A stretch of DNA of 64,000 nucleotides. Origin: Sneathiellales bacterium. GTDB taxonomy: Bacteria > Pseudomonadota > Alphaproteobacteria > JANQFL01. This document shows positions 1 to 64,000 of this stretch, one piece after another. The stretch lies in contig JANQFL010000087.1 of assembly GCA_028277845.1 (NCBI GenBank), positions 13,704 through 77,703 of the forward strand. Reading direction: 5' to 3'. Positions within the stretch are counted from its first letter, which is position 1; every line of letters begins with the position of its first letter. Both the position numbers and the translations under genes were made by a program. A model generated the notes under the pieces. That model was given only the letters and a program-made list of their open reading frames with translations, had not been told where the DNA came from and did not search any database.

Positions 1-489
1 CGTGTCGACCCCGATCGGAATGCGCACCAGTTTGTCGCGCGGCACGCCCCAGTCCAGCAGTCGCCTCTCCATCACGGACGCGGCCGTGACCACTTTGTCG
101 AGTTTGCCAAGCGTGGCGAGGAACCGCTCGACATGGCGCGCCGCATCAGGGCCGTCTTCCGGTTTGCCGTGGAAGTACGTGACCACATAGCGGTTGGATG
201 CGGACAGGGCTTCGGACCAGACCTCCCACAAATACTGTGAGCCGAAGTGAGCCACGCTATTGAACAGTTGTTCCGGCCGCGACGTCAGCATGGCGGTGCC
301 CGCCGCCAGTGCGTTGACGCCTTCGGTGATGTAGGTGCCGTCCCAACGGGTCGACCAGTTGGCGTTTTCGGCAATAAAGGCGACGGGCGGTGTTGCCGGC
401 CTATACAGTCCGATGGCATGGGCCAGGGCATAGGATCGCCCGGCTAGGTGCCGGGCCATTTGCCGGAGCTGCGGTTGCAACGCGGTCAT
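1..489 (-). CDS. glycosyltransferase (GT4-like), N-terminal ~163 codons only; the 3' end of the gene lies beyond the window start
   Basis: Manual translation of the minus strand from the ATG at 489..487 is open to position 1 (MTALQPQLRQMARHLAGRSY...KLVRIPIGVDT). The start overlaps the upstream methyltransferase stop (ATGA). Absent from the ORF track because no stop falls inside the window. Confidence 0.45.
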   Translation of the reverse strand, partial: MTALQPQLRQMARHLAGRSYALAHAIGLYRPATPPVAFIAENANWSTRWDGTYITEGVNALAAGTAMLTSRPEQLFNSVAHFGSQYLWEVWSEALSASNRYVVTYFHGKPEDGPDAARHVERFLATLGKLDKVVTAASVMERRLLDWGVPRDKLVRIPIGVDT

Positions 490-1286
490 GTATCGGATGC
501 CGGTTTTCTGGCGACGGCCAGATACATGTGAGCGATCAGCCCGCCGGGCACGAACGGTGCCAGAACGACACTCAAGCCCTTGGTCACGAGCCATTCGTAA
601 GGCAGGCCGAATTCGTGATGCAACGACCGCAGGACGCCTTGCCGTTTGTGGATCGGCTTGACCGTTTCTACATCGAAACCGCCGAAGGTCAATTCACGCG
701 CCAGTTCTGCGCGGGTCAGGCGCCACTGGTAGAACTGGGAAACGTCGGTCGTATGCCGCCGCGGCAGGCGGGCAAAGGTTCCCCGCAGGGCATGACGCAA
801 ATTGTCGGCGGGAACCGAAATGAACAGCAACCCGCCCGGCTTGAGAATGCGCCAAGCCTCACGGATGCACGGCTGCAGGCCTTCTTCGAAATGCTCGAAC
901 ACGCCCCACGACAGGTAGGCGTCGAAGGTGTCGTCGGCAAATCCGGTGCCGCGGATGTCGCCGGTCACGAACTCCAGGTCCGGAAACAGTTCGTTGAGCT
1001 TGGCCACCGTTTCCCGGCTCAGGTCGAGGCCGGTCACCTTGTAGCCTTGCTTGGCCAGTTCGACCGGCCAGTCGCCCATGCCACAGCCGCCGTCGAGAAT
1101 ATGTCCGCCCGCCGGGACCGAGGACAGATAGGGCGCGATGACTTTGTACTCGTTCTTGCGGGTGATCGACTTGGTGGCCCGGGTCGGACCGCCCATCTCC
1201 TTCCACTTGTCGGTCCAATAGCGTTCGACAAAGGCGATCGAGGTTTCGTCCGCCGGCAGGTCGCCGACCATTACGTCCTTACGCAT
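486..1286 (-). CDS. class I SAM-dependent methyltransferase
   Basis: 266 aa ORF with glycine-rich SAM-binding motif ILDGGCGMGDW followed by the acidic loop VTGLDLS. Confidence 0.8.
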   Translation of the reverse strand: MRKDVMVGDLPADETSIAFVERYWTDKWKEMGGPTRATKSITRKNEYKVIAPYLSSVPAGGHILDGGCGMGDWPVELAKQGYKVTGLDLSRETVAKLNELFPDLEFVTGDIRGTGFADDTFDAYLSWGVFEHFEEGLQPCIREAWRILKPGGLLFISVPADNLRHALRGTFARLPRRHTTDVSQFYQWRLTRAELARELTFGGFDVETVKPIHKRQGVLRSLHHEFGLPYEWLVTKGLSVVLAPFVPGGLIAHMYLAVARKPASDT

Positions 1287-1316
1287 GCAACGTGTTCCGG
1301 ATTCTTGTGGGCATCG

Positions 1317-2342
1317 TCATACCGGCAACTGGGCGCAGACCGCTTCGACCGGTGCCCGCAACAACCGGCGCCGCGCGACGATGTCGTCCCGGCGCGAAAC
1401 CAGTGTTTCGAACAGGCCCACATAATCGCTGCACATCCGTTCGGCCGTGTAGGGGTAATCTTTCAGAGCGGTGCGGAATTCACCGTAGCGCAGAAACATG
1501 TCCTGCAACGCCGATACGAATTCATCGCCTTCGAATATCAGCCCGAAGCCTTTTCCGTATTCCGGCAACGCGCCGCTGTTACGGTACAGCAAAGGCAACC
1601 CGCACATCGCACCTTCAATGTGATGCATGCCGCCCGGCTCGTTGACGGAACCGGTGATATAGACGTGATGGCGGCGCAGTTCGGCGGCCAGGTTATGGCC
1701 GCCGAGCGGTTGAAGATGCGTGGCGTTGTGGAACGCGAAGCCCTTCGGCACGTTGCCGACATAGGTGAAGGCGATGCGGTCGCGCCAGGCCGGGTCAGCC
1801 AGCATCCGGTCCAACTTCTGGTAGACGTCGAAACCCTTGAGCCAGTTGCCGCCCCAATGATGTGTCACGAGCCGCATGGGTTCGCCGCCGTTCCACTCGG
1901 CGTGGCCGGCGTCATGGAATACCGACGCGTCGGCACCATTGAAAATGACGGAGTGCGAGCGGACATCGTCGGGCTGCCAGACCGCCAGATCCTTGAGCCA
2001 ACTGGCTATGAACACGGTGTGGTCGGCACAGTAGTTGGCCAGGCGCAACCGCCAGTTCATGCCGCGGGTGTTCTTGCGTTCGTCACACTCGTTGATGCGG
2101 TGCACGACGACGGCACGGCGGTTCTTCAGCAATAGGTAGCGGAACGCATGACCATGGGTGAAGCAGGCGACCGGGTTGCGAAACCGCGGATCGGTGATCA
2201 GGATGATGTCGATGTCGCCGTCCTTCAGGTCGAACACGACGTCGTGCCCGGCATCCGTCAAGGCGTCCGCAAGGGCCTTGGCAAATTGATTGCCGCCACC
2301 CCAGGGTCCGTCGTGAACCTGGTGACCCAGCGCGACCTTCAT
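1317..2342 (-). CDS. glycosyltransferase, GT4-like
   Basis: Start placed at internal Met (MKVALGHQ), whose ATG overlaps the stop of the upstream gene by 1 nt; the ORF-track N-terminal extension is Arg/Pro/Gly-rich and looks non-coding. C-terminal EPGGMHHIEGAMCGLPLL resembles the GT4 donor-binding region. Confidence 0.6.
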   Translation of the reverse strand: MKVALGHQVHDGPWGGGNQFAKALADALTDAGHDVVFDLKDGDIDIILITDPRFRNPVACFTHGHAFRYLLLKNRRAVVVHRINECDERKNTRGMNWRLRLANYCADHTVFIASWLKDLAVWQPDDVRSHSVIFNGADASVFHDAGHAEWNGGEPMRLVTHHWGGNWLKGFDVYQKLDRMLADPAWRDRIAFTYVGNVPKGFAFHNATHLQPLGGHNLAAELRRHHVYITGSVNEPGGMHHIEGAMCGLPLLYRNSGALPEYGKGFGLIFEGDEFVSALQDMFLRYGEFRTALKDYPYTAERMCSDYVGLFETLVSRRDDIVARRRLLRAPVEAVCAQLPV

Positions 2343-3478
2343 CAGGCGGCCATCCTCGGACAGCGGTTCTGGATGGTGGCCACCAGGTCTTCGATCGAGC
2401 GGTTCATGCGCGCCAACGGAAAGGCCTGCACCGCGGTCTCCCGCGCCGCGGCGCCGATCTGGCGGCGCATCTCGGAATCGGCGCGCAGGCGGCGGATGGC
2501 ATCGGCCAGATCCGCCCGGTTGCCGGGTTCCACCAGCAGACAGTTCTCGCCGGACCGGAACACGTCGGGGTCCCACAAACCCTTGATGCGCGACAGCACC
2601 ACCGGCTTGCCACACGCCATGGCCTGCAGGGTGACGCTGTAGCCTGTCGGTTGCCAAACGTCCTTCAATGGCACCGCGACAATGGCCGCGCGGCGGTACA
2701 TGTCGCGTAGGACCTCATCGGTGACCTGCGAACCATGGTAGCTGCCGCGGATCAATTCGATCTCGGCGCGGCCGCCGGTGTCGACCGCCAGCCGGGTCAG
2801 AACTTTGATCGCGCCGTCATACCCGCAGGCGAACAGGGACGCATAGTCCCGGCTCGGGTCCGAACCGACCGACAGAACATATTCCTCGGCCAAGCCGTCG
2901 TCCGAGGGCGTCCAGAAATCGGTGTCGATGCCGAACAGAAACAGGCTGGTCTTGCTCTCATCCAGGCCGAAACGGCGCACCGATTCCTGCCGGTCCGCCT
3001 CGCCGAAGAAGAACAGATGATCGAGGCCGGCAAGCGCGTCGCGGACCTTGGTGTTTATGGCCCAACTGACCGGCGGCTTGACCGTCGTACCGATATCCGC
3101 AAGTCCGTGAAATCCGCCGGCGATCACCGACGAAATACCCGCCCGCTTGCCGTACAGGCCGAGGGACAAGCTGAACCAGTCGGTAAAGGTCAGGGCCATC
3201 GCGGCGCTGGAAACTTCGTTGCGCAAGGCGTTCACCCGTTGGCGACTGAATCCCGAGTTGCTCCAGCGGTTGCGCAGAATTTCCCATTGCAGCAGGCCGT
3301 TGTTGACCAGTCCGGGAGGGTCCTGACGCGTGTCGGCCATGGCGACGCGGCCGCCGATGTCGCGCAGATGCAGAAAGCCGTAAAAGAAATCCTTGGGTAC
3401 GGTGCCCGATGCCAACTCGCCCAGCCGCTGCTGGCGGCTGTTGCTGGGGAACAGGAACAGAATTGGGTTGTCGGACAC
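2342..3478 (-). CDS. glycosyltransferase family 4 (GT1-fold)
   Basis: 378 aa ORF with GT4-like C-terminal half (GENCLLVEPGNRADLADAIRRL). Confidence 0.7.
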   Translation of the reverse strand: MSDNPILFLFPSNSRQQRLGELASGTVPKDFFYGFLHLRDIGGRVAMADTRQDPPGLVNNGLLQWEILRNRWSNSGFSRQRVNALRNEVSSAAMALTFTDWFSLSLGLYGKRAGISSVIAGGFHGLADIGTTVKPPVSWAINTKVRDALAGLDHLFFFGEADRQESVRRFGLDESKTSLFLFGIDTDFWTPSDDGLAEEYVLSVGSDPSRDYASLFACGYDGAIKVLTRLAVDTGGRAEIELIRGSYHGSQVTDEVLRDMYRRAAIVAVPLKDVWQPTGYSVTLQAMACGKPVVLSRIKGLWDPDVFRSGENCLLVEPGNRADLADAIRRLRADSEMRRQIGAAARETAVQAFPLARMNRSIEDLVATIQNRCPRMAA

Positions 3479-3492
3479 GGTTATTGCAATGC

Positions 3493-4464
3493 TCAGAACG
3501 TTTGCCGGTACCAGCCGATCATCTTGTCCAGTCCCTGCTCCAGCGAGACCCGAAACGCGAAGTCGGGCACGATGGCGCGGAACCGGCTCATATCGGCGCT
3601 CTTGACGAACCGGCCTTCCGGTCTGGACGTATCGGTCTGCAGCACCGGGTCCAGGCCGCCGAGCCGGCAGATCAGAGCGACCAGATCGGTCATGCAGATG
3701 GTTTCCTCGGTGCCGATATTGATTGCGCCATTGCTGTGCCCGGACGCCACCAGCAACGCCATCATTTGGGCGCAGTCGCTGGCGTGGACGTAACTGCGGC
3801 GCTGTTTGCCGCTGCCCCAGATGACCACCGGATCGGCACCGTCCATCACCCGCTTCACCAGCATGGGGATGGCCTGGCTGAATTCGCCCATCCAGTTGTA
3901 GCGCTCGCCGTAGATGTTGAATGGCCGTACGATCGTCATCGGAATGCCGGACTCGCGGCCGGCGATCAGCGCCTTTTGCTCAAGAAATCGCTTGGCCCAC
4001 CCATAGCCCCAGTTGACCGCCTCGGGGTCGCCTTCGAACAGCGGTAGTTCGGGTACCGTGTCGGGACCGTCATCGGCGTAGACGCAGGACGACGAGGTAA
4101 TGAGAACGTGCTCGGGTTTGTGGACGCAGACGGCATCGAGTACGGCATTGGTGATGCGTTCGTTGTGCTGCAGGATGTCGTAGTGCCGGCCGGCCGCGTA
4201 ACCGACGCCGTAGGCCCGGCTGGCCAAATGAAACACCATTTGGGCATCGGCCAGGGCATCGTGCGCGAATTCGGCGATTTCAAGATTGCCTTCGCGGATA
4301 ATCACCTGGTCCGCAATCTGTTTCAGATTCTCGCGCCGGCCTTTGGAAAAATCGTCGACTACGATCACTTTTGCGCCCGCACCTACCAGCTCGTCGCAGA
4401 GATACGAACCGATCAGTCCGGCGCCGCCGGTCACGGCGACGGTCTTGTCGCGGACATTGGCCAC
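3493..4464 (-). CDS. NAD-dependent sugar epimerase/dehydratase (extended SDR)
   Basis: N-terminal Rossmann motif VTGGAGLIGSYL and catalytic YxxxK (YGWAK). Confidence 0.8.
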   Translation of the reverse strand: MANVRDKTVAVTGGAGLIGSYLCDELVGAGAKVIVVDDFSKGRRENLKQIADQVIIREGNLEIAEFAHDALADAQMVFHLASRAYGVGYAAGRHYDILQHNERITNAVLDAVCVHKPEHVLITSSSCVYADDGPDTVPELPLFEGDPEAVNWGYGWAKRFLEQKALIAGRESGIPMTIVRPFNIYGERYNWMGEFSQAIPMLVKRVMDGADPVVIWGSGKQRRSYVHASDCAQMMALLVASGHSNGAINIGTEETICMTDLVALICRLGGLDPVLQTDTSRPEGRFVKSADMSRFRAIVPDFAFRVSLEQGLDKMIGWYRQTF

Positions 4465-4474
4465 TGTTCAGATC

Positions 4475-5350
4475 CTAGTCGTCCAGTTCATAGCCGACGG
4501 CACGGATCTCGGCCGCGAGTTCTTGTTCGATCAGCCGGCGTTGGTGCGCGTTTAAAGTCTGTTTCCAGCGATACAGCGGCGATTCACTCACCGTGGTCAT
4601 ATTGTCGTAAGACGAATTGGCGGCGATAGGTTTCCCCAACCGAGACGGTTGCAGAACGCAGGGATCGAAATCGATGCCGATGAAGTCGCACAGGCTGCGC
4701 ATGGTCTTTTCGGTATCTTGTACCAAATCCTCGTAACGCAGGCCGTAGGCGTTCGGCTCGGGAGAGATCCAGAACCGGTTGGCCACATTGCGCCACAGGC
4801 CGCAGAAATCAACGAGTTCATTGTCATCGAACGGCCGGTTGCGGGTCTTTTCGCGCAGTTTGGTGTGGCTGGCAAACGTGGCGCGCGGATCGCGGATCGA
4901 CACCACATACTTGGCCGGGCCGAAGATCTTCTCGACATAGGGAGTCGGCCGCTTGCAGATATTGGCGATATGATTGACCGTCACACCGCGCCGGGGATGG
5001 CCGCAGAACGACGGGAAATAGATCTCCTGAAATAAATCATAGAACTCTTGCAAATTGCGTACCGGTCCAACCCGGCGGCCCACTTTCTCGGTCAACTGTC
5101 CATATGCGCCTTCGCCGTGGATCATTGTAATCATGTCCTCGAGGCGCTGGTGAAAACCGGCCTCGCGCAGTTTTAGGCTTCGCGGCAGATAACGGTAGAG
5201 AGCGAAATAGGGCTGCTTGATTTCGTTTTTGTTGCAGGTATTCCAGTATTCGAACGGGAAGACGTTGCATGCGGGATGACCGTCCAGCAGATTGTTGGTC
5301 AACGTGCCGCCGGAGCGGGACATGGACACGATGGAGACGTTGGTGTTCAC
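4475..5350 (-). CDS. sulfotransferase (PAPS-dependent type)
   Basis: N-terminal 5'-PSB-like motif SMSRSGGT and 3'-PB-like SIRDPRA; 291 aa. Confidence 0.7.
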   Translation of the reverse strand: MNTNVSIVSMSRSGGTLTNNLLDGHPACNVFPFEYWNTCNKNEIKQPYFALYRYLPRSLKLREAGFHQRLEDMITMIHGEGAYGQLTEKVGRRVGPVRNLQEFYDLFQEIYFPSFCGHPRRGVTVNHIANICKRPTPYVEKIFGPAKYVVSIRDPRATFASHTKLREKTRNRPFDDNELVDFCGLWRNVANRFWISPEPNAYGLRYEDLVQDTEKTMRSLCDFIGIDFDPCVLQPSRLGKPIAANSSYDNMTTVSESPLYRWKQTLNAHQRRLIEQELAAEIRAVGYELDD

Positions 5351-5402
5351 GTTGCGCAGTACCTAACTTGGTCGAAATGTTGAGTCCGGTTTGACCGGCG
5401 GC

Positions 5403-6776
5403 TCAGGCCGCCTGTTCGGCGACGGTGTCGTCGATCACGTCGACCAGACTCTCACCGTATTCCTTGCCGGTGTCGGCGACGAAATAGCGCGATTCGTCGC
5501 GCAGGCGGTCGGCGACGCACGGGTCGCCGATTTGCGCGATGAGCTCTCCGAACCGCGCCGGGAAATCGTCCTGAGCATCGCATTTAAGGATGCTGGTCTT
5601 GGCGATGAAGTCGTTGAAGTGCACCAGACCGAGATTGTGGTCGTTCGATTGGTTGGAGAGCGGATAGAACATCATCGCCGGCTTGCCGTTGAGCACCGAT
5701 TCAAGCAATACCGTGGAGAGTGGCGACACCACCGCCGAGGCGAGACGCAACAGCCGGTTCATGACATTGTAGTCGGCCAGATACATCGAAGACTTACCGT
5801 CGACGATGCGCTGGCGGTAAAAATCGGCCATGGATGGGTCCATGCTGATATGTTTCCACGGCACGGCAAAGAAGTCTTGTTCCTCGATTCCCAGGCCACG
5901 CCGCCACGGATGCGGTCGGTAAACGACATGAACGTCGGGCGCCTCGCCGCTCTCGATCATGTCGTCCATCATCTTCAGGTAGACGGTTTCGTAGTTGCCC
6001 GAACCGTTGCCGGCATAGAGCACAATACGTTTGCCGTCCGGCACGCCGAACTCGTCGCGCAGGGCCCGCTCGGAGGTATCGGTGGGGCGCCGGTAGACCT
6101 GGAACTGGGCGGCGCCAATCGCGCGCACCCGGTCACCGGCTATCCCCATATACTCGGTCGCCAGGTTCTTGCTGTGCTCGCCCCACACCACCAGGCGGTC
6201 GGGATAGCCCGACGACATGGCCTTGGCCGACGGATTGTCCCACGAGTTCATCAGGGCGATGAACGGGATCTTCCGCCGCTGGCAGATCTGCAGCAGGTCG
6301 TTCATGAAATAACCGCCGAGGACCGACGGATGAACGATGACATCCGGTTGGTGCCGGGCGATGAATTCGTCGAGGGGTTGGTGTGTGCCCATATAGCGGG
6401 TATAGGCGAAGCGGAAAAATGGAAAGACGAAAGGCAAGGCCAGGATGTCGAGGATACGGGTGCGTTTCTCGCCGATGGCGTTGACGACGTAGTTGCGCCG
6501 CGGCTCGTAGTTTCGCTTACCCCTCTGCAGGCGGAGCGCGTTGATCGTCACCAGCCACCACCACATGCCCATGCGCTTGCGCGGTACTTCGACGGTTTCC
6601 ATCTGGGCCAGGCCGAGGGTTGCCGGATCGGTATAGACGCCTTTTTTCTCCGACGTGGTGTCGCTGTGAAACACGTAGGTGACGTCGTAGCGCCGTTCCA
6701 ACGCCTGGAACGCGCCGCTGTGCACGAAATTGCGCACGACGGCATCCATGTCGATGAAGACGAGAGCCTTTTTCAC
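5403..6776 (-). CDS. hypothetical protein, capsule-synthesis/TagF-like fold with RPHP motif; possible (nonulosonic) sugar or glycerophosphate transferase
   Basis: 457 aa ORF with protein-like composition; VVYRPHP motif recalls the KPHP motif of KpsC/KpsS/TagF-type transferases. Family assignment is tentative. Confidence 0.45.
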   Translation of the reverse strand: MKKALVFIDMDAVVRNFVHSGAFQALERRYDVTYVFHSDTTSEKKGVYTDPATLGLAQMETVEVPRKRMGMWWWLVTINALRLQRGKRNYEPRRNYVVNAIGEKRTRILDILALPFVFPFFRFAYTRYMGTHQPLDEFIARHQPDVIVHPSVLGGYFMNDLLQICQRRKIPFIALMNSWDNPSAKAMSSGYPDRLVVWGEHSKNLATEYMGIAGDRVRAIGAAQFQVYRRPTDTSERALRDEFGVPDGKRIVLYAGNGSGNYETVYLKMMDDMIESGEAPDVHVVYRPHPWRRGLGIEEQDFFAVPWKHISMDPSMADFYRQRIVDGKSSMYLADYNVMNRLLRLASAVVSPLSTVLLESVLNGKPAMMFYPLSNQSNDHNLGLVHFNDFIAKTSILKCDAQDDFPARFGELIAQIGDPCVADRLRDESRYFVADTGKEYGESLVDVIDDTVAEQAA

Positions 6777-6820
6777 GATCGGAGTGCGGTGTTGGGCGCC
6801 GGGGCGAAGCGTACCGGGCT

Positions 6821-8950
6821 CTAGACGAATTCGTTGAGGCCGGTCAGGCCGCGGTCGCCGCTGTGCAGGTCCTGGCCGTCGGGCGGCGGCACCAGGTGGC
6901 GGGCCTCGCCGGCATATTCGGGAATGCGGTAGAGGCGGCGAACGTAGATCTTCGACAGGATACGGCCGATGCCGATGACCGAATCGCCGTAGATTTCGAG
7001 AAAGTCGCGGGCGGTTTTCTTCTGTTCGTCGGTCAGATCGAATGAGATATCCGCCGGTTCGGCGAAGCGATAGTCGGCCACGTCGCGCGGCTGCAGGTCA
7101 TCGCTGAAGCGGATGACATCGAATTTGAATGCGCCGCTGGTCGAGGCGTCCAGATTATCGAACAAATGGCTCGCCCGCAGCCTGCCGAACTCGATCAGCT
7201 CGCGGCCCAATTCGATCGCCGCGGCGTCGACGCCCTTGTCGGTGAAATAATCGGTCAGCGTCTTGGTCGCGACCTCGGCCACCTCGTCGACCAAACGGAT
7301 CAGGCCGAGGGTCTTGTATTTGAAGATCAGGTTGGCGCCCAATTCGCCGTCGATATAGCGTTTGACCGTGTCGCGCTGGCGCACGAAGTCTTCCAGATCC
7401 TCGCGTTCGCCCCAAAGCTCCGCCTTGGTTTCGGCGAGGAAATCGGCGATCAGTTGATCGAAGCGGTCATTGCCGCGGAACGCCCAGATCCTTTCGATCC
7501 ATTCGTATTTCGAAAGGCTGAGCAGCTTGATCAGCCGCAGCACCTCCTTGTAGACGGCGTCGTTGTAAAACAGGTTGACGACCAGGTGCATGTGGCGGGC
7601 GCTGAGATATTCGTCGAAAGTGATGGCGTCGTTGCCGACGCAGATTTCCTCTACCTCAGCGGCGTTGATTGCCTCGCCGAGTACGTCGAAATAGCCGTAG
7701 CAGCGCGGCAGGACGCGATACCGATTGACCATCTTCCACTTGTCGACGCTTTCGCGCGTCGCCAGGTCGGTACCCGGCAGCAGCATCAGTTGAAACAGCG
7801 CCACGGTGTTGAAGTCGGCCTCGACGATGGTCCGTATGGTTTTCAGGTGCGCCTGCAGGCTGTCTCCCGGCAGACCGAGGATGATCTCGGAATAGCTGTT
7901 GGCGCCGATTTCGCTCGCCGCCAGGGCCAGGTCGAGAATTTCCTGCTCGTCGATGTTGTTGCGTTCGATGTTTTCCAGAACGTCCTTGTCGAGGCTCTGC
8001 ACCGATCCTGAAATGCGCAGCGAACCGCTGATGATGTTGGCGGCCTCAAGCACCCGGTGTTTTTGGTTCTTGCCGGTGGCGACGTTGATGTATTCGGGAA
8101 AACCGTACGTCTTCTGCACTTCGGCGATGGCGCGGCAGGTGTCGAGATCCTCCTTGTACATGCCGAAATTGGAGTCGGCGATGAACATGTCGGAGCGGGC
8201 CCGGCCGTTGCGGCGCAGTTCGGCCATGCGTGCGCCGATCAGGTTCATCTCGTCGCGCACCCGGTCGGTCTTGCCCTTGGCAACCTTGGAATAGTACTTG
8301 GTGCCCTCGACACAGAAGGTGCAGCGGAATGGACAGCCCCGGTTGGTCTGGATGATCGGCAGCATGACACCGTCGAAAAACTCGTCCATCAGCCCCTGAA
8401 GATAGGGTGACGGGATATCGGACAGATCGAGGCGCGGGGTGGTTTCCTGCGGTCCGTCGAAGCCGCCGTCCGCCATCAGGCGATGCACCGACGGCAAGCC
8501 GTGCGGTACGCCGCCCGGATCGAAGGCGCACGCCTCCAGCCGCTCGACGAGGTCGGCGAAGGCCGCCTCGCCCTCCTTGACGATGAAGAAATCGAACATG
8601 GGGTGGGCGCGGACGAATTCTTCCTGCTCGGCCGGATTTGTCGGATAGTTGGGGCCGCCGAACACGGTCACCACGCCAGGCAGCCTGCGCTTGATGACTG
8701 CCGCGAACTGGCTGCTCAGGTCCCGGTTCCAGATATAGTTGGAAAACCCGATCACCGCCGGTGCCGGTTCGTTGTCCAGGGCCGTGGCCAGCTTTTCCGG
8801 AAATTTGAACAGCCGGAATTGCGGCGGGTTAGGCCGCCTGCTGGCGGTATAACTGGCGATGCAGCCGATCGCCGCCGGCATGACGTCGGACGCAACGGTC
8901 TGCTGTGTATAGGTCAGGTCACATAGCCAGATCGACGGGGCTTCGGTCAA
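6821..8950 (-). CDS. B12-binding domain radical SAM protein
   Basis: CxxxCxxC motif NRGCPFRCTFC at 8312..8335. Start set at in-frame TTG 8950 preceded by GGAG 8 nt upstream; the ORF-track ATG at 9061 would overlap sqdB by 79 nt. A GTG at 9010 is an alternative. Confidence 0.7.
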   Translation of the reverse strand: MTEAPSIWLCDLTYTQQTVASDVMPAAIGCIASYTASRRPNPPQFRLFKFPEKLATALDNEPAPAVIGFSNYIWNRDLSSQFAAVIKRRLPGVVTVFGGPNYPTNPAEQEEFVRAHPMFDFFIVKEGEAAFADLVERLEACAFDPGGVPHGLPSVHRLMADGGFDGPQETTPRLDLSDIPSPYLQGLMDEFFDGVMLPIIQTNRGCPFRCTFCVEGTKYYSKVAKGKTDRVRDEMNLIGARMAELRRNGRARSDMFIADSNFGMYKEDLDTCRAIAEVQKTYGFPEYINVATGKNQKHRVLEAANIISGSLRISGSVQSLDKDVLENIERNNIDEQEILDLALAASEIGANSYSEIILGLPGDSLQAHLKTIRTIVEADFNTVALFQLMLLPGTDLATRESVDKWKMVNRYRVLPRCYGYFDVLGEAINAAEVEEICVGNDAITFDEYLSARHMHLVVNLFYNDAVYKEVLRLIKLLSLSKYEWIERIWAFRGNDRFDQLIADFLAETKAELWGEREDLEDFVRQRDTVKRYIDGELGANLIFKYKTLGLIRLVDEVAEVATKTLTDYFTDKGVDAAAIELGRELIEFGRLRASHLFDNLDASTSGAFKFDVIRFSDDLQPRDVADYRFAEPADISFDLTDEQKKTARDFLEIYGDSVIGIGRILSKIYVRRLYRIPEYAGEARHLVPPPDGQDLHSGDRGLTGLNEFV

Positions 8951-8982
8951 GTCATCTGCTCCACGCTGCAAGGCCGATCGGT

Positions 8983-10149
8983 CTATCGATCCGCTTTCTC
9001 GGACGACCACTGGATCCGTGGGTTCATCACGTTCCGGTCCACGAAGTCTACATGCCGGCATACCGTTTGGTACATGGCGTCCAACACGGCTTCCGTTAGA
9101 AGGTTAGGGCGCAATCCGAGATCGACAAGTTTCGAGTGCTTTGCGTTGTAGTAATGATCCTCCAATTCCACCCGGGGATTCTCCAGGTGGTCGATCTGTG
9201 TATCCTGCCCGTTGCGCTTCGCGGCAGCGACCACCATTTCGGCCAGTTGCAGGACCGAGAACTGTTCGGTGAACTGGTTGAAGACACGGAAATCGCCGCG
9301 ATCGGCCGGATTGTCGACCGCCAGGGCGACGCACTGGATGGTGTCCTTGATATTGAGGAAACCGCGCGTCTGGCCACCCTTGCCGTAAACCGTCAGGGGG
9401 CATCCGATCGCCGCCTGGACCAGAAATCGGTTCAGAACCGTGCCGAACACATCGTCGTAATGGAACGACGTCTCCAGGTCGGGGTGCAGCACGGTCTGAT
9501 CCGTCTCGATACCGTAAACGACTCCCTGGTTGAGGTCGGTCGCCCGCATGTCCCAAATCCGGCAGGTGAATTCGATATTGGCCGAATCGTGCACCTTGGA
9601 CAGGTGGTAAAAACTGCCGGGACGCTTGGGGAACAGGACCCGGTCCTTGCGGCCGTTGTGTTCCAGCTCCAGCCAGCCTTCCTCGATATCGATGTTCGGC
9701 GTGCCGTACTCGCCCATGGTGCCCAGCTTCACCAAATGTGCGTCCGGGCAATGAGCCCGCATGGCGAACAGGACGTTCATCGTGCCTTCGATATTGTTTG
9801 TCTGGGTGTAGACCGCGGTCGTTCTGTCCTGCATCGAATAGGGGGCGGAGGGCTGCTCGCCGTAGTGCACGATGGCGTCGGGCTTGAATTCCCGGATCAC
9901 CTTGTAGACGAAGCGATGGTTACACAGATCCCCGACCATCAGCGCGATGTCGTTACCGCTGATTTCCTTCCAGCGCCGGACGCGCCGGTGCAACGGTGGA
10001 ATGGCCGCCAGCGGCTCGATGCCTTCCTCCAACTCCCATTGCCGTTTGGCGAAATTGTCGACGATGGCAACCTCGTCGCCGCGGGCGGAGAAATGCATGG
10101 CCGTCGGCCAGCCCAGATAACCATCACCACCAAGAACCAATACACGCAT
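8983..10149 (-). CDS. sqdB: UDP-sulfoquinovose synthase (SqdB/SQD1 family)
   Basis: Long blocks match SQD1 as I recall it: GGDGYLGWPTAMH, VKLGTMGEYGTPNIDIEEG, FYHLSKVHDS, RATDLNQGVVYG, LTVYGKGGQTRGFL, FRVFNQFTEQFSV, HYYNAKH. Confidence 0.85.
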   Translation of the reverse strand: MRVLVLGGDGYLGWPTAMHFSARGDEVAIVDNFAKRQWELEEGIEPLAAIPPLHRRVRRWKEISGNDIALMVGDLCNHRFVYKVIREFKPDAIVHYGEQPSAPYSMQDRTTAVYTQTNNIEGTMNVLFAMRAHCPDAHLVKLGTMGEYGTPNIDIEEGWLELEHNGRKDRVLFPKRPGSFYHLSKVHDSANIEFTCRIWDMRATDLNQGVVYGIETDQTVLHPDLETSFHYDDVFGTVLNRFLVQAAIGCPLTVYGKGGQTRGFLNIKDTIQCVALAVDNPADRGDFRVFNQFTEQFSVLQLAEMVVAAAKRNGQDTQIDHLENPRVELEDHYYNAKHSKLVDLGLRPNLLTEAVLDAMYQTVCRHVDFVDRNVMNPRIQWSSEKADR

Positions 10150-10197
10150 GACCTGTCTCTGCTTTTCGTGAAGTTGTTGAGTCTGAAAGCGCCGGAT

Positions 10198-10932
10198 CTA
10201 AAGTCGGGATCCGTCACTCATGTGAGGGAGTTCGATGGCGCCGCTCGACAGCAGCGCCTCCGCAATCGGGAGGTCTTCGGGACCGTCTAGGTCGAGGCCA
10301 TAGCGCGAGTCAATGCCAATTCCCGCGCAGGGCTCCGCATAAAACCCCGATCCATCGCGCAAGGCGTCCGTCCGCGCCGCGATCAGATTGCCGAACACCA
10401 TCAGTTTCGGCTTGTTCTGTTTCAGCCGTGCGCTGCCGCGTTCCTCGGCAAACAGAAAGCCGACCCGGCCGTCGGCATCCAGCTGCCTCTGGTTCCAGGC
10501 GTGGCTGTTGTGTGCCACGGCGATGACGTTGTGGGCCGATCGTGCCGCGCCGTCGCGTTCGAACACGCCCAGCAGTTCCTCGACATGGACGGGCAGAAGA
10601 AACGGCGATGTCGGTTGAATCAGCACGATGACGTCGGGCAGCGTTTCGCCCTGGCCGGCCGCGCGTTCGAGATATTCCCGCACTACGTCGTCGACCTTGA
10701 CCGCGTCGCCGCCCAGGTCGTCGGGCCGCCGATCCACGTCCACCCCGAGCGCTATTGCCCGTTGGGCGATGCGGTCGCTGTCCGTCGAGCAGACGATGCG
10801 GTCGAGGCGCCCGGAGGCGATCGCCGCCGTGATGCCGTAATCGAGCAGCGGCCGGCCGGCGACGGACACCAGGTTTTTCAACGGAATGCTTTTCGATCCG
10901 CCCCGCGCCGGGACGAAACCCCAGGCGTTCAT
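10198..10932 (-). CDS. acylneuraminate cytidylyltransferase family (CMP-nonulosonate synthetase, NeuA/LegF/PseF-like)
   Basis: N-terminal PARGGSKSIPLKN motif typical of CMP-NeuAc/CMP-Kdo-type cytidylyltransferases; start overlaps upstream stop (ATGA). Confidence 0.75.
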   Translation of the reverse strand: MNAWGFVPARGGSKSIPLKNLVSVAGRPLLDYGITAAIASGRLDRIVCSTDSDRIAQRAIALGVDVDRRPDDLGGDAVKVDDVVREYLERAAGQGETLPDVIVLIQPTSPFLLPVHVEELLGVFERDGAARSAHNVIAVAHNSHAWNQRQLDADGRVGFLFAEERGSARLKQNKPKLMVFGNLIAARTDALRDGSGFYAEPCAGIGIDSRYGLDLDGPEDLPIAEALLSSGAIELPHMSDGSRL

Positions 10933-11888
10933 CGGCCGGACTCCCTCGCCAGTGCGCGCAACGCCTTGTCGATGACGAAGGCTTCGGTCTCGCTCCAGGC
11001 GTCGTGGGTCGAACCGCCGATATGCGGCGTCAGGATCAGATTGTCGTGTTCCCGGGCATAGACGGCGACGCGGCTGTCACCGAACGACTGGGCAAAATCG
11101 GTGCGGTATTCGCCGTCGATGGTATCGAGGGCGGCGGCCTGGAGATGGCCCGATTCCAGCAGGTCGAGCAAGGCGTCCAGGTCCAGGAGTTCGCCGCGGG
11201 CCGTGTTGACCACCACGGCGCCCCGGGGCAGCGCCTCCAGCACGGCGCGCGAAACGAGGTTGCGGGTTCCGTCGTTGGCCGGTGCGTGCAGGGACAGGAC
11301 ATCGGAGCCGGCGGCCAGGGCTTCGATTGTGTCCACGCCGCCGTCGACGTAGGGATCGTAGTAGGCCGTCTTCATACCGATGGCTTCGGCGATGCGGGCG
11401 ACCTTGCGGCCCAGCCGGCCATAGCCGACAAGGCCCAGGCGCATACGGGACAACATGCGCGGCGCACCCCACGGCCGCCGGTTCCAGGCACCACTGGCCG
11501 CCGCCGCGTGAGCCGCCGGAATCCGCCGCCAGGCCGCCATCATCAGGCCGATGGCGTGTTCCGCCGTCGGTGTGATGCCGTCGAGAAACTCGGGCTCGTC
11601 GTGCAGGGCGCACACCGCGATATGTCTGCTCGCGGCGGCCTGGGCATCGATATGGGGAATGCCCGTGGTGTTGGACACGACCGCGCGCAGGCGTGGGCAG
11701 CGATCCATCTTGTCCGCGTCCACGGCAAATCCCAGGGGCGCGAACAGCACTTCGGTTTCGGCCAACATGTCCGCCGTGTCGTCGCGCGGGTCATCCAACG
11801 CCGTCAGGTCGAAACAGTCCCGAAGCCGGGCCAGGTTCTCGGGCTGGTAGCTCATGATGCGGTAATAGAGGGCGCGGGGACGGGGCAT
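10929..11888 (-). CDS. D-isomer-specific 2-hydroxyacid dehydrogenase family
   Basis: NAD-binding GLVGYGRLGRKVA and C-terminal catalytic region (LILTPHIGGST). Start set at Met 58 of the ORF (11888) to avoid overlap with the upstream gene; Met 69 (11855) is an alternative. Confidence 0.7.
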   Translation of the reverse strand: MPRPRALYYRIMSYQPENLARLRDCFDLTALDDPRDDTADMLAETEVLFAPLGFAVDADKMDRCPRLRAVVSNTTGIPHIDAQAAASRHIAVCALHDEPEFLDGITPTAEHAIGLMMAAWRRIPAAHAAAASGAWNRRPWGAPRMLSRMRLGLVGYGRLGRKVARIAEAIGMKTAYYDPYVDGGVDTIEALAAGSDVLSLHAPANDGTRNLVSRAVLEALPRGAVVVNTARGELLDLDALLDLLESGHLQAAALDTIDGEYRTDFAQSFGDSRVAVYAREHDNLILTPHIGGSTHDAWSETEAFVIDKALRALARESGR

Positions 11889-11895
11889 CGCGGAG

Positions 11896-13050
11896 TCAGT
11901 AGGCCAGGGTCTTGTCGACCGGTGGCAAAGGCGCGGCAAGGCATGCGGCAATCTGTTCGCCCGCGCGGCCGTCGCCGTAAACCGTATCGGAGGGATAGAC
12001 GCCGTGCGCGATCTGGCGCCGGGTTGCGGCGACGATCTCGTCGGTGTCGTGGCCGACATTGACGACGTTGCCGCCCTGCTGGCGGCCGCGCTGGCGGTTG
12101 CCGATATTGACCACCGGGACTCCGAGGAACGCGCTTTCGCGAATGCCGCTCGACGTGTTGCCGACCAGGCATACCGCGTTCTTGATCAACGCCGCATAAC
12201 GTACGAAGTTCAGCCCCGAAATCGTCCGCACCGGCGGGGCATCGCCGTTCGATTGCAGGGCACTTAAAGGGCCGGCCACCGATTGGGCGCCGGCGTCGTC
12301 GTTGGGCAGCACCCAGATAGTGGGAATGTTCAACTCCACCACGGCATCGGCGGTGTGCGTGAACTGGCGCCGGGCATCGTCGTATTCCGTCACGACGGGA
12401 TGCTGCGACACCACCAGGTATTCCGCCGTCAGATCGACCGCGGCGCCGTTGCCGTTGTCGGTCAAACACCGGTCCAAATCATCACCGGCGGCCAAGTCGA
12501 GACCGGCGAGCTGATCCAGACTCGGCGTGCCGACGACGTGCACGGTGTCGGCAATCTCGCCCAGGCGGATCAGCCGGTCGGCCGCGTCCCTGTTGGCCGG
12601 AAAATGAATGTGGGCCAATTTGGTGATGGCGTGCCGGATGCGTTCGTCGATGGAACCCGAAACCTCGCCGCCCTCCAGATGGGCGATGACGGTATTGCGG
12701 CACATCGCCGCCTGGGCGATCGACAGGCATTCGTACCGGTCGGCGATGACCATCACCACGTCGGGATCGAGCTCGGTCAGAATTCGGCCGAATGCGATCG
12801 TGCAACGGCCGGCCGACTCGACGACCGAGTCGAGCGTCTGCCCAGCGGCGATATAGTCCAGGGTGCGGTCGATGGTGAAACCATCCCATTCGATAACTTC
12901 GACAAAGGAGTCGTAGTCTTGCCCGAGCAGGATACCGCCCACGACCAACTGCAGGGACAAATCGGGGTGGCGCTGAATGGCCGCCATGGTCGATTTCATC
13001 TTGCCGTAATTGCCCCGCGTGGTCAGGACGATGCAGATGCGGCGACTCAC
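11896..13050 (-). CDS. UDP-N-acetylglucosamine 2-epimerase (hydrolysing), NeuC/LegG-like
   Basis: 384 aa; motifs IADRYECLSIAQAA and HLEGGEVSGSIDE typical of the UDP-GlcNAc 2-epimerase family. Confidence 0.75.
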   Translation of the reverse strand: MSRRICIVLTTRGNYGKMKSTMAAIQRHPDLSLQLVVGGILLGQDYDSFVEVIEWDGFTIDRTLDYIAAGQTLDSVVESAGRCTIAFGRILTELDPDVVMVIADRYECLSIAQAAMCRNTVIAHLEGGEVSGSIDERIRHAITKLAHIHFPANRDAADRLIRLGEIADTVHVVGTPSLDQLAGLDLAAGDDLDRCLTDNGNGAAVDLTAEYLVVSQHPVVTEYDDARRQFTHTADAVVELNIPTIWVLPNDDAGAQSVAGPLSALQSNGDAPPVRTISGLNFVRYAALIKNAVCLVGNTSSGIRESAFLGVPVVNIGNRQRGRQQGGNVVNVGHDTDEIVAATRRQIAHGVYPSDTVYGDGRAGEQIAACLAAPLPPVDKTLAY

Positions 13051-14081
13051 GGTTCGAGAACCTCCCAGGTCAGCGGCGCGTCTGCGGCGACCGGTTGCTT
13101 GAGGCGCTTGCCGATCACATCGGCCAGATCACCGGGCGAGATCCCGGTGCCGGGCCGTTTGGCGGCGACATCGGTTTCGGCGATCACGTGACCGGCCGGC
13201 AGATCGTTGCGGGCAACCAGGGATTTCAGCGCCCATTCCATGCCCGGCCGCTCGCTGGCCGCCGGTTCCTTGCGGCCATGCCCGAGCATGGTCTCGACCC
13301 GTCGGATATCGGCCACCAATTGCGGCAGATCCTCGGGGCCGGCCGAGACCTTCCAGTCCTGGGCATTGGGCACGTCGCGCAGAATGGTGATGTGCTTCTC
13401 GATGATCTGGGCGCCGCGGGCGACCGCCGCAAGCACGGCCAAACCGTCTTCCGTGTGATCGGAATAACCGACCGGGCCGGGGAACGCCGTGCGTATATGG
13501 TCCATCGCACTCAGATTGACATCGGCCGGCGGTGCCGGATAGCTGGTGACACAATGCAGCAGGGCGATATCGGCGCATCCGGCGTACAGGCAGGCGTTCG
13601 TCGCTTCGGCGATATCGTCCAGGCCGTACATGCCGGTCGAGATGATCATCGGTTTGCCAAGCGCCGCCAGACGGGCCAGGAAGGCTGGATTGCCGCGCTC
13701 GCCCGAGCCGACCTTGACCGCCGGCACATCCAGGGTTTCGAGCCACGGGATACGGGTCTCGTCATGGGCGGTCGCCATGAACAACAGCCCGCGGGCTTCG
13801 CAGCGTTCTTTCAGTTCGACCGCCTGATCCAAGGTCAGGTTGCGCGGCCGCAACCGGTCCTGCCAGTCGGCGGCCCGGTTGGAGATCAGTGCCTCGACGT
13901 CGAAAAACTGGGTCTTGAAGACATCCGCGTTGGCATCGGCCGCCAGGTCCACCAGGTCACGGGCCAAGCCCATGTCGCCGAAATGGGCGACGCCGGCTTC
14001 GGCGATGAACAGGCAGGGTGCGTCACCGCCGACCCGGCGATCGCCGATGCGGAACGAAGACACCGGCTGAAGGCTGTTCAT
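13047..14081 (-). CDS. N-acetylneuraminate synthase family (NeuB/LegI/PseI-like nonulosonic acid synthase)
   Basis: Start at internal Met (MNSLQPV) giving ATGA overlap with the upstream ABC gene stop; NeuB-like TIM-barrel region plus C-terminal SAF-like domain. Confidence 0.8.
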   Translation of the reverse strand: MNSLQPVSSFRIGDRRVGGDAPCLFIAEAGVAHFGDMGLARDLVDLAADANADVFKTQFFDVEALISNRAADWQDRLRPRNLTLDQAVELKERCEARGLLFMATAHDETRIPWLETLDVPAVKVGSGERGNPAFLARLAALGKPMIISTGMYGLDDIAEATNACLYAGCADIALLHCVTSYPAPPADVNLSAMDHIRTAFPGPVGYSDHTEDGLAVLAAVARGAQIIEKHITILRDVPNAQDWKVSAGPEDLPQLVADIRRVETMLGHGRKEPAASERPGMEWALKSLVARNDLPAGHVIAETDVAAKRPGTGISPGDLADVIGKRLKQPVAADAPLTWEVLEP

Positions 14082-15925
14082 GAGGACCCGCCCTGGCCCG
14101 TGGCGGCCACCGGGGGCTGCTGCGCGAGGGCATGAAACAGCTCGGTCGACCGGTACAGCGACTGATAGGTGCCCTGTGCCGCCAGGCGGCCGTCTTCGAG
14201 GACGAAAATGGTATCGCACTCGGCGATGGTGGAAATGCGGTGGGCGACGGTGATGGTGGTCACTTCGCCTTTCAGTTTGGCCACCGTATCCTGGATCAGT
14301 TTTTCGGTGCCGGTGTCGAGCGAACTTGTCGCCTCGTCCAGCACAAGGATATCGGGCGCGTCATACAGCGCCCGGGCAATGGTGACGCGCTGGCGCTGAC
14401 CGCCGGAAAGCCGCAGGCCGCGGTCTCCCATCACCGTGTCGAGGCCGTCATCCAACTCGGCGACCACGTCGGTCAAGCCGGCCTTGTCGAGGGCGCGGCG
14501 TACCTTGTCGTTGTCGATGTCGGCGTCGGGCACGCCAAAGGCGACATTGCGCCGCAGTGTATCGTTGGCGATGAACGGCGACTGAGGCACATAGCCAATT
14601 CGGCCGAACCAGTTCGATCGGGCGAAGTCGGTGATGTCCGTGTCATCCAAACGCACGTGACCGTCGGTCGGCGGCAAAACACCGAGCAGGATGTCGACGA
14701 ACGTCGACTTGCCCGCGCCCGATGGGCCGACCACGCCGACCGATTGACCGCGGGCTATCGCCAGGGAAATGCGATCGAGCGCGGTGGCGGTCGTGCCCGG
14801 GTAGGAAAAACTGACGGCATCGAAGTGGATGGCCGACCACTCGTCCGGTACCTTGGCGCCACCACTGGGCTTCCCCCATTCCGTTTCCGCCGCCGCCAGT
14901 TCGGCGCGCAAGTCGGCGAGTCCCCTGGTATAGGCCCTGACCTTGGCCAGTTTCGTGATGGTACCGACAACACGGGACAGGGCAGGGATAAGACGGGCGC
15001 TGATCAATCCCAGCAAAGCGACCTGCGAGGCGATTTCGCCGGTGCTGGCACCGGCACCGAACAGGGACACCGCGACGATGATCAGTCCGAGCTGGCCGGT
15101 CAACAGCAGCCCCATCGGCACGGCCCGTTGCAGCAGTTGCGCCTTCATACGGCTTGTGGCGGCCCTGTGATAGAGACGTGTGTACATGCTGGTGAAGAAC
15201 CCTTGACGGGCCTTGACCTGGATATCCTTGATGCCGTTGACCGCCTCGACGCCAAGCTGGCTGCAATGCAGCCATTGGGTCCGTTCGTCGGCGGCGTAGC
15301 GGGCGATGCGTGGGCGAATGACCGCCATCATCATGACGGCGGCGAAGGCGATAATCGCGGCGACGGCAACGATCGCCTGCCACGGCAAGGCAACCGCCAC
15401 CACCGCAAAGGCAAAGACAAGCAGCAGCGAGGTGTACACCAGCTCCATGACCGTCGGATACAGCGACACCGCCGTGTTGGTCGGATCTTTGTAGAGCCGA
15501 TGGGACAGCATCGCCGCATTCTGGCGCAGGAACCAGACATAGGGTGCCTTGAGGCAGCGATTGAGCAGGTCGTTGGCCAGATAACGCCCGATACGGACAC
15601 TGAGGATTTCGGTCATGAACAGCGAGAAATAGCTGCCGATAACGCCCAGAACCAGCAGGCTCGCGGCGATAAGGCCGAGCATCTGGATCAACTCCCGTTC
15701 CGTGTCGGTCGCCAGGATATCGGCGATCTTTTGCAGCCATTCGCTGCGCTGAAGCATGGTCGGTTCGACCACCAGCGTCACGAAAGGCGCCGCCGAGGAT
15801 AGGGCGACCATTTCCAGGGCGCTGGTGAACACGAACAGCAGCAGGATCGCAGCCGCGGCAGTCTTCTGCCGGGCCGTCAGGAACGACCAGCCGATGGCGA
15901 CGATATTGGTTGACGGTTTCGTCAT
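14078..15925 (-). CDS. ABC transporter, fused permease/ATP-binding exporter
   Basis: N-terminal hydrophobic helices; Walker A GPSGAGKST, signature LSGGQRQR, Walker B ILVLDEATS. Start at Met 21 (MTKPSTNIV) avoids overlap with the upstream gene. Confidence 0.85.
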   Translation of the reverse strand: MTKPSTNIVAIGWSFLTARQKTAAAAILLLFVFTSALEMVALSSAAPFVTLVVEPTMLQRSEWLQKIADILATDTERELIQMLGLIAASLLVLGVIGSYFSLFMTEILSVRIGRYLANDLLNRCLKAPYVWFLRQNAAMLSHRLYKDPTNTAVSLYPTVMELVYTSLLLVFAFAVVAVALPWQAIVAVAAIIAFAAVMMMAVIRPRIARYAADERTQWLHCSQLGVEAVNGIKDIQVKARQGFFTSMYTRLYHRAATSRMKAQLLQRAVPMGLLLTGQLGLIIVAVSLFGAGASTGEIASQVALLGLISARLIPALSRVVGTITKLAKVRAYTRGLADLRAELAAAETEWGKPSGGAKVPDEWSAIHFDAVSFSYPGTTATALDRISLAIARGQSVGVVGPSGAGKSTFVDILLGVLPPTDGHVRLDDTDITDFARSNWFGRIGYVPQSPFIANDTLRRNVAFGVPDADIDNDKVRRALDKAGLTDVVAELDDGLDTVMGDRGLRLSGGQRQRVTIARALYDAPDILVLDEATSSLDTGTEKLIQDTVAKLKGEVTTITVAHRISTIAECDTIFVLEDGRLAAQGTYQSLYRSTELFHALAQQPPVAATGQGGSS

Positions 15926-15950
15926 GGATTCAGTTTGGAGTTCGCCCGCC

Positions 15951-17654
15951 TCAATAATCGGCGATGAACTTGTAGCTGTCCGCACGGTCCATCTTGTAGG
16001 AATGGTAGTGCATCCGGTCGGAATGGAACCAGCCGTGCAGCAGATCGGTTTCCTGTTGCAGCGGGGCGGGATTGTCGCTCACGACCTTCCGGTAATCCTC
16101 ATACAGGGCGAAGATCGCCGAATCGTCGCCGGTGACGAAACTGTCCTGCCAATCGGGATGGCAGAAGAACCAACCGGCAAAGACCTTGGCGCTCTCCCGT
16201 GTCTTGGCCAGATCCAGGTCGTTCCACCAGGGCCGTTTGAGGCAATCGATGTATTCTTCGCGGGATCGGCACCAGGTGCCGACGCCGCAATCGTGGAACC
16301 AACCGCGGTCCGCCATCAACGACGGCTTGCCGAGATACGCGTATTCGATGGCGGCGGTGCCGGTACAGGTGATGACGGCGTCGACGCAGTCCATCACCGC
16401 CCGGCCGTTCCAGCCCTGGGGCGCTATCTGGACATGGCCGGCCATGCGCTCGCCGATATAGTCGGCCAACGACGCGCCGCCGTACCACAGATCGCAGGGG
16501 TGGGGCTTGAACAGCCAGTAGACGTCGGTGTTTTGCTTGGCGATATCGACCGTCAGGGAAATCCAGTCGAGATAGTCTGTGAAGTTGTTGAGCCCGAACA
16601 CGTGCGGATAGTCGAACCAGTTGGAGGCATAGACGCCGACGATGGGCTTGTCCTCGGTCCAGCCGAAGCGCTGGCGCAATTGCTCCCGGTCGATGTGGTC
16701 GTTGGCGTTGATGTAGGCATACAAGGTGCCCAGATCCAACGTCTTGCCGTTGAGGCGGTTGTCCAGGTACGAGCCGCCGACCTCGGACAGGGACCCCAGC
16801 TGTTGCGGGCTCAGGTTTCGGGCGTGTTCGACCGGCAGGCGGTCGACCCAATCGAAGATGGCTTCGCGCGAGCGGATCTTCCAGTATCGCGGCACGCCGT
16901 AGCAACCGTACAGCACCACCGCCGGAATACCGAGCGATAGGGCGACATAAGCCAGCGCGCCATAACGGAACTCGATGACATGGCTGAGGATCAGCAGGGA
17001 CGTGCGTTCGGCCGACAATATGCGTTCGGCGGCGTCGATGCTCAGCAAGGCTTCGGCGACGTGGTCCTCCAGTTTCGGGTCCGCCATGTCGATGGTGCCG
17101 AGGCGGCGACGCTTGAGAATGCCGTCATAGACCCAGCCGCCGGGAAAGCCGTGCGGCAGGTCCCATTCCATCATGTCTTCCGGACGATCGGTCATATCCA
17201 GAAGCTGTCGTGCCCGGCGGCGGGCGTCCTTGAGGCCGGAACGGAAGTGTTTTTCAAACCGCACCGTGTCATTGATGCCGAGACGGTTCATGGTCTCCTT
17301 GGCCTCGCGGGTGCGCCACTTGCCGACGATGCCGACCTCGTTGGCGGTCGGCAGCCCGAGGGCCTTGCGCAACAAGGTCAGGCGCCACCAGTAGTTCGGA
17401 TTGAACCACATGCCGTCGATCAGCACCCGGTCCGGGAACGTCTTGTCCGTCGACTCGGCGATCTGCCGGAACAGATTCTCCGCCGGAATTCGCTGGCGTT
17501 GAATCTCCTGCCAGCGCGCCCGTTCGGACGGTGTGATTCGGCGGCGCAGCATTTGGCCCTGGGCGTAAAGGTGCTTCGCCGCGGTTAACATGCGCGAAGA
17601 GGCCTTCGACAAGGGCGACGGACGGGTATTTGATTCTGAGGTGGAAACGGTCAT
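15951..17654 (-). CDS. capsule-polysaccharide-biosynthesis-like protein (KpsC/KpsS/LpsZ-like fold with KPHP motif); candidate glycosyltransferase
   Basis: 567 aa with WLFKPHP motif. Family assignment tentative; start could also be Met 22 (17591). Confidence 0.45.
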   Translation of the reverse strand: MTVSTSESNTRPSPLSKASSRMLTAAKHLYAQGQMLRRRITPSERARWQEIQRQRIPAENLFRQIAESTDKTFPDRVLIDGMWFNPNYWWRLTLLRKALGLPTANEVGIVGKWRTREAKETMNRLGINDTVRFEKHFRSGLKDARRRARQLLDMTDRPEDMMEWDLPHGFPGGWVYDGILKRRRLGTIDMADPKLEDHVAEALLSIDAAERILSAERTSLLILSHVIEFRYGALAYVALSLGIPAVVLYGCYGVPRYWKIRSREAIFDWVDRLPVEHARNLSPQQLGSLSEVGGSYLDNRLNGKTLDLGTLYAYINANDHIDREQLRQRFGWTEDKPIVGVYASNWFDYPHVFGLNNFTDYLDWISLTVDIAKQNTDVYWLFKPHPCDLWYGGASLADYIGERMAGHVQIAPQGWNGRAVMDCVDAVITCTGTAAIEYAYLGKPSLMADRGWFHDCGVGTWCRSREEYIDCLKRPWWNDLDLAKTRESAKVFAGWFFCHPDWQDSFVTGDDSAIFALYEDYRKVVSDNPAPLQQETDLLHGWFHSDRMHYHSYKMDRADSYKFIADY

Positions 17655-17687
17655 AGCTGCGTTAAGTATCGGCGCCGGTCGGGGCGG

Positions 17688-18617
17688 TTAGACTTCATAT
17701 CCCAACGACGTCAGATCGTGGTCGAACATGGTGGCCAGCTTGCGGTTCGATTCGCGCCATTTCTCCCGCGCCCAATCGGGGACATGCCGGTCCACTTGCG
17801 CCAACGTCGTATCGCGCTTGTTGGGAAAACGCGATGACAATAGGCGCGCCGCCTGGCGGGCCCGCAGATGAGCCGAAAACGGCAATATGCCGGCCTCGTT
17901 GTGCTGGGTCTGGCAGAACCGGTTGGCAAACCGGTACAAACCACGCCACGGTTCGGAGAACGACACATTGACCGGTTCCTGACGCGGTTCGAAGTCCGGG
18001 TCGACACCGATGAATTCAAAGATGTCGCGGAAAAACCGGGTCCGATTGGCCTTGAGGTCCTCGAAGAACAGCACCTTGAAGTTTTCGCGGCCGAACTTCT
18101 CCTGGGCATAGGCGACGTAGCGGTCGTAGCACAGCTTCTCGAAGATATTGAGATGGCCGGTGCGCTCGAAATTACCACGCGGAATGTTCATGCTGATGGC
18201 CGGCGACGCGTGCTCGGACAGGAAGCCCTTCACATCGAGTACGCCGCCTTCCATGACATAGGCGTTCCAGGCCGAGCGCACGTAGGATTTCTGTTCGCGC
18301 AGGACGATGAACGCCTTGACGCCCGGCATAAGGTCGCTCAGCAGGTCGATGATCATGCGCGCACCGGCGCCGTCGAAGGCATGACCCGACATCGCTTCGG
18401 CGCTGAACACGGATTTCTTTGCCGCCGGCTTGGCATTCGAGAACGGCATGGCCCGCAGCTTGTCGAGGAACGCCGCACGGTCGAATTCAAAGGAATAGTC
18501 CCGCAATTCGAAGAACAGCCCCTTGTGATCGCGCCAGGAAAAATTGATCTCCGGATGCGCGTCCATGGCCACCATCTGCAGGTACGACGATCCCGTCTTG
18601 GGCAGGCCAAGATGCAA
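17688..18617 (-). CDS. sulfotransferase (second copy, different family from 4475..5350)
   Basis: PAPS-binding-like LHLGLPKTGSSYLQ motif. The ORF-track N-terminus overlaps the upstream gene by ~200 nt and is Arg/Ser/Pro-rich, so a non-ATG start near 18617-18656 is inferred (TTG at 18617 chosen; CTG at 18632 or 18656 possible). Confidence 0.55.
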   Translation of the reverse strand: MHLGLPKTGSSYLQMVAMDAHPEINFSWRDHKGLFFELRDYSFEFDRAAFLDKLRAMPFSNAKPAAKKSVFSAEAMSGHAFDGAGARMIIDLLSDLMPGVKAFIVLREQKSYVRSAWNAYVMEGGVLDVKGFLSEHASPAISMNIPRGNFERTGHLNIFEKLCYDRYVAYAQEKFGRENFKVLFFEDLKANRTRFFRDIFEFIGVDPDFEPRQEPVNVSFSEPWRGLYRFANRFCQTQHNEAGILPFSAHLRARQAARLLSSRFPNKRDTTLAQVDRHVPDWAREKWRESNRKLATMFDHDLTSLGYEV

Positions 18618-18657
18618 GACGTCGAACGGCAGGGCGTTATCCGATCGGCTAGGCAGG

Positions 18658-19365
18658 TTATTGGGCAACGGTGTTCTGCTCCAAGGTCGATGACTTGAGC
18701 GCGCCGATGACCTCGTGCGCGCTCGCCGTGGCCCAGGACGGGCCCAGTGTATCCATGATGCGGTGGGCGCGTTCCAGATCCTCCACGGTATCGACGGAGA
18801 CGTTTTGCTGCGACAGGTCTTCATCGAGGCAAACATTTTCAATGCGAAACGCATCGGTGTAACGGTACATGTGGCGGGTCAGGTGTTCGCGGTCTTCCGG
18901 GTCGTCGCTGGCGGCAATGGCGCGCTGCAGCGCCTGTGTCTGGATCACTTCGACGGTCATGCCGACGGGAAAGGAACGGGGAAACGCATTCGTCGCCAGG
19001 TCTGCACCGGTGTTCTGCTGCAAATCCCGCAACTGTGTCATCACATCGATCGGCACGAACGGACTGTCGCCGGTCACACGGATAAACGTCTCCAGGCCAT
19101 GTAATTGCGCACATGCCAGCGCCCGGCCGGCAACATCATCGCACGATCCACGAAACACGCCGACCTGTTCGTTATCCGCCAGTTCCGCAATGGCGTCGTC
19201 GACCGGTCGGTCCGAGGTGGCGACGAAAATCGGCAGCGCGGGGTGCAAGGCGCGCAACCGTTCGAGCACCCGGCTCAACAACGGTTTTCCGGCCAGGGCG
19301 ATGAGGGCCTTGCCCGGCAGGCGCACCGAGTCGAAGCGGGAAAAGACGAGAATTCCGGCGGTCAT
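18658..19365 (-). CDS. cytidylyltransferase, SpsF/PseF-like (CTP_transf_3 type)
   Basis: Start at internal Met (MTAGILVFSRFDSVRLPGKAL), the characteristic N-terminus of this family; the upstream 104 codons of the ORF are low-complexity. Confidence 0.7.
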   Translation of the reverse strand: MTAGILVFSRFDSVRLPGKALIALAGKPLLSRVLERLRALHPALPIFVATSDRPVDDAIAELADNEQVGVFRGSCDDVAGRALACAQLHGLETFIRVTGDSPFVPIDVMTQLRDLQQNTGADLATNAFPRSFPVGMTVEVIQTQALQRAIAASDDPEDREHLTRHMYRYTDAFRIENVCLDEDLSQQNVSVDTVEDLERAHRIMDTLGPSWATASAHEVIGALKSSTLEQNTVAQ

Positions 19366-19369
19366 GGCG

Positions 19370-20437
19370 TCATGCGTTCGACAGTTGGTCCCACGTTTCC
19401 TTGTACCACTGGCAGTACCGCAGATAGCCGTCCTCGAGTGACCAATTCGGCTCGAAGCCCAGTTCGGTTTGGGCGCGTTCCACCGACAATGTGCCGCGGA
19501 TCGGCTTGTCCTTGGCACGCGGGCGTTCCTCCAGGATGACGTTGGGGACGACCTGCTGCACGACCGATGCAAGTTCGGCGATGGTGCGCGCGCTGCCGCG
19601 CGTGATGTTGAAGGTCTGCGACGCCGGTTTGCCGGGATGGAATGCCAAGGCTCGGATGATTCCCTGTACCAGGTCATCGATATAGGTGAAGTCCAGACGG
19701 CCGTCCCCGCCGCCTTCCAGCAGCAATGGCTTGCCGGTCATGGCGTTCTCGATGAAGATTTGGCTGACCCTGCGGCTGACGCAACGTTCGCCATACAGGG
19801 CGCTGGGGCGGATGATCGACGTGCCGATACCGTGTTGGTGGTTGTAGGTGCGGACCAGCCGTTCAGCCATATATTTGGTGTTGGCGTAGATGCCGCGCGG
19901 CCGCGGACGGGTGCTTTCGTTGACGCTGTCGCCCTCGAAGTCGCCATACACCGTGCTCGAACTCATCAGCATGACAAGATCGACGGGCGCCGCTTCCATG
20001 CGCACCAGTTCGAGCACGTTGCGCAGGGTGATCAGCTGCAAATCGAAACACAGGCCGGGGTCCTTGCGGGCCTGAACGGCGCTGGCGATCGCCGACAGAT
20101 GCACCACCTTGGTCGGCTGGTAGTCATGGAACCAACGCATCAGTTCGACCGGGTCGCGGGCGTCGGCGTTGCACAGTTGGATACCCGCGTCCTTCATCAT
20201 GGCGAACCGCGTCAGCAGGAAGTGCCGGTAGATCCGGCTTTCCAGCGGATCGGTCCGGGCTCCGTAAACGCTGTCGACCAGGCTATTGACCATGAGATTG
20301 TCGAGAACCATGACATCTATGCCCAATCGCCGCAGCTCAAGCGCCAGGTGGTGGCCGATGAAGCCTGCACCGCCGACCAACATGACACGGTCGTTTTCCA
20401 GTTTCTTGGGTACGGCGGCGTAGGAGAGGTCAGTCAT
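19370..20437 (-). CDS. NAD-dependent epimerase/dehydratase (extended SDR); first gene of the glycan island
   Basis: Rossmann motif LVGGAGFIGHHL and catalytic YANTK; AAAGGA-like RBS about 10 nt upstream of the ATG. Confidence 0.8.
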   Translation of the reverse strand: MTDLSYAAVPKKLENDRVMLVGGAGFIGHHLALELRRLGIDVMVLDNLMVNSLVDSVYGARTDPLESRIYRHFLLTRFAMMKDAGIQLCNADARDPVELMRWFHDYQPTKVVHLSAIASAVQARKDPGLCFDLQLITLRNVLELVRMEAAPVDLVMLMSSSTVYGDFEGDSVNESTRPRPRGIYANTKYMAERLVRTYNHQHGIGTSIIRPSALYGERCVSRRVSQIFIENAMTGKPLLLEGGGDGRLDFTYIDDLVQGIIRALAFHPGKPASQTFNITRGSARTIAELASVVQQVVPNVILEERPRAKDKPIRGTLSVERAQTELGFEPNWSLEDGYLRYCQWYKETWDQLSNA

Positions 20438-20467
20438 ACGTTACATCCTTTCAACTTGTCGCGATGC

Positions 20468-20742
20468 TCTGGAGCAATTCCTCTTTAGATGGAATCCATT
20501 CTGTTTCTCGAGCGGCCTGCCCATCCACCAGGAAGACGGGGCCGCGCGATGCCGGGCATCGCGCAAGCCGTCTAACGCCGTGGGGGGCGGCCGCTCGGAA
20601 ACCCGGAGGGACGGGCGTATTGGTGCCAAATCCGGCGGCTGCCGTCTCGGCCATACCCCCGGTATGGCCGTCACCGCCAGCCTTGGCCTTGGCACCAATA
20701 CGCCCGTCAGAATGTTTCCATCTAAAGAGGAATTGCTCTAGG
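20468..20742. repeat. large nested imperfect palindrome in the divergent intergenic region
   Basis: Outer arms 20468-20503 and 20708-20742 (core GAGCAATTCCTCTTTAGATGGAA / TTCCATCTAAAGAGGAATTGCTC, perfect 23 bp). Inner arms GACGGGCGTATTGGTGCCAA 20610-20629 / reverse complement 20689-20708. Central hairpin GGCCATACC-CCC-GGTATGGCC 20649-20669. Left arm carries ~105 bp extra with its own palindrome CGCGATGCCGGGCATCGCG. Confidence 0.75.
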
Positions 20743-20777
20743 TTTCGCCGAGCGATCGTAACGTCCGGAGTCCCGCA

Positions 20778-21197
20778 ATGCCTGTCATGACGGCGGAACA
20801 GATTCACAGCTTCCTGGAAGAACATTTTCCGCAGATTTCCCATCTCGATATGCGCATCGAGGATGTCCGGAAAAACGGCATCACGGTCCGGATTCCCTAT
20901 CACGAACGGCACCTGCGTCCCGGCGGCACCATATCCGGGCCGACCATGATGGCGTTGGCCGACGCCGGCACCTATCTGGCCATATTGGCCCAGCTCGGTC
21001 CGGTCGCCGAGGCCGTCACCACCAATCTGAACATCAATTTCCTCAGGAAACCCGGGCAAAACGACATCGTCGCCCAATGCAATATCCTGAAACTGGGCAA
21101 GCGGCTGGCGGTCGGCGAGGTCACCATTTTCAGCGCCGGCGAAGACGACCCCGTCGCCCACGCCACCATGACCTATTCGATCCCGCCCCGTGAATAG
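20778..21197 (+). CDS. PaaI-family (hotdog fold) thioesterase
   Basis: 139 aa; GGAG 8 nt upstream of the ATG; hotdog-thioesterase-like core (HGGTISGPTMMALADAG). Confidence 0.65.
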   Translation: MPVMTAEQIHSFLEEHFPQISHLDMRIEDVRKNGITVRIPYHERHLRPGGTISGPTMMALADAGTYLAILAQLGPVAEAVTTNLNINFLRKPGQNDIVAQCNILKLGKRLAVGEVTIFSAGEDDPVAHATMTYSIPPRE

Positions 21198-21268
21198 GGT
21201 AATATAATACCGCAATTTCAAGTTATTGAATTTGCAGCGAAATTCTTGCCGATTCTCAAACAAATGTG

Positions 21269-21297
21269 TTGACTTGCCCCTGCACCTCGACTAGAAA
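21269..21297 (+). promoter_or_regulatory. putative sigma70-type promoter for rplM-rpsI
   Basis: TTGACT - 17 nt - TAGAAA located ~70 nt upstream of the rplM ATG in an AT-rich intergenic stretch. Confidence 0.3.
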
Positions 21298-21367
21298 TCG
21301 CGCCCTGAATTCGGCTCGGCGCAGTGCCGGGCACCACGCCTGAATACAGGTTTTTTAAGGACCGACA

Positions 21368-21832
21368 ATGAAAACCTATTCCGCCAAACCCAGCGAGGTC
21401 GAGCGCAAGTGGTTGCTGATCGACGCCGAAGACGTCGTCCTCGGCCGTTTGGCCGTATACGTCGCCGACCGGCTGCGCGGCAAGCACAAGCCGATGTACA
21501 CCCCGCATATCGACTGCGGCGACAACGTCATCGTCATCAACGCCGAGAAGGTCAAGCTGACGGGCCGCAAGCGCACCGACAAGACCTACTACTGGCACAC
21601 CGGCTATCCGGGCGGCATCAAGAGCCGCACCGCCGACAAGATCCTGGACGGCGCCCATCCCGAGCGGGTGGTCGAAGCGGCCGTCAAGCGCATGCTGCCG
21701 GGCGGACCCTTGTCGCGTCAGCAGATGCGCAAGCTGAAGATCTATGCCGGCGCCGAGCACAAACACGAAGCCCAGTCGCCGGAAGTGGTCGACATCGCGG
21801 CATTGAACCCCAAGAACAAGAGGAGCGCGTAA
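21368..21832 (+). CDS. rplM: 50S ribosomal protein L13
   Basis: Conserved L13 sequence ([29 protein letters not shown]...). Confidence 0.95.
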
Positions 21833-21835
21833 TCC

Positions 21836-22336
21836 ATGAGCGAAGAAACGCGCACGTTGGATGACCTGAAAGACCTGGGCGACGCCGTCACCCCGAGTGA
21901 CGAGGCCGCGGCCGCACCGGCTGCGCCGGCGGAACCCCAGAAGGATGAATTCGGCCGGTCCTACGCCACGGGCAAGCGGAAAAACGCCGTGGCCCGCGTT
22001 TGGATCAAGCCCGGCGTCGGCCGTTTCACGGTCAACGGCAAGGACGGCGATGTCTATTTCGCCCGCCCGGTGCTGCGCATGCTGCTGCGCCAGCCGTTCA
22101 ACGCGGTCAACCGCAACGACCAGTTCGACGTGGTCTGCACGGTCAAGGGCGGCGGTCTCTCCGGCCAGGCCGGCGCCGTCCGCCACGGTATTTCCAAGGC
22201 ATTGACCCTGTTCGAGCCGGAACTGCGCCCGGCCCTGAAGCAGGGCGGCTTCCTGACCCGTGACTCCCGTGTAGTCGAGCGTAAGAAGTACGGCCGCCCC
22301 AAGGCGCGCCGCCGCTTCCAGTTCTCGAAACGCTAA
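21836..22336 (+). CDS. rpsI: 30S ribosomal protein S9
   Basis: Conserved S9 C-terminus ([19 protein letters not shown]...[25 protein letters not shown]). Confidence 0.95.
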
Positions 22337-22362
22337 CCCGACTTTACGGTCACACGAAAAAA

Positions 22363-22389
22363 GGGTTGCGTTTCGCAGCCCTTTTTTTT
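22363..22389 (+). terminator. rho-independent terminator after rpsI
   Basis: GGGTTGCG-TTT-CGCAGCCC hairpin followed by an 8-T tract. Confidence 0.6.
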
Positions 22390-22432
22390 CGCCCCGGGGC
22401 TGCGGCAACCCGTTAGGATCAGAGGCAAAACG

Positions 22433-23494
22433 GTGACGGTTATGACCAACGCAAACTCGAAGATCAAAATCGGCGTTCTCGGCGCCAGCGGCTATACGGG
22501 CGCCGATCTCGTGCGGCTCCTGCTGCTGCACCCCAACGCGGAGATCTCGCTGCTGACGGCCGACCGCCGGGCAGGGGAATCTTATGCGGCGGTCTATCCC
22601 CATCTGGCCGGGCGCGGACTGCCTGATCTGGTGGCCATCCAGGACGCCGACTGGTCGGGCGTCGATGCCGTGTTTTGCGGATTGCCCCACGGGACCACCC
22701 AGGAACTGATCGCCGCGCTGCCCGACCAGGTCAAGGTGATCGACCTGTCCGCCGATTTCCGTTTGCGTAACGCCGACACCTACGCCGAATGGTACGGTCA
22801 TGAACACCGGGCGCCGCATCTGCAGGGCGACGCCGTCTACGGCCTGACCGAACATGCCCGGGAGGCCGTCTCCGCCGCCCGCCTGGTGGCCTGCCCCGGC
22901 TGTTACCCGACCGCCGCCCTGATGGCGTTGCTGCCCCTGGTCGGCGGCGGCGTCATTGACCCCGCCGACATCGTCGTCGACGCCAAGTCGGGTGTGACCG
23001 GCGCGGGCCGGGGACTGAAGGAGGCCAATCTGTTCTGCGAGGTCGCCGAAGGCATTCATCCTTACGGAATTGCGTCGCACCGGCACGCGCCCGAAATCGA
23101 GCAGGAACTGAGCTTGGCCGCCGGCAAGGACATCCTGATCAACTTCACGCCGCATCTCATGCCCATGAACCGGGGCGAGTTGCTGACCTGCTATGTGCGC
23201 ATGACCGAGGGCCATACCGCCGACGACCTGCGCGCCACGCTGGCCGAACGGTACGACGACGAATACTTCGTCACGGTGGTCGAACCCGGCGTGGTGCCGG
23301 CGACCCGCCACATACGCGGCTCCAATCACTGCCTGATCGGTGTCTTCGCCGACCGGATACCGGGCCGGGCGATCGTCGTGTCGACGCTGGACAATCTGGT
23401 CAAGGGATCGAGCGGCCAGGCCATCCAGAACATGAACCTGATGTTCGGCCTGCCCGAAACCACGGCGTTGGAACAGGCACCACTGTTTCCGTAA
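22433..23494 (+). CDS. argC: N-acetyl-gamma-glutamyl-phosphate reductase
   Basis: NAD(P)-binding IGVLGASGYTGADLVRLL and the family active-site region; the L13/S9/argC arrangement is common in alphaproteobacteria. Confidence 0.9.
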   Translation: MTVMTNANSKIKIGVLGASGYTGADLVRLLLLHPNAEISLLTADRRAGESYAAVYPHLAGRGLPDLVAIQDADWSGVDAVFCGLPHGTTQELIAALPDQVKVIDLSADFRLRNADTYAEWYGHEHRAPHLQGDAVYGLTEHAREAVSAARLVACPGCYPTAALMALLPLVGGGVIDPADIVVDAKSGVTGAGRGLKEANLFCEVAEGIHPYGIASHRHAPEIEQELSLAAGKDILINFTPHLMPMNRGELLTCYVRMTEGHTADDLRATLAERYDDEYFVTVVEPGVVPATRHIRGSNHCLIGVFADRIPGRAIVVSTLDNLVKGSSGQAIQNMNLMFGLPETTALEQAPLFP

Positions 23495-23517
23495 ATCCAT
23501 AACCGAGTCACAGCCCC

Positions 23518-24051
23518 ATGCAGCCGATCATTCATGCCTACAAAGGCATCTCGCCCATCATCGCCGACGATGCCTTCATCGCTCCCGGCGCCGCCGTCAT
23601 CGGCAACACGCACATCGGCAGCAAGTCGAGCATCTGGTATGCCTGCGTCGTCCGCGGTGATGAAAACAAGATCCGCATCGGCGACAACACCAACATCCAG
23701 GACGGCACGGTCGTGCACATCACCAGCAAGACCCACGGCACGTTCATCGGCAACAACGTGACCGTCGGCCACAGCGCGCTGATCCACGGCTGTACGTTGG
23801 AAGACGGCGCCTTCGTCGGCATGAAGGCGACGGTCATGGACGGCTGCGTGGTGGAAACCGGCGGCATGCTGGCGGCAGGATCGCTGCTCACGCCTGGCAA
23901 GGCCGTCAAGGCGGGTCAGCTATGGTCGGGATCACCGGCTCGCTACACCCGGGACCTGACGGACGAGGAACAGGCCTATTTCAGCGCCGCCGCCGGCCAT
24001 TATGTCGAAATGGCTCAGCAGTTCCGCCGCGACTTGGGCTGGACAGAGTAG
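23518..24051 (+). CDS. gamma-class carbonic anhydrase / hexapeptide-repeat family protein
   Basis: Left-handed beta-helix hexapeptide repeats (IGDNTNIQDGTVVH..., IGNNVTVGHSALIHGC...). Confidence 0.8.
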   Translation: MQPIIHAYKGISPIIADDAFIAPGAAVIGNTHIGSKSSIWYACVVRGDENKIRIGDNTNIQDGTVVHITSKTHGTFIGNNVTVGHSALIHGCTLEDGAFVGMKATVMDGCVVETGGMLAAGSLLTPGKAVKAGQLWSGSPARYTRDLTDEEQAYFSAAAGHYVEMAQQFRRDLGWTE

Positions 24052-24063
24052 GGCCGCGCGGCG

Positions 24064-25869
24064 TCAGTCCATCGCCTGGATCTTGACGTAGGACCCCGGC
24101 GCATCCTCGATCACGTCGAGCTTGCCGTCGCCCGGCACCCGGGCGGGCACCTTCTTGCCCGATTTCTTGGCCAGCCATGCATCCCAATCCTCCCACCAGG
24201 AGCCGGGATGTTCCTCGGCGTCGGCGAACCAGTCGTCGGGCGTCTTGTAGGTTTTTTTCTTTTCGTTGATCCAGTGCTGATATTTCTTCGCCGCCGGCGG
24301 ATTGATCACACCGGCGATGTGGCCGGAGCCGGACAGCACGAACCGCACCGGTCCGCTGTAGAGCCCGGTGGCCTTGAAGGCCGACGGCCAGGGCGCGATG
24401 TGGTCTTCCTTGCTGGCCAGAATGTAGGTCGGCGTCTTGATCCGGCGCAGATCGATTTTCTCGCCGCCCAGTTCCAGGCCATCCGGCGCCGACAACAGGT
24501 TCTTCTGGTACATGTTGCGCAGGTAGTAGCTGTGCATGGCCGCCGGCATGCGGGTGGCGTCCTGGTTCCAGTAGAGCAGATCGAAGGGGAAGGGGTCCTT
24601 GCCCAGCAGGTAGTTGTTTACCACGAACGACCAGATCAGGTCGTTGGCCCGCAGCATGTTGAAGGTCGTCGCCATGGCGCTGCCCTCCAAATAGCCGCTT
24701 TTTTCCATGCGGTTTTCGAGCGATTTGATCTGTTCCTCGTCGACGAAGACCGTCAGTTCGCCGGCCTCGGAGAAATCCACCTGGGCGGCGAAGTAGGTTA
24801 CCGCCTTGATACGGTCGTCGCCGATCGCCGCCATATAGGCCAGCGTCGCCGCCATCAATGTGCCGGCCAGGCAATAGCCGATGGCGGTGACGTTCTTTTC
24901 GCCGGTAGCTAACTCGATAGCATCGAGGGCGGCCAGAATGCCTTCCTGCATGTAGTCCTCGAAGGTCTTGTTGGACAGTTTCTCGTCGGGATTGACCCAG
25001 GAGATGACGAAAACGGTATAGCCGTGATCCACGGCCCATTTGATGAAGGAATTGTCCTGGCGTAGATCGAGGATGTAGAACTTGTTGATCCACGGCGGGG
25101 CGATCAGCAATGGCCGCTTGTACACCTGCTTGGTGGTCGGCGTGTATTGAATCAACTGCATGAGCTCGTTCTGATAAACCACCTTGCCCGGCGTGACGGC
25201 AACGTTCTCACCCAGCGTAAAGGCGTCCAGGTCGGTCATCTTGATGGCCAACTGCCCTTTACCCCGTTCCAGGTCGGACAGCATGTTATTCAGTCCATTG
25301 ACCAGGTTTTCGCCGTTGCTGTCGAAGGTGGAGCGCAGCACCTCGGGGTTTGTCATGACGAAATTGCTGGGCGCCATGGCGTCGACGAATTGACGGGTGT
25401 AGAACTCGACCTTCTGCTTGGACTTGCCGTCCATACCCTCCACATCGGACACCGTCGATTGGAGCCAGCGGGCGGTCAGCAGATAGGATTGCTTGATGAA
25501 GTCGAATATCTGGTTTTCGTCCCAGGCCGAATCCCGGAACCGGCGATCACCCCGTTCCGGCGACACATGGGGATCGACCTCCTGGCCGAGCATGCGTTGC
25601 GTCGTTTTTTGCCATAATTCCAAATAATCTTGCCACAACCCCATCTGCGCTTCGACCAAACGGGTCGGATCGGCCATCATTTTGGCCGTCATATCCAGGA
25701 AAGCGCCGCCGATATTCAGCGGATCGGCATCTCCCGTGGCGGAATCCTCGGTCTGGTTCTTCAGAAACTCGGTAACAAGGCGCTGGCTTTGCGAGGCAAT
25801 TTTTGCCATGTTCTTCGAGAATTCTGCCGGATCGGGGAAGTTAAGGTCGTTGCCTGGTTGATCGGCCAT
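24064..25869 (-). CDS. phaC: class I poly(3-hydroxyalkanoate) synthase
   Basis: Start at internal Met (MADQPGNDL) with AAGGA RBS; lipase box GYCLAG. The 147-codon N-terminal extension in the ORF track is rejected. Confidence 0.85.
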   Translation of the reverse strand: MADQPGNDLNFPDPAEFSKNMAKIASQSQRLVTEFLKNQTEDSATGDADPLNIGGAFLDMTAKMMADPTRLVEAQMGLWQDYLELWQKTTQRMLGQEVDPHVSPERGDRRFRDSAWDENQIFDFIKQSYLLTARWLQSTVSDVEGMDGKSKQKVEFYTRQFVDAMAPSNFVMTNPEVLRSTFDSNGENLVNGLNNMLSDLERGKGQLAIKMTDLDAFTLGENVAVTPGKVVYQNELMQLIQYTPTTKQVYKRPLLIAPPWINKFYILDLRQDNSFIKWAVDHGYTVFVISWVNPDEKLSNKTFEDYMQEGILAALDAIELATGEKNVTAIGYCLAGTLMAATLAYMAAIGDDRIKAVTYFAAQVDFSEAGELTVFVDEEQIKSLENRMEKSGYLEGSAMATTFNMLRANDLIWSFVVNNYLLGKDPFPFDLLYWNQDATRMPAAMHSYYLRNMYQKNLLSAPDGLELGGEKIDLRRIKTPTYILASKEDHIAPWPSAFKATGLYSGPVRFVLSGSGHIAGVINPPAAKKYQHWINEKKKTYKTPDDWFADAEEHPGSWWEDWDAWLAKKSGKKVPARVPGDGKLDVIEDAPGSYVKIQAMD

Positions 25870-26086
25870 TACCCTATCCTTTATTCTTGTGCGCGCCGTA
25901 AGGTTTGGAATTAACGGACAAATTTGAATTTTTATTGAATTTACGGGTGACCACGCGCATTCGCAAGCTTCGGTCTGCACTAGGTTGTCGATGCGGATGA
26001 TGGCATGACGGTGTTTCATGACCGCAAAAGAACGACACGATACCCAGATTGCGGTCTGGTTCGGTCGTGGTTTATGGGGGTGACGT

Positions 26087-27373
26087 ATGTACCATGAGTC
26101 TGACTCTCTTCGCCGAGGGGTCCGCCGGGCGCGCCTTGGTCGGGTTATCGGTCCCATCCTGGCGGTCGGGTTGCTGTCCGGCTGCAGCTCCGTGCCGGAC
26201 TGGGCGAACCCGGTCGACTGGTACGACACGGTCACATCCGATTCGACCCCCCGGCCGGTACAACTGGAAACCGAAGAGGAAAAGGCGGAAGCCGACAAGC
26301 CGTTCCCCAATCTTGGCGCCGTACCGGACCGTCCGGAAGGCGGCAGCGCCGAACAGCGCCGTCAAGTTGCCGAGGGCCTGGTCGCGGACCGGGACAAGGC
26401 GAAATACACGGATGAAACGTTGCGCGCCGAAGGCACCGAGAGCGCACCGTCGGTCACGCCGCCAGCCGCCGCAACACCGCCACAGGCCGCGGCCCCCGTC
26501 CAGCAACCGGTTCAGCCACCGGTTCAGGCACCTGTGGCCGCCACGCCACCGGCCCCGCAACAGCCCACAACGTCGTTCGGTTCAAGTCCGACCCCGATGA
26601 TTGCCGCCATGACCCGCCAGCGCCAGGCCGGCGGGCAGGGCCAGGTGCCGTCGCTTTCGCAAGGAACGGATCAGTCCCGTTATGTGCCGCCGCCGCCGGC
26701 ATCCAGCACCACGCCGCCGTCGACCGTCCCGACGCCGGCCGCTATTCCCAACCAGGCGCCGGCGCTTAATCCGGTGACCCGCCCGTCTTACCCGAATTAT
26801 CCGCAAGCCCAGGCGTCATCGGGCAATATCCTGGGCGATACCTTCAGTTCCCGACTGCGCGATTCGGCCTCAACCGTGACGACGGCGCCGCCGAACGAAC
26901 AGTTCATCAGCTCAACTCAGCCCTATACCCCGACGGAACAGTCTGTCGCCTTTTCGTCGGCTCCGGCGCAGGCCGGATCTCCCGTCGCTTTGCCGTCGCT
27001 GTCGCCTCTGGTCGGCGGATCCCGTCAAATCGCCGTTGTCAAGTTTACCGACGGCTCCCACAACCTGACCGGCAAGGGCCGCTCGCAGCTCAAAAGCGTG
27101 GTCGCGGAATACAAAAAACGCCGCGGTATCATCCGTGTTGTCGGTCATGCCTCCAGCCGGACGCGGGATCTGAGCATTTCCCAGCACAAATTGGTCAATT
27201 TCGATATTTCCCTGAAACGGGCGCAATCGGTGGCCGGCCGGTTGACCCGCATGGGTGTTCGGTCGGAAGACGTACTGATCGAAGCCCGAGGCGACAGCGA
27301 ACCGCTCTATTTCGAAGCCATGCCCCGGGGCGAAGCCGAAAACAGACGGGTTGAAATCTTTCTCGAATATTAG
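26087..27373 (+). CDS. OmpA-family lipoprotein with proline-rich linker
   Basis: Lipobox LLSGC; long Pro/Ala/Gln-rich low-complexity region; C-terminal OmpA/MotB-like domain (RVVGHASSRT...NRRVEI). Confidence 0.75.
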   Translation: MYHESDSLRRGVRRARLGRVIGPILAVGLLSGCSSVPDWANPVDWYDTVTSDSTPRPVQLETEEEKAEADKPFPNLGAVPDRPEGGSAEQRRQVAEGLVADRDKAKYTDETLRAEGTESAPSVTPPAAATPPQAAAPVQQPVQPPVQAPVAATPPAPQQPTTSFGSSPTPMIAAMTRQRQAGGQGQVPSLSQGTDQSRYVPPPPASSTTPPSTVPTPAAIPNQAPALNPVTRPSYPNYPQAQASSGNILGDTFSSRLRDSASTVTTAPPNEQFISSTQPYTPTEQSVAFSSAPAQAGSPVALPSLSPLVGGSRQIAVVKFTDGSHNLTGKGRSQLKSVVAEYKKRRGIIRVVGHASSRTRDLSISQHKLVNFDISLKRAQSVAGRLTRMGVRSEDVLIEARGDSEPLYFEAMPRGEAENRRVEIFLEY

Positions 27374-27442
27374 TCCCGAATCGGCTAGACACAGTCTAAT
27401 TCGCTTCTAACGCCGGAACCCGCCTGGACGGGTTGAATTAGC

Positions 27443-28660
27443 ATGGATATCGACTTTCACCGCATCAAGCGCTTGCCGCCCTACGTCTTCGACGAAGTCA
27501 ATACGATGAAGGCCAAGGCACGTGCCGACGGCGAGGACATCATCGATTTCGGCATGGGCAACCCGGACCGGCCCACGCCGCCGCATATCGTCGAAAAACT
27601 GGTGGAAACAGTCCGCGACCCGCGTACCCACCGCTATTCGACATCGCGCGGCATCCCGGGTCTGCGCCGGGCCGTAGCGGCCTATTACCAACGCCGGTTC
27701 GGCGTGGATATCAATCCCGAGACGGAAGCCATCGTGACACTCGGGTCCAAGGAAGGGCTGGCCAATCTGGCGATGGCCATCACCACCCCCGGTGACGTCA
27801 TTCTAGCACCCAATCCAAGCTACCCGATCCATCCCTACGGTTTCATGATCGCCGGCGCCGTCATCCGCCACGTACCGATCGACCCTCTCGACGAATTTCT
27901 GCCGCGGCTCGAATACGCCGTGCGTCACAGCGTGCCGAAACCGGTGGCTCTGGTCCTGAATTTTCCGGCCAATCCGACGGCCCTGACGGTCGACCTGGAC
28001 TTCTACGAGGACGTGATCGCCTTCGCCCGCAGGCACGAGATGTTCATCCTCTCGGACCTGGCCTACGCCGAAATCTACTATGACGGCAACCCGCCACCGT
28101 CGATCCTCGAACTGCCTGGCGCCAAGGATGTGGCCATCGAATTCACGTCCATGAGCAAAACGTTTTCCATGCCGGGCTGGCGCATCGGCTTCGCCGCAGG
28201 CAATACCAAACTGGTCAGCGCCCTGCGACGGATCAAATCCTATCTGGACTACGGCGCATTCACGCCGGTGCAGGTGGCGGCAACGGCGGCGCTCAACGGC
28301 CCGCAGGACTGTATCGAGGAAAACCGGCAAGTCTACCAGTCGCGCCGCGACGTCCTGATCAAGGGTCTTGCGGCTGCGGGTTGGGACGTTCCGGCCCCAC
28401 CGGCCACCATGTTCGCCTGGGCCCCGATTCCGGAACCGTTGGCCGAACTGGGCAGCCTGGAATTTTCGAAACTGCTGCTCACGGAAGCCAAGGTTGCCGT
28501 CGCGCCGGGTCTCGGGTTCGGTGAACACGGCGAAGGTTTCGTCCGCATTGCCCTGGTGGAGAACGAACAGCGCATCCGCCAGGCCTGCAAAAGTATCAAA
28601 CGCTTTTTCGCGGAGTACCAGTCGGCGCGAAACCCCGGCAGTAAGGCGATGGCATCGTGA
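27443..28660 (+). CDS. PLP-dependent aminotransferase, class I (aspartate/alanine aminotransferase-like)
   Basis: Class I aminotransferase features including the Schiff-base lysine region SMSKTFSMPGWRIG. Confidence 0.8.
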   Translation: MDIDFHRIKRLPPYVFDEVNTMKAKARADGEDIIDFGMGNPDRPTPPHIVEKLVETVRDPRTHRYSTSRGIPGLRRAVAAYYQRRFGVDINPETEAIVTLGSKEGLANLAMAITTPGDVILAPNPSYPIHPYGFMIAGAVIRHVPIDPLDEFLPRLEYAVRHSVPKPVALVLNFPANPTALTVDLDFYEDVIAFARRHEMFILSDLAYAEIYYDGNPPPSILELPGAKDVAIEFTSMSKTFSMPGWRIGFAAGNTKLVSALRRIKSYLDYGAFTPVQVAATAALNGPQDCIEENRQVYQSRRDVLIKGLAAAGWDVPAPPATMFAWAPIPEPLAELGSLEFSKLLLTEAKVAVAPGLGFGEHGEGFVRIALVENEQRIRQACKSIKRFFAEYQSARNPGSKAMAS

Positions 28661-29949
28661 GCAATTCACTGAATATCGGTATCGCCGGGCTGGGTACGGT
28701 CGGCGCCAGCGTGGTCAAACTCCTGCAGGACCATGCCGACTTGCTGACTGCACGGTGCGGCCGTCCCGTCAACGTCGCCGCGGTGTCGGCACGAAGCCGC
28801 AACAAGGACCGCGGCGTCGACATCAGCCAATTGCGCTGGCACGACGACCCGATGGATATGACGCGCGATGCAGATATCGACGTTGTCGTCGAACTGATCG
28901 GCGGCGAGGACGGTGTCGCCAAGGCCCTGGCGGAAAACGCTCTGCAAGCCGGCAAGTCATTCGTGACGGCCAACAAGGCGCTTTTGGCCCATCATGGCAC
29001 CGCCCTGGCACGAATCGCCGAAAGCAATGGCAGCCAATTGAGTTACGAGGCCGCCGTCGCCGGCGGCATCCCCATCGTCAAGGCTATCCGCGAAGGTCTG
29101 GCCGGCAACAGCCTGTCACGCGTCTACGGAATCCTAAACGGCACCTGCAACTACATCCTGAGCGTCATGCGCGACACCGGCCGTGATTTCGCCGACGTTC
29201 TGGAGGAAGCCCAGAAAATGGGTTACGCCGAAGCGGATCCGGCGTTTGACATCGATGGCGTCGACGCGGCTCATAAGCTGGCCATCCTGACCAGTCTGGC
29301 ATTCGGCTGTCCCGTCGATTTCGGCAATGTTCACGTCGAAGGCGTGCGCGACGTTTCGGCCCTGGACATCGAATACGCCGAGGAACTCGGCTACCGCATC
29401 AAACTGCTGGCCATCACCAACAAGACGGAAAACGGCGTCGAGCAACGGGTGCACCCGTGCATGGTTCCGGAAGGCACGCCGATTGCCCACGTCGATGGCG
29501 TGTTCAACGCGGTGGTCGCCGAGGGCGATTTCGTCGGTCAGACCGTCTATGAGGGCCAGGGCGCCGGCGCCGGCCCGACCGCGTCCGCCGTGGTCGCCGA
29601 CTTGGTGGACATCGCCTGTGGCCGGCGCACCCATGCATTCGGCATTCCCGTGGAGGACTTCGGCCCTCCGCAACCCGCTGCCATGTCGCAGCACCAGGGC
29701 GCGTATTACCTGCGTTTCATGGTTCAGGACCGCCCCGGCGTTCTGGCCGATATCGCCAGTGTGTTGCGCGATGAGGAAGTCTCCATCGAATCCCTGTTGC
29801 AGCGCGCCCGTTCGCCGGAAGATCCGGTCCCGGTGGTCATGATCACGCACGAAACCCAGGAAGACAGGATGAGCCGGGCGGTCAGTGCGATCGGCGCCTT
29901 GAACGCGGTTTTGTCCAAACCCACACTCATTCGCATTGAACACCTCTGA
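28657..29949 (+). CDS. hom: homoserine dehydrogenase
   Basis: NAD-binding IGIAGLGTVGASV, catalytic domain and C-terminal ACT domain; GTG start overlaps the upstream stop (GTGA). Confidence 0.9.
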   Translation: MSNSLNIGIAGLGTVGASVVKLLQDHADLLTARCGRPVNVAAVSARSRNKDRGVDISQLRWHDDPMDMTRDADIDVVVELIGGEDGVAKALAENALQAGKSFVTANKALLAHHGTALARIAESNGSQLSYEAAVAGGIPIVKAIREGLAGNSLSRVYGILNGTCNYILSVMRDTGRDFADVLEEAQKMGYAEADPAFDIDGVDAAHKLAILTSLAFGCPVDFGNVHVEGVRDVSALDIEYAEELGYRIKLLAITNKTENGVEQRVHPCMVPEGTPIAHVDGVFNAVVAEGDFVGQTVYEGQGAGAGPTASAVVADLVDIACGRRTHAFGIPVEDFGPPQPAAMSQHQGAYYLRFMVQDRPGVLADIASVLRDEEVSIESLLQRARSPEDPVPVVMITHETQEDRMSRAVSAIGALNAVLSKPTLIRIEHL

Positions 29950-29957
29950 GGAAAACT

Positions 29958-30947
29958 ATGTCTCCCCAAGCAACACTCGATAGAAACCTTGCACTCGAAG
30001 CGGTTCGCGTGACCGAAGCGGCGGCACTGGCGGCTTCCAAGCTCATGGGCCGTGGCGACGAGAAAGCCGCCGATCAGGCCGCCGTCGACGCCATGCGCGG
30101 CGCGCTGAACAGCCTGCAGATCGAAGGCAAAGTGGTGATCGGAGAAGGGGAACGCGACGAAGCGCCGATGTTGTATATCGGCGAAGAGGTGGGCGCCGGC
30201 AACGGCCCGCGTGTCGACATCGCGCTGGATCCGCTGGAAGGCACGACCCTGACCGCCAAGGGTGGCCCCAACGCCCTCGCCGTCATCGCACTGGCCAGCG
30301 AAGGCGGTTTCCTGTTCTCGCCCGATGTCTACATGGACAAGATCGCCGTCGGTGGCGGTCTGCCGGAAAACGTCGTCGACCTGGATGCCAGTCCGGTGGA
30401 CAACGTCAATGCCCTGGCGGAAGCCAAGGGTTGCCGGCCGGACGATCTGGTCGTGTGCATTCTCGACCGTTCGCGCCACGGCGACCTGATCGATGCCGTC
30501 CGCTCGTCCGGCGCGCGGATCAAACTGATCAGCGACGGCGACGTCGCCGGTGTCATTGCGACATCGACGCCGTCGGCCGGTATCGACATGTACATGGGAT
30601 CGGGCGGTGCGCCAGAAGGTGTTTTGGCCGCGGCGGCACTGCGTTGCATCGGCGGCCAGATGCAGGGACGACTGTTGTTCCGTAACAACGACGAAAAGGA
30701 CCGGGCGGAACGCTGCGGCATTACCGACTTCGATCGCAAGTATTCGTTGCTCGACCTGGCCAGTGGCGATGTCATGTTCGCCGCCACGGGCGTGACCGAC
30801 GGCTCCATGCTCGACGGTGTGCGCATCGACGCCAGCGGTGCACGCACGCAGTCCATCGTAATGCGGTCAAAAACCGGCACTGTGCGCTGGGTGACAACGC
30901 ACCACGACTTCGTCCGGGCGCCCAGTTACGACATCCACAAATCCTAG
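29958..30947 (+). CDS. glpX: fructose-1,6-bisphosphatase class II
   Basis: GlpX-type N-terminus (LALEAVRVTEAAALAASK) and conserved core. Confidence 0.9.
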   Translation: MSPQATLDRNLALEAVRVTEAAALAASKLMGRGDEKAADQAAVDAMRGALNSLQIEGKVVIGEGERDEAPMLYIGEEVGAGNGPRVDIALDPLEGTTLTAKGGPNALAVIALASEGGFLFSPDVYMDKIAVGGGLPENVVDLDASPVDNVNALAEAKGCRPDDLVVCILDRSRHGDLIDAVRSSGARIKLISDGDVAGVIATSTPSAGIDMYMGSGGAPEGVLAAAALRCIGGQMQGRLLFRNNDEKDRAERCGITDFDRKYSLLDLASGDVMFAATGVTDGSMLDGVRIDASGARTQSIVMRSKTGTVRWVTTHHDFVRAPSYDIHKS

Positions 30948-30952
30948 CGACG

Positions 30953-32731
30953 ATGGAGGATTCGGCACCGCCGTTTCTTGGTGTTGAACACTCGCTGAGC
31001 GGCAAGCGCTGGCGATCCAGGCTGACCGACGAACGGCTCGCCGCCGCCATCGCGCAGAAACTGTCGGTGCCTGAGATCATCGGCAGAGTTCTCGCGGCAC
31101 GGGACGTCGGGTTGGACGAATGCGGCCGGTACCTGGATCCCACGCTCAAGGACCTGATGCCCGATCCGTCGTGTTTGATGGAGATGGACCAGGCGTGCGA
31201 CCGTCTCGCCCGATGCATCACGGACGGCAAAACCGTCGGGGTTTTCGGCGACTACGATGTCGACGGAGCGACATCCGCGGCGGTGCTTCACCGCTTCGTC
31301 TCTATGGCGGGCGGAACCTGTCACAGCTATATTCCAGACCGGATCAAGGAAGGCTACGGCCCCAATCTTCCCGCGCTCGAGAAACTGCATGGGGACGGCG
31401 CGGACGTGATCGTGACCGTGGATTGCGGCATCACGGCGTTCGACGTTATCGATGCGGCAACCGAGCGCGGCATCGATATTATCGTGATCGATCATCACCT
31501 GGCGGAAGTGCGCCTGCCGAAGGCCGTCGCGGTCGTCAATCCAAACCGTCTGGACGACGAGAGCGGCCTCGGGCAGTTGGCCGCGGTCGGTGTAACGTTC
31601 ATGTTGATCGTCGGCGTGAACCGTCATCTGCGCCAAGCCGGATGGTACCAAACGCGGCCGGAGCCGAAACTGCAATCGCTGTTGGACCTGGTCGCACTGG
31701 GAACCGTCTGTGATGTCGTGCCTCTCAAAGGGCTGAACCGGGCGTTGGTGACGCAGGGCCTGAAAATCATGGCCAAGCGACTCAATCCCGGCCTGGTCGC
31801 CCTATCGGATGTTGCCGGCATTCACGAGCCTCCGGCGGCGTTTCATCTCGGCTACATCCTGGGTCCCAGGGTCAATGCCGGAGGACGGGTGGGTCAGCCG
31901 GATCTGGGCGCACGTCTGCTGTCGTCCGACGATCCCGATCTCGTACGGCCCATCGCACAGCGGCTGGACGACTACAACCTGGAACGCCGTGCCATCGAAG
32001 CGGCCGTGCTGGAGGAGGCGTCGCTGCAAGTAGAGACAACTGCTACGGGCGAGCCCAACGCGCCTACAATCGCCGTCGGCCAGGATTGGCATCCGGGTGT
32101 CATTGGTATCGTTGCCAGCCGCCTTAAGGACCGTTTCGGCAAACCTGCGATCGTCATTTCGCTGTCTGACGGAATAGGCAAGGGGTCTGGCCGGTCCATT
32201 CCCGGCGTCGACCTGGGCGCCGCCGTGACGGCCGCCCGCCAGGCCGGCCATCTCATCAATGGCGGCGGACACAAGATGGCAGCCGGCCTGACCGTCGATG
32301 AAGCGTCGGTTCCCGTCCTGCAAGCCTTTCTGTCGGAACGACTATCCGATGCCATTGCCGCAAGCACCCGCGGTGCCAGTCTGGGCCTGGACGGCTCCGT
32401 GACGGCTGCCGGCGCCAATCTGGATTTCGTCGGAACCTTGCAGAAGGCCGGCCCGTACGGTGCCGGAAATCCAGAGCCCCGATTCGTTATTCCCAATGCG
32501 CAAATCGTGAAGGCGGACATCGTCGGCGAAAACCATGTCCGCTGTATCATCACCGACTCGACCCGGGCACGCCTCAACACCATCGCGTTCCGGTCGGCGG
32601 ACACGGAAATGGGCCGCAACTTGTTAAACCATGGCGGGTTGACATTCCACTTGGCTGGGCATTTGCGGACCAATTTCTGGCGTGGCGAAGCCAGTGTTCA
32701 GCTTACGGTGGACGACGCGGCCAAGGCTTGA
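30953..32731 (+). CDS. recJ: single-stranded-DNA-specific exonuclease RecJ
   Basis: DHH motif (VIDHH) and DHHA1-type C-terminal region; 592 aa. Confidence 0.9.
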   Translation: MEDSAPPFLGVEHSLSGKRWRSRLTDERLAAAIAQKLSVPEIIGRVLAARDVGLDECGRYLDPTLKDLMPDPSCLMEMDQACDRLARCITDGKTVGVFGDYDVDGATSAAVLHRFVSMAGGTCHSYIPDRIKEGYGPNLPALEKLHGDGADVIVTVDCGITAFDVIDAATERGIDIIVIDHHLAEVRLPKAVAVVNPNRLDDESGLGQLAAVGVTFMLIVGVNRHLRQAGWYQTRPEPKLQSLLDLVALGTVCDVVPLKGLNRALVTQGLKIMAKRLNPGLVALSDVAGIHEPPAAFHLGYILGPRVNAGGRVGQPDLGARLLSSDDPDLVRPIAQRLDDYNLERRAIEAAVLEEASLQVETTATGEPNAPTIAVGQDWHPGVIGIVASRLKDRFGKPAIVISLSDGIGKGSGRSIPGVDLGAAVTAARQAGHLINGGGHKMAAGLTVDEASVPVLQAFLSERLSDAIAASTRGASLGLDGSVTAAGANLDFVGTLQKAGPYGAGNPEPRFVIPNAQIVKADIVGENHVRCIITDSTRARLNTIAFRSADTEMGRNLLNHGGLTFHLAGHLRTNFWRGEASVQLTVDDAAKA

Positions 32732-32824
32732 CCGGGAGCGAAGAAAGTTAAGGAATTTCTGGCCCGTAGCCGTGAATATCTATTGATTTTGCCAGACGAT
32801 CCGTTTAAGACCTCGTGACCTCGC

Positions 32825-32902
32825 GACCCCATCGTCTAGCCAGGTCTAGGACGTCAGCCTTTCACGCTGAAAACACGGGTTCGAATCCCGTTGGGGTCGC
32901 CA
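32825..32902 (+). tRNA. tRNA-Glu (anticodon TTC)
   Basis: Cloverleaf read by hand: acceptor GACCCCA/TGGGGTC, anticodon stem TCAGC/GCTGA with loop CTTTCAC, T-arm ACGGG-TTCGAAT-CCCGT, discriminator G and encoded CCA. Confidence 0.8.
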
Positions 32903-33015
32903 TTTCTCCCTTCCAAACTACGGTATGGACTCCGATCTCCGGTGTTTGCATAACCGCGCCGAATCCAGCACACTCGCGGCCCAAACACCGTATCTGGCCG
33001 AACGAGGAGCGGATT

Positions 33016-33990
33016 TTGTCAGCAGACCCAAAAGGCGATAACGCGTTTACCCGCACCAATCCATACGGTACGGCCGTGGAGCCGATGTATTCGGGCGCCC
33101 TCAGTTTCATGCGCCGCCGTTACAGCCGCGACCTCGCCGACGCCGACGTGGCCGTCACCGGTATCCCGTTCGACACGGCAACGACGAACCGGCCGGGTGC
33201 CCGCTTCGGTCCCCGTTCGATACGGGCTGCCTCGACCAATCTGGCCTGGGAACGGGCGTGGCCCTGGACGTTCGATCCGTTTCGGCGCCTCAATGTGATC
33301 GACTATGGCGACTGCGTCTTCGACCACGGGCGGCCTGAATCGGTACCGGCGGAAATAGAAGCGTATGCCCGGACCATTCTCGAAAGCGGCACGGCCATGC
33401 TGGCACTGGGTGGGGACCACTTCGTGACATACCCCATCCTGAAAGCAACCGCCGCCATGCACGGCCCCCTGTCTTTGATCCACTTCGATGCGCATTCCGA
33501 TACATGGCACGACGAAACAGGCCGGATCGACCATGGAACCATGTTCTTCCATGCCGCGAAGGACGGCATCGTCGATCCGAGCCGGTCGATCCAGATCGGA
33601 CTGAGAACCACGAACGAGGAAACCCATGGGTTCAACATCCTCGACGCACGCTCGGTTCATAAAAACGGGGTGGACGCCGTGGTCGAGAAAATTCATGAGG
33701 TGGTTGGGACCAACAATTGTTATCTGACGTTCGATATCGATTGCCTGGATCCCGCTTATGCACCGGGCACCGGAACGCCGGTATGTGGCGGTCTGACGAT
33801 CGTTCAGGCGCTGGAGATCCTCCGGGGCCTTCCGGGGATTGCGTTGAAGGGCATGGATTTGGTCGAGGTTTCACCGCCATACGATGTCGGCGATATCACG
33901 TCGTTGGCCGGTGCGACGATTGCGCTGGATATGCTGGGTATCTATGCCGCGCAGTTTCCGGAACGGGACGATTCCGATGACGGCAAATGA
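33016..33990 (+). CDS. agmatinase / ureohydrolase (arginase family)
   Basis: Mn-binding motifs GGDHFVTYP, HFDAHSDT and TFDIDCLDPAYAPG. Start set at TTG 33016 with GAGGAG 6 nt upstream; the ORF-track N-terminus overlaps the tRNA and is rejected. Confidence 0.75.
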   Translation: MSADPKGDNAFTRTNPYGTAVEPMYSGALSFMRRRYSRDLADADVAVTGIPFDTATTNRPGARFGPRSIRAASTNLAWERAWPWTFDPFRRLNVIDYGDCVFDHGRPESVPAEIEAYARTILESGTAMLALGGDHFVTYPILKATAAMHGPLSLIHFDAHSDTWHDETGRIDHGTMFFHAAKDGIVDPSRSIQIGLRTTNEETHGFNILDARSVHKNGVDAVVEKIHEVVGTNNCYLTFDIDCLDPAYAPGTGTPVCGGLTIVQALEILRGLPGIALKGMDLVEVSPPYDVGDITSLAGATIALDMLGIYAAQFPERDDSDDGK

Positions 33991-33997
33991 CTGGGCC

Positions 33998-34447
33998 TCA
34001 GTTACAGCCTTTGCTCCAGGTACCGACCGGAGCGCCCTTGTCGCACATGCCGTCTTTCTTAAGTTCATAGACATGGACGCGGGCGATTTTCTGGCCACCG
34101 ACGACGCGGATGACGCGATCCAGCAAGCGGTCGCCGATGGCCGCGACGTCGATTACATTGTCCTTGCGGTTCGGCGGTATCGGATTGGCGTAGAGGTCGC
34201 GCAACACCGTATCGCGCAGGCGCAACAAATGCCGGGTCACACTGCGGCGCGAGGTGTTTTCCGTGATTTCCAGAGATATGATCAGATTCACATAGTTTCC
34301 GGCGCTTGGCGGACGCAGGAGGGGCGCCTTAATCACGCCGAGGCTGACAACCTTGTCGATATCGTTTGACTTGGCACTCACGGAAGCCGTTGTTCCGGCG
34401 ACCGCCAGCACGGCAATCGTCATAAACACGGTCAGAATTCGCCGCAT
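33998..34447 (-). CDS. membrane-anchored protein, FliL-like (tentative)
   Basis: Single N-terminal TM helix (ILTVFMTIAVLAVAG) and C-terminal region resembling FliL (YVNLIISLEI...RLRDTVLRDL...ARVHVYE). Low confidence. Confidence 0.35.
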   Translation of the reverse strand: MRRILTVFMTIAVLAVAGTTASVSAKSNDIDKVVSLGVIKAPLLRPPSAGNYVNLIISLEITENTSRRSVTRHLLRLRDTVLRDLYANPIPPNRKDNVIDVAAIGDRLLDRVIRVVGGQKIARVHVYELKKDGMCDKGAPVGTWSKGCN

Positions 34448-34488
34448 CGACCGAGGATACGTCGGTACGATTGCGCTGATAAGGCCGA

Positions 34489-34728
34489 CTATTTTGGGAG
34501 CGGGGTGCGGACCCATCCTGAATAACTCAAGTAAGTGGAAGCCATGGCGAGAAAGCGCTGACCGGCGCGGCCGTTCAGATCGTTTACGGTGGGTTGGTTT
34601 GATGCAATGGATTCCCCGGCCAGGGCGATGGCCTTGGGATCGTCATGAGCCAATTCGTCGAGCAAGCGCGACGCTTCCTCAAGATGGCGGATAAATTCAC
34701 TTATCTTATTGTTTTCAAGCGTTTCCAT
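34489..34728 (-). CDS. hypothetical small protein
   Basis: 79-codon ORF from Met 8 (METLENNKISEF...), followed on the coding strand by an AT-rich promoter-like stretch; no recognisable motif. Confidence 0.3.
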   Translation of the reverse strand: METLENNKISEFIRHLEEASRLLDELAHDDPKAIALAGESIASNQPTVNDLNGRAGQRFLAMASTYLSYSGWVRTPLPK

Positions 34729-34859
34729 GATTACGATGCTACACCGCAATCACAAAAGAAGCGTAAACAATACTCGCTGAAGATAATTACGTCACTGCAG
34801 CGCTGTACTTGCACTATTCAAGATGAATTACACGAATATAATTCTACCGGATCGCGAGA

Positions 34860-35828
34860 TTACTGCGCGTTACCTGCCAGGGACTTTCTCACCCGCTCCG
34901 CATTCAGCTTCGCAAAATAGTCCTGCAACGTCTTGTTGAGCGCACGGATTTTTTCATCCGAAAGCTTTTTTGTCACTTCGTGTAACGCGTTGGCCGCATC
35001 CTTGATACCGTTGTAAATCGCGATACTGAGCCAGTAATAGGCCTTTTCGTGGTCGATGGTCTTACTGTTTCCAAAGGCATAGATCAGGCCGAGATTGTGT
35101 TGTGCTTTCGGGTCGCCTTCTTTGGCGGCCTGCGCATAAAACCCAATCGCCGTCTGATGATCGCGCTCGACTCCGTATCCTTCGCCATAGACATAACCCA
35201 GCGCCGTTTTGGCCCCGGTGTGGTTTTGCTTGGCGGAAGCACGAAACCATTTGACCGCCTTTTTGATGTCACGGGGGATGATCTTACCGCGAACATATTC
35301 CGAGGCCAGCCGGTATTGGGCTTCGGCTTGACCCAGATTGGCGGCCTTGATCAGCCAATTCACACCCGACCGACGGTCGCCTTCCTCGTCTTCAAGATGA
35401 AACCGGGCAAATCGCAGGGCGGCATCCGGATGCCCCAGATTGGCGGCGCTTCTGAGCCACATCAGGCCCATTTCCCGGTCCTTGAAGACCTCTTCGCCGT
35501 CCAGATAGATCTGGGCCAGACGCATCTGGGCGTCCACCGAGTTCTGGCCGCCCGCCTTGCGGTACCAGTCTATGGCCGTCTGGGCGCTTTTCGGCAATCC
35601 CAAACCATCCTGATACATGGTTCCGACATAGTATTGCGCCTGCGGATTTCCGTCCTGGGCGAGTGGCATAAATTGAACGAAAGCATCAACATAATCACCG
35701 TTCTTGAGAGATTGCTTTGCATTCTCCAGGCTCGGCGTAGCCCATGAACACGGCGCGGCCAAGACAGCGGCCAGGCAGCACACGGCGGCAAGGCCTCGGC
35801 GTATCCTATGACTGATCGATTTATCCAT
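34860..35828 (-). CDS. Sel1-repeat (TPR-like) secreted protein
   Basis: Signal peptide then repeated Sel1 units (AQYYVGTMYQDGLGLPKS...AIDWYRKAGGQN..., AQYRLASEY..., AQHNLGLIYAFG...). Confidence 0.7.
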   Translation of the reverse strand: MDKSISHRIRRGLAAVCCLAAVLAAPCSWATPSLENAKQSLKNGDYVDAFVQFMPLAQDGNPQAQYYVGTMYQDGLGLPKSAQTAIDWYRKAGGQNSVDAQMRLAQIYLDGEEVFKDREMGLMWLRSAANLGHPDAALRFARFHLEDEEGDRRSGVNWLIKAANLGQAEAQYRLASEYVRGKIIPRDIKKAVKWFRASAKQNHTGAKTALGYVYGEGYGVERDHQTAIGFYAQAAKEGDPKAQHNLGLIYAFGNSKTIDHEKAYYWLSIAIYNGIKDAANALHEVTKKLSDEKIRALNKTLQDYFAKLNAERVRKSLAGNAQ

Positions 35829-36119
35829 CGTTCTATTCCAGCGGGCAGTTGACACCGATTTGCCACGGAAAGATTAGGGCCGGTTAAGCAACCCGTTGCA
35901 CAGTGCATCCCATGCCGAATCTAATCGGCAATGTAAAAGACACCGTTAAGCAAAGGTCACGAAGTCCATAAAAATTGATGAAAACTCGACCCAATTGCGG
36001 TCCGAATAGTTAAATGTTTTGAAAACGTTATCCGGTTTACTCCGGTTCAAAGAGGTTGCGTACCCATGTTGCAGACGCCACACGACGAAAACGCTATCCC
36101 GGCTCCCAGGCCCAAGGGC

Positions 36120-36572
36120 ATGGAACGCCGGTTGACCTTGAGGCTCCTGAATTACTGGCAGGAGATCAAAGGCGTTCGCACGTTTCCGTCCCGTTTGGAC
36201 GTCAACGCCCAGGCCATCGCAGATATTTGGCCCAACTGCTATCTGTTGAAGATCGAAAAGGACGGCGAAGAGCCGATCTTCGACTACTTGGGACAGGATC
36301 TGGCCAAATTTTCCGGGGTATTCGTCAGCGGCAACACGGTTTCCGAAACACATCACAACACCCTGCTCGACCAGGCCATCCGCTATTTCAGCGAGGCTCT
36401 GGCGACTCGGGCGCCGGTCATCGGCGACGACGAATTCGTCCGCTTCGACGGGACGCGTATTATTTACCGCAGCATCATTCTGCCGTTGAGCGAGGACCAG
36501 GAGCACATCACGCATCTGCTGGGCGCCGCCAACGGCAAGGAAGTCGCTGCGTTCGAAGACGAAGGCGAATAG
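36120..36572 (+). CDS. PAS-like small sensor-domain protein (tentative)
   Basis: ~150 aa single-domain protein whose pattern suggests a PAS-type fold (LLNYWQEIKG...CYLLKIEKDGEEPIFDYLGQDL); start at Met 19 of the ORF. Confidence 0.35.
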   Translation: MERRLTLRLLNYWQEIKGVRTFPSRLDVNAQAIADIWPNCYLLKIEKDGEEPIFDYLGQDLAKFSGVFVSGNTVSETHHNTLLDQAIRYFSEALATRAPVIGDDEFVRFDGTRIIYRSIILPLSEDQEHITHLLGAANGKEVAAFEDEGE

Positions 36573-36582
36573 GAAACCTCAC

Positions 36583-37407
36583 ATGATCGGATTCCGCAAA
36601 GCCGTCCTGGGTTTGTCGATCGCAGCCATTGCCGCCGTGGCGAGCGGCGCGGCGGATGCCAAGATGCCCCGTTCGCTGCTCGGGTCGGTCGGCAAGGCGA
36701 CCGGAGCCGCTGCCGGCAGGGCCGCGGCGAAAATGATCATGCGATCCGGCTCGGAACGGCAGGACAGCCAAATCCAATCCGGGAGCCGCGCAAAGATCAG
36801 AACGGCCACGCGGACCGTGACCGTCGCGCCATCGCCATTCATCAGCCAAGGCGACAACCCGCAAATCCGGATGATTTTGACGAAAGCGGAACGGCATTTC
36901 GTCATGCAGGACTACGACAACAGCTTGAAACTGCTGTCCGGACAGACGGTACAGGACCATCCGCACGCCAAGTTTCTCACCGGTATTCATCACGAATACG
37001 GACTGGCCACCACGCGGGACGATGCCAAGGCAGCGGAACACTACGAAGTGGCCGCCGCCAAAGGGCATGCCGCCGCGCAATACAATCTCGGCCTGATGTA
37101 CAGCGACGGGCGCGGCGTCGACCGCATGCCCGACCGGGCTCTGTTGTGGATCGAACTGGCCGCCAATCAGGGACTGCCAGATGCGCAATATGCCCTGGGC
37201 CTGCTGTACTACAATGGCAAGGGCGCCGAACAGGACCTGGTGGTCGCCCTGAAATGGTTTGAAGTCGCCGCCGGCTACGGCCATACCAGCAGCGAACAGA
37301 ATATTGCCCCCTTGTCCAAGTCGATGAAAAAGGACGACGTGGTCCGGGCCCGGCAATTGGCCTCCATCTGGCGGCCGTCGAAACGCAATCCCGCGGCACC
37401 ACGCTAG
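36583..37407 (+). CDS. Sel1-repeat secreted protein
   Basis: Signal peptide (AIAAVASGAADA) and Sel1 repeats (AQYNLGLMYSDGRGVD..., AQYALGLLYYNGKGAEQD...). Confidence 0.7.
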   Translation: MIGFRKAVLGLSIAAIAAVASGAADAKMPRSLLGSVGKATGAAAGRAAAKMIMRSGSERQDSQIQSGSRAKIRTATRTVTVAPSPFISQGDNPQIRMILTKAERHFVMQDYDNSLKLLSGQTVQDHPHAKFLTGIHHEYGLATTRDDAKAAEHYEVAAAKGHAAAQYNLGLMYSDGRGVDRMPDRALLWIELAANQGLPDAQYALGLLYYNGKGAEQDLVVALKWFEVAAGYGHTSSEQNIAPLSKSMKKDDVVRARQLASIWRPSKRNPAAPR

Positions 37408-37486
37408 CCGCAACCGCAGACCAACCAGACCCAGCAAAACCGTAAACCGTCAGCAGCGGCGCGTAGTGCCGGTGCGGAGTATAGGT

Positions 37487-37894
37487 ATGAGTTCTGTGTT
37501 CAACATCGGTGTCTCGGGCCTGCATGCGGCCGTGACGCGCACGTCGGTATCCGCCAACAACATCGTCAACGCACGCAGCAATCCGGTCCGCCCCGCCTCG
37601 GCTCCGCCGCCGGCCAACCCCGATCCGGCGCAAACGGAATTCCAAGCCCTGAAGGTTTATCAGAAAGCCGTGGAAGGCGGGGGGACACAGGCCTACACCA
37701 GACCGGTGACACCGCCGGCTGTTCAGGTACCCGATCCGTATGCCGAGGACGGTTCCGGCGTCAGCTACGTGCCCAACGTGTCCTACGAAGTGGAATTCGT
37801 TGAACAGATCCGTGCCGAACATGCCTACAAGGCCTCGGCCAAGGTGATCGAAACGGCCAAGGAAATGGACGAGACCCTGCTCGACATTATCTAG
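37487..37894 (+). CDS. flagellar basal-body rod protein, FlgC-like
   Basis: N-terminal rod motif (FNIGVSGLHAAVTRTSVSANNIVNA) and C-terminal rod motif (DPYAEDGSGVSYVPNVSYEVEFVEQIRAEHAYKASAKV); the middle is proline-rich. ORF could start 7 codons earlier (37466). Confidence 0.55.
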   Translation: MSSVFNIGVSGLHAAVTRTSVSANNIVNARSNPVRPASAPPPANPDPAQTEFQALKVYQKAVEGGGTQAYTRPVTPPAVQVPDPYAEDGSGVSYVPNVSYEVEFVEQIRAEHAYKASAKVIETAKEMDETLLDII

Positions 37895-37950
37895 ACCACG
37901 ACAACTGCCGGTTTGATGCTATGCTGCGCGCACCCTCAAATCGGCGCGTC

Positions 37951-38763
37951 ATGGATACTTTCATTCGCATCGCCATTTATGTCGGCATCGGTTATGTGCT
38001 GATCGTGATTTTGGCCGCCTGTTTCCAGCGCTCTTTGCTGTACTTTCCCGACCAGAACCTGCCGGCGCCGCAGGCGGTCGGCGCAACCGGGTTTGCCGCG
38101 GTCAGGTTGACCACCACCGACGGGCTCGACCTGACATCCTGGTACCTGCCGCCGCGATCGGAAGAGAACCCGGTGATCGTGCTGTTTCACGGCAACGCGG
38201 GCAATATCGCACACCGGCTTTTCAAGGCGGTGCCGCTGGCGAGTTCGGGCTACGGTATCCTATTGCTGGAGTACCGCGGCTATGGCGGGAACCCCGGCAG
38301 TCCGACGGAGGAAGGGCTGTATCACGACGGCCGGGCGGCGATCGCGTTCCTGCGCGCGAACGGCGTGTTCGAAAACCGTATCGTCTTGTACGGCGAATCT
38401 CTCGGCAGTGGCGTCGCGGTGCAGATGGCGACAGAGATCACGGCGGGTGCCTTGATACTCGAGGCGCCCTATACCTCCATCCCCGAGGTTGCCGGCAAGC
38501 ACTATCCCATCCTGCCGACCGAATGGCTGACCAAGGACAAGTTCCGCAACAAGGACAAGATTACGGACCTGAACGAGCCGCTGCTTATCGTGCATGGCGC
38601 CAAGGACGACATCATCCCCGTGCAAATGGGCCGCCAGCTCTATGCCCTGGCGCCGACGCCCAAGAAATCCTTCTGGGTGCTGGGCGCTGGACACAATGAC
38701 GTGTTCGGCCCCGAGGTAGCCGACGAGGTGCTCATGTTCATCGACAAATACGTAAATGGCTAA
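37951..38763 (+). CDS. alpha/beta-fold hydrolase with N-terminal membrane anchor
   Basis: TM helix (IAIYVGIGYVLIVILAA), HGNAGN oxyanion-region motif and nucleophile elbow GESLGSG. Confidence 0.7.
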   Translation: MDTFIRIAIYVGIGYVLIVILAACFQRSLLYFPDQNLPAPQAVGATGFAAVRLTTTDGLDLTSWYLPPRSEENPVIVLFHGNAGNIAHRLFKAVPLASSGYGILLLEYRGYGGNPGSPTEEGLYHDGRAAIAFLRANGVFENRIVLYGESLGSGVAVQMATEITAGALILEAPYTSIPEVAGKHYPILPTEWLTKDKFRNKDKITDLNEPLLIVHGAKDDIIPVQMGRQLYALAPTPKKSFWVLGAGHNDVFGPEVADEVLMFIDKYVNG

Positions 38764-39194
38764 AACGCGCCAGCCTCTTCAAATGCTTTCGATATGGCCT
38801 GAAACGGCAGCATGACGCAGATATGACGGCTTTTGTGGCCGGCGACCGGCGTGAACGCATCCAGTTCGGCCCATTCGCCGTCGGGCGGGTTTTCACCCTT
38901 CTTCAGAATGGCCTCCAATTGCGCGGCGACGGCGGCGATTTCTTTCGCGTCGTGTCCCTTGGCGTGGCCGCCGACGACGGAAGCCGAAGCCTGGCACAAC
39001 ACGCAAGCGCGTACCTTGTGGGCAAGCTCGATGACCCGGCCGTTTTCATCCAGCTTGATTTCCAGGGTAATGCGGTCGCCGCACAGGGGATTGTCCACCG
39101 TCACCTTGGCATCGGGCTGGTCCAGTTGACCGGCGCCCACGGCATCGGCAGCCAGGCGCAACAATTGTTTCTGATAGATCTCGTCACTCATCAT
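38760..39194 (-). CDS. Fe-S cluster assembly scaffold/sulfur-acceptor protein (NifU N-terminal/SufU-like)
   Basis: Three conserved Cys contexts (NPLCGD, ACVLCQAS, HICVML); immediately downstream of the cysteine desulfurase with 7 nt spacing. Confidence 0.65.
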   Translation of the reverse strand: MMSDEIYQKQLLRLAADAVGAGQLDQPDAKVTVDNPLCGDRITLEIKLDENGRVIELAHKVRACVLCQASASVVGGHAKGHDAKEIAAVAAQLEAILKKGENPPDGEWAELDAFTPVAGHKSRHICVMLPFQAISKAFEEAGAF

Positions 39195-39200
39195 CCGTAC

Positions 39201-40436
39201 TCAAACAAGTTTACCCATGGCGTCGTCCAAACCGCTCAATAGCGCTTCCACGTCGGCATCGTCGTTGTAAACGGCGAGGCTGGCCCGCGTCGTGCCGATG
39301 ACGTCGTAGAAGTCCATCAGCGGCTGGGCGCAATGATGGCCACCGCGTAATGCCACGCCATGACCGTCGAGGATTTGGCAAATGTCGTGCGGGTGTGCGC
39401 CTTCGATATCGAAGGAAATGACCGGTAGGCGTGATTGCAACCCTTTCGGCCCGATCAGCCTGATGATGCCGCGGCCTTTGTCGAGATTGTCCAGGCCGTC
39501 GATGATGCGTCCGGTGAGACGGCTGAGATGCCCGGCCACCGCCGCCGTATCCACGCCCTGCAGCCATTCCGCCGCCGCCGCCATGCCGACCGCTTGGGCA
39601 ATGGGCGGGGTGCCCGCCTCGAACCGGTGGGGCGGTGGGGCGAATACGGTTTCCTCGATGGTCACCCGGTGAATCATTTCGCCGCCGCCATGGAAGGGCG
39701 GCATGTCGGCCAGAAGCTCGGCTCGGCCCCACAACACGCCGATGCCGTTGGGTCCGAACATCTTGTGGCCGGAGAAGGCGTAGAAATCCACGTCCAGCGC
39801 CTGTACGTCGATGGCGCCGTGGGGCACCCGCTGGGCACCGTCGAGCAACACCTTGGCGCCCACGGCCCGGGCCGCCTCGACCACCCGGCCGACGGCGGTT
39901 TCCGCGCCGGTGACGTTGGAGACATGGGTAACCGCGACCAGCTTGCACTTCTCCGTCACCAGATCGGCCAGGGCGTCCACGTCCAGCCGGCCATCAGGCG
40001 TGGCCGGCACGACCTTGAGCACCACGCCGGTGAGGTCGCGCAATAACTGCCACGGCACGATGTTCGAATGATGCTCGAGCACCGAAATGACGATCTCGTC
40101 ACCCGCACTCAAACCATTGCCGAAGCTGTGCGCCACCAGGTTGATGGCGCCTGTCGTGCCGGAGGTGAAAACCACCTCGTCGGCATCCGCCGCGTTGACG
40201 AACCGGGCCAGGGTATGACGGGCCTGCTCGAACGCCTCGGTCGCTTCCTCGGCCAGGGTGTGCACGCTGCGCAGCACGTTTGCCCGGTGCCGGGTCTCGT
40301 GCTGTTGTATAGCGTCGAGCACGGCCGCCGGCATTTGCGCCGTCGCACCGTTGTCCAGGTAGTGCAGGGCGCTACCCTGAATGTCGCGGTCCAGTATCGG
40401 GAACTGCCGGCGGATCGGCGTCGGGTCAAACCCCAT
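39201..40436 (-). CDS. sufS: cysteine desulfurase, SufS type (class V aminotransferase)
   Basis: PLP-lysine region FYAFSGHKMFGPNGIGVL and active-site Cys region RGGHHCAQP. Confidence 0.85.
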   Translation of the reverse strand: MGFDPTPIRRQFPILDRDIQGSALHYLDNGATAQMPAAVLDAIQQHETRHRANVLRSVHTLAEEATEAFEQARHTLARFVNAADADEVVFTSGTTGAINLVAHSFGNGLSAGDEIVISVLEHHSNIVPWQLLRDLTGVVLKVVPATPDGRLDVDALADLVTEKCKLVAVTHVSNVTGAETAVGRVVEAARAVGAKVLLDGAQRVPHGAIDVQALDVDFYAFSGHKMFGPNGIGVLWGRAELLADMPPFHGGGEMIHRVTIEETVFAPPPHRFEAGTPPIAQAVGMAAAAEWLQGVDTAAVAGHLSRLTGRIIDGLDNLDKGRGIIRLIGPKGLQSRLPVISFDIEGAHPHDICQILDGHGVALRGGHHCAQPLMDFYDVIGTTRASLAVYNDDADVEALLSGLDDAMGKLV

Positions 40437-42076
40437 TACGTTGCTGCCTTCTTGTAATCGCTGAGTGCCTGAACGGTGTCGATATCGATCAGGATGGCGT
40501 CGTCCTCGACGGGCACTTCACAGACCATTTCCTCGTTTTCGCCGATAATGTGCCGGGCCCCCACATCGCCGGAAATCTTCCGCATGGCGGAAAACAGTTC
40601 GGCCGGCCACAGCACCGGATTGCCGCGCTTGCCGTCATAAGTGGGTACGCAGACGCCGCGGCCCTCCAGCGGATTGAAGGCGGCAATCAGCTTGTTGACC
40701 AAGGATGCCGATACCCTGGGCATATCGCCGAGACAGACGACCGCACCGTCGACGTCGCTGCCGAACGCGGATTCCACGTGACCGATGCCGACTTTCAGCG
40801 ATGTGCTCAAGCCGGCGGCGTAGTCGGGGTTGTGCACGAAACGCACGTCCAGATCCTTGAGAATGTCACGGACATTGTCCTGTTCGTGCCCGGTGACGAC
40901 GACGATATCGCGGACATGACTGGCCGAGACGTTTTCCACCACCCGGCGCACCATGGCGATGCCGTCGATATCGGCCAAAAGCTTGTTGATGGCGCCCATG
41001 CGCCGGGACTGGCCGGCGGCCAGGATGACGGCGGCAATTCGCGGTTCGTGGGGCACGACAGGCTCCAACTTTTCCCGGGGTTGCGGACGGCTGACGATTT
41101 CCTTGAGCAACCCGCCGCCACCCATGCGCATGATGTCGGTGCGTGAGGTGTCGATCCCGGCGGCAATACGCTGCAGCACCCAGTCGAAGCCATTCAGCTT
41201 CAGCGACCGGGCACAGCCGGGCACGCCGATGACCGGATCGTCGCCATGATGGGCCAGCAGCAGCAGATTGCCCGGATCGACAGGCATGCCGAAATGGTCG
41301 ACCGTGCCGCCGGCATCCTCGATGCCGGCCGGCACCACGTCGCGGCGGTCGACGATGGCGGAGGCGCCGAAGACCAGGATCGGACTGTAGCCTTGCGCCT
41401 TCAACGAGCCGACGGCCGCCGCGATTTCGTCCTGCCGGTGCCGGCAACGCAGTTCAATACCCAACGTACTGTCGAGCGCCGCAAGCCGGGTCCGCACGGT
41501 CTCCGAGGTTTTGTCGAGAATGCTCTCCTTCATGCCCTCGACGCTGGTCAGCACCAGGCCGGCGTTCATCGGCTTATACGCGGCCAGCTGCAGCAACGGC
41601 GCATTGTCCGCCGCGACCTGCTCCCAGGCATCCAGGGTGGCTTCAGGCGTGGAGAAGGGGATGATCTTGATGGTCGCCACCAGTTGTCCGGCCCGCACGG
41701 GCTCGTAGCGGTTCAGGGTAGCGATAGTCACGGTTTCGTCGATCAGGTTGAGCGCATCGATGCATTCGGGATCGAAATCCAGCAGGCCGTCGCCGTCGGC
41801 CACCAGGTTGCATCGGCCGGTGAACGGCACCGCCATACGCAGGCCTTCACCGCAGACCGCGGCGGCGATGCGGGCGGCGGCTTCGTCCTCGTGTACGTCG
41901 CCGTCTTCGAGCCGGGCCGCGATGACTTCGGTGACGCCGGCCGCCGTCAGGGCCGCGACGTCGTCCTCGTTCAGCAGACGCCCCTTTTTGAACCGGGCGC
42001 CCGACGCATTGGTACTGTGGGCCAGTATGGCGCCAGCGGCGTCCGCGACCGGGATGGTGCCGAAGCGCACGGTCAA
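40436..42076 (-). CDS. molybdopterin-binding domain fused to MobA/MocA-like nucleotidyltransferase (molybdenum cofactor cytidylyltransferase-like)
   Basis: N-terminal MoeA/CinA-like molybdopterin-binding region; C-terminal NTP-transferase motif AAVILAAGQSRRMG. Confidence 0.65.
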   Translation of the reverse strand: MTVRFGTIPVADAAGAILAHSTNASGARFKKGRLLNEDDVAALTAAGVTEVIAARLEDGDVHEDEAAARIAAAVCGEGLRMAVPFTGRCNLVADGDGLLDFDPECIDALNLIDETVTIATLNRYEPVRAGQLVATIKIIPFSTPEATLDAWEQVAADNAPLLQLAAYKPMNAGLVLTSVEGMKESILDKTSETVRTRLAALDSTLGIELRCRHRQDEIAAAVGSLKAQGYSPILVFGASAIVDRRDVVPAGIEDAGGTVDHFGMPVDPGNLLLLAHHGDDPVIGVPGCARSLKLNGFDWVLQRIAAGIDTSRTDIMRMGGGGLLKEIVSRPQPREKLEPVVPHEPRIAAVILAAGQSRRMGAINKLLADIDGIAMVRRVVENVSASHVRDIVVVTGHEQDNVRDILKDLDVRFVHNPDYAAGLSTSLKVGIGHVESAFGSDVDGAVVCLGDMPRVSASLVNKLIAAFNPLEGRGVCVPTYDGKRGNPVLWPAELFSAMRKISGDVGARHIIGENEEMVCEVPVEDDAILIDIDTVQALSDYKKAAT

Positions 42077-42762
42077 CCCCGCCGGAAGGTCTGTACGACC
42101 TCCGCCAACACGGACACGGCGATCTCGGCGGGCGACTTAGCGCCGATATCCAGGCCGATGGGGCCATGGATGCGGGCCATGTCGTCGTCCGTGAAGCCTT
42201 CCGCCCGCAGTCGTTCCAACCGGGCGGCGTGGGTGCGGTTGCTGCCCAGCGCGCCGATATAACTGGCGTTGGAGCGTAAGGCGGTGACCAGGGCCGGATC
42301 GTCGATCTTGGGATCGTGGGTGAGGGTGACGATGGCGCACTGGCTGTCGAGGGACCGTTCCGCCAGGGCGTCATCGGGCCAGTCGTTGGACAGGTCGATG
42401 CCGGGAAAACGCTGTTCGTTGGCAAAAGCCCGGCGCGGATCGATAACCGAGACCTGAAAACCGGCCACGGACGCCATGGAAACCAGGGCCTGGGTTATGT
42501 GCACGGCGCCGACCACGAACATGCGTTTCGGCGGATTGAAGACATTGAGAAACAGCTTGTCGCCGGCCACCTCGACCACGCCGCCGCGATCCGAGCGGAA
42601 GGCATTGCGCACGGCGTCGACCAGCACCGGATCGGCGTCCGAGGTATCCAGTTCCGATTCGTAGAAGAACGCCTGATCCCCGGACTCCAGGTTCGTCGCC
42701 AATACGACCGGCACCTTGCCGGCGCGGTCGGCGATGAGCTGTTCGAGATCCTGGGTTCTCAT
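42073..42762 (-). CDS. XdhC/CoxI-family accessory protein, Rossmann-like C-terminal part
   Basis: XdhC C-terminal-like sequence (MFVVGAVHITQALVSMA...GALGS); overlapping stop/start with neighbours. Confidence 0.6.
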   Translation of the reverse strand: MRTQDLEQLIADRAGKVPVVLATNLESGDQAFFYESELDTSDADPVLVDAVRNAFRSDRGGVVEVAGDKLFLNVFNPPKRMFVVGAVHITQALVSMASVAGFQVSVIDPRRAFANEQRFPGIDLSNDWPDDALAERSLDSQCAIVTLTHDPKIDDPALVTALRSNASYIGALGSNRTHAARLERLRAEGFTDDDMARIHGPIGLDIGAKSPAEIAVSVLAEVVQTFRRG

Positions 42763-42780
42763 CCGGTTCTATCCGCCCGC

Positions 42781-43128
42781 TCAGTCGATTTTTTCCACGA
42801 AGACTTGAATCTTACCGCCGCAGGCCAGGCCCACTTCCCAGGCCTCGCTGTTGCTGACGCCGAATTCCAGCAGCCGGGGTTTGCCCTCCTGGATGACTTC
42901 CTGGGCTTCCTGCACGACGGCGCCTTCGATGCAACCGCCGCTAACTGATCCCGCCATCTGGCCGTCCTCGTCGATGGCCAGCAGGCTGCCGACCGGCCGA
43001 GGGGCCGATCCCCAGGTCGATACGACCGTCGCCAGAGCGACTTGCTTGCCGTCGCGGGTCCACGTTGCGGCTTTCTCCAAAATATCGTCGTGGCCGCCGG
43101 GATCGATGGTCGCTGTCGCCTGTGTCAT
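42781..43128 (-). CDS. XdhC/CoxI-family accessory protein, N-terminal domain (split gene)
   Basis: XdhC N-terminal-like motif (VALATVVSTWGSAPRPVGSLLAI); start at Met 7 gives ATGA overlap with the coxE stop. Confidence 0.6.
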   Translation of the reverse strand: MTQATATIDPGGHDDILEKAATWTRDGKQVALATVVSTWGSAPRPVGSLLAIDEDGQMAGSVSGGCIEGAVVQEAQEVIQEGKPRLLEFGVSNSEAWEVGLACGGKIQVFVEKID

Positions 43129-44339
43129 GCCGCTTGTGTGCTCCATTCCGAGACGCTTTCTTCGGTCCGCGGGCCCTGTTTCATCAAGGCATCCGCCAGG
43201 TCCTGCAGACTATTCAAGTTATGAACCGGCCGGAAATCGTCAACATGGGGAAGAATGGCCTGTATGCCCTTTGATTTGGGCTCGAAGCCGCTGTAACGCA
43301 ACAAGGGATTAAGCCAGATCAGCCGACGGCACGACTTGTGCAGCCGCTCCATCTGGCTGTCCAGGCCTTCGCCGGCGTCCCGGTCCAAACCGTCGCTGAT
43401 CAGCAGCAATACGGCGCCTTGCCCCAGAACCCGGCGCGACCAAACGGTGTTGAACTCTTTCAGGCATTCGCCGATGCGGGTGCCGCCGGACCAGTCCTCG
43501 ACCACTTCGCCGACCTTTTGCAGCGCTACGTCGACGTCGCTTTGCCGCAGATACCGGGTCACGTTGGTCAAACGGGTGCCGAAAGTAAAGGTATGCACCC
43601 GGTCCCGGTCGTTGGTGATGGCGTGCAGGAAATGCAGGAACATGCGCGAATAGTGGCTCATGGAGCCGGACACGTCGCACAGGATGACCAGCGGCGGGTG
43701 CCGGAGCGAGCGGGATCGCCGGCGCAACGGGATCTGGCTGCCGCCGGTACGCAGGCCTGCACGCATGGACCGGCGCATATCGATGCGCGGGCCACTGGGA
43801 TCGGCGACGAACCGCCGGGTCGGCACCTGCATGATGGGCAGGCGCATGCGGGCGATGATGGCCTTGGCCTTGGCAATTTCCTCGGCGGACATGGATTCGA
43901 AATCCATGGTGCGCAGCATTTCCTTGTCGGAATAGGTCAGGGTGGCATCGAGCTCGACCTCCCGCTCATCACCTTCGCGCTCGCTGACATCCGGCGTATC
44001 GCCGAACATGGCATCGGCAAGACGCTTGTCGCCGGCCGCCTTCTCCTTTTCCTCGCCTTCGGTCCGCACGGTCGGCAGCAGCATGGCCATGGCCTTTTCC
44101 AGCATCTGCGGATTGCGCCAGAAGACATGAAATGCTTGATCGAACAACTCGCGCTGGTCGCGCCGGTTGACGAACACGCAGTGCAGGGCCCAGTAGAAAT
44201 CCTGACGGTTTTCCAGCCCGGCCGCCTCGACCGCGCGGACGGCGTCGATCACCCGGCCGGGTCCGACCGGCAGACCGGCCGCGCGCAAGACCCGCGCGAA
44301 GTACATGATGTTCTCGAAGAGGCGACCGTGCACTGCCAT
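43125..44339 (-). CDS. coxE: VWA-domain CO dehydrogenase accessory protein CoxE
   Basis: C-terminal VWA domain with MIDAS-like DVSGSMS. Confidence 0.75.
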   Translation of the reverse strand: MAVHGRLFENIMYFARVLRAAGLPVGPGRVIDAVRAVEAAGLENRQDFYWALHCVFVNRRDQRELFDQAFHVFWRNPQMLEKAMAMLLPTVRTEGEEKEKAAGDKRLADAMFGDTPDVSEREGDEREVELDATLTYSDKEMLRTMDFESMSAEEIAKAKAIIARMRLPIMQVPTRRFVADPSGPRIDMRRSMRAGLRTGGSQIPLRRRSRSLRHPPLVILCDVSGSMSHYSRMFLHFLHAITNDRDRVHTFTFGTRLTNVTRYLRQSDVDVALQKVGEVVEDWSGGTRIGECLKEFNTVWSRRVLGQGAVLLLISDGLDRDAGEGLDSQMERLHKSCRRLIWLNPLLRYSGFEPKSKGIQAILPHVDDFRPVHNLNSLQDLADALMKQGPRTEESVSEWSTQAA

Positions 44340-44354
44340 GGAACTGCCGCCGCT

Positions 44355-45275
44355 CTACTTGGGTGCTGCCGCCATCTCCTGGTCGATGGCTTTCAGCATG
44401 TTGGCGGCCTCGCTGCCCTGAACCTTGGCGATATCGTCCTGGTATTTGAGCAGCGCGCCGAGGGTGTTGTTGACCGTCTCGGGGTCGAGCACCATGACGT
44501 CCAGTTGCTGCAGGGCCTTGGCCCAATCGATGGTCTCGGCGATGCCGGGCAGTTTGAACAGGTCGCCGGTGCGCAGTTTCTGCACGAAGGCGACGATCTG
44601 TTCGGCCAGACGCTCATCCGCACCGGGCACCTTGCGCTCGAGGATTTCCAGTTCGCGGGCGGCATCCGGGTAGTCGACCCAGTGATACAGACAACGCCGC
44701 TTCAGGGCGTCGTGAATCTCGCGGGTCCGGTTCGAGGTGACGATGACGATGGGCGGTTCCGGGGCTTTGATGGTGCCGATTTCCGGGATGGTGATCTGGT
44801 TGTCGGCCAGGACCTCGAGCAGGAAGGCCTCGAACGCCTCGTCGGAGCGGTCCAGTTCGTCGATCAGCAGCACGGGCGCGCCGCCGGCATGAGGTTCGAG
44901 CGCCTGCAATAGGGGCCGCTCGATCAGGAACTTGCGGGAGAAGATGTCCTTGCTGAGCACGTCGCGGTCGGTGACTCCTTCCGCCTCCGCCAGGCGGATT
45001 TCGATCATCTGGGCTTGGTAATTCCATTCGTAGACGGCGGAAGCGGAATCCAGGCCCTCGTAACACTGCAGACGGACCAGATCGCGGCCCAGAACCTCCG
45101 AGAGGACCTTGGCGATTTCGGTCTTGCCGACCCCGGCTTCCCCTTCCAGGAACAACGGGCGTTGCAGCGATAGGCTGAGGTAAAGCGTCGTCGCCAGAGA
45201 GCGGTCGGAGACATAGTCCCCTTCGGTCAGCATGGCCAGGGTGTCGTCAACGGATGAGGGCAGGGGTCGTGTCAT
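44355..45275 (-). CDS. coxD: MoxR-like AAA+ ATPase CoxD
   Basis: Walker A GEAGVGKT and Walker B LLIDELDR. Confidence 0.8.
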   Translation of the reverse strand: MTRPLPSSVDDTLAMLTEGDYVSDRSLATTLYLSLSLQRPLFLEGEAGVGKTEIAKVLSEVLGRDLVRLQCYEGLDSASAVYEWNYQAQMIEIRLAEAEGVTDRDVLSKDIFSRKFLIERPLLQALEPHAGGAPVLLIDELDRSDEAFEAFLLEVLADNQITIPEIGTIKAPEPPIVIVTSNRTREIHDALKRRCLYHWVDYPDAARELEILERKVPGADERLAEQIVAFVQKLRTGDLFKLPGIAETIDWAKALQQLDVMVLDPETVNNTLGALLKYQDDIAKVQGSEAANMLKAIDQEMAAAPK

Positions 45276-45401
45276 CGGGGCACCGGTACAGATCGGACAA
45301 ACGGAAACGAGGGGAGGCGGTGCCTCCCCTCGTTCAACTTAGTGACGAATCCCCCTGCCGACCAGCCCAAAAGGCCTATTTCGGCTAAGGATTCCGCGTC
45401 A

Positions 45402-46199
45402 TCAGCCGCCCGCGGCGTCCGCCGCCCGGCCGGCCATGACCTTGACCAGATGGGCGCGGTATTCCGGCGTGGCGTGAATATCGCTATTGAGGCCATCGGC
45501 GGATACCGAAGCGCCGTCCAACGCCGACGACGACAGACCACCGGCCAGAGCCTGTTCCAGCGAGGACGCCCGGAACACACACGGTCCCGCGCCGGTCACG
45601 GCCACGCGCACGCCGCCGCCGGTCTTGGCCACCATGACACCTACTAGGGCATAACGGGATGCCGGATTGTGGAACTTCTGGTAATTGGCTGCCTCCGGAA
45701 CCGGGAAGGAAACCGAGGTGATCAGTTCCCCTTCTTCCAACGCGGTTTCGAACATGCCGGTGAAGAAGTCATCCGCGGCGATGCTACGCTTGTTGGTGTT
45801 GACCGTGGCGTTGAGTCCGAGCACCGCCGCCGGATAGTCCGCCGCCGGGTCGTTGTTGGCGATGGAGCCCCCGATGGTGCCACGGTTGCGGACCTGGGGG
45901 TCGCCAATGCCGCCGGCGAGGGCGGCGAGGGCGAGAATGGCCGCAGCCACATCGCCGGATGCCGCCACGTCGGCGTGCCTGGTCATGGCGCCGATGGTCA
46001 CCGAATCGCCGGACACGGTAATGCCCTGCAATTCGGATACACCGGACAGGTCGACCAAGTCGGACGGCGCCGCCAGACGCTGTTTCAGCGTCGGGATCAG
46101 CGTCTGTCCACCGGCAAGGAAACTGCCGTCTTCTGCGCCCGCCGCTGCTGCAGCCGCATCAGCGACACTGCCGGGCTTGTGATATTGAAAGTCATGCAT
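45402..46199 (-). CDS. coxM: CO dehydrogenase/xanthine dehydrogenase-family FAD-binding medium subunit
   Basis: FAD-binding LAGGQTLIP motif and medium-subunit C-terminal region. Confidence 0.8.
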   Translation of the reverse strand: MHDFQYHKPGSVADAAAAAAGAEDGSFLAGGQTLIPTLKQRLAAPSDLVDLSGVSELQGITVSGDSVTIGAMTRHADVAASGDVAAAILALAALAGGIGDPQVRNRGTIGGSIANNDPAADYPAAVLGLNATVNTNKRSIAADDFFTGMFETALEEGELITSVSFPVPEAANYQKFHNPASRYALVGVMVAKTGGGVRVAVTGAGPCVFRASSLEQALAGGLSSSALDGASVSADGLNSDIHATPEYRAHLVKVMAGRAADAAGG

Positions 46200-46211
46200 G
46201 ATTCGCTTCCC

Positions 46212-48575
46212 TTATTCCGCAGCAGCCTTGGCGCTGTTCAGTGTCTGCCAAACCTTCAAAGGCGTGGCCGGCATGTCGATGTCGGCACCGATGGCATCGG
46301 TCACGGCGTTGATCACCGCGGCCGGCGAGGCGATGGCGCCCGCTTCGCCCGCACCCTTGACGCCCAACGGATTGAGAGGCGAGGGAACCGGCGACATGCC
46401 GATGTCGATGCTGGGCAGGTCGTCGGCCCGCGGCATGGCGTAATCCATGTACGAACCGGTGACCAACTGGCCGCTATCGTCGTCGTAGACGCAGCCTTCC
46501 AGCAACGCCTGGCCGACGCCCTGGGCGATACCGCCATGGACCTGGCCTTCGACGATCATCGGATTGATGACGTTGCCGAAATCGTCGACCGCAGAATACT
46601 TGATGATATCGACGACGCCGGTATCGGGATCGACTTCCACCTCGGCGATATGCACACCCGACGGGAAGGAGAAGTTGAGCGGATCATAGAACGCGGTTTC
46701 GTCCAGACCCGGCTCGAGGCCTTCCGGATAGTTGTGCGGGACATAGGCCGCAAAGGCGACTTCGCCGATATTCATGGCCTTATCGGTACCGGCCACCGAG
46801 AAATTGCCGCCCGAGAACTCTATGTCCTCCTCGGCGGCTTCGAGCGCGTGCGCCGCGATCTTCTTGCCTTTCTCGATGATCTTGTCGGCTGCCTTCATGA
46901 TAGCGGAGCCGCCGACGGCGATCGACCGGGAACCGTAGGTGCCCATCCCGAACGGACCCTTGTCGGTGTCGCCTTCGACGACCTCGACGTTTTCGTAGGG
47001 CACGCCTAGTTTGTCTGCGACCACCTGGGCGAACGTCGTGGCGTGGCCCTGGCCGTGGCTGTGGGTACCGGCCAAAACGGTCACATTGCCGGTCGGGTTG
47101 AAGCGGATTTGCGCCGCCTCCCACAGACCGACGCCGCCGCCCAGCGCACCGACCGCCGCCGACGGCGCGATGCCGCAGGCTTCGATGTAGGCGCTCAGGC
47201 CGACACCGCGCAGCTTGCCGCGCGATTGCGCATCCGCCTTACGGGCCGCCAGGCCGTCATAATCGGCCAGCTTGAGAGCTTCCTCGAGGGCCTTGGGGTA
47301 ATCGCCGCAGTCGTAGGTGTGCACGACCGGTGTCTCGTACGGGAACGCGTCATTGGGAATGAAGTTCCGCCGGCGGATTTCCGCCGGATCCAAGCCCATT
47401 TCCCGGGCCGCATTCTCGACCAAGCGCTCGACCACATAGGTCGCTTCCGGCCGTCCGGCGCCGCGATAGGCATCCACCGGTGACGTGTTGGTGTAGACAC
47501 CCTTGACCTCGGCATAGATGACCGGCGTGGTGTACTGGCCGGCCAGCAACGTGGCGTACAGGTAGGTCGGCACCGCCGACGCGAAGGTCGACAGATAGGC
47601 GCCCAGATTGGCGATGGTGCTGACCCGCATGGCGATGAACTTGCCGTTCTCGTCCATGGCCATTTCGGCGTGGGTCACGTGGTCGCGGCCGTGGGCGTCG
47701 GAGAGGAACGATTCGGACCGTTCCGCCACCCACTTGATCGGCCGGTTGACCCGGCGCGAGGCCCAAAGCGTGGCCGTTTCCTCGGCATAGACGAAGATCT
47801 TCGAGCCGAAGCCGCCGCCCACATCCGGCGCGATCACGCGCAGTTTGTGTTCCGGCGCGACCTGCAGGAAGGCCGACATGATCAGACGGCAGACATGCGG
47901 ATTCTGGCTGGTGGTGTACAGCGTCATGTCCTCGGTGCCGGGGTCGTACTCGGCAACCGCTGCCCGCGGCTCCATGGCGTTGGGAATCAGCCGGTTGTTG
48001 ATCATGTCCAAGGATGTGACGTGATGGGCCTTCGAGAACGCCTCGTCGACCACCGCCTTGTCGCCCAGCTCCCAGTCGTAGCAGATGTTGCCGGGGATAT
48101 CGGCGTGGATCTGTGGCGCACCGGCCGCGGCGGCACCGGCGGTATCGGTCACGCTCGGCAGTTCGTCGTAGTCGACCTCGACCAACTCGGCGGCATCTTT
48201 CGCCTGGTTGTAGGTGTCAGCAACCACGATGGCGACATGGTCGCCGACATAGTTGACCTTGTCGACGGCGAGGGCCGGGTGCGCCGGCGCGTTCATCGGC
48301 GATCCGTCCTTGGAGCTGATCATCCAGCCGCAGATCAACGGGCCGATGCCGTCGGCGGCCATTTCCTGGCCGGTCAGAACGGCGACCACACCCGGCGCGG
48401 CCGCGGCGGCGCTGGTGTCGACGCCATTGATCTTGGCGTTGGCGTACGGCGAACGGACGAAGTAGGCGTAAGCCTGTCCGGGCCTGTTGATGTCGTCGAG
48501 ATAGTTGCCCTTGCCGGTCAGGAAGCGTTGGTCTTCCTTACGGACGGTGCGGGTGCCAATTCCATTGTCAGCCAT
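46212..48575 (-). CDS. coxL: aerobic-type CO dehydrogenase large subunit, form II (molybdopterin-binding)
   Basis: 787 aa molybdopterin-binding subunit; active-site loop AYRGAGR (47451-47471) is the form II signature rather than AYRCSFR of form I. Confidence 0.85.
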
Positions 48576-48576
48576 A

Positions 48577-49044
48577 TCAGCCTCCCATACCTTGCGCGCC
48601 GGCCTTCACGGCTTTGACGATGTTGTGGTAGCCCGTACAGCGGCAGATATTGCCATCCAGGTTTTCGCGGATGGTCTCTTCCGACGGATTGGGGTTGTTG
48701 TTGACCAGATCCACGGCGCTCATGACCATGCCCGGCGTGCAAAAACCGCATTGCAGTCCATGGTTTTCGCGGAATGCTTCCTGCATCGGATGCAGCTGAC
48801 CGTCCTTGGCCAGACCTTCGATGGTGGTGACGTCGGCGCCGTCGGCCTGCAAAGCCAGGGTCGTGCAGGATTTGACGCTGCGGCCGTCGACGTGGACGAC
48901 GCAGGCGCCGCATTGGCTGGTGTCGCAACCGATGTGCGTGCCGGTCAGTCCGAGTTGGTCCCGAATAAACTGCGAAAGCAGAGTCCGCGCTTCGACTTCG
49001 CCGGAATACTGCTTTCCGTTCACCGACATGGAGACGGTGGGCAT
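48577..49044 (-). CDS. coxS: CO dehydrogenase small subunit, [2Fe-2S]-binding
   Basis: Two [2Fe-2S] motifs (CDTSQCGAC and CGFCTPGM...CRCTGY); start at Met 12 of the ORF. Confidence 0.85.
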
Positions 49045-49250
49045 AAGGCTCCTCCCTTTGTCGCGATCCGGGTTCATGGCCCGGATGCTGGATTTGTGAA
49101 TGACAGATTTTTGGGATTAGTCCGCCAAATCTGCCCATAGTTTCAAACTGTTAATCAGCGGGGTCAACACAGAATTTGCGCAACCCCAGGCAATGCTTCT
49201 AAATTTTCTGTGGTCCTCCCCTCGAACGGTCTTTTTGTCCCGACACGAAA

Positions 49251-49859
49251 TCAGCCGCCGCGGGAAATGAAAAACAAGACGACCACGACAACGGCCGCCA
49301 GCACGAGCCCCCAAATCAATGAATTAGACTTGCCTGCGTTTTCCGCAAGGGCCGGCACGGCTTCAGCCTGCAATTCTTCCATGACAGTTTCGGGTATATC
49401 TTCCGCCGCCGCTTCCGCACCGCCGCCGACCAGTTCCCGGAAGGTGGAGAAAAACTCATCCGCCATCTTGCGAGCGGTACCATCCACCAGGCGCGATCCG
49501 ATCTGCGCCAGCTTGCCGCCGACTTTGGCTTCAACGGCGTAACGCAGGACGGTTGCAGTACCGTCTTCTTCCAGCGTCACCTTGGCTTCGCCCTTGCCGA
49601 AACCGGCAGCACCGCCTTTGCCTTCGCCGGAAAGGGTGTAGCCGTTCGGCGGATCCAGGTCGGACAGAGTCACGTGGCCTTTGAATTTGGCCTTCACCGG
49701 ACCGACTTTCGCGGTGACGTCGGCACTGAATTCGGTGTCTGAAATCTTTTCCAAGGATTCACAGCCGGGAATACATTGTTTGAGGATTTCGGGATCGTTG
49801 AGCGCTTCCCAGACTTGTGTCCGGCTGGCCGAAATCCGCTGCTCCCCGGTTAGCTCCAT
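49251..49859 (-). CDS. coxG: CoxG-family (SRPBCC) protein with C-terminal membrane anchor
   Basis: CoxG-like N-terminus (MELTGEQRISASRTQVWEALNDPEILKQCIPGCE) and C-terminal TM helix; start at Met 52 of the ORF. Confidence 0.7.
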   Translation of the reverse strand: MELTGEQRISASRTQVWEALNDPEILKQCIPGCESLEKISDTEFSADVTAKVGPVKAKFKGHVTLSDLDPPNGYTLSGEGKGGAAGFGKGEAKVTLEEDGTATVLRYAVEAKVGGKLAQIGSRLVDGTARKMADEFFSTFRELVGGGAEAAAEDIPETVMEELQAEAVPALAENAGKSNSLIWGLVLAAVVVVVLFFISRGG

Positions 49860-50047
49860 GCCTGATCCCCTCCGTGCCCTATTTTCCGTTAGGCTAACGG
49901 CCAGCATCTCAGTGGGCAAGCCCTGTGTACAGTATACAATAAATTTTCGATGATCGAGGTGAGGCCCTTGCGACGATATTGCTGTGGTTCTAGTTTCAGT
50001 CTCTCCGCGCACTGAGCGCGCGCTCCAAACAACAACAGAGTAGGCTT

Positions 50048-52138
<2,091 letters not shown>

Positions 52139-52216
52139 GACGCTGTCAGGTCCGCATTAATCCGCCATTAACCATAACCGGAGACCATTCCTGCCGATGA
52201 CGGCGAGAATGGTCTC

Positions 52217-52873
52217 ATGAGTTACGCGGTACGCTCCAGCATCGACGTAGCGCTCTGGTTTCACGACCGGGCGGATACCGGCGGCCGGCATCTATCCGCC
52301 CAAAAACTGCAAAGGCTGTTGCTGTTGACGCAAGCCGGGTATGCGCCGCAGGGCCTGGAAATCGCCTTCATGCCGGCGATATTCGTTCCTTCATCCATGG
52401 GGCCGGTGGACCCCAACATCTTCGCCTTGTTCGAGAACGGACTTCCCGCCATGACGCGCCACCCCATGTCGGAGAGGGCGGACGCGCACTTGAACGCCGT
52501 GTGGAATACATACGGTACTGCCGGCGCGGAGGACTTACGCGCCACAATCGACGGGAATCTGAGCTGCATGCGCCTGGTCGCAGGAAATGATTCGGCGGTT
52601 CCCAAACCGTCGGTGCCGCAAAACGCCAACGACGCGCCCAACAAAGAAACACATACCGTACCACCCAAGCCCAAACAGCCGGTGAAACCGCATATCATCA
52701 AAGGACAATCGGAGCGCGATTCGGGCAAATCCGATAAGGGCGGCAGTGTTCTGGCAGACCTTGCCCGGGATCTGCAAGACATGCAGAAACCAAAAAAGAA
52801 GACGGCGAAGAGCCCCATCTCGATCGGTCGCAAGGACGTGCGCAAATGGCATCCGCACAAGCGCGCCGACTAA
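52217..52873 (+). CDS. Panacea (DUF4065, SocA-like) domain protein with Lys/Pro-rich basic C-terminal tail
   Basis: N-terminal ~90 aa match the Panacea pattern as I recall it (DVALWFHDRA...LSAQKLQRLLLLTQAGY...MGPVDPNIFALF); C-terminal ~90 aa are low-complexity and basic. Confidence 0.5.
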   Translation: MSYAVRSSIDVALWFHDRADTGGRHLSAQKLQRLLLLTQAGYAPQGLEIAFMPAIFVPSSMGPVDPNIFALFENGLPAMTRHPMSERADAHLNAVWNTYGTAGAEDLRATIDGNLSCMRLVAGNDSAVPKPSVPQNANDAPNKETHTVPPKPKQPVKPHIIKGQSERDSGKSDKGGSVLADLARDLQDMQKPKKKTAKSPISIGRKDVRKWHPHKRAD

Positions 52874-52928
52874 GCCCACGAACGACCATCCCAAAACACG
52901 TTAACTATATGAAATATCGTTGAAATTT

Positions 52929-52960
52929 TGTCCGGACACATTAACTCGGGTGTCGGGACA
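52929..52960 (+). promoter_or_regulatory. pair of operator-like 10 bp palindromes upstream of the RHH-encoding ORF
   Basis: TGTCCGGACA (52929-52938, perfect palindrome) and TGTCGGGACA (52951-52960), centres 22 bp apart, ~100 bp upstream of the ATG at 53058. Confidence 0.3.
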
Positions 52961-53057
52961 CGATAGACGGTACGTTCCCACACGAAATGTGTTGTGATGA
53001 TTGCGTTGCGGCCGACATTGGCGGGAGCGCAACGAATTGCTGCAAGGACGACCAGCG

Positions 53058-53891
53058 ATGAGCAAGAAGACGGAAACACTCGAAGTCCGCGTGTCACCGG
53101 AACTGAAGGCCAGATTCACGGCCGTAAGCCGGGAGCGAGGCCAGCCCATGAGCCATATCATCCGGCATTTGATGCAACAGGAAATCGATTCGTATGCGCC
53201 AGACCCTCACCAGCACGGAGTACGCGCTATGAATTCATGGAAATTACACCGGTTCGGCACCATCGCAGCATCGGGACTCGTCGTTCTAGGCTTGGCACTC
53301 GCCATGAACGCGGCCACCCAGTCCACCGTTTCGGCCCGGGCGGACGTTCGCGTGACGTTTGCCGAAATGGACGTCAACGACGACGGCAAGATCACACAAC
53401 AGGAATACGAAACGTTCTGGAAGCAGATGGAGGAAGACTTCGAGCAGGAAGAGGACATTGCTCACGCGGACGACACTCCCGCGGCGTGCAAGGCCGATTT
53501 CGCCAAACTCGAAGAACTGGACCGCCATCACGGCCACGACCAATACCGTTATGATTTCTCGGCGGTCGACGGCAACAAGGATGGCGCCGTTCGTTATGCC
53601 GAGCTACAGTCCGCCTTCGACGTGATGCACACGGCCGAATTCCGGGAGATCGACCGGAACCAGGACGCGTTCCTGGACACCGGCGAACTCATGCGGGCTT
53701 TTCAGGAAGACGAACCCAGCCTCAGCAAGGCCTGTAAGGACGCCATGCTCGAATCCCACCCGGATGCGTTCGAGTTTCACGAAGACGATGCGCGGTTGAT
53801 CCTGGCGCAATTCGACGAAAACCGCGACCGGAAGATCAGCTTGCAGGAGTTTATCGAAAATCAGCCCGCCGATATCGGTTTCGGCGACTGA
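53058..53891 (+). CDS. predicted RHH (CopG-like) domain fused to a transmembrane helix and a periplasmic EF-hand domain; alternatively a signal-peptide EF-hand protein starting at 53229
   Basis: In-frame N-terminal RHH-like segment (LEVRVSPELKARFTAVSRERGQPMSHIIRHLMQQEI) with AAGGA RBS, then a hydrophobic helix with positive residues on the N-side, then canonical EF-hand loops (DVNDDGKITQQE, DGNKDGAVRYAE, DENRDRKISLQE). Confidence 0.5.
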   Translation: MSKKTETLEVRVSPELKARFTAVSRERGQPMSHIIRHLMQQEIDSYAPDPHQHGVRAMNSWKLHRFGTIAASGLVVLGLALAMNAATQSTVSARADVRVTFAEMDVNDDGKITQQEYETFWKQMEEDFEQEEDIAHADDTPAACKADFAKLEELDRHHGHDQYRYDFSAVDGNKDGAVRYAELQSAFDVMHTAEFREIDRNQDAFLDTGELMRAFQEDEPSLSKACKDAMLESHPDAFEFHEDDARLILAQFDENRDRKISLQEFIENQPADIGFGD

Positions 53892-53933
53892 TTGCCGGAC
53901 ATCGTTCGACGGTTACTTCGCAATGGAAGGCCC

Positions 53934-53964
53934 GGCCGGTGGGAGCGTGTTTTTCCCTCCGGCC
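53934..53964. terminator. possible bidirectional hairpin between convergent genes
   Basis: GGCCGGTGGGA - 9 nt loop - TCCCTCCGGCC (10/11 bp stem), with the T-run inside the loop. Confidence 0.3.
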
Positions 53965-53968
53965 GTCG

Positions 53969-54940
53969 TCATTCCGCCTTCTTTTTCATCTTCTCAAGCT
54001 GCTTTTTGAACTGCTCGCACGGATCGTTCGTGTCGACCCTGGGCGTGAACCACACGAAGTCGAATTTGTCCGCGTCTTCGTACGCGGCGATGTCCGTGGC
54101 ATCGTGGGAAACCTCGCGAAATCCGACACTGACAACGGTTCCATCCGGATCGATGATGCGCAGATAGAAGGGTACGCCACGATCCAACCTGGCGTGGCCG
54201 GCGCCGGTAATGAGAACGGCGCCGTCACGGCTCCCACCGTAGACCATGCGCTCCGACATCACCGCGTCGCGTGCACGCTGCACACGGGCAATGGCTGGAA
54301 CCGCATTGGGCGGTATCTGGTTGCAGTGAGACACGACGATTTCGTCCTCGAGTTCTTTCTGCAGCACTTCGGGAAACGGCTTGTCCAGCCCGGATTTACC
54401 GACCAAGTCCTGACCGAGGACAGCAAATCCCTGACGGGCGACACCGCGGTTGTTCTTACGCGGCAGGTTGGCCGCTACGACAGTCGCTCCGGCGGCGACA
54501 GCCGCATCGGCAATCGGTTGGTAGTTGGACCAGTCGGGCCAGCCGGATCGTTTCCATTCAATCCGTTCTCCGAGCCTACCCGCATCCGAATGCCCCTCGG
54601 ACAAATACGCGTCGATGACCGGCTGCTTGTCGGTTTCGATCATTTCGAAAGCCAAATCGGGCCGCCGGCCAGTGGCATAGACCGTCCGTGCCAGTTTGGC
54701 CTGAAGTCGGTGGTGATCGCGGTTGTCATGTTTCTCCCCAAGCAGAACATACCTGGCCCGCCGGACCGCGGCGGCGACGTCTTCCGCGGTGACAAACTGT
54801 TGCGTGCGTGTGGACCATATCTTGCCAATCAAGGGATGATCGGCGAGCGCCGAGTGATGCCAGTCGGACGCATCGGCCGAAAGCGGCCATACGAAGGCCA
54901 GAAGCGCGACAAGGAAGCCTTTGAACCCGCGCCTAGGCAT
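53969..54940 (-). CDS. ChaN-family (haem-binding/Tiki-like) periplasmic protein
   Basis: Signal peptide from internal Met (MPRRGFKGFLVALLAFVWPLSADA) and ChaN-like motif YVLLGEKHDNRDHH. Confidence 0.55.
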   Translation of the reverse strand: MPRRGFKGFLVALLAFVWPLSADASDWHHSALADHPLIGKIWSTRTQQFVTAEDVAAAVRRARYVLLGEKHDNRDHHRLQAKLARTVYATGRRPDLAFEMIETDKQPVIDAYLSEGHSDAGRLGERIEWKRSGWPDWSNYQPIADAAVAAGATVVAANLPRKNNRGVARQGFAVLGQDLVGKSGLDKPFPEVLQKELEDEIVVSHCNQIPPNAVPAIARVQRARDAVMSERMVYGGSRDGAVLITGAGHARLDRGVPFYLRIIDPDGTVVSVGFREVSHDATDIAAYEDADKFDFVWFTPRVDTNDPCEQFKKQLEKMKKKAE

Positions 54941-56615
54941 AATAAAGCAGCAGATAGATGGCGAGCAGGACCGCCACCCACAGTACCGTACTGCCCGTGG
55001 GCCAGGTGCGTGCCAGAATGCCTTGCGGTCCATGATGGCGGAAAACACCGGCAACGATGGTGTCGAGGTTGCGCCGGGTCCAAACGCTTGCCGACTTGTT
55101 GAACTGGACGATGGCATCGGTCAACCGGTCGACGATCACATATCCGAACACCCGGTAGAACCAATCGAAGTCCAGCGTGATGGTCAGCGTGCGTTTCATC
55201 ATCGGCAGCAGCACGAAGAAGGCCAGCCCTGCAAACAACAGCAATTGAAGCATATTGATCACGTGGGCAGCGGTGTACGGCGCGTACTGGACCGGATACG
55301 GCAATAGATCGTAGAGGAACTGGGGCCATAGTCCGATGCCGATGCAGGCCGCCGCGAACAGAATCATGGCGAGCCGCATATTCCACGGCGGATCGGGGGG
55401 CCGCATGCCGGAATCCTTCTGGAAGAACACGAACCACGGGAACTTGATGCCGGCATGCAGGAAGACGCCGGCGGACGCGGCGGTCAGCAGGAACCAGATG
55501 ATGGCCATGTGCTCGTCCGCCGCGCCTTGGCTGATCATGGATTTCGATACGAATCCCGATGTCCACGGGAACGACGAAATGGCCAGGGCACCGATGGTAC
55601 CGCATAGTGCCGTCAGCGGCATGCTTTGAAACAGTCCGCCGAGGTCGGTGCATTTGCGCTTGCCGGTCATGTACAGCACCGCACCGGCCGACATGAGCAG
55701 CAACGCCTTGTAGATGATGTGGGTAAAGGCATGGGCGGCGGCGCCATTCAGGCTCATCTCCGTACCGATGCCGATGCCCGTGACCATGAACCCGACCTGA
55801 TTGACGATGCTGTAGGCGAGAATGCGCCGCATGTCGTTTTCCAGCAGCGCATAGACGATGCCGTAGAACACCATGAAGATGCCGATATAGATCAGGATCT
55901 CGGTGCCGGGAAACCCGCGCATGAGGACATAGACCGCCGTCTTGGTGGTAAAGGCGGAGAGGAACACCGTACCGCTCCACGACGCCTCGGGATAGGCATC
56001 GGGCAGCCAGGCCGAGAGCGGCGGCGCACCGGCGTTGAGCAGGAAACCGGCGAGGATCATCCAGGTCCCGAAACTGTCGGCTTCCATGGCGCCGAAAGCC
56101 AGCGATCCGGTATCCGCCACATGGGCGACGATGCCGGTCATCAGCACGACGCCGCCCAGCAAGTGTATGATCAGATAGCGGATGGAGGCGCGGTAGGCCG
56201 CGGTCGTGGCGGCGCTCCAAATCACCATGGTCGACGCCACCGCCATGATTTCCCAGAACACGAAGGCGGTGAACAGATCACCGGCCATGGCCACGCCGAT
56301 GGCGCTGCCCGCATACACGAACCCCGCGACCAGTTCGACGGTGCGGTCCTGATTGAGCGCGAACAGGCCGCCGCCGAATGCCATGATGGCGAAGATGGTG
56401 GCGAACAGCCGTCCCAGCGAATCGGCCCGGACCGGCTCTATCACGTAGTCGAGGAACGGCAAAGCCGAAACCATGTCGCCCGGCACCTGCCAGATCGCGA
56501 ACAAAGCGAGCAACGGGAGCGCCAGAGTAAACACGGCGCGGATAGTCCGTCCGCCAAATAGAAGCAACGCGGCACCGAGGATCAGGATGAGGCCGGGCGG
56601 AAGGCTAGTCAGCAT
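54933..56615 (-). CDS. proton-pumping antiporter-like subunit (MrpD/NuoL/M/N family)
   Basis: 560 aa polytopic membrane protein with antiporter-module-like helices. Confidence 0.75.
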   Translation of the reverse strand: MLTSLPPGLILILGAALLLFGGRTIRAVFTLALPLLALFAIWQVPGDMVSALPFLDYVIEPVRADSLGRLFATIFAIMAFGGGLFALNQDRTVELVAGFVYAGSAIGVAMAGDLFTAFVFWEIMAVASTMVIWSAATTAAYRASIRYLIIHLLGGVVLMTGIVAHVADTGSLAFGAMEADSFGTWMILAGFLLNAGAPPLSAWLPDAYPEASWSGTVFLSAFTTKTAVYVLMRGFPGTEILIYIGIFMVFYGIVYALLENDMRRILAYSIVNQVGFMVTGIGIGTEMSLNGAAAHAFTHIIYKALLLMSAGAVLYMTGKRKCTDLGGLFQSMPLTALCGTIGALAISSFPWTSGFVSKSMISQGAADEHMAIIWFLLTAASAGVFLHAGIKFPWFVFFQKDSGMRPPDPPWNMRLAMILFAAACIGIGLWPQFLYDLLPYPVQYAPYTAAHVINMLQLLLFAGLAFFVLLPMMKRTLTITLDFDWFYRVFGYVIVDRLTDAIVQFNKSASVWTRRNLDTIVAGVFRHHGPQGILARTWPTGSTVLWVAVLLAIYLLLYYA

Positions 56616-56859
56616 CGTAGTAACGATCCTTCCGCTTCAAGAACACGCCCAGCCCCTTGGCGAAAAACACCATGACCGCGCAGGTCACAAAGCCGTACCA
56701 GGAAAAGAACCCGAACGTTCCATCGAGCCCGAAATGCGGGTGGCCGACGAGCCAGATGTCGGCAAGGACAAACAGGGCAAGCCCCGCCAGCCCGCCACGC
56801 CAGAGCCAGCGGATCGTGTTGGGCCGGACCAGCCAATGCAGGTCTTGTTGCTTGCTCAT
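56605..56859 (-). CDS. small hypothetical membrane protein
   Basis: 84 codons from internal Met (MSKQQDLHWLVRP...), two predicted TM helices, overlapping-stop arrangement between two antiporter-like genes. Confidence 0.35.
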   Translation of the reverse strand: MSKQQDLHWLVRPNTIRWLWRGGLAGLALFVLADIWLVGHPHFGLDGTFGFFSWYGFVTCAVMVFFAKGLGVFLKRKDRYYDAD

Positions 56860-58337
56860 TGCGGCATTCCCGTCAAAAAGCGCGCCAGGGTCAATGGCAA
56901 ATCGGGCGTGAACGCGAGAACGACCGTACCTGCCGCGGTCAATGTGAGCGCCGCGACACAGGTCCACGGGGCTTCGCCGTGATCATGGTCGTGACCATGG
57001 CCATGGGATTGGTCCGACGCATGTCCATCCTCGGGCTTGAAAAACGCGGCGTAGATGATCGGAACGAAATATCCGGCGTTCAATAGCGTACTGATGATCA
57101 AAACACCCGCGGCCACCATTTGGCCGCTATCGACCGCACCCATCAGGATGTACCACTTGCTGATGAAACCGGCCGTCGGTGGCAATCCGATCATGGACAG
57201 GGCGGCCACGGCGAAGGCGCCCATGGTCCATGGCATGCGCCGGCCGATGCCGTTGAGCTGGCTGACCTCCGTCTTGTGGCTGGCGACCAGTATGGCGCCG
57301 GCGCAAAAAAACAGCGTGATCTTGCCGAACGCATGCATGGCGACATGCAGGGTGCCGCCGACGATCCCCAGCGGCGTGGCCAGCATGGCGGCCAGAACGA
57401 TGTAGGACAACTGGCTCACCGTGGAGTAGGCGAGGCGCCGCTTGATATTGTCCTGGCGCAGGGCGACCAGAGACGCGATCACGATGGTGGCCCCGGCCAG
57501 ATAGACGAAGAACTGCCCGGAAGCCAGACCGGACACCACGTCGATCCCGAACACATAGACGACCACCTTGAGCACCGAGAATACGCCGGCCTTGACCACG
57601 GCCACGGCATGCAGCAAGGCACTGACCGGCGTCGGCGCCACCATGGCGGCCGGCAACCAGCGATGGAACGGCATGACGGCCGCCTTGCCGATGCCGAAGA
57701 CGTACAGAGCCAGCAGGACGGATAGGACGGTGCCCGATGCGCCCTGGCCGAAAATACCGCCGTCCTGGAAGTCGAGGGTGCCCGCCAAGTGCATGGTCCA
57801 GATGACCGCCGGCAGCAGGAAACCGATGGACGTGGCCAAAAGAATGCCCAGATAGGTCCGGCCGCCGGCCTTGGCGTTGTCGGTGCCGGCGTGGGTCACC
57901 AGCGGATAGGTGGACAGGGTCAGGACTTCGTAGAACACCAGCAGCGAAAACAGGTTGCCGGAAAACGCGACGCCGATGGCCGCCGAGATGGCGATGGCGA
58001 AACACACATAAAAACGGGTCTGGTTCTGCTCGTTATGTCCGCGCATGTAGCCGATGGCGTAGACCGAGGTCACGATCCACAAGAAACTGGCGACCAGGGC
58101 GAACAGCATGCCCAGGGGTTCGAGTGTGAACGAAAGCGTAATCGCGGGCAGCACTTCGAACAGCAACACCGCCGGCCGCTGGCCGTCCATAACGCCGGAC
58201 ACCAGGGAGGCCACGGTCAGAAACGTGATGGTCGCCGTGGACAGGGTGACGGCTTCACGCAGGTTCGGTGAGCGCCCGGTCACGGCGATCAGCACCGCGC
58301 CGATGAGCGGCGCCACGAACGCAACGATCATCGCCAT
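56856..58337 (-). CDS. proton-pumping antiporter-like subunit (MrpD/NuoM-like) with His-rich segment near the C-terminus
   Basis: Polytopic membrane protein of the MrpD/NuoM type; HASDQSHGHGHDHDHGEAP at ~56966-57025. Confidence 0.75.
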   Translation of the reverse strand: MAMIVAFVAPLIGAVLIAVTGRSPNLREAVTLSTATITFLTVASLVSGVMDGQRPAVLLFEVLPAITLSFTLEPLGMLFALVASFLWIVTSVYAIGYMRGHNEQNQTRFYVCFAIAISAAIGVAFSGNLFSLLVFYEVLTLSTYPLVTHAGTDNAKAGGRTYLGILLATSIGFLLPAVIWTMHLAGTLDFQDGGIFGQGASGTVLSVLLALYVFGIGKAAVMPFHRWLPAAMVAPTPVSALLHAVAVVKAGVFSVLKVVVYVFGIDVVSGLASGQFFVYLAGATIVIASLVALRQDNIKRRLAYSTVSQLSYIVLAAMLATPLGIVGGTLHVAMHAFGKITLFFCAGAILVASHKTEVSQLNGIGRRMPWTMGAFAVAALSMIGLPPTAGFISKWYILMGAVDSGQMVAAGVLIISTLLNAGYFVPIIYAAFFKPEDGHASDQSHGHGHDHDHGEAPWTCVAALTLTAAGTVVLAFTPDLPLTLARFLTGMPQ

Positions 58338-58345
58338 CTGGTCCG

Positions 58346-59827
58346 TCACGGCGCGAGTCCCAACAATTGCACCGCCGCTTGCTTGGCCACCGACACCGAC
58401 AGGTCCGTGTGAATGCCGAAATAGACGTTGGCGCCGATCAGCACCCAAGTCGGAATGAGCATGGAGAGCGGTGCTTCCTCGACGGTCGTCGCGCCGTCAG
58501 GCGATGGCCGGAAATAGGCCGCTTCCACCACCCGCCAGACATACACGACCGCAAGCAGCGACCCGACAAGCACGATCACGGCCGCCGGCCACCAGCCTTT
58601 TTCCATGGCACCCAGCAGCAGGTACCATTTGGACACGAAGCCCGCCGTCAACGGCACACCGATCAGACTGAGCCCGCCGATGACGAAAGCGAACATGGTC
58701 AGCGGCATGCGCCGTCCGGCGCCGGCGACCTGCTCGATACTGGTGGCGCCCAGCCGATAGGCGATGCAACCCAGAGCCATAAACAGGCCGCCTTTCATCA
58801 AGGCGTGGTTGAACAGGTGCAGGATGCCCGCGGTCAGGCCGCTGACATTCACCATGGCGATACCGAACACCATGTAGCCGATCTGCGCCACACTGGAATA
58901 GGCCAGCATGCGTTTCAGGTTGTTCTGGAAAATGGCGACGGTCGACGCCGTCAGGATGGCAAGCGACGCCAGGAAGATCAGGATGGGCGATTCCGGCAGG
59001 AATTCGAACGTGAAGAACTTGCCGAACACCGTGAACATGAAGCGCAGCATGACGTAGACCGAAACCTTGGTCGCCGTTGCCGCCAGAAACGCCGACACCA
59101 TCGACGGCGCGAAGGTGTACGCGTTCGGCAGCCACAAATGCAGCGGAAACAAGGCCAGCTTCAAGCCGACACCGACGAAGATAAATGCGGCCGCCGCGAC
59201 CGTGGTCGGCGAGGTCGAGACCGCCTCGATACGCACCGCCATGTCGGCGATGTTCAGGGTGCCGGTCATCATGTAGATCAAGCCGATGCCGATGAGGATA
59301 AACGTGGCACCGATGGTACCCATCACCAGGTACTGGAACGCCGCGGTCAACGCCCGCCGGTCGCGCCCCATGGCGATCAGGGCGTAGGACGACAGAGAGG
59401 AAATCTCCAGGAAAACAAAGATGTTGAAAGCATCGCCGGTGATGGTGATGCCGAGCAAACCGGTCAAACACAACAGAAATGCGGAATAGAACAGGACCTG
59501 CTTGTCCTCGGGAATTTCCTTCTCGACGCTGGCCCTGGCGAAAGTAGCGACTATGGCGGCTATGGCCGAAACGATCAGCAGCACGAAAGCATTGATCTTG
59601 TCGACCCTGTATTCGATGCCCCACGGCGGCGCCCAGTCACCGATGGCATACGATATCTCGCCGGCGTCCATGACCTGACCCAGCAGGGCGACGGATATGG
59701 CCAGGGCGAACCAGCTGACGGCAAAGGAAATGAACCAGGCCACCGTACCGTTGCGGAACAGAACCACGAACGGGGCCGCCATGAGCGGCACGACCACCTG
59801 CAATATCGGGAAGTGCGCGGCGATCAT
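58346..59827 (-). CDS. proton-pumping antiporter-like subunit (MrpA N-terminal/MrpD/NuoL-like)
   Basis: 493 aa polytopic membrane protein of the same family; first of three consecutive paralogs. Confidence 0.75.
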   Translation of the reverse strand: MIAAHFPILQVVVPLMAAPFVVLFRNGTVAWFISFAVSWFALAISVALLGQVMDAGEISYAIGDWAPPWGIEYRVDKINAFVLLIVSAIAAIVATFARASVEKEIPEDKQVLFYSAFLLCLTGLLGITITGDAFNIFVFLEISSLSSYALIAMGRDRRALTAAFQYLVMGTIGATFILIGIGLIYMMTGTLNIADMAVRIEAVSTSPTTVAAAAFIFVGVGLKLALFPLHLWLPNAYTFAPSMVSAFLAATATKVSVYVMLRFMFTVFGKFFTFEFLPESPILIFLASLAILTASTVAIFQNNLKRMLAYSSVAQIGYMVFGIAMVNVSGLTAGILHLFNHALMKGGLFMALGCIAYRLGATSIEQVAGAGRRMPLTMFAFVIGGLSLIGVPLTAGFVSKWYLLLGAMEKGWWPAAVIVLVGSLLAVVYVWRVVEAAYFRPSPDGATTVEEAPLSMLIPTWVLIGANVYFGIHTDLSVSVAKQAAVQLLGLAP

Positions 59828-60183
59828 GGTTCATCGTCCATGTGCTGGATCTCATCTTCCTCGGTCGTACCGTAGGATTCGTTGATGCGCACGATGAAGG
59901 ACAGACCCAGTGCCGTGGTGGCCACGCCGACAACGATCGCCGTCAGAATAAGGACGTGAGGCAGGGGATTGGAGAACACTTCGGGCTTACCGCTGAGAAT
60001 GGGCGCGGTGCCGCCTTCCACCTTGCCCATGCTGATATACAGCAGAAACACCGATGCCTGAAAAATGTTCAAGCCAACGATCTTTTTGACCAGGTTGCCC
60101 CGGGCCACGACGGTGTAGAACCCGGCCATCATGAGAAAGATGGCGATCCAGTAGTTGTAGTGTTCCAGAAACGCCGTCATCAC
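59824..60183 (-). CDS. mrpC: Na+/H+ antiporter subunit C (MrpC/NuoK-like)
   Basis: 119 aa, three TM helices, NuoK-like sequence (IGLNIFQASVFLLYI). Confidence 0.75.
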   Translation of the reverse strand: MMTAFLEHYNYWIAIFLMMAGFYTVVARGNLVKKIVGLNIFQASVFLLYISMGKVEGGTAPILSGKPEVFSNPLPHVLILTAIVVGVATTALGLSFIVRINESYGTTEEDEIQHMDDEP

Positions 60184-60596
60184 CGGCCCCGTCCGGTAAA
60201 CATCAGGAACACCATGATCATGACGGCGGCAACCGTGATACCGACACCCAATTCAATGAGCAGAATGCCCAGGTGCTGCCCGGCGACGCCGTCGGCCCGC
60301 AACACGCTGTAGTTCAGGAAATTGCCGCCGTTGATCATACCGACCACGCCCACCGAGGCGTACAACAGCAAGCCGAACGCCATCAGGGCCTGCAGCACCC
60401 TCGGCGGCGTCACCTTGACCGCGTTCTCGCGGCCGAAAATCAGTGCATACAGAATGAAGCCGGCGGCGAAGATGACTCCGGCCTGGAAACCGCCGCCCGG
60501 TCCGAAGTCGCCATGAAACTGAACGTACAGGCCGAACAACAGAATAAACGGGATCAGAAGCTTGGAGACGACACGGAGGACGAGATGATGCCTCAT
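60180..60596 (-). CDS. mrpB: Na+/H+ antiporter subunit B (MrpB/MnhB domain)
   Basis: MnhB-domain motif GPGGGFQAGVIFA. Confidence 0.75.
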   Translation of the reverse strand: MRHHLVLRVVSKLLIPFILLFGLYVQFHGDFGPGGGFQAGVIFAAGFILYALIFGRENAVKVTPPRVLQALMAFGLLLYASVGVVGMINGGNFLNYSVLRADGVAGQHLGILLIELGVGITVAAVMIMVFLMFTGRGR

Positions 60597-61063
60597 ACAC
60601 CGTCCTCCTTGTCACTGTCCCGGCGGCGCTTGCGCCCGCCCAGCATCAGCATGACACCGACGCCGGCGGTAAAGATTACCGTGACTTCACCCATGGTGTC
60701 GTAACCGCGATAGCTGGCCAGCACGGCGGTGACGATATTGGGCACGTCGATCTTTTCGGGCGTTTCCTCGATATAGCGCGGCGCCACGTGCGTATGGACC
60801 GGCGCGTCGGGATCGCCGAACGCCGGCATGCCCGTCGTGGCGTATAACAGGATGCCACCGGTCAACAGCACCACGGCCAGCGGCAGGAACGCGCCGTGAG
60901 TCGGGATCTTTTCCCGGCTGCGGGTGAGGTGCAGAGTACCCAGCATCAAAACGGTCGAAATACCGGCCCCGACGGCGGCTTCGGTAAACGCTACGTCGAC
61001 GGCATCCAGTACGACGAACGCACCGGCCATCAACAGGCTGTAGATGCCGGACAGCATAACCAC
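60593..61063 (-). CDS. MrpA C-terminal-domain-like / MbhD-like (DUF4040-type) membrane protein
   Basis: 156 aa hydrophobic protein located where Mbh-type operons carry MbhD; assignment is positional plus composition. Confidence 0.45.
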   Translation of the reverse strand: MVMLSGIYSLLMAGAFVVLDAVDVAFTEAAVGAGISTVLMLGTLHLTRSREKIPTHGAFLPLAVVLLTGGILLYATTGMPAFGDPDAPVHTHVAPRYIEETPEKIDVPNIVTAVLASYRGYDTMGEVTVIFTAGVGVMLMLGGRKRRRDSDKEDGV

Positions 61064-61140
61064 CGCGAACAGATTGCGCAGCCGGATGATGGCAATCGCG
61101 GTGATGACGAGAAACGCCAGCAGAATGATATCGACGAAGG

Positions 61141-61464
61141 TTACGATGACATGTCTTCCTTCTTCGCCGTAAGAGGACGCAATCCGGCGCTCAGCGCTGC
61201 GTTGGCCAGTGCGTAGGACGATGTCGGGCTGGTCACGAACAGGAATACAAGGATCAGGATCAGTTTGACCGTGATCAGCGTGAATCCGCTTTGCAGCGCC
61301 AGCCCCAATATGATCAGGCCGGCTCCGAGCGTGTCGGTGATGCCGGCGCCATGCATACGCGAGAACAGATCAGGCAGGCGCAGCACGCCCAGACCGCCGA
61401 TCATGGCAAACAATCCGCCACCGACGATCGCGATCCAACTGAAGATATCGAGCACCGTTTCCAT
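61141..61464 (-). CDS. mrpG: Na+/H+ antiporter subunit G (MrpG/MnhG)
   Basis: MnhG-like N-terminus (IAIVGGGLFAMIGGLGVLRLPDLFSRMH). Confidence 0.75.
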   Translation of the reverse strand: METVLDIFSWIAIVGGGLFAMIGGLGVLRLPDLFSRMHGAGITDTLGAGLIILGLALQSGFTLITVKLILILVFLFVTSPTSSYALANAALSAGLRPLTAKKEDMSS

Positions 61465-61468
61465 GGGA

Positions 61469-61771
61469 TCAGTCGTTCTCCCCGGCGGACGGATGGCCGA
61501 GGTCGCCGAATTTGAGAAACTTGAGCACCGCGATGATGCCGACGAAGTTGATCAGGGCGTACACAAGCGCGATATCGAGGAAGTCGGGCCGGCCGGTCAG
61601 AAATCCCAATACGGAAATCAACAGGACTGTTTTGGTGCCGAACATATTGACCGCCAAAATGCGGTCGAACACCGTCGGTCCGAGCAGGGCGCGGAGGATC
61701 GCCATGAACATGGTGACAAGCACGGCCAGCGCGGCGGCCAAATACATCAACGATCCGTCAATCATCGGCAT
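61469..61771 (-). CDS. mrpF: Na+/H+ antiporter subunit F (MrpF)
   Basis: 100 aa, three TM helices, MrpF-like. Confidence 0.7.
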   Translation of the reverse strand: MPMIDGSLMYLAAALAVLVTMFMAILRALLGPTVFDRILAVNMFGTKTVLLISVLGFLTGRPDFLDIALVYALINFVGIIAVLKFLKFGDLGHPSAGEND

Positions 61772-62240
61772 GGCCTTCGATGGCGGTCACCTTGCGATCC
61801 ATGGAGCCTTCTTCCAGGTCGGCGATGCCGCCGCCGGTCAGGGCATGGACGAGAATTTCGTCGTCGAGAACACGCAGGGAAACGGTGCCGGGTGTAAGGG
61901 TAATCGAATTGGCATAGATTACCCGGCCGAGGTCCGATCGTTGCGTGCAGGGGATCTGTTTGACCGTCGGATCGATCGGCAGAGACGGTGCGAGAATGCG
62001 CCGCGCCACATCGATGTTGGACAAAACGATCTGCCAGACCAGCCATGGCAGATAGGACGCGGAACGCCATCCGATATGAATAGGATGGCCTTCATGATCG
62101 ATCACGTCCATTCGGGCAGCAATCAGCACGACGCCGACGCACGACAGGACGCCCAACGTGATCAATAAACCGGTGAAATAGCCGGAAAGGAGTAGCCAGG
62201 TGGCGAATAGGAACGCCGCCAAACTAACTGCACGAAACAA
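61758..62240 (-). CDS. mrpE: Na+/H+ antiporter subunit E (MrpE/MnhE)
   Basis: MnhE-like motif ITLTPGTVSL; first gene of the module. Confidence 0.7.
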   Translation of the reverse strand: MFRAVSLAAFLFATWLLLSGYFTGLLITLGVLSCVGVVLIAARMDVIDHEGHPIHIGWRSASYLPWLVWQIVLSNIDVARRILAPSLPIDPTVKQIPCTQRSDLGRVIYANSITLTPGTVSLRVLDDEILVHALTGGGIADLEEGSMDRKVTAIEGHADD

Positions 62241-62493
62241 AATCCGACCTCTCTTTTACTGCCTGAACATGGCGCTTGTAATGTGACGATTCCATGTTCT
62301 GCCCGCATTTTGTGCGCGGAACATAATATGTTGCGAAAGAATCATTCAATGGAAATCGTTCGTCGGTGTATATAAAGCTGATATCGCTGGTATTTGTTTC
62401 AAGTTGTGTGCTTACTTTCGTTATACGGTTTATTTGAGACACAAAGAAAACCGTGTTAAGCTTCGGCATTCACGGGAGGAAAGAGCGCCAGTA

Positions 62494-63027
62494 ATGGAAG
62501 AGCGGGAAGTCAACCCGGAAGGCGCCCGGCAGGAAACTGTTGAGATAAACGGCACTGTTAAGTGGTTCAACAGGGTTAAGGGCTTCGGGTTTATTGTGCC
62601 AGTAGATGGCACCGGGGATGTATTTCTTCATTTATCTGCTTTGAGACAAGCCGGATACGACGCGGTCGATGAAGGCGCGACCGTGCGGTGCGAGGCAATC
62701 GAAAGAGATAAAGGACTGCAAGCGGTACGCGTGCTGGACGTCGACACCAGCACGGCCATTACTTCCGTGGAAGCGACCGAATCGGCGTCTTCCAAATTTC
62801 CTCCGGTAGACGCGGAAGGCGATTTCATGGAAGCCAAAGTCAAATGGTTCAACCGAACCAAGGGATATGGCTTCGTGACGCGCGGCGAGGGCACGCGCGA
62901 CGTGTTCGTCCACATGGAAACGCTGCGCCGCATGGGTATTTTGGAATTGCAGCCCGGCCAGGACGTCCGGGTGCGTATTGGGAACGGGCCCAAGGGCCCT
63001 CAGGTCGCCGAAATCGAAACAACCTGA
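62494..63027 (+). CDS. tandem cold-shock-domain protein (two CspA-like domains)
   Basis: Two CSDs with RNP1-like motifs ([12 protein letters not shown] and [12 protein letters not shown]); start at Met 31 of the ORF with GGAGG RBS; ~250 nt AT-rich leader upstream. Confidence 0.85.
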
Positions 63028-63050
63028 CGACCGTTACAAATGACCGGTCC

Positions 63051-63080
63051 GGGGCCCGCCAACGCGGGCCCCTTTGTTTT
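63051..63080. terminator. rho-independent terminator between convergent genes
   Basis: GGGGCCCGC-CAAC-GCGGGCCCC perfect 9 bp stem followed by TTTGTTTT. Confidence 0.6.
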
Positions 63081-63082
63081 GG

Positions 63083-64000
63083 CTATTTCAACTCCACGGC
63101 ATAGTCGGCGATCGGCAGTGCCTTGCCGATCTGCTTCTGTTCGACCAGGAACCTGGCAAAGCGCGCGTACCGCGCGCTGTCCAGCGATGCCGGCCGCAAG
63201 GCGAATCGGGGCAGGGTGTCCTTCCAGGCCCGGCGGTTCAATTCATCGTCCAGGTCCTTGTGGGCCTTGATGAACAATTGCCAGCTCTCATCGGGGTGAT
63301 TGACCAGATACTGCACGGCCCGTTCCAGGGCATCCAGGAAACGCCGGTTCTTGCCGTCCGTCACCTTGTCTTTGTGGGCCACCAAAATCAGTTCGTCATA
63401 GGCCGGTACACCTTCCTCCTCCACATAGAAGGCACGGCCGGGCCGTTTGACGATGTCCATCTGATTGAGCTCGAAATTGCGGAAGGCGCCGATCACGGCA
63501 TCGACCTGGCCGCTGATCAGCGACGGCGAAAGGCTGAAATTGACATTGACCAGGGTAATGTCTTTGAGGCCCAATCCGTGCCGCGCCAGCATGGCCGCCA
63601 GCAAGGCGTCTTCAAACCCGCCAACGGAAAAACCGACCTTTTTACCTTTCAGGTCGGCGATCGACCGGATCGGGCTTTCTTTCAACACTACAAGGCTGTT
63701 CAAGGGTGTCGCCACCAAAGTGCCAATACGGCGCAACGGGAGGCCCTGGTCGACCTGGACATGCAGTTGAGGCTGGTACGACACGGCCAGATCCGCTTTG
63801 CCGGCGGCCACCAGCTTGGGCGGCAGGTTGGGATCGGCCGGCGGGATCAGTTCGACTTCCAACCCGGCGTCCTTGAAGTAGCCCTTTTCCTGGGCCACGA
63901 TCAGCGTCGCATGGTCGGGATTGACGAACCAGTCCAGCAAAACGGTCAACTTGTCCGCGCCGTGCGCAAATGTCGACACCGTCATGGCGGCGGCCAGAAC
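63083..64000 (-). CDS. periplasmic substrate-binding protein (NMT1/THI5-like, nitrate/sulfonate/bicarbonate-type ABC transporter), 5' end beyond window
   Basis: Reading frame continues to the window end with a signal-peptide-like N-terminus; NMT1-like core (KVGFSVGGFEDALLAAMLARHGL). Confidence 0.65.
   Translation of the reverse strand, partial: VLAAAMTVSTFAHGADKLTVLLDWFVNPDHATLIVAQEKGYFKDAGLEVELIPPADPNLPPKLVAAGKADLAVSYQPQLHVQVDQGLPLRRIGTLVATPLNSLVVLKESPIRSIADLKGKKVGFSVGGFEDALLAAMLARHGLGLKDITLVNVNFSLSPSLISGQVDAVIGAFRNFELNQMDIVKRPGRAFYVEEEGVPAYDELILVAHKDKVTDGKNRRFLDALERAVQYLVNHPDESWQLFIKAHKDLDDELNRRAWKDTLPRFALRPASLDSARYARFARFLVEQKQIGKALPIADYAVELK

Follow-up and report, generated by a model that had tools for sequence, protein, structure and literature searches.

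Between two divergently transcribed genes of the 64-kb stretch of DNA analysed here (the window) lies a large nested palindrome, and the question raised by this locus is whether it represents a mobile element, a junction left by recombination or a structure regulating the neighbouring genes. The two genes are the following:

19370-20437, minus strand: NAD-dependent sugar epimerase/dehydratase (Pfam PF01370, E = 8e-41; gene calls on the Logan contig L048)
20778-21197, plus strand: 4HBT/PaaI-type thioesterase (Pfam PF03061; gene order as in the related locus L049)

The palindrome ends 32 nt from the ATG of the epimerase and 37 nt from the ATG of the thioesterase, close to the 30 and 36 bp given by an earlier sequence-only reading of the region. 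As judged from its sequence and from that of its relatives, the segment 20470-20740 is very probably a complete 271-bp copy, probably still mobilisable, of a non-autonomous MITE of the IS630/Tc1-mariner type. The element belongs to an ordinary class of selfish bacterial DNA and is not a locus-specific regulatory device; its mild interest lies in palindromes that are modular and covary and in its location within a divergent promoter region, and it is not surprising.

Structure of the palindrome

The nested architecture proposed by the sequence-only reading, with an outer inverted repeat of 23 bp, an inner one of 20 bp and a central hairpin, is present essentially at the positions expected. The repeat finder gives an outer inverted repeat of 26 nt, 96% complementary (20469-20494 / 20716-20741), whose perfect 23-nt core (20472-20494 / 20716-20738) can be extended to about 31-33 bp with mismatches. 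The inner repeat (20610-20629 / 20689-20708) is perfect over 20 bp and forms the base of a hairpin with 48-nt arms (20610-20657 / 20661-20708), closed by a perfect central stem of 9 bp (20649-20657 / 20661-20669). The additional ~105 bp of the left arm, said to contain another palindrome, correspond to a second hairpin module of ~100 nt (20503-20602) with a 10-bp perfect palindrome (20544-20553 / 20555-20564). The parts of the element, in order, are:

20470-20471: left target-site duplicate, degenerate, with TG instead of TA
20472-20502, plus strand: left terminal inverted repeat, made of the GAGC tip, a 9-nt variable block, TTAGATGGAATCC and TTCTG; recognised by the blocks conserved in an alignment of 16 copies and by 15 of 25 bases in common with the ISRm2011-2 left end
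20503-20602, plus strand: hairpin module 1, with base stem GTTTCTCGAGCGGCC / GGCCGCTCGGAAAC and apical palindrome 20544-20564; optional in the MITE family
20603-20609, plus strand: linker between the modules (alignment columns 147-171), the place of an extra mini-hairpin in some subfamilies
20610-20708, plus strand: hairpin module 2, with 48-nt arms, a perfect 20-bp base and a perfect 9-bp apical stem; present in every full-length copy, short ones included
20709-20738, minus strand: right terminal inverted repeat, with 14 of 25 bases in common with the ISRm2011-2 left end, in register
20739-20740: right target-site duplicate, TA, followed by G (CTAG-type target)

With its 271 bp and no coding gene, the element falls within the size expected of a MITE (below about 600 bp, no transposase gene), and its terminal inverted repeats, perfect over 23 nt, are conserved in 22 copies. 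The two overlapping ORFs that cover it both read FHLKRNCSR, as had been attributed to the symmetry; they are mirror images of the repeat and neither has a Pfam match. They are symmetry artefacts and not genes, and the element is non-coding; for the annotation, two false ORFs are removed and an odd palindrome is explained.

In none of 100 dinucleotide shuffles of the window were two matches to either arm obtained. Elsewhere in the 64-kb window neither the outer-repeat nor the inner-repeat arm was found, and a scan of its whole length gave no other large inverted repeat of this kind; a marginal profile match at 31138-31241 (E = 0.009, module-1 part) sits inside a 592-codon ORF and is taken as chance.

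Homologues and size classes

A plasmid search with the whole region returned one record, Aminobacter niigataensis pcAMD1, whose copy has 66% identity, with differences in the outer stem that compensate each other. A pattern built from the conserved left arm recovered 8 loci in reference genomes and MAGs and 38 metagenomic loci; 29 of the latter were confirmed as family members by BLAST, and BLAST and a profile together identify most of all these loci as the same element. A scan of viral contigs for the end motif gave 18 matches, 17 due to chance and one a further copy (L065). When the end alone was the query, the same ends were found on 102 plasmids of Rhizobium, Sinorhizobium and Phyllobacterium, around shorter cores; the Rhizobium copies are in fact visible only when the ends alone or relatives are used as plasmid queries. 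The profile links the window copy to a two-hairpin copy of S. chiapasense (E = 1e-24) and, through the ends, to a short copy of R. phaseoli.

Uniqueness of the element, indicated beforehand as the finding that would speak against a mobile element, is contradicted by these homologues and by the multi-copy nature of the family. Members of the family occur in Rhizobiaceae, in Phyllobacteriaceae and in Rhodospirillales-like MAGs, and are plentiful on plasmids of Rhizobium. Each of two plasmid searches matched 12 Sinorhizobium plasmid records, with no S. meliloti among the matches listed, so that the family appears barely to touch the plasmids of this genus. No description of it was found in the literature searched, whose coverage is incomplete and does not include ISfinder; this MITE family with IS630-type ends is apparently unnamed.

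Full-length copies, 22 in number, have the form TA/GAGC...GCTC/TA (the slash marks the element boundary) with unrelated flanks, and come from Aminobacter, Oryzicola, Rhizobiaceae, Rhodospirillales MAGs and metagenomes. The TA is present at the left boundary in 19 of these 22 homologues and at the right boundary in 18; a C precedes the left TA in 16 copies and a G follows the right TA in 15, which gives a CTAG-like target.

The copies fall into size classes. The standard form measures 271-290 nt, some copies having an extra mini-hairpin of 16-17 nt; in the class of 202-205 nt module 1 is absent (L011, L021, L034), and the classes of 353 nt and 383 nt carry further insertions. The 16-17-nt mini-hairpin, of the CCCCCGAACCAGGAAAATGGGGGG type, lies between the modules in L013, L016, L025, L030, L039 and L045, all of one metagenome clade, and the copy of Oryzicola mucosus (L008 1114-1197) has at the same place an extra hairpin of about 80 nt. 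Since the module content varies between constant ends, the element is a mosaic of optional palindromic modules.

Some loci show partial or associated elements. In L011 (about 2105-2155, minus orientation) a different palindromic mini-element of 49 nt, GAGCCTGATCCCGAAAAGTGGACACCGGTTTTCGGAAAAGATCATGCTC, abuts the copy with a common TA and has the same TA/GAGC...GCTC tips, which points to another small family with ends of this kind. In L037 (about 528-542, minus orientation) the right TA is followed by the 13-nt tip of another copy (GAGCCTTTCATGG) and then by unrelated sequence; this tip is what remains of a second, truncated insertion, or else a footprint. An Alphaproteobacteria MAG (L006 5115-5193) holds a solitary left-end fragment of about 80 nt, without right end, just upstream of an ORF read by eye, from its translated start, as RNase HII-like; the fragment is probably a decayed copy.

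Copy number and insertion

Several copies in unrelated flanks occur within single genomes or samples. In one metagenome ten contigs carry copies that are 89-95% identical with differing flanks, and at least 13 contigs end inside the element; in Rhizobium and Sinorhizobium the two-hairpin form is found on more than 200 plasmids, and at 13 places in one S. mexicanum replicon. L009, a 2.7-kb MAG contig with a Rhodospirillales label, is bounded by two copies 97-98% identical to that of the window, and its interior has no match to the window.

For the source strain itself the multi-copy evidence is indirect and comes from a contig break. The Logan contig L048 is 100% identical to window positions 15370-20501 and then stops, 30 nt into the left repeat, its end being the last 31-mer that still contains the copy-specific G at 20471. 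Such a stop would be the behaviour of a k = 31 graph (k assumed) if the sequence from 20472 on recurs in the sample. The repeat fragments assemblies of this lineage.

The target duplication is seen with a precise empty site in R. phaseoli. The filled allele of strain Bra5 reads GAC-C-TA-[163 bp GAGCC...GGCTC]-TA-AGAC and the empty allele of strain N161 reads GAC-C-TA-AGAC, with a single TA, the flanks of the two being ~99% identical; five related Rhizobium plasmids, with flanks 97-99% identical, lack exactly the Bra5 element. This polymorphism is the precise insertion of a 163-bp short relative with duplication of one TA, and the family has recently been active in R. phaseoli. On the R. phaseoli plasmids (L052 2499-2504 versus L054) the insertion lies in the TA of the stop codon of an ABC-transporter gene; as the first G of the element turns the stop TAA into TAG, the gene now ends at the element boundary.

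Target duplication and precise empty site are thus documented for the family and in part for the window copy, whose duplicates read TG and TA. No clean empty site was found for the latter, as the relatives without the element also differ in the left neighbour. Taken together, these data support the MITE proposed by the sequence-only reading and not the idea that it is a remnant, since the copy is intact and the family widespread and multi-copy.

Gene order around the element

To the right of the thioesterase the plus strand carries rplM (21368-21832), rpsI (21836-22336) and a semialdehyde dehydrogenase gene (22433-23494). A 760-codon minus-strand ORF (21218-23500) overlaps these three genes and was rejected as spurious. 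The order thioesterase, rplM, rpsI, semialdehyde dehydrogenase and onward is that of L049, whose thioesterase is 82% identical. To the left of the thioesterase, L049 and two metagenomic contigs (thioesterase 84% identical) have a divergently oriented enoyl-CoA hydratase gene, separated from it by an element-free spacer of ~150 nt; this gene is not in the window, where the epimerase is the first gene of a glycan cluster that includes a cytidylyltransferase, two unknowns and an ABC exporter. For the epimerase, identity to the best homologue is only 73%, versus 82-85% for the thioesterase; because of this low value, and because the cluster is not beside the thioesterase in relatives, the glycan cluster looks accessory. 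An exact-protein look-up of the thioesterase and of the identical database entry P0001 gave no match and no cluster name.

The earlier reading of this place as an island boundary and a possible recombination junction finds partial support. An accessory-looking cluster begins on the left and gene order does break in the spacer; however, there is no G+C step at the boundary, and the palindrome is a transposon and not an att-type junction. The element sits at a gene-order breakpoint, and may have mediated the rearrangement or merely have been inserted into the new spacer. That the element, or recombination between two of its copies, created the breakpoint joining the glycan/ABC-exporter cluster to thioesterase-rplM-rpsI is consistent with the conserved order to the right as opposed to the different left neighbour in three relatives, with the gap between the two best identities and with the dispersed copies, 97-98% identical, in this lineage; it is nevertheless unlikely, since breakpoints fall in intergenic spacers anyway, where MITEs also survive, and neither a compositional step nor a second boundary of the putative island was found within the window. 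A recombinant copy would not betray itself by mismatched duplicates, since the target duplicate is TA in every case. With its divergent promoter region filled at a breakpoint, the locus is a candidate for expression effects or repeat-mediated rearrangement.

Elsewhere in the window, positions 55000-61000 show a strong, positive AT skew of 0.16-0.30 over three minus-strand genes for membrane subunits of the Mrp-antiporter/NADH-dehydrogenase type (PF00361), which is an ordinary codon-composition effect.

Folding, covariation and possible host functions

The predicted RNA fold of 20460-20750 has an energy of -203.1 kcal/mol, compared with -116.6 +/- 5.7 for shuffled sequences (z = -15.2). Conservation of the pairing was evaluated on 16 copies belonging to four clades, with 53-68% identity between clades. 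The consensus structure is 95.7% paired versus 33-44% when the partners are slid by 1-3 columns, and 28 of its 71 pairs are changed on both sides versus 8-12 in the slid controls. Pairing reaches 97% in the outer stem, where 11 pairs differ in both partners, and 99.5% at the base of module 1 (stem columns 35-48/134-146), where 5 pairs do so; in the 9-nt variable block of the ends the covariation is perfect. The covariation of the stems goes beyond common descent.

The two strands of the window copy have practically the same fold energy (-190.8 and -190.6 kcal/mol), and in the set of 22 copies the plus strand folds more stably in only 10. As there is no strand preference, the symmetry is a property of the DNA and not evidence for a strand-specific RNA; its sources are the identical ends, the palindromic modules and perhaps hairpin-templated correction. 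An apparent excess of G-U pairs in the stems (60 versus 19) was considered as RNA evidence and rejected, because this strand was the one used for predicting the structure, a single clade dominates the cells and the fold energies have no strand preference.

The element fills nearly the whole divergent intergenic region, so that the promoter of each neighbouring gene must be situated partly or entirely inside it. Outward promoters and hairpins processed by RNase III have been reported for Correia elements, and a similar co-option could be imagined here, the structure supplying promoters to the divergent genes or a 5'-UTR hairpin cut by RNase III. The short distances of 32 and 37 nt to the start codons, the stems maintained by changes on both sides and the extremely stable fold agree with such a role. 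On the other hand, no sigma-70-like promoter consensus and no intrinsic terminator (G+C-rich hairpin followed by a T run) were found in 20300-20900, no Rfam family matched 19500-21700 on either strand at E <= 1, the fold energy is equal on both strands, and copies of the family occur in divergent, convergent and stop-codon-overlapping contexts. Co-option at this locus is improbable, and the regulatory structure suggested as an option by the sequence-only reading finds no support.

A wider proposal would see in the family more than selfish DNA, with selection for a folded single-stranded DNA or a cruciform, used in transposition or by the host, to which would be added, at this locus, promoters for two divergent operons and a recombination site joining the glycan cluster to the thioesterase-rplM region. 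The pairing kept across clades that are only 53-68% identical does count against the simple neutral decay of a selfish element; the whole proposal has nonetheless a small chance of being right.

Terminal sequences and the putative transposase

IS630/Tc1-mariner elements are characterised by duplication of TA, preferably in CTAG, and binding of IS630-family transposases within the terminal repeats, before the element is cut and pasted, is established (PMC2170065). The MITE family inserts into TA with a 2-bp TA duplication. The gene of an IS630-family element on pcAMD1 served as protein query, and ten IS630-family elements of Rhizobiaceae were fetched; at these ten loci the ends start with TA/GAGC or TA/AAGC. 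Among them, ISRm2011-2 (1053 bp, annotated IS630-like transposase) and its relatives are flanked by C-TA...TA-G and start with TA/GAGCGGGATGCATTTAGGCGGAATC.

Aligned in register with the left end of ISRm2011-2, the MITE ends agree at 12-19 of 25 bases (15 and 14 for the two ends of the window copy, 17-19 for the metagenome clade), compared with a mean of 6.3 and a maximum of 15 for 6270 TA-anchored 25-mers from element-free DNA. The blocks in common are the GAGC tip, TTTAG and GGAATC, at the same distances, and the 9 nt between tip and TTTAG vary. The match to the right end of ISRm2011-2 is weaker (7-14 of 25). When a profile built from the MITE ends was compared with IS630 ends, the scores were not significant (E = 18 and 77), and the family link therefore rests on the ungapped in-register identity and the TA target. 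In elements of the ISRm2011-2 type (L084 497-1549, L082, L083, L078) the two ends agree for the first 17-19 nt only. The miniature element has left-end-like sequence, GGAATC included, at both ends.

Neither the 64-kb window nor the MITE-bearing loci fetched gave a cognate transposase gene, and none of the 10 IS630-family loci examined holds an IS with the same ends over the full length; the first 50 kb of pRL7 contain neither the element nor an autonomous parent. The IS630-family copy of Aminobacter pcAMD1 was considered as parent and rejected, being truncated and having different ends, TA/AAGCGTGTC. On this plasmid, the one with the closest homologue from a cultured bacterium, the IS630-family element (L074 21150-21575 and 1-640) starts with TA/AAGCGTGTCGCGG; near 540 the frame of its transposase seems to be interrupted. 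The assignment to IS630/Tc1-mariner is thus supported at the family level, with no specific parent singled out.

In the mechanism proposed, a DDE transposase of the IS630/Tc1-mariner type, supplied in trans, would bind the conserved blocks of both ends and excise the element through double-strand cuts; the element would then be pasted into a TA, preferably within CTAG, and the TA duplicated on repair. The window copy would have landed in this way in the spacer upstream of the thioesterase gene, and its long-range pairing would be a symmetry at the DNA level, arising from identical ends for one transposase and from palindromic modules.

Mobilisation by a transposase of the IS5 family could be considered instead, because the IS427/IS1031-type groups have GAG tips and 2-4-bp duplications. 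The GAGC tip and the CTAG-like target of the element would agree with this, as would an IS5-family transposase gene located 0.8 kb from the Aminobacter copy; however, the IS5-family element beside that copy has unrelated ends, the duplication is strictly 2 bp, TA, and it is the IS630-family elements of Rhizobiaceae that carry the same tip, TTTAG and GGAATC at equal distances, so that an IS5-type mobiliser is very improbable.

Comparison with known repeat elements

REP and REPIN sequences are short palindromes without target duplication, often near a RAYT gene, and the present family differs from them in its TA duplication and long terminal repeats. The idea of a palindromic repeat of the REP/BIME or RIME type, spread by a RAYT-type enzyme or unknown means and not by cut-and-paste, would account for the intergenic mosaic of palindromic modules in Rhizobiales-like bacteria, but is hardly credible in view of the terminal repeats, duplicated TA and precise empty site, all absent from REP-type elements, of a length far above that of RIMEs and of the 12 Sinorhizobium plasmid records per search with no S. 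meliloti among the matches listed. ERIC/IRU, BIME/REP and Bru-RS1/2 are likewise dispersed, intergenic, imperfect palindromes with modular variants; the family described here differs from them in having terminal repeats, the TA and a demonstrated empty site.

RIME1 and RIME2 are presented, in the passage of PMC2573895 that cites Osteras et al. 1995, as Rhizobium-specific intergenic mosaic elements. The likeness lies in the intergenic position, the mosaic structure and the large palindromes, in Rhizobiaceae; the difference lies in the size, and the two are set apart by description and not by sequence. RIMEs reportedly measure about 108-109 bp, compared with 271 bp here, and contain two large palindromes, TA-flanked terminal repeats reportedly not being part of their description. 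Given its size, the few Sinorhizobium plasmid records and the lack of S. meliloti among the matches listed, the element is not detectably a RIME.

The comparison with ISRm2011-2 shows a likeness in the TA duplication in a C-TA-G context, in the TA/GAGC tip and in the equally spaced TTTAG and GGAATC blocks. In contrast, the element has no transposase gene and measures 271 bp instead of 1053 bp. Each end of the element is similar to the left end of the IS, whose right end diverges after 17 nt, and the hairpin modules forming the core of the element are unrelated to the interior of the IS.

The Correia elements of Neisseria (CREE) and the cyanobacterial, IS630-derived 'Nezha' are small non-coding elements with terminal repeats of ~26-30 bp and a TA duplication; MITEs of this type have many intergenic copies and long hairpin potential and can alter the transcription of their neighbours. 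They belong to other host groups, and the present element exceeds them in size and has a core made of two hairpin modules; no sequence similarity between it and CREE or Nezha is known. The element is taken to work like the Correia elements and other TA-flanked MITEs.

Follow-up and report, generated by a model that had tools for sequence, protein, structure and literature searches.

In the 64-kb window from the Sneathiellales bacterium, which is the whole stretch of DNA that was analysed, an 11-gene cluster on the minus strand (coxG-S-L-M-D-E, a split xdhC, a Moco-binding/MocA fusion, sufS and a sufU-like gene) ends with a cysteine desulfurase and a small SufU-fold protein which probably constitute a pathway-specific sulfur relay. 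In this relay, sulfur would pass from SufS via the SufU-like protein to XdhC-bound Moco and would thereby form the Mo=S ligand for the adjacent form II CoxL-type enzyme. That the pair probably supplies sulfur to Moco is suggested because both lineages adjoin XdhC, and not Fe-S assembly genes, in dozens of species. It is from gene context and phylogeny only that we infer the individual sulfur-transfer steps, the acceptor cysteine and the Mo=S ligand of the target.

Both open reading frames proposed in an earlier, sequence-only reading are present on the minus strand (Table 1), one encoding an intact SufS-family desulfurase and the other a small SufU-fold protein, and profile matches bear out its description of the upstream genes as a split XdhC, a MocA-type fusion, CoxE, CoxD, CoxM, CoxL, CoxS and CoxG. 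The overlapping or near-overlapping junctions on the same strand that had been noted were found as well: the stop codon of mocA and the start codon of sufS have one base in common (TAATG, a 1-nt overlap), and a gap of 6 nt separates sufS from the sufU-like gene. Since the next gene downstream is convergent, the pair truly closes the cluster, as had been claimed for the end of the cox operon. A promoter and terminator scan, otherwise uninformative, revealed no terminator-like site on the minus strand between 38760 and 48900. The absence of an adjacent sufBCD extends to the entire window, in which tblastn with E. coli SufA/B/C/D/E, IscS/U/A, HscA/B and Fdx matched only the cluster's own SufS and a generic ABC ATPase. 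The N-terminal domain of the MocA fusion is probably molybdopterin-binding, as judged from a weak MoCF_biosynth match, while the C-terminal domain is a MocA-type, MobA-like NTP transferase which would make the cytosine dinucleotide form of Moco; in Microvirga each of these domains has a gene of its own, annotated as 'molybdopterin-binding protein' and as 'nucleotidyltransferase'. The cluster is also carried by two complete genomes (L089 and L090). A gene at the edge of the window matches a 12.8-kb read-assembly contig carrying polysaccharide-synthesis genes only.

Table 1. Genes of the cluster, with positions in the window and profile matches.
Gene or product	Position	Strand	Assignment	Profile evidence
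CoxG	49251..49859	-	SRPBCC protein; start uncertain, ORF extends to 50012	COXG E = 3e-40
CoxS	48577..49077	-	Small subunit, two [2Fe-2S] clusters	Fer2_2 E = 2e-35
CoxL	46212..48575	-	Large subunit binding molybdopterin, form II type; proposed end point for the sulfurated cofactor	MoCoBD_1, MoCoBD_2
CoxM	45402..46199	-	FAD-binding medium subunit	FAD_binding_5 E = 1e-47
CoxD	44355..45275	-	CoxD-type MoxR AAA+ ATPase	AAA_5, AAA_3; MadB-type ATPase 267 bits
CoxE	43125..44339	-	CoxE-type VWA maturation protein	VWA_CoxE E = 4e-70
XdhC, N-terminal half	42781..43146	-	XdhC_CoxI domain	PF02625 E = 1e-28
XdhC, C-terminal half	42073..42762	-	Rossmann half; Moco chaperone, proposed sulfur recipient site	XdhC_C E = 7e-45
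MocA fusion	40436..42076	-	546 aa	NTP_transf_3 E = 2e-40; TIGR03310 MocA 156 bits, under cutoff; MoCF_biosynth 20.8 bits, under cutoff
sufS	39201..40436	-	Group II (SufS-type) cysteine desulfurase, 411 aa	TIGR01979 'SufS family' 520.9 bits, cutoff 475.1; Pfam Aminotran_5 E = 8e-134
sufU-like	38760..39194	-	144 aa, four Cys; proposed persulfide carrier	Pfam NifU_N 46 bits; TIGR01994 (SufU) 72.5 bits, equivalog cutoff 92.5

The XdhC-family chaperone genes (XdhC_CoxI and XdhC_C) share the cluster with CoxS, CoxL and CoxM of a xanthine-oxidase-family enzyme, and enzymes of this family have no activity unless they carry the terminal Mo=S ligand. CoxL possesses the form II motif AYRGAGR at residues 369-375 (47451-47471), lacks the form I motif AYXCSFR, and scores 671.5 bits against the form I CODH model TIGR02416, below the cutoff of 991. 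In Oligotropha CODH, it is the cysteine of the form I motif that binds the copper of the Cu-S-Mo site. AYXCSFR is also the motif given for form I in the literature, according to which it is not yet settled what activity form II has (PMC13240472).

SufS exceeds the cutoff of the SufS family model (Table 1) and falls under those of the equivalog models specific for E. coli SufS and for CsdA. Aminotran_5, at residues 25-399 of 411, is its sole domain, and no match to a MOSC domain was obtained for any cluster protein. The PLP-binding Lys225 (39762-39764), the catalytic Cys369 (39330-39332, in HHCAQP) and His350 of the HPHD motif (39387-39389) are invariant across 47 cluster-linked SufS proteins, as are the equivalents of E. 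coli H123, H124, D200, R359 and R379. The position of His350 is presumably that of B. subtilis His342. This histidine was considered as a marker of SufU-partnered SufS and rejected, as it is present in every non-E. coli SufS examined.

The product of the last gene had been described as a small three-cysteine scaffold; it is indeed a small protein of the SufU fold with a NifU_N match, but the number of cysteines is four. Its best NCBIfam match is the SufU model, below the equivalog cutoff (Table 1), and it remains well under the cutoffs for IscU/NifU scaffolds (TIGR01999, 28 bits versus 192; TIGR03419, 24 bits versus 188). Cys38 (39081-39083), Asp40 (39075-39077), Cys64 (39003-39005), Cys67 (38994-38996) and Cys126 (38817-38819) show no or almost no variation among 120 homologues, and Cys38, Asp40, Cys64 and Cys126 align with the metal ligands of S. 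pyogenes and M. tuberculosis SufU. The extra cysteine, which forms a CxxC (CxLCQA), was rejected as a feature unique to the family, given that canonical Polaromonas SufU has CAIC. An AlphaFold2 model (mean pLDDT 94) superimposes on the SufU structures of B. subtilis and M. tuberculosis with TM scores of 0.82-0.87. The closest solved structure is a Brucella abortus 'NifU-like N-terminal' protein (PDB 5UFT; 92 bits, 36% identity, TM 0.89), a structural genomics entry named without reference to any specific function. This protein falls within the same SufU-like clade, as do relatives from Paracoccus and Microvirga, but, unlike the window protein, it has no counterpart of the aspartate and only two of the four cysteines. 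The genomic context of such relatives is mixed, being cox/xdhC-linked in Microvirga and unrelated in Paracoccus.

Phylogenetic analysis separated both proteins from their counterparts in Fe-S assembly. In neighbour-joining trees with few outgroups, none of which shares a genome with a cluster-linked SufS, the 47 cluster-linked SufS proteins were monophyletic in 100 of 100 bootstraps against 11 other SufS, eight of which stem from sufBCD operons of Alpha-, Beta- and Gammaproteobacteria and Listeria. The SufU-like family was likewise split by neighbour-joining (100/100) from five canonical SufU proteins, four of which (Polaromonas, Paraburkholderia, Legionella and Listeria) are encoded in sufBCD-containing suf operons adjoining sufS; the fifth, from Deinococcus, adjoins sufS in a retrieved stretch of 13 kb whose annotation contains no sufBCD. 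When the presence of sufS was mapped on the SufU-like tree, an interspersed pattern of low resolution emerged, which hints at repeated loss.

The position of the SufU-like gene is conserved well beyond the window. A genome scan yielded relatives in at least 572 stretches, of which the best 80 loci, along with loci from protein look-ups, were annotated by tblastn; 74 loci from other species, each with at least 3 kb upstream, were informative. In 72 of these 74, the gene directly upstream of the SufU-like gene is sufS, mocA or xdhC (gap up to 183 nt), an arrangement that occurs in Alpha-, Beta- and Gammaproteobacteria, Myxococcota and Acidobacteriota. An xdhC gene is present in the flank of 70 of the 74 loci, and in two (L013 and L088) no xdhC lies near the SufU-like gene. 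Only one locus of the 74 has sufBCD within 10 kb (L085, 7 kb away), and among the inspected loci the SufU-like gene never resides inside a sufBCD operon. This conserved context, the separate SufS and SufU-like clades and the linkage with xdhC support, by comparative inference, the proposal of the sequence-only reading that the pair is a sulfur donor specific to the cluster and serves Moco sulfuration via XdhC rather than general Fe-S assembly. It is very improbable that the two genes are housekeeping SUF components which by chance lie beside the cox operon and serve general Fe-S biogenesis with a sufBCD elsewhere in the genome. Such an origin would agree with the database names of the family ('cysteine desulfurase' and 'iron-sulfur cluster assembly scaffold protein') and with the sufBCD of L085, and our view of this genome is limited to the 64-kb window; it is opposed by the position kept across several phyla, by clades apart from the sufBCD-operon counterparts, by the score of the small protein under the SufU equivalog cutoff, and by the occurrence of the SufU-like gene without an adjacent sufS.

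A cluster sufS is found in 42 of the 74 loci, always as the gene immediately upstream of the SufU-like gene (gap up to 53 nt), and the remaining 32 keep the SufU-like gene without an adjacent sufS. The SufU-like protein is thus the constant element and the dedicated SufS is optional. Gene order varies: two loci (L020 and L075) have the order xdhC-sufS-sufU-coxGSLMDE, an Anaeromyxobacter locus (L038) has mocA-xdhC-sufU, and in three Thiodiazotropha loci (L042, L044 and L046) the pair is linked to a different xanthine-oxidase-family enzyme and xdhC. Moreover, 18 of 51 loci with large flanks showed no coxSLM match in the flanks, and in six of these 18 (L022, L028, L073, L074, L078 and L086) coxDE is absent as well and xdhC-(mocA)-(sufS)-sufU is retained. 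The linkage tracks xdhC, not the gene for the Fe-S subunit, and outlasts changes in gene order. Both sufS and the sufU-like gene are absent from many related split-xdhC clusters of Rhizobium, Agrobacterium and Azospirillum; these clusters, together with the 32 loci without a cluster sufS, count against the relay and indicate that the pair is not needed for this enzyme class generally.

The set of ligands in the SufU-like protein fits an Fe-S scaffold equally well, which speaks against the relay. The pair might be a dedicated miniature Fe-S assembly system, a local and enzyme-specific route in which both [2Fe-2S] clusters of CoxS would be built on the SufU-like protein as scaffold, with sulfur from SufS. 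The small protein has the fold and the ligands of the IscU/SufU scaffold superfamily, a crystal structure of M. tuberculosis SufU contains a [2Fe-2S] cluster (PDB 9DCL), the four invariant cysteines would be able to hold a cluster, and CoxS with its two [2Fe-2S] domains is encoded in the same operon. We nevertheless regard this as unlikely, as the gene follows xdhC and mocA rather than coxS, and as it persists where coxS, coxL and coxM are missing from the flanks, including the six bare modules. Related cox clusters with the same CoxS exist without the SufU-like gene. In addition, no A-type carrier, Nfu, ferredoxin or chaperone gene was found alongside the sufU-like gene by tblastn of the window and of the related loci, the latter with cox, xdhC, mocA and suf queries only, and the SufU-like sequence, as read, has no LPPVK-type chaperone motif.

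The gene context also bears on where the sulfur might be delivered. In O. carboxidovorans CODH, sulfuration takes place on the cofactor already inside the folded apoenzyme and depends on CoxD, with the source of the sulfur explicitly stated to be unknown (PMC4240915), and for this reason the acceptor in the present cluster could differ from XdhC, a further point against the relay. Accordingly, the pair might feed the Mo site of the cofactor within apo-CoxL by means of the CoxD AAA+ ATPase and CoxE, while XdhC would merely stabilise or insert the cofactor. CoxD and CoxE are encoded in the cluster and in 50 of the 74 related loci. This delivery route appears improbable in view of the six loci that keep xdhC and the SufU-like gene without coxD or coxE in the flanks, of the nearest neighbours being sufS, mocA or xdhC, and of a form II CoxL which is devoid of the active-site cysteine of the form I motif (PMC13240472). 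Finally, the pair could supply the dithiolene sulfur of molybdopterin through MoaD thiocarboxylation and so raise Moco synthesis upon expression of the enzyme. Another Moco-tailoring function does reside in the cluster, namely the MocA fusion with its probable molybdopterin-binding domain; still, we consider this role most improbable, as Pfam and NCBIfam profiles gave no match to MoaD/MoaE/MoeB, rhodanese or TusA among the cluster genes of the window, and as the tight partner XdhC acts after MPT synthesis (PMC2997495).

For the relay to XdhC-bound Moco, the following sequence of events is proposed. SufS, with PLP on Lys225, would desulfurate L-cysteine and form a persulfide on Cys369. The catalytic loop of SufS-type enzymes is short and buried, and a dedicated acceptor is needed; therefore, the persulfide would be handed to the SufU-like protein, most likely to Cys38 of the Cys38/Asp40/Cys64/Cys126 metal site, as in the SufS-SufU pair of Bacillus. 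The SufU-like protein might then give the sulfur to Moco on the split XdhC, after the MocA fusion has turned this cofactor into its cytosine dinucleotide form. An oxo ligand would be swapped for a terminal sulfido ligand (Mo=S) and the cofactor subsequently inserted into CoxL. The SufU-like protein would thus act as the adaptor that commits sulfur to the Moco route, and in clusters without a sufS of their own it presumably uses a housekeeping desulfurase.

To our knowledge, only one bacterial Mo=S donor has been characterised, the cysteine desulfurase NifS4 of R. capsulatus, which is essential and acts on XdhC. It is bound by this chaperone and sulfurates the Moco that the chaperone carries (Neumann et al. 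2007; reviewed in PMC2997495 and PMC13653126) before the cofactor is inserted into a xanthine-oxidase-family enzyme. The present cluster likewise contains XdhC, to which the pair is linked in genomes more tightly than to any other partner. In contrast to R. capsulatus, a separate SufS lineage is encoded within the cluster, the most conserved element is a SufU-fold protein that is not part of the published model, two genes encode the split XdhC, and MCD is the probable cofactor. The SufS-SufU systems of B. subtilis and M. tuberculosis (PDB 5XT5, 6JZV, 8ODQ and 9DCL) share with the pair the order sufS-then-sufU, the tight coupling, the fold and the Cys/Asp/Cys/Cys ligands, but the window protein is only 24-27% identical to these SufU proteins, scores below the equivalog cutoff and falls into its own clade (100/100); its family adjoins xdhC/mocA, and the sulfur is proposed to go to Moco and not to the SufBCD scaffold. 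The desulfurase of eukaryotic Moco sulfurase has been described as more SufS-like than NifS- or IscS-like (PMC13653126). As proposed here for the bacterial pair, ABA3/MOCOS/Maroon-like proteins are dedicated desulfurases committed to Mo=S of xanthine-oxidase-family enzymes via a persulfide and a Moco-binding partner. However, the eukaryotic enzyme is a single polypeptide with a C-terminal MOSC domain, whereas three or four proteins, none with a detected MOSC domain, would take part here, with XdhC as the Moco binder. In the Oligotropha cox cluster, too, coxMSL is found together with genes for a CoxD AAA+ ATPase, a CoxE VWA protein, a protein with an XdhC domain, and CoxG, and Mo sulfuration is required (PMC4240915); that enzyme is, however, of form I with a Cu-S-Mo site, and no desulfurase or SufU-like gene is mentioned in the described coxMSL and coxDEFG cluster (PMC4240915).

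A literature search revealed no paper linking SufU with XdhC, or form II coxL with a cysteine desulfurase, and among titles and abstracts none on an association of NifU with XdhC, SufS with XdhC, or coxD/coxE with a cysteine desulfurase. A review dated October 2026 covers the NifS4-XdhC pair only and nowhere mentions SufU. The dedicated SufS lineage and especially the XdhC-tied SufU-like adaptor are concrete candidates for the Mo=S donor in many species. We see about an even chance that they represent a widespread multi-protein Moco sulfurase of bacteria, present in at least several hundred species, in which a SufU-fold protein recruited from Fe-S assembly carries persulfide from a dedicated or housekeeping SufS to XdhC-bound Moco; it would correspond functionally to ABA3/MOCOS and account for the sulfur of cox-type molybdoenzymes, whose source has been missing. 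If so, two-cysteine relatives of the Brucella 5UFT type would be further offshoots in sulfur trafficking. The SufU fold would then be used outside Fe-S assembly, the family name 'iron-sulfur cluster assembly scaffold protein' may be misleading, and knowledge of the pair could aid the heterologous production of active form II CoxL-type enzymes.

The final two of 11 minus-strand genes in the window cluster encode a SufS-family cysteine desulfurase and a small protein with a NifU_N/SufU fold, and both open reading frames lie exactly where, and on the strand on which, the sequence-only reading had placed them. SufS matches Pfam Aminotran_5 (E = 8e-134) and scores 520.9 bits against NCBIfam TIGR01979, over the cutoff of 475.1; it retains K225 as the PLP lysine, C369 (within HHCAQP) as the catalytic cysteine and the remaining conserved active-site residues. 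The smaller, SufU-like protein matches Pfam NifU_N at 46 bits, and Foldseek aligned its AlphaFold2 model (mean pLDDT 94) at TM scores of 0.82-0.89 with Brucella 5UFT and the SufU structures of M. tuberculosis and B. subtilis; its 72.5 bits against the SufU equivalog model are under the cutoff of 92.5. The three cysteines previously claimed for this protein are in fact four (C38, C64, C67 and C126), which, together with D40, are invariant or near-invariant in 120 homologues. A two-cysteine branch, found in Paracoccus, Microvirga and Brucella (PDB 5UFT), has lost Asp40, Cys67 and Cys126.

Features of the window and of related loci from other species (L-numbers); cluster genes are numbered in their order
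Sequence	Feature	Coordinates	Strand	Description
window	1, coxG	49251-50012	-	ambiguous start: longest from GTG 50012 (253 aa, COXG domain from residue 56); ATG at 49859 gives 202 aa, a homologue-like length
window	2, coxS		-	
window	3, coxL		-	form II type, AYRGAGR motif
window	4, coxM		-	
window	5, coxD		-	AAA+ ATPase
window	6, coxE		-	VWA protein
window	7-8, xdhC	42073-43146	-	two genes: N-terminal (XdhC_CoxI) half, C-terminal (XdhC_C Rossmann) half
window	9, mocA fusion	40436-42076	-	546 aa; probable molybdopterin-binding domain (340-aa N-terminal domain; weak MoCF_biosynth match, 20.8 bits, under cutoff) and MocA-type nucleotidyltransferase
window	10, sufS	39201-40436	-	411 aa
window	11, sufU-like	38760-39194	-	144 aa
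window	alpha/beta-hydrolase	37921-38763	+	convergent, downstream of sufU-like
window	antiporter cluster	54933-61063	-	Mrp/Mnh-type multi-subunit cation/proton antiporter
window	EF-hand protein	53001-53891	+	296-aa bacterial protein, multiple EF-hand calcium-binding motifs
window	polysaccharide region	1-20000		several glycosyltransferases, sulfotransferase, methyltransferase, B12-binding radical SAM protein
L085	sufBCD	17247-20413		
L005	Fic-domain gene	5273-6127		between coxD and coxE
L006	Fic-domain gene	5273-6127		between coxD and coxE
L093	two-cysteine copy	7001-7462		Microvirga ossetica
L092	two-cysteine copy	7001-7435		Paracoccus

The packing of both genes with those upstream looks operon-like. 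The stop codon of mocA overlaps the start codon of sufS by one base (TAATG), and 6 nt separate sufS from the sufU-like gene, in line with the overlapping or near-overlapping codons described earlier; no terminator-like site was found on the minus strand from 38760 to 48900. The stop codons of the sufU-like gene and the convergent hydrolase gene overlap by 4 nt (38760-38763), so that no room is left for a terminator. The relative L002 shares this hydrolase with the window, and likewise the Flg_bbr_C, Sel1 and PAS_5 neighbours. The split of xdhC recurs in nearly all related loci whose retrieved sequence covers both halves and on annotated Rhizobiaceae and Azospirillum replicons (two genes named 'XdhC family protein'), and in Microvirga ossetica the parts of the MocA fusion are two genes, named 'molybdopterin-binding protein' and 'nucleotidyltransferase family protein'. 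The antiporter cluster, which in the window is within a few kb of the cox cluster, also lies beside it in the distant relatives L007, L008 and L010, and this recurrence suggests a conserved antiporter/cox neighbourhood. The polysaccharide-biosynthesis region in the left third of the window (also L100) is unrelated to the sufS/sufU-like pair.

A protein search with the SufU-like protein gave 235 relatives, and the five that were looked up each had the same cluster. Scanning a single genome for each species brought up at least 572 relatives, and the best 80 loci were retrieved; scan and look-up loci were annotated by tblastn with the window cluster proteins and E. coli Suf proteins. In the 74 loci whose upstream sequence spans 3 kb or more, the SufU-like gene is directly preceded by sufS, mocA or xdhC in 72, and xdhC lies inside the flank in 70. 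A cluster-encoded sufS is present in 42 of the 74, always as the immediate upstream neighbour of the SufU-like gene (gap of at most 53 nt). Unexpectedly, in several loci, such as L005-L009, including Sneathiella aquimaris, the SufU-like gene directly follows the MocA fusion and sufS is absent; two metagenomic members of this group carry a Fic-domain gene. Of the cultured bacteria that carry the SufU-like gene, Desertibaculum subflavum also has sufS, and Zavarzinia sp. CC-PAN008, Inquilinus limosus and Pelagibius sp. lack it, as does S. aquimaris; CP059265 and AP021857 are complete genomes with a cluster sufS. Only one of the 74 loci has sufB within 10 kb. This is L085, in which sufBCD lies 7 kb downstream of the cox-linked pair on the same strand, and the sequence stops short of where a sufS might come after sufD.

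The hosts comprise Alpha-, Beta- and Gammaproteobacteria, Anaeromyxobacter and one acidobacterial MAG, and the linkage of the SufU-like gene to xdhC survives rearrangements of gene order: two Ectothiorhodospiraceae MAGs have xdhC-sufS-sufU-coxGSLMDE, Anaeromyxobacter has mocA-xdhC-sufU, and in Thiodiazotropha the pair is tied to a different xanthine-oxidase-family enzyme and xdhC. Moreover, 18 of 51 large-flank loci are without a coxS/L/M match in their flanks, and six of these are also without coxD and coxE, yet keep xdhC-(mocA)-(sufS)-sufU. Thus, the SufU-like gene goes with XdhC and not with the Fe-S subunit. That the protein might instead be a local Fe-S scaffold serving CoxS is plausible, given that SufU of M. 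tuberculosis can carry a [2Fe-2S] cluster (9DCL), but this role is disfavoured by a linkage that centres on xdhC.

For comparison, SufS and SufU sequences were taken from annotated suf operons of Paracoccus, Sphingomonas, Polaromonas, Paraburkholderia, Xanthomonas, Legionella, Listeria and E. coli, with further sequences from Deinococcus, Azospirillum and Brucella (4W91). The 47 cluster-linked SufS proteins were monophyletic with respect to 11 outgroups in 100/100 neighbour-joining bootstraps, their median identity being 60% within the clade versus 47% against the six outgroups that were compared first. The SufU-like family with its two-cysteine relatives split from five canonical SufU proteins, again in 100/100; four of these are encoded beside sufS in suf operons (Polaromonas, Paraburkholderia, Legionella, Listeria), and that of Deinococcus adjoins a sufS near which sufBCD is not annotated. 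Therefore, the window pair is not a standard SUF pair sitting there by chance, and a plain housekeeping SUF function is disfavoured by synteny and phylogeny alike. Together, the xdhC synteny and the separate clades support the earlier view that the pair may be cluster-specific and not devoted to general Fe-S assembly. The accompanying remark that no sufBCD is adjacent holds across the 64-kb window, where tblastn with E. coli SufA/B/C/D/E, IscS/U/A, HscA/B and Fdx found no other Fe-S assembly genes. Canonical SufU proteins that are over the NCBIfam cutoff and annotated as SufU occur in sufBCDS-sufU operons of the Proteobacteria Polaromonas, Paraburkholderia and Legionella (L096, L102, L105), and SufU is therefore not confined to Gram-positive bacteria.

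Replicons of Rhizobium, Agrobacterium, Shinella and Azospirillum carry homologous clusters with a split xdhC but neither sufS nor the SufU-like gene; the module is an accessory of certain lineages and is not required universally. The gene context of the two-cysteine branch is mixed: the Microvirga ossetica copy lies between an xdhC-mocA operon and coxGSLMDE, and the Paracoccus copy adjoins hisI and recG.

XdhC is a Moco-binding protein, and SufS-type enzymes depend on SufE or SufU as their dedicated acceptor of the persulfide. The NifS4 desulfurase of R. capsulatus binds XdhC and replaces an oxo ligand of the bound cofactor by a sulfido ligand before insertion (PMC2997495; PMC13653126). From this background and the anatomy of the cluster, the most likely mechanism, of which we infer every transfer step, would be a relay from SufS through the SufU-like protein to XdhC-bound MCD, the cytosine dinucleotide form of Moco. 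A persulfide would form on C369 of SufS and move on to the SufU-like protein, with C38 as the probable acceptor; from there the sulfur would reach the MCD, itself the putative product of the MocA fusion, to give Mo=S, and the sulfurated cofactor would be inserted into form II CoxL, the activity of which is still termed unresolved (PMC13240472). A sulfur feed to CoxD-dependent sulfuration in place, as in Oligotropha, for which the origin of the sulfur is described as unknown (PMC4240915), appears unlikely. It is highly improbable that the pair supplies dithiolene sulfur, as no MoaD, MoaE, MoeB, rhodanese or TusA family match was reported among the window cluster genes.

Within the relay via XdhC, the SufU-like protein would serve as an adaptor committing sulfur to the Moco route, which would account both for its conservation and for the dispensable sufS. 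We found no paper tying SufU to XdhC in the full-text literature available without subscription, and titles and abstracts on NifU and XdhC, on SufS and XdhC, and on coxD, coxE and cysteine desulfurase do not describe such an association; SufU is nowhere mentioned in a 2026 review on the sulfido ligand of Moco. Moco sulfuration by a desulfurase together with XdhC is already known. What the sequence comparisons would add is a dedicated SufS lineage and, in the role proposed here, a SufU-like adaptor.

Follow-up and report, generated by a model that had tools for sequence, protein, structure and literature searches.

Among the described systems closest to the locus reported here are the form I [CuSMoO2] CO dehydrogenases (CODHs) of Oligotropha/Afipia carboxidovorans (coxMSLDEFG, pHCG3) and Mycobacterium smegmatis (8uem). 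A second group, form II, is represented by the coxSLM-coxDEGI locus of Cupriavidus metallidurans CH34 (Rmet_0359-0365) and by a locus on chromosome 1 of Paraburkholderia xenovorans LB400, and the S-L-M-D-E-G-XdhC layout has been published as form II for CH34 (PMC2864759). The motif AYRGAGR in CoxL serves as the definition of form II (King and Weber, 2007, as quoted in two 2026 papers). The function of form II enzymes is still described as unresolved in two 2026 papers, in line with the statement of an earlier note on this DNA that their physiological substrate is unsettled. A third point of reference is the XdhC-NifS4-MoeA pathway of Rhodobacter capsulatus, in which MoeA hands the molybdenum cofactor (Moco) to the chaperone XdhC, where the bound Moco is sulfurated by the cysteine desulfurase NifS4 (PMC2997495; PMC13653126).

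The window, the whole 64,000-nt stretch of a Sneathiellales genome that was analyzed, contains at positions 38760–49859 what is probably a single 11-kb minus-strand operon for a form II (AYRGAGR-type) xanthine-oxidase-family enzyme and its own proteins for maturation and membrane coupling. Gene identities were assigned from Pfam and NCBIfam profile matches. It is an ordinary yet complete form II CODH-like molybdenum enzyme operon from an alphaproteobacterium. All of the genes named in the earlier note (coxG, coxS, coxL, coxM, coxD, coxE, separate genes for the N- and C-terminal domains of XdhC, and a MoeA-like/MocA fusion) were found on the minus strand; the bounds given there, 40436–49859, stand for these genes but fail at the left end, where sufS and a SufU-like gene extend the operon to 38760. 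The genes in this part of the locus are tightly packed: the xdhC C-domain gene and the fusion gene overlap by about 4 nt, the sufS start overlaps the fusion stop by 1 nt, and 6 nt separate sufS from the SufU-like gene. The operon terminates with the latter, since a convergent gene, for an alpha/beta-hydrolase, has its end at 38763.

The CH34 and LB400 loci share with the window the AYRGAGR motif, the S-L-M order, coxD, coxE, coxG and XdhC-type genes. In the window, however, coxG comes first, XdhC is divided between two genes, and the MoeA-like/MocA fusion, SufS and the SufU-like protein have been added, whereas the betaproteobacterial form II loci carry a single XdhC (CoxI) after coxG and are without these extra genes. 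Form I clusters also have accessory types in common with the window, namely a MoxR ATPase, a VWA protein, an XdhC-like protein and CoxG. The logic proposed below for the window is that of R. capsulatus, where a MoeA-type protein donates Moco and an XdhC chaperone and a cysteine desulfurase likewise take part. That pathway works with Mo-MPT and an undivided XdhC, and unlinked housekeeping genes encode its desulfurase and MoeA; in the window, a single operon encodes the enzyme and all of these parts, XdhC comes in two pieces, MocA is fused to the MoeA-like part and the cofactor would be MCD.

The small subunit gene, coxS (48577–49077, minus strand), encodes Fer2_2 (E 1.6e-35) and Fer2 domains for two [2Fe-2S] clusters, and all eight of the eight cluster cysteines are seen in its translation. 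Translation may actually begin at Met 12 of this ORF, because relatives align from about residue 12. The 787-aa product of coxL (46212–48575, minus strand) is the molybdopterin (MCD) subunit, with Ald_Xan_dh_C, MoCoBD_1 and MoCoBD_2 domains, and coxM (45402–46199, minus strand) encodes the FAD-binding medium subunit, with FAD_binding_5 (E 1.2e-47) and CO_deh_flav_C. These domain matches show that CoxS, CoxL and CoxM would form the usual trimer of two [2Fe-2S] clusters, Mo-pterin and FAD, the same three-subunit architecture as in form I CODHs, to which identity is 39–40%. The ORF coordinates together with the domain matches confirm the S-L-M order reported previously; the form I order coxM-coxS-coxL, which is that of pHCG3B and pBN2, is not found in the window.

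The AYRGAGR codons occupy 47451–47471 on the minus strand, exactly where the earlier note had placed them, and correspond to CoxL residues 369–375. Of 83 close relatives, 80 have exactly this motif, while in the same alignment the pHCG3B and pBN2 form I references read AYRCSFR. As the CoxL loop is AYRGAGR instead of AYRCSFR, the protein is without the Cu-ligand Cys; alignments to 8uem, 1ffu and 1n5w place a Gly at the form I Cys position, with the catalytic Gln (TSQNPH) and Glu (GAGEAG) of the family retained. Neither form I model reaches its cut-off with CoxL, which scores 671.5 bits against 991 for TIGR02416 and 617 against 950 for NF040766. The CoxL phylogeny proposed as a check was run as a neighbor-joining tree from approximate distances, with a Qor outgroup sequence copied from an alignment print-out and with the standard form II references WP_011083168, WP_010909926 and WP_010970339 left out. 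It groups CoxL in a 100%-bootstrap clade with the S-L-M-D-E-G-XdhC loci of P. xenovorans LB400, Ralstonia and Cupriavidus, and both form I references fall outside this clade. CoxL proteins of the CH34/LB400-type loci in the clade are 64–66% identical to that of the window, and a Sinorhizobium S-L-M homologue is 63% identical and has the same motif. The loop, the gene order, the form I score below cut-off and the tree placement all agree and, at the level of sequence, support the assignment of CoxL to the form II type and not to form I.

It is nonetheless conceivable, if improbable, that the window encodes a genuine CODH of low affinity or conditional activity, its Mo site assembled by CoxD, CoxE and XdhC. 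The solved structures nearest to CoxL are form I CODHs (8uem from M. smegmatis best, at 649 bits, then 1ffu at 568), followed by the non-CODH Qor at 508, the accessory set coxD-coxE-xdhC-coxG is common to the O. carboxidovorans cox cluster, and according to a statement quoted in PMC2864759 Bradyrhizobium japonicum USDA110 relies on an enzyme of form II to oxidize CO. This is countered by the Gly in place of the Cu-binding Cys and by a CoxL score far under the curated form I cut-off, as well as by 2026 surveys, in which form II is left out of the true CODHs and isolates having form II alone are said often not to consume CO; one such survey also finds AYRGAGR in other Mo hydroxylases. The archaeal glyceraldehyde dehydrogenase/aldehyde oxidoreductase (NF041018-20; 4zoh) and quinoline 2-oxidoreductase (Qor; 1t3q), whose loop is AYRGVGF as against AYRGAGR in the window, are among the top-scoring characterized non-CODH relatives, and close relatives of the enzyme therefore oxidize organic substrates. 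Glyceraldehyde dehydrogenase models are the best NCBIfam match of all three window subunits, at scores below the NF041018/19/20 cut-offs (684 against 790 for CoxL as the alpha subunit, 216 against 350, and 247 against 290). By analogy with these relatives, oxidation or hydroxylation of an aldehyde or heterocycle would be a more likely reaction for the form II enzyme of the window than oxidation of CO.

Downstream of the structural genes, coxD (44355–45275, minus strand) encodes a MoxR-type AAA+ ATPase (AAA_5, AAA_3 and AAA matches) with a Walker A motif GEAGVGKT and a Walker B motif LLIDELD. Its homologue in O. carboxidovorans is required for sulfuration of the Mo site (PMC4240915). The partner of CoxD is encoded by coxE (43125–44339, minus strand), which matches VWA_CoxE (E 4e-70) and carries a DVSGS MIDAS-type motif.

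The accessory XdhC-like protein (2we7/2we8) and the MocA-like Rv0371c (2we9/2wee/2yes) of the mycobacterial CODH are single, unfused polypeptides, unlike their counterparts in the window. Here, the two domains of the XdhC family lie on two adjacent minus-strand ORFs and not on a single polypeptide: PF02625 (E 1e-28), with an SGGCIEG motif, on the N-domain ORF at 42781–43146, and PF13478 (E 7e-45), a Rossmann-like domain of 229 aa, on the C-domain ORF at 42073–42762. Joined into one sequence, the two give an end-to-end alignment with 2we7, a structure of the XdhC family (216 bits, residues 3–356). The N-domain ORF likely has its real start at ATG 43128, in an ATGA overlap with the coxE stop; no exact copy of the 121-aa form of this ORF was found in the protein collection, while an identical 229-aa C-domain product is called in the source record. 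The two ORFs share a reading frame and are only 18 nt apart, and a single XdhC of 330–350 aa is present in many relatives, both in Betaproteobacteria and in form I clusters, as would be expected if a sequencing or assembly error, a recent nonsense mutation or the decay of a pseudogene had broken one gene. Such an origin is exceedingly improbable. The N-domain ORF stops at a TGA that is followed by an in-frame TAG, so that two in-frame stops lie between the halves, and the C-domain ORF has its own ATG. The same break point recurs in 14 other loci of different families (the N part ending at q120/121 and the C part starting at about q1), in which the halves are in the same or other frames and overlap or are spaced, in Caenispirillum by as much as 7 kb. 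The window halves are 44–75% identical to these counterparts over their full length, and separate proteins are called both by the source record and by PGAP, whose Microvirga annotation has a pair of genes named "XdhC family protein." The choice between a true split and a frameshift, put forward by the earlier note as a point to check, is thereby settled in favor of the split: as read from these sequence comparisons, the fission of XdhC is an old inherited arrangement of alphaproteobacterial clusters and not a frameshift. It coincides with a second feature, a MoeA-like domain, encoded in 12 of the 14 split-XdhC loci and in none of approximately 37 single-XdhC loci.

In the window, this MoeA-like domain is part of a 546-aa fusion protein encoded at 40436–42076 on the minus strand. 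Its C-terminal half (40436–41056, minus strand) is a MocA-like CTP:molybdopterin cytidylyltransferase domain (LAAGQSRRMG…) with the MobA-like NTP transferase match of the MobA/MocA-type nucleotidyltransferase fold; MocA/YgfJ (TIGR03310) is its best NCBIfam family, over residues 349–536, at 156.4 bits against a cut-off of 186.45. The N-terminal half (41057–42076, minus strand; residues ~1–340) consists of a region of ~160 aa followed by a divergent MoeA-domain-III/MogA-like domain at ~165–310, whose match to PF00994 (E 3.4e-4, 20.8 bits) lies below the gathering score of 26.6. An hhalign comparison of this half with domain III of E. coli MoeA (172–320) brought the motifs into register at a statistically weak P of 0.022; no match was found to E. 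coli MogA or to PDB sequences, and fold searches with the fusion matched the C-terminal domain only. PF00994 is precomputed in many homologues of the fusion, and the AF2 model of the N-terminal half is confident (pLDDT ~90+). The earlier description of a "molybdopterin-binding"/MocA-like fusion is thus sustained for the MocA-like half, as a best family below cut-off, while its label for the N-terminal half has a weak match behind it.

By its sequence, the fusion is a typical member of a known family of ~540-aa proteins, designated "Molybdopterin-binding/glycosyltransferase family 2 protein" by NCBI and "molybdenum cofactor cytidylyltransferase" by JGI. Its relatives number 8000 or more at E ≤ 1e-5, and no experimental characterization of this family was found in the literature searched. 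Identity to 118 aligned homologues is 53–77%. Oceanibaculum indicum and Parvibaculum have the same neighborhood, coxD-coxE-xdhCN-xdhCC-fusion, whereas in Microvirga and Caenispirillum the two halves of the fusion are separate genes.

The most useful new point of the locus is the linkage of SufS and a SufU-like protein. The product of sufS (39201–40436, minus strand) is a group II cysteine desulfurase (TIGR01979, 520.9 bits against a cut-off of 475.1; Aminotran_5, E 8e-134) with the PLP Lys (SGHKM) and catalytic Cys loop (GHHCAQP) in its translation. The adjoining gene (38760–39194, minus strand) encodes a sulfur-transfer or scaffold protein that matches NifU_N (E 6.6e-12) and aligns over its full length with TIGR01994 (SufU), at 72.5 bits and so below the cut-off of 92.5. 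Its residues Cys38, Asp40, Cys64 and Cys126 form a pattern that we take to correspond to the zinc ligands of SufU. Among the 14 related split loci, sufS occupies an equivalent position in two (L005 and L025), and SufU-like homologues lie beside the cluster in five (L005, L011, L015, L025 and L081); with adjacency this infrequent, SufS and the SufU-like protein are optional components.

By analogy with R. capsulatus, the two proteins are candidates for a dedicated sulfur supply for the Mo=S group of the cofactor. Alternatively, though this is the less likely case, they may assemble the [2Fe-2S] clusters of CoxS, or belong to general Fe-S housekeeping and lie downstream by chance, and would then not be Moco sulfurases. 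Their family names are those of canonical Fe-S assembly components, the PGAP name of the Microvirga homologue is "iron-sulfur cluster assembly scaffold protein," and most related clusters are without an adjacent SufS. Yet sufS begins within the stop codon of the gene for the MoeA-like/MocA fusion and comes directly after XdhC, sufBCD genes were not found nearby, and SufU-like genes are present only in split-XdhC loci, beside xdhC or coxG (five loci and the window). Moreover, the action of a cysteine desulfurase on XdhC-bound Moco is an established bacterial route (PMC2997495; PMC13653126).

Taking Moco sulfuration as the preferred role of this pair, a working scheme can be proposed on the model of characterized homologues. 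The MoeA-like domain of the fusion would bind Mo-MPT, to which the fused MocA domain would add CMP to give MCD. The two-piece XdhC, an N-domain protein with a Rossmann-domain protein, may then hold MCD during sulfuration, in which a SufS persulfide relayed by the SufU-like protein would turn Mo=O into Mo=S. The CoxD (AAA+) and CoxE (VWA) pair could aid sulfuration or insertion once the apoenzyme has folded. The mature enzyme would thus be expected to carry a sulfurated MCD cofactor (Mo=S) and to pass electrons through FAD to quinone delivered by a tail-anchored CoxG.

In the product of the first gene of the operon, coxG (49251–49859, minus strand; PF06240, E 1.5e-40), an acidic/Ala-rich linker joins a SRPBCC (CoxG) domain to a transmembrane helix at the C-terminus (…LIWGLVLAAVVVVVLFFISRGG); the source record lists an identical product of 202 aa. 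CoxG of M. smegmatis has the same architecture, and extraction of quinone has been described for CoxG bearing such a C-terminal helix (PMC12202499). On this analogy, CoxG of the window is a predicted quinone shuttle or anchor, tethered to the membrane. The C-terminal helix, which had gone unmentioned in the earlier note, has a Kyte-Doolittle peak of 3.1, and by that criterion similar transmembrane tails are present in 13 of 50 relatives.

The operon lies entirely on the minus strand, and its genes were assigned by ORF listing together with Pfam and NCBIfam scans. In the order of transcription it begins with coxG (49251-49859; CoxG/SRPBCC, E 1.5e-40), followed by coxS (48577-49077), with two [2Fe-2S] domains, coxL (46212-48575), encoding a 787-aa protein of three xanthine-oxidase-family domains, and coxM (45402-46199), which is FAD-binding. 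These are succeeded by coxD (44355-45275), encoding a MoxR-type AAA+ protein, coxE (43125-44339; VWA_CoxE, E 4e-70), xdhC-N (42781-43146), which carries the XdhC_CoxI N-domain alone, xdhC-C (42073-42762), which carries the XdhC Rossmann domain alone, and a gene for a 546-aa fusion protein (40436-42076), residues ~347-540 of which constitute a MobA/MocA-type nucleotidyltransferase. The earlier note had placed the cluster at 40436-49859; every gene that it named, from coxG to the fusion, is present, but the left end falls short, since two further genes continue the operon to 38760. The first, sufS (39201-40436), encodes a 411-aa cysteine desulfurase (TIGR01979, 521 bits against a cut-off of 475), and the second (38760-39194) encodes a 144-aa SufU-like NifU_N protein that matches TIGR01994 over its full length at 72.5 bits, under the cut-off of 92.5. 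The start of sufS overlaps the stop codon of the fusion gene and the SufU-like gene begins 6 bases past sufS; from coxD to the SufU-like gene, neighboring genes overlap or are separated by at most 18 nt, with an ATGA overlap between coxE and xdhC-N if the start of xdhC-N is Met7. Because a convergent alpha/beta-hydrolase gene ends at 38763, the operon is taken to end at the SufU-like gene.

The products of coxL, xdhC-C, sufS, sufU, and the 202-aa coxG are identical to those of the source record. Near the operon, an Rfam scan revealed neither a Moco riboswitch nor any further RNA element, a scan for promoter and terminator signals returned nothing above chance, and no second cox or XOR-family locus, paralogous or form I, is found within the window. 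The products are singletons at 90% identity in a cluster look-up; the locus is thus new as a member, while its kind is well known, widely annotated, and ordinary. What it adds of some interest is limited to the translationally coupled sufS-sufU pair and the strict pairing of split XdhC with a MoeA-like domain.

In the active-site loop of CoxL, AYRGAGR occupies residues 369-375 (47451-47471), exactly where it had first been read. Residue-level alignments show that CoxL keeps the catalytic Gln and Glu of the family and that the copper-ligating Cys of the form I loop, AY(R/A)CSFR, is replaced by Gly. CoxL scores 671 against the form I model TIGR02416 (cut-off 991), 617 against the form I model NF040766 (cut-off 950), and 684 against the archaeal glyceraldehyde dehydrogenase model (cut-off 790). 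Its nearest solved structures are form I CO dehydrogenases (8uem, 649 bits; 1ffu, 568; 1n5w, 532), and quinoline 2-oxidoreductase is the next match at 508 bits. A scan of species-representative genomes recovered at least 594 relatives, headed by a protein of 75% identity from an alphaproteobacterial MAG of the Red Sea. The AYRGAGR motif is unchanged in 80 of 83 close relatives and is retained in a Sinorhizobium S-L-M homologue of 63% identity; in two form I references AYRCSFR stands in its place. In a neighbor-joining tree (44 sequences, 772 columns, 100 bootstraps), CoxL falls with Paraburkholderia xenovorans LB400, Ralstonia, and other betaproteobacterial loci in a clade with 100% bootstrap support. 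These loci share the layout coxS-L-M-D-E-G-xdhC, which, together with the AYRGAGR motif, has been published as form II in Cupriavidus metallidurans CH34 (PMC2864759). Outside it branch the form I references, and farther out the Qor/Arthrobacter-type enzymes; Qor serves as a labelled outgroup only, as its sequence may contain copying errors. Motif, S-L-M gene order, and tree position therefore agree in assigning the predicted enzyme to form II, as had been proposed from the sequence, and the phylogeny suggested as a check places it among loci of form II layout.

That the substrate of form II enzymes is unsettled, as was also stated at the outset, accords with surveys from 2026, which treat form II function as unresolved. 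There is a low probability that CO is the substrate of the window's enzyme: B. japonicum is cited as oxidizing CO with a form II enzyme (PMC2864759), but isolates with form II alone often fail to consume CO in the 2026 surveys. CO dehydrogenase-like enzymes of form II abound among the Proteobacteria of soil and sea and inflate gene-based estimates of CO oxidizers. In annotation, the window's enzyme should be left out of the count of CO dehydrogenases, and its locus is not better placed than hundreds of others to reveal the form II substrate. Phaeobacter plasmids carry an S-L-M paralogue of 56% identity in the neighborhood of pedF and pqq genes; on plasmid pP11_a of Phaeobacter gallaeciensis (6614-20209), the coxS-L-M homologue with AYRGAGR (CoxL 57% identical) occurs without coxD, coxE, coxG, or xdhC and is set among pedF, encoding cytochrome c-550, and pqqABCDE. 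This context gives a mild hint, and no more, that the clade might handle alcohol- or aldehyde-derived substrates.

XdhC is a single protein in betaproteobacterial form II loci and in form I clusters, unlike the two ORFs of the window. Here, xdhC-N ends in TGA and is followed nine bases on by a second in-frame stop, TAG, ahead of the xdhC-C ATG; therefore, one sequencing error or read-through cannot join the halves. The two domains are likewise encoded by separate ORFs in 14 other loci (L001, L005, L008, L011, L012, L015, L024, L025, L041, L061, L081, L090, and L091 of the homologous loci compared, and a Microvirga plasmid as annotated), all with the same break, in which the N-domain ends at query residue 120/121 and the C-domain starts at about residue 1. 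Across these loci the halves may or may not share a frame, and they either overlap or are spaced. In Caenispirillum salinarum (L015; NZ_CP085224.1, ~7585-8501 and 15760-17576), the N-domain gene is found on the upstream side of coxG and 7 kb separate it from the C-domain gene; the PGAP annotation of Microvirga ossetica lists two genes, for products of 108 and 230 aa, under the name 'XdhC family protein'. When the two products of the window are joined, they align continuously and end to end with the mycobacterial XdhC-family structure 2we7 (residues 3-356, 216 bits), and no part is lost at the junction. The earlier note had left a choice between a true split and a frameshift, and the two stops, the shared break, and the continuous alignment decide for the former: judged from sequence, the split is a real, inherited gene fission, mostly in Alphaproteobacteria. 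It should accordingly not be 'repaired' as a frameshift in annotation. Stop-codon read-through or selenocysteine at the junction was also considered and is out, as TAG follows TGA in frame and relatives use other frames.

The fusion protein belongs to a family with at least 8000 matches at E ≤ 1e-5, named 'molybdopterin-binding/glycosyltransferase family 2 protein' by NCBI and 'molybdenum cofactor cytidylyltransferase' by JGI. A confident AlphaFold2 model built from a 119-sequence alignment contains two domains (pLDDT 90.5, pTM 0.88) joined by a low-confidence linker at residues 330-336. A sequence search of the PDB with the N-terminal 340 residues returned no match; its ties to the MoeA/MogA molybdopterin-binding fold are weak, consisting of matches to PF00994 (E 3.4e-4) and to domain III of E. 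coli MoeA (172-320; hhalign P 0.022), the latter aligning the GGxS…D and PGN motifs in register, with residues 1-160 an unassigned stretch. Microvirga and Caenispirillum encode the MoeA-like and MocA parts in two genes, and in C. salinarum MocA lies on the opposite strand, ~3 kb away. Neither split XdhC nor the fusion is a peculiarity or an error of this locus; both are traits shared across the family of alphaproteobacterial form II clusters. The interval between coxM and coxD holds 1.4-6 kb of unrelated genes in five homologous loci (L007, L011, L061, L063, and L091), and in Oceanibaculum indicum (L090) coxD-coxE-xdhCN-xdhCC-fusion occurs by itself, the 10 kb upstream containing no coxSLM. 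These five maturation genes behave as a unit that can be separated.

In Rhodobacter capsulatus, XdhC takes Moco from MoeA, and the cysteine desulfurase NifS4 sulfurates the bound Moco (PMC2997495, PMC13653126); in O. carboxidovorans, CoxD assists sulfuration or insertion (PMC4240915). A pathway modelled on such characterized homologues can be laid over the observed domain content, operon structure, lack of a Cu ligand, and conserved layout. CoxSLM would be an MCD/[2Fe-2S]/FAD hydroxylase-type enzyme requiring a Mo=S ligand, oxidizing its substrate and reducing quinone via CoxG. The MoeA-like domain would bind Mo-MPT, the fused MocA domain would make MCD, and the XdhC N and C proteins would hold the cofactor jointly; SufS with a SufU-like relay would then be the operon-encoded equivalent of NifS4, and CoxD and CoxE may aid sulfuration or insertion. 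In L005 and L025, too, the fusion gene is followed by the sufS and SufU-like pair, and a SufU-like gene without SufS lies beside the cluster in L011, L081, and C. salinarum, in the last upstream of coxG together with the XdhC N-domain gene. The pair may instead serve Fe-S assembly, a less probable alternative suggested by the narrow distribution of its members, with adjacent SufS in just two related loci and SufU-like genes in five; the NifS4 precedent is the counterpart on the side of Moco sulfuration. Of the 14 loci with split XdhC, 12 carry a MoeA-like domain, whereas it is absent from all of ~37 single-XdhC loci; these counts do not represent independent events, as the loci are phylogenetically related. 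Because of this strict co-occurrence, the fission may be functionally tied to the MoeA-like partner, within a tentative and rather doubtful broader proposal in which the alphaproteobacterial form II cluster is a self-contained sulfurated-MCD line, running from the fusion through two-subunit XdhC to SufS/SufU-like, and the first in bacteria with a dedicated operon-encoded Moco desulfurase and relay. The sufS-sufU coupling and the co-occurrence suggest a testable model for dedicated MCD sulfuration, and with it a concrete hypothesis on how bacteria add the Mo=S sulfur to MCD enzymes. The locus offers a clean, complete alphaproteobacterial layout that brings together all maturation steps (MPT handling, cytidylylation, XdhC in two pieces, a cysteine desulfurase and its relay protein, the AAA+/VWA pair, and a tail-anchored CoxG) and is a convenient cassette for heterologous expression.

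In CoxG, an SRPBCC domain is joined through a linker to a C-terminal helix of strong hydrophobicity. M. smegmatis CoxG, for which the same architecture has been described, takes menaquinone out of the membrane and hands it to the FAD site of the enzyme (PMC12202499). Tails in relatives include a TM helix in some and none in several Hyphomicrobiales, and membrane attachment of CoxG seems to differ between lineages. CoxG of the Paraburkholderia/Cupriavidus type has a conserved basic tail, KRKRSWTAWISKS, and no TM helix (homologous loci L036, L039, L045-L050, L052, L056, L058, L059, L066, L067, L069, and L071).

Divergently upstream of coxG, the plus strand at 50048-53891 encodes a 696-aa FadJ/FadB-like enoyl-CoA hydratase/3-hydroxyacyl-CoA dehydrogenase, under equivalog cut-offs, a 218-aa protein without a family match, and a 296-aa EF-hand protein, none evidently linked to the cox operon; two homologous loci (L034 and L062) have FadB-like fragments at their edge. 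On the other side, the G+C minimum of the window falls in 34000-37900 (0.54 at 34-36 kb), where Sel1-repeat proteins (34860-35855, minus strand; 36583-37407, plus strand), a PAS_5 protein (36066-36572), and a small Flg_bbr_C-domain protein (37466-37894) are encoded, all neighbors unrelated to the operon. The homologous module in Parvibaculum (L091) and Oceanibaculum (L090) is likewise flanked by PAS_5 and Flg_bbr_C genes, which suggests that the host is a related alphaproteobacterium. A tRNA (32825-32899, plus strand) is the sole Rfam match in the window, and the site shows no sign of the boundary of a genomic island, as the adjoining ORF is of the arginase family and not an integrase. Farther along, a run of membrane-protein genes on the minus strand (54933-61063), with Proton_antipo_M domains and resembling Mrp antiporter or NADH-dehydrogenase-like subunits, coincides with a strong plus-strand AT skew of 0.18-0.27.

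Follow-up and report, generated by a model that had tools for sequence, protein, structure and literature searches.

The Panacea domain (DUF4065; SocA_Panacea, PF13274) is best known from toxin-antitoxin (TA) pairs (PMC8832971). In PanAT modules, the gene for the Panacea-containing antitoxin, PanA, forms a two-gene operon with an adjacent, usually overlapping toxin gene, and the distribution of such modules is patchy and linked to mobile elements. The fold comprises a central helix with about five helices around it and a small three-stranded sheet, and a GPV motif is the hallmark of its β2 strand (Kurata et al. 2022, PMC8832971). Approximately half of all DUF4065 proteins occur outside of TA-like loci (Kurata et al. 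2022, PMC8832971), and therefore orphan status is already known for the superfamily. An alphaproteobacterial example is SocA of Caulobacter crescentus, a type VI antitoxin with a Panacea domain that serves as a ClpXP adaptor for the toxin SocB (PMC8832971). This action depends on the N-domain of ClpX (PMC8832971, PMC5422525), and no other Panacea protein is known to work by a mechanism different from sequestration.

Here we describe a protein, designated X, encoded in a 64-kb window (the whole stretch of DNA analyzed, 64,000 nucleotides) and representing a subfamily with a three-part design: an N-terminal Panacea-like globular domain, a disordered basic linker and a short motif near the C-terminus. 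The gene and its immediate neighbors are as follows:

50048-52138: FadB-like gene upstream of X, separated from it by a 78-nt gap
52217-52873, + strand: gene for the Panacea-like protein X (218 aa), identified as an open reading frame with coding-like GC3 and homologs
53058-53891, + strand: RHH/EF-hand ORF, with an alternative TTG start at 53001

Reading of the open reading frames confirmed the coordinates and both intergenic distances given in the preliminary description: the ATG of X is at 52217 and its stop codon at 52871-52873, with 78 nt to the upstream gene and 184 nt from the stop codon to the ATG at 53058 of the RHH/EF-hand ORF. The upstream gene product (696 aa) is a FadB-type enoyl-CoA hydratase/3-hydroxyacyl-CoA dehydrogenase. 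GC content at the three codon positions of X was 0.60/0.46/0.72, which is coding-like and close to the neighboring genes, and its overall GC was also in line with these genes in a region of ~60% GC. A word-indexed protein search identified five full-length homologs at ~50% identity, and a second such search added four proteins, none of them named. When one genome per species was scanned, relatives of X were detected in 130 species genomes. Because of this conservation and the coding GC3 pattern, the possibility that X is a spurious ORF was ruled out.

Within the protein, the following features were recognized:

52217-52579, + strand: globular, diverged Panacea/DUF4065-like domain (residues 1-121) with six helices and small strands
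52400-52408, + strand: GPV signature (G62-P63-V64) of the Panacea β2 strand, read directly from the sequence
52580-52825, + strand: disordered, basic, Lys/Pro-rich linker (residues 122-203), defined by pLDDT mostly below 60 and by composition
52748-52777, + strand: clade-specific short helix (residues 178-187) with the motif GSxLxDLxxxLQ, from the AlphaFold model and the clade alignment
52826-52855, + strand: family C-terminal motif GRKDVRKWHP (residues 204-213), five residues from the C-terminus

The preliminary description had assigned the N-terminal region to the Panacea domain and held that the lack of a PF13274 match would speak against this. Nominally it does: hmmscan of X against Pfam-A returned nothing at E ≤ 1, PF13274 included, and X does not reach the gathering score of this family (25.7 bits). 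Neither NCBIfam nor PADLOC gave a match, and the only direct profile match was phrog_1281, an unannotated PHROGs family (E = 8.5e-9, residues 1-109). Homology to Panacea was instead found via intermediate sequences. When 115 family members were scanned singly, 46 matched PF13274 at E ≤ 0.01, the best at 5.7e-7, and no other family was recurrent. PF13274 was the sole match for eight of the ten members that were checked closely, with 14-28 bits compared to the gathering score. One protein, P0131, exceeded that score (28.3 bits) with a match covering the entire profile (positions 1-113 of 113).

Multiple alignments and structure prediction pointed in the same direction. X carries the GPV motif, whose residues G62 and P63 were invariant in alignments A1, A4 and A5, and G62 was nearly invariant in alignment A3, which contained 115 sequences. 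The AlphaFold2 model, built from the 115-sequence alignment, had pLDDT values mostly above 90 over residues 1-121 (~74 in the loop at 41-50) and contained six helices, with short strands flanking the GPV motif; the central helix, the roughly five helices around it and the small three-stranded sheet of the Panacea fold are all present. In the Foldseek comparison of the model with PDB structures, no match reached an E-value below 2, searching PDB sequences with the family profile was likewise negative at E ≤ 10, and a structure search in BFVD returned solely unnamed phage proteins. We conclude that the N-terminal domain of X is a diverged Panacea-like fold beyond the reach of the current Pfam model, since transitive homology, the GPV motif and the predicted fold agree despite the missing Pfam match. 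The original assignment thus holds by this indirect route, and the part of it that fell away is the direct match to PF13274.

The tail proved as basic, as rich in Lys and Pro and as unusual as had been proposed. Residues 126-218 (93 aa) include 16 Lys and 12 Pro and have a net charge of +11 and a pI of 10.2, whereas the pI of the N-terminal part is 5.7; pLDDT of the tail was mostly below 60. The linker of X (86 aa) belongs to the window clade, which has the longest linkers in the family (75-87 aa); the family medians are 45 aa for the linker and 177 aa for the protein. The description of the tail as low complexity was correct in that it is basic and disordered, but it is not mere low complexity, as motifs are kept both clade-wide and family-wide. 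Within the clade, identity was ~33% in the tail compared to ~62% in the domain, and three tail blocks, IKG, GSxLxDLxxxLQ and KWxPxKR, were retained. In the whole family (115 sequences), G204, W211 and P213 were nearly invariant. Among 76 distinct full-length proteins taken from species genomes, 72 had W-x-P within 3-14 residues of the C-terminus. The consensus of the family motif is G-[KR]-x-V-x-x-K-x-W-x-P, and W-x-P usually follows T-x-x-G-[KR]-x-V-x-[VT]-K-x (for example, RTQDGRPVTVKAWVPG), the corresponding segment of X being GRKDVRKWHP. Two members, P0011 and P0017, had two copies of the motif. Most linkers in the family are short and weakly charged (median net charge +2), and the motif together with the C-terminal end is basic family-wide (median +4). 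Because linker and motif occur throughout the family and the longest linkers are found in the window clade, the long tail of X reflects expansion, specific to its clade, of a design that the whole family shares.

We also compared the model of X with that of a typical member, P0010 (166 aa, mean pLDDT 89), in which the domain extends to approximately residue 140 and includes an extra strand and helix. The C-terminal motif of P0010 was predicted to be unstructured (pLDDT 56-66) beside the confidently folded domain, which would fit a linear motif left free for binding in trans. In the model of X, the last domain helix of P0010 was replaced by low-confidence sequence, and the short helix was placed at residues 178-187. 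The last eight residues of X had pLDDT of ~80, with values below 70 for the preceding 80 residues, and this could mean that the peptide is docked in cis and not free. Judging from these models, the last domain helix kept by typical members seems to have been lost in the window clade, and the function of this clade may therefore have diverged. In one sequence of alignment A4, P0028, a LuxR/GerE-type helix-turn-helix forms the end of the protein and the C-terminal W-x-P motif is missing; this domain swap may hint at an output role of the tail.

To define the family, an alignment of the five ~50% identical homologs was used as the HMM query in an exhaustive search, which identified 211 cluster representatives at E ≤ 1e-3, of which 117 had E ≤ 1e-10 and the best had E-values down to 2e-34; nearly all matches spanned residues 1-110. 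Among the 130 genomes with relatives of X, 80 were listed, and all but two of these were labeled Alphaproteobacteria, the exceptions having bin labels Flavobacteriales and Marinimicrobia. The more precisely named carriers were mostly Rhodospirillales, such as Rhodospirillaceae, Thalassospiraceae, Telmatospirillum, Haematospirillum, Novispirillum and Magnetovibrio; among the carriers in culture are Novispirillum itersonii ATCC 12639, Telmatospirillum sp. J64-1 and Haematospirillum. When 72,556 plasmids and 50,697 phage genomes were searched by tblastn, no relative was detected. Instead of the mobile-linked, patchy distribution of PanAT, we observed an alphaproteobacterial family with synteny that follows lineages and with GC content like that of the neighboring genes. 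It is a chromosomal, vertically inherited alphaproteobacterial subfamily of Panacea/DUF4065, mainly in Rhodospirillales. Our literature searches found no description of a subfamily with the three-part design, which is apparently new to description.

Analysis of genomic context gave no evidence for an adjacent partner. In metagenomic contigs with 50% identical homologs, the gene order was CoxG (−), FadB (+), X (+), ChaN (−) and an Mrp subunit (−), with 81-91 nt between fadB and X and only 17-18 nt between X and the convergent chaN. The RHH/EF-hand gene was not found in orthologous loci L001-L005 and was present in L006, a near-identical contig. It is therefore an insertion specific to the lineage of the window and not an obligate partner. 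Clustering of neighbors in ~80 species loci revealed several lineage-specific synteny classes, in which X is located between CoxL/S/G and Mrp E/F/G, between a YdbH-like protein of ~900 aa and Mrp, between a hydrolase plus an unknown 150-aa protein and a Liv-type ABC transporter, or between MoeA/XdhC and ChaN. No small gene accompanied X throughout these loci. In the window, the gaps at 52139-52216 and 52874-53057 contained no credible small ORF, only ORFs of 24-25 aa and antisense ORFs, all unsupported. The earlier observation that no small toxin-like ORF lies beside X was thus extended from the window to ~80 species loci. In contrast, the TA framing in which it had been placed was not borne out: homologs are consistently stand-alone and chromosomal, amid housekeeping genes (Cox or FadB, ChaN, Mrp, Liv ABC, XdhC and YdbH-like), a situation which the preliminary description had itself named as evidence against its proposal. 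Loci of X lack both the adjacent, usually overlapping toxin gene of a PanAT operon and an adjacent socB-like toxin. Since no toxin gene lies beside members of this family, X is probably not half of a two-gene TA module.

Several recurrent or nearby genes were considered as partners and rejected. The most common recurrent neighbor was a DUF192 (PF02643) gene, which followed X in the same orientation in 16 of the 80 species loci. It lay directly 3' of X in L087 (6558-7301) and L090 (6552-7355) and also in L023, L032, L053, L059, L068, L072 and L080; in nine other loci it was located 2.6-5.6 kb downstream. In a low-GC gut or rumen clade (L087-L092), the start of this gene overlaps or directly adjoins the X stop codon, and the encoded protein has long IPKGPNAP(G/S) repeats at the C-terminus. 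The DUF192 product is a periplasmic protein of signal-peptide or lipoprotein type, and the gene was absent from the 64-kb window and from most loci. On these grounds it was rejected as a toxin partner, and we take the adjacency as a remnant of ancestral gene order. The neighbor with RHH, TM and EF-hand segments was rejected because it is absent from orthologous loci, and the small ORFs in the gaps because they have no support and the downstream gap of the orthologs is merely 17-18 nt. In L023, L058 and L080, a flagellar basal-body-rod-like ORF of 100-137 aa lies directly upstream of X and matches Flg_bb_rod and Flg_bbr_C near the cut-offs; occurring in only three loci, it was likewise rejected as a partner.

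The 78-nt gap before X is conserved, with 81% identity between loci whose proteins are 50% identical, and contains two candidate regulatory features:

52157-52175, + strand: full CtrA-box consensus TTAA-N7-TTAAC (TTAATCCGCCATTAACCAT; box proper at 52157-52172), ~60 nt upstream of the ATG
52181-52216, + strand: stem-loop with a 10-bp outer stem (GAGACCATTC/GAATGGTCTC) and an inner stem of 3-5 bp, ending at the base that immediately precedes the ATG

The TTAA-N7-TTAA consensus of CtrA is conserved and functional across Alphaproteobacteria (PMC9437464). It occurs only once in the 64-kb window (0.06 expected), in the promoter region of X, and recurs at −60/−62 in L001, L005 and L026, compared to a background of 0.006 per 200 nt; the full-length box is limited to the window clade and L026. 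Among 82 X loci, 35 had the half-site TTAAC within 120 nt upstream, compared to 41 among 292 upstream regions used as controls (odds ratio 4.6; p = 1e-7 by Fisher's test), a p-value that overstates independence because the loci are phylogenetically related. A sigma-70 promoter scan found none, and there was no terminator after fadB. Judging from the box, X in the window clade is probably transcribed from its own CtrA-dependent promoter. The stem-loop had a fold z-score of −4.4 against shuffled sequences and was retained in three orthologous loci with 13 consensus pairs, three of which showed compensatory changes; Rfam had no match over 51900-53200. As the hairpin occupies the Shine-Dalgarno position, it suggests a candidate translational control element.

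The inserted downstream gene has features of its own. Its product combines a weak RelB/CopG-like N-terminus, one hydrophobic segment, which is probably transmembrane, and several strong EF-hand Ca-binding motifs, and its predicted organization looks like that of a one-component regulator that is anchored in the membrane and senses calcium in the periplasm. The gap at 52874-53057 is AT-richer and contains a near-direct repeat (GTCCGGACAC / GTCGGGACAC) and two TTAAC pentamers, and may be a putative operator for the RHH protein. Beyond this ORF lies a gene of the ChaN/Tiki haem-binding family (53969-55117, − strand). It was listed with 382 aa, and the homologs and the gene called in L006 have 322-324 aa; its true start is probably ~60 codons downstream of the first ATG.

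With regard to function, we tentatively favor, at somewhat under even chances, a model in which X is a non-TA tethering adaptor with a partner bound in trans. Its Panacea domain, like those of PanA and SocA, would capture a protein ligand, and the flexible tail would deliver this ligand by docking the C-terminal peptide on a conserved machine. Since the peptide is conserved family-wide, its partner should be conserved family-wide as well, and because no neighbor is conserved, it is probably encoded elsewhere and belongs to the core components of the cell. The leading candidate for the dock would be the N-domain of ClpX. Adaptors of AAA+ proteases of the SspB type have a folded cargo domain, a long linker and a C-terminal ClpX-binding peptide, and this layout, together with the role of SocA as a ClpXP adaptor, is why a tethering adaptor acting with ClpX is favored. 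We take the resemblance of the C-terminal motif to ClpX-binding peptides to be loose. The adaptor and ClpX steps are drawn from architecture and analogy, and ClpXP as the specific machine is rather unlikely. In the window clade, expression of X might be driven by the CtrA-dependent promoter and modulated by the hairpin over the ribosome-binding region. In its most complete form, the family would have descended from the Panacea antitoxin domain into a housekeeping role, as a CtrA-controlled adaptor handing a captured protein to ClpXP or another core machine, and this full version is distinctly unlikely to hold in every part. The family occurs in Rhodospirillales-type alphaproteobacteria, which are reported to have largely lost the CpdR/RcdA adaptor system (Brilli et al. 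2010).

Two alternatives retain a toxin. X could be an orphan antitoxin acting in trans on a toxin encoded elsewhere, with the C-terminal peptide as a linear neutralizing element and the Panacea domain as a sensor, an arrangement that has been proposed for PanA antitoxins with several domains. The Panacea fold with its GPV motif and the family-wide conservation of the C-terminal motif are consistent with this, and linear attachment of neutralizing elements to Panacea has been shown in a study that also proposes a sensory role of the domain (Ernits et al. 2023, PMC10440598). However, none of the ~80 species loci has an adjacent toxin, syntenic and vertical inheritance without plasmid or phage copies is unlike typical TA modules, and a family-wide toxin that in no case lies beside its antitoxin would have no precedent among PanAT modules, so we consider this unlikely. 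Far less probable still, to the point of being nearly negligible, is a classical PanAT two-gene module whose toxin would be the RHH/EF-hand ORF or an unannotated small ORF. What speaks for it is that the domain family is known chiefly from TA pairs (PMC8832971) and that the RHH part of the neighbor weakly resembles RelB/CopG antitoxins (E 0.002-0.02, below cut-offs). Synteny contradicts it, as L001-L005 lack the RHH/EF-hand gene, whose product moreover looks like a membrane-anchored regulator rather than a toxin, and the gaps hold nothing beyond unsupported ORFs of at most 25 aa and antisense ORFs, the orthologous downstream gap being 17-18 nt.

The remaining alternatives concern the tail. A nucleic-acid-associated regulator would account for the strong positive charge of the X tail (pI 10.2, net +11) and for the basic C-terminal end found family-wide (median +4). 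The helix-turn-helix of P0028, which stands without the W-x-P motif, would also suit such a role, as would the homologous domain of DarG, which according to the title of the cited report mimics ssDNA. Yet Pfam and NCBIfam scans of X gave no known DNA- or RNA-binding domain, the linkers of most members are short and weakly charged (median net +2), P0028 is a single case, and Ernits et al. (2023, PMC10440598) argue against transcriptional autoregulation by the Panacea domain itself; we regard this explanation as doubtful. Finally, the motif could be purely intramolecular, folding onto the Panacea domain to autoinhibit it or to complete the fold, in which case X would be a single-module binder or sensor. 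The higher confidence of the last eight residues of X (pLDDT ~80 after 80 residues below 70) points that way, and such docking might compensate for the domain helix apparently missing in the window clade. In P0010, however, the domain is complete and the motif next to it is predicted to be unstructured (pLDDT 56-66), and the doubled motif of P0011 and P0017 suits a linear motif binding in trans better, which makes an intramolecular role improbable.

The X family provides a clean test case for the role of orphan Panacea proteins, with the advantages of vertical inheritance and of housekeeping neighbors rather than mobile elements. Its conserved short linear motif should identify the partner by pull-down, and the window clade offers a recognizable regulatory input in the form of the CtrA box. 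If the adaptor model is true, an antitoxin domain has been recruited into core cell physiology, the precedent of SocA extends beyond Caulobacter, and "orphan" Panacea proteins gain a defined non-TA role in the physiology of the cell. If it fails, X retains its value as a boundary case that the PF13274 profile does not detect.

Compared to the described systems, X has the same fold class as PanA (a central helix, surrounding helices and a small sheet), with GPV at residues 62-64, and members of its family reach PF13274, one of them above the gathering score. It differs from PanA in having no PF13274 match of its own, no cognate toxin gene and no mobile or patchy distribution, and its domain is followed by a disordered linker and a W-x-P motif conserved at the C-terminus. 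The C-terminal domain of DarG (PDB 7YK3) has 15% sequence identity with X; DarG also contains an N-terminal macrodomain and is encoded with an adjacent DarT toxin, neither of which is found at X. SocA differs in that socA adjoins socB whereas X has no adjacent toxin, but an alphaproteobacterial Panacea protein that delivers a bound protein to a conserved machine is what the model proposed for X would imply. The fold of SspB is unrelated, and this protein is an architectural analog compared by layout alone rather than a homolog; in layout, X shares with it a folded domain of ~110-125 aa, a long disordered linker and a short, conserved, basic/hydrophobic C-terminal peptide.
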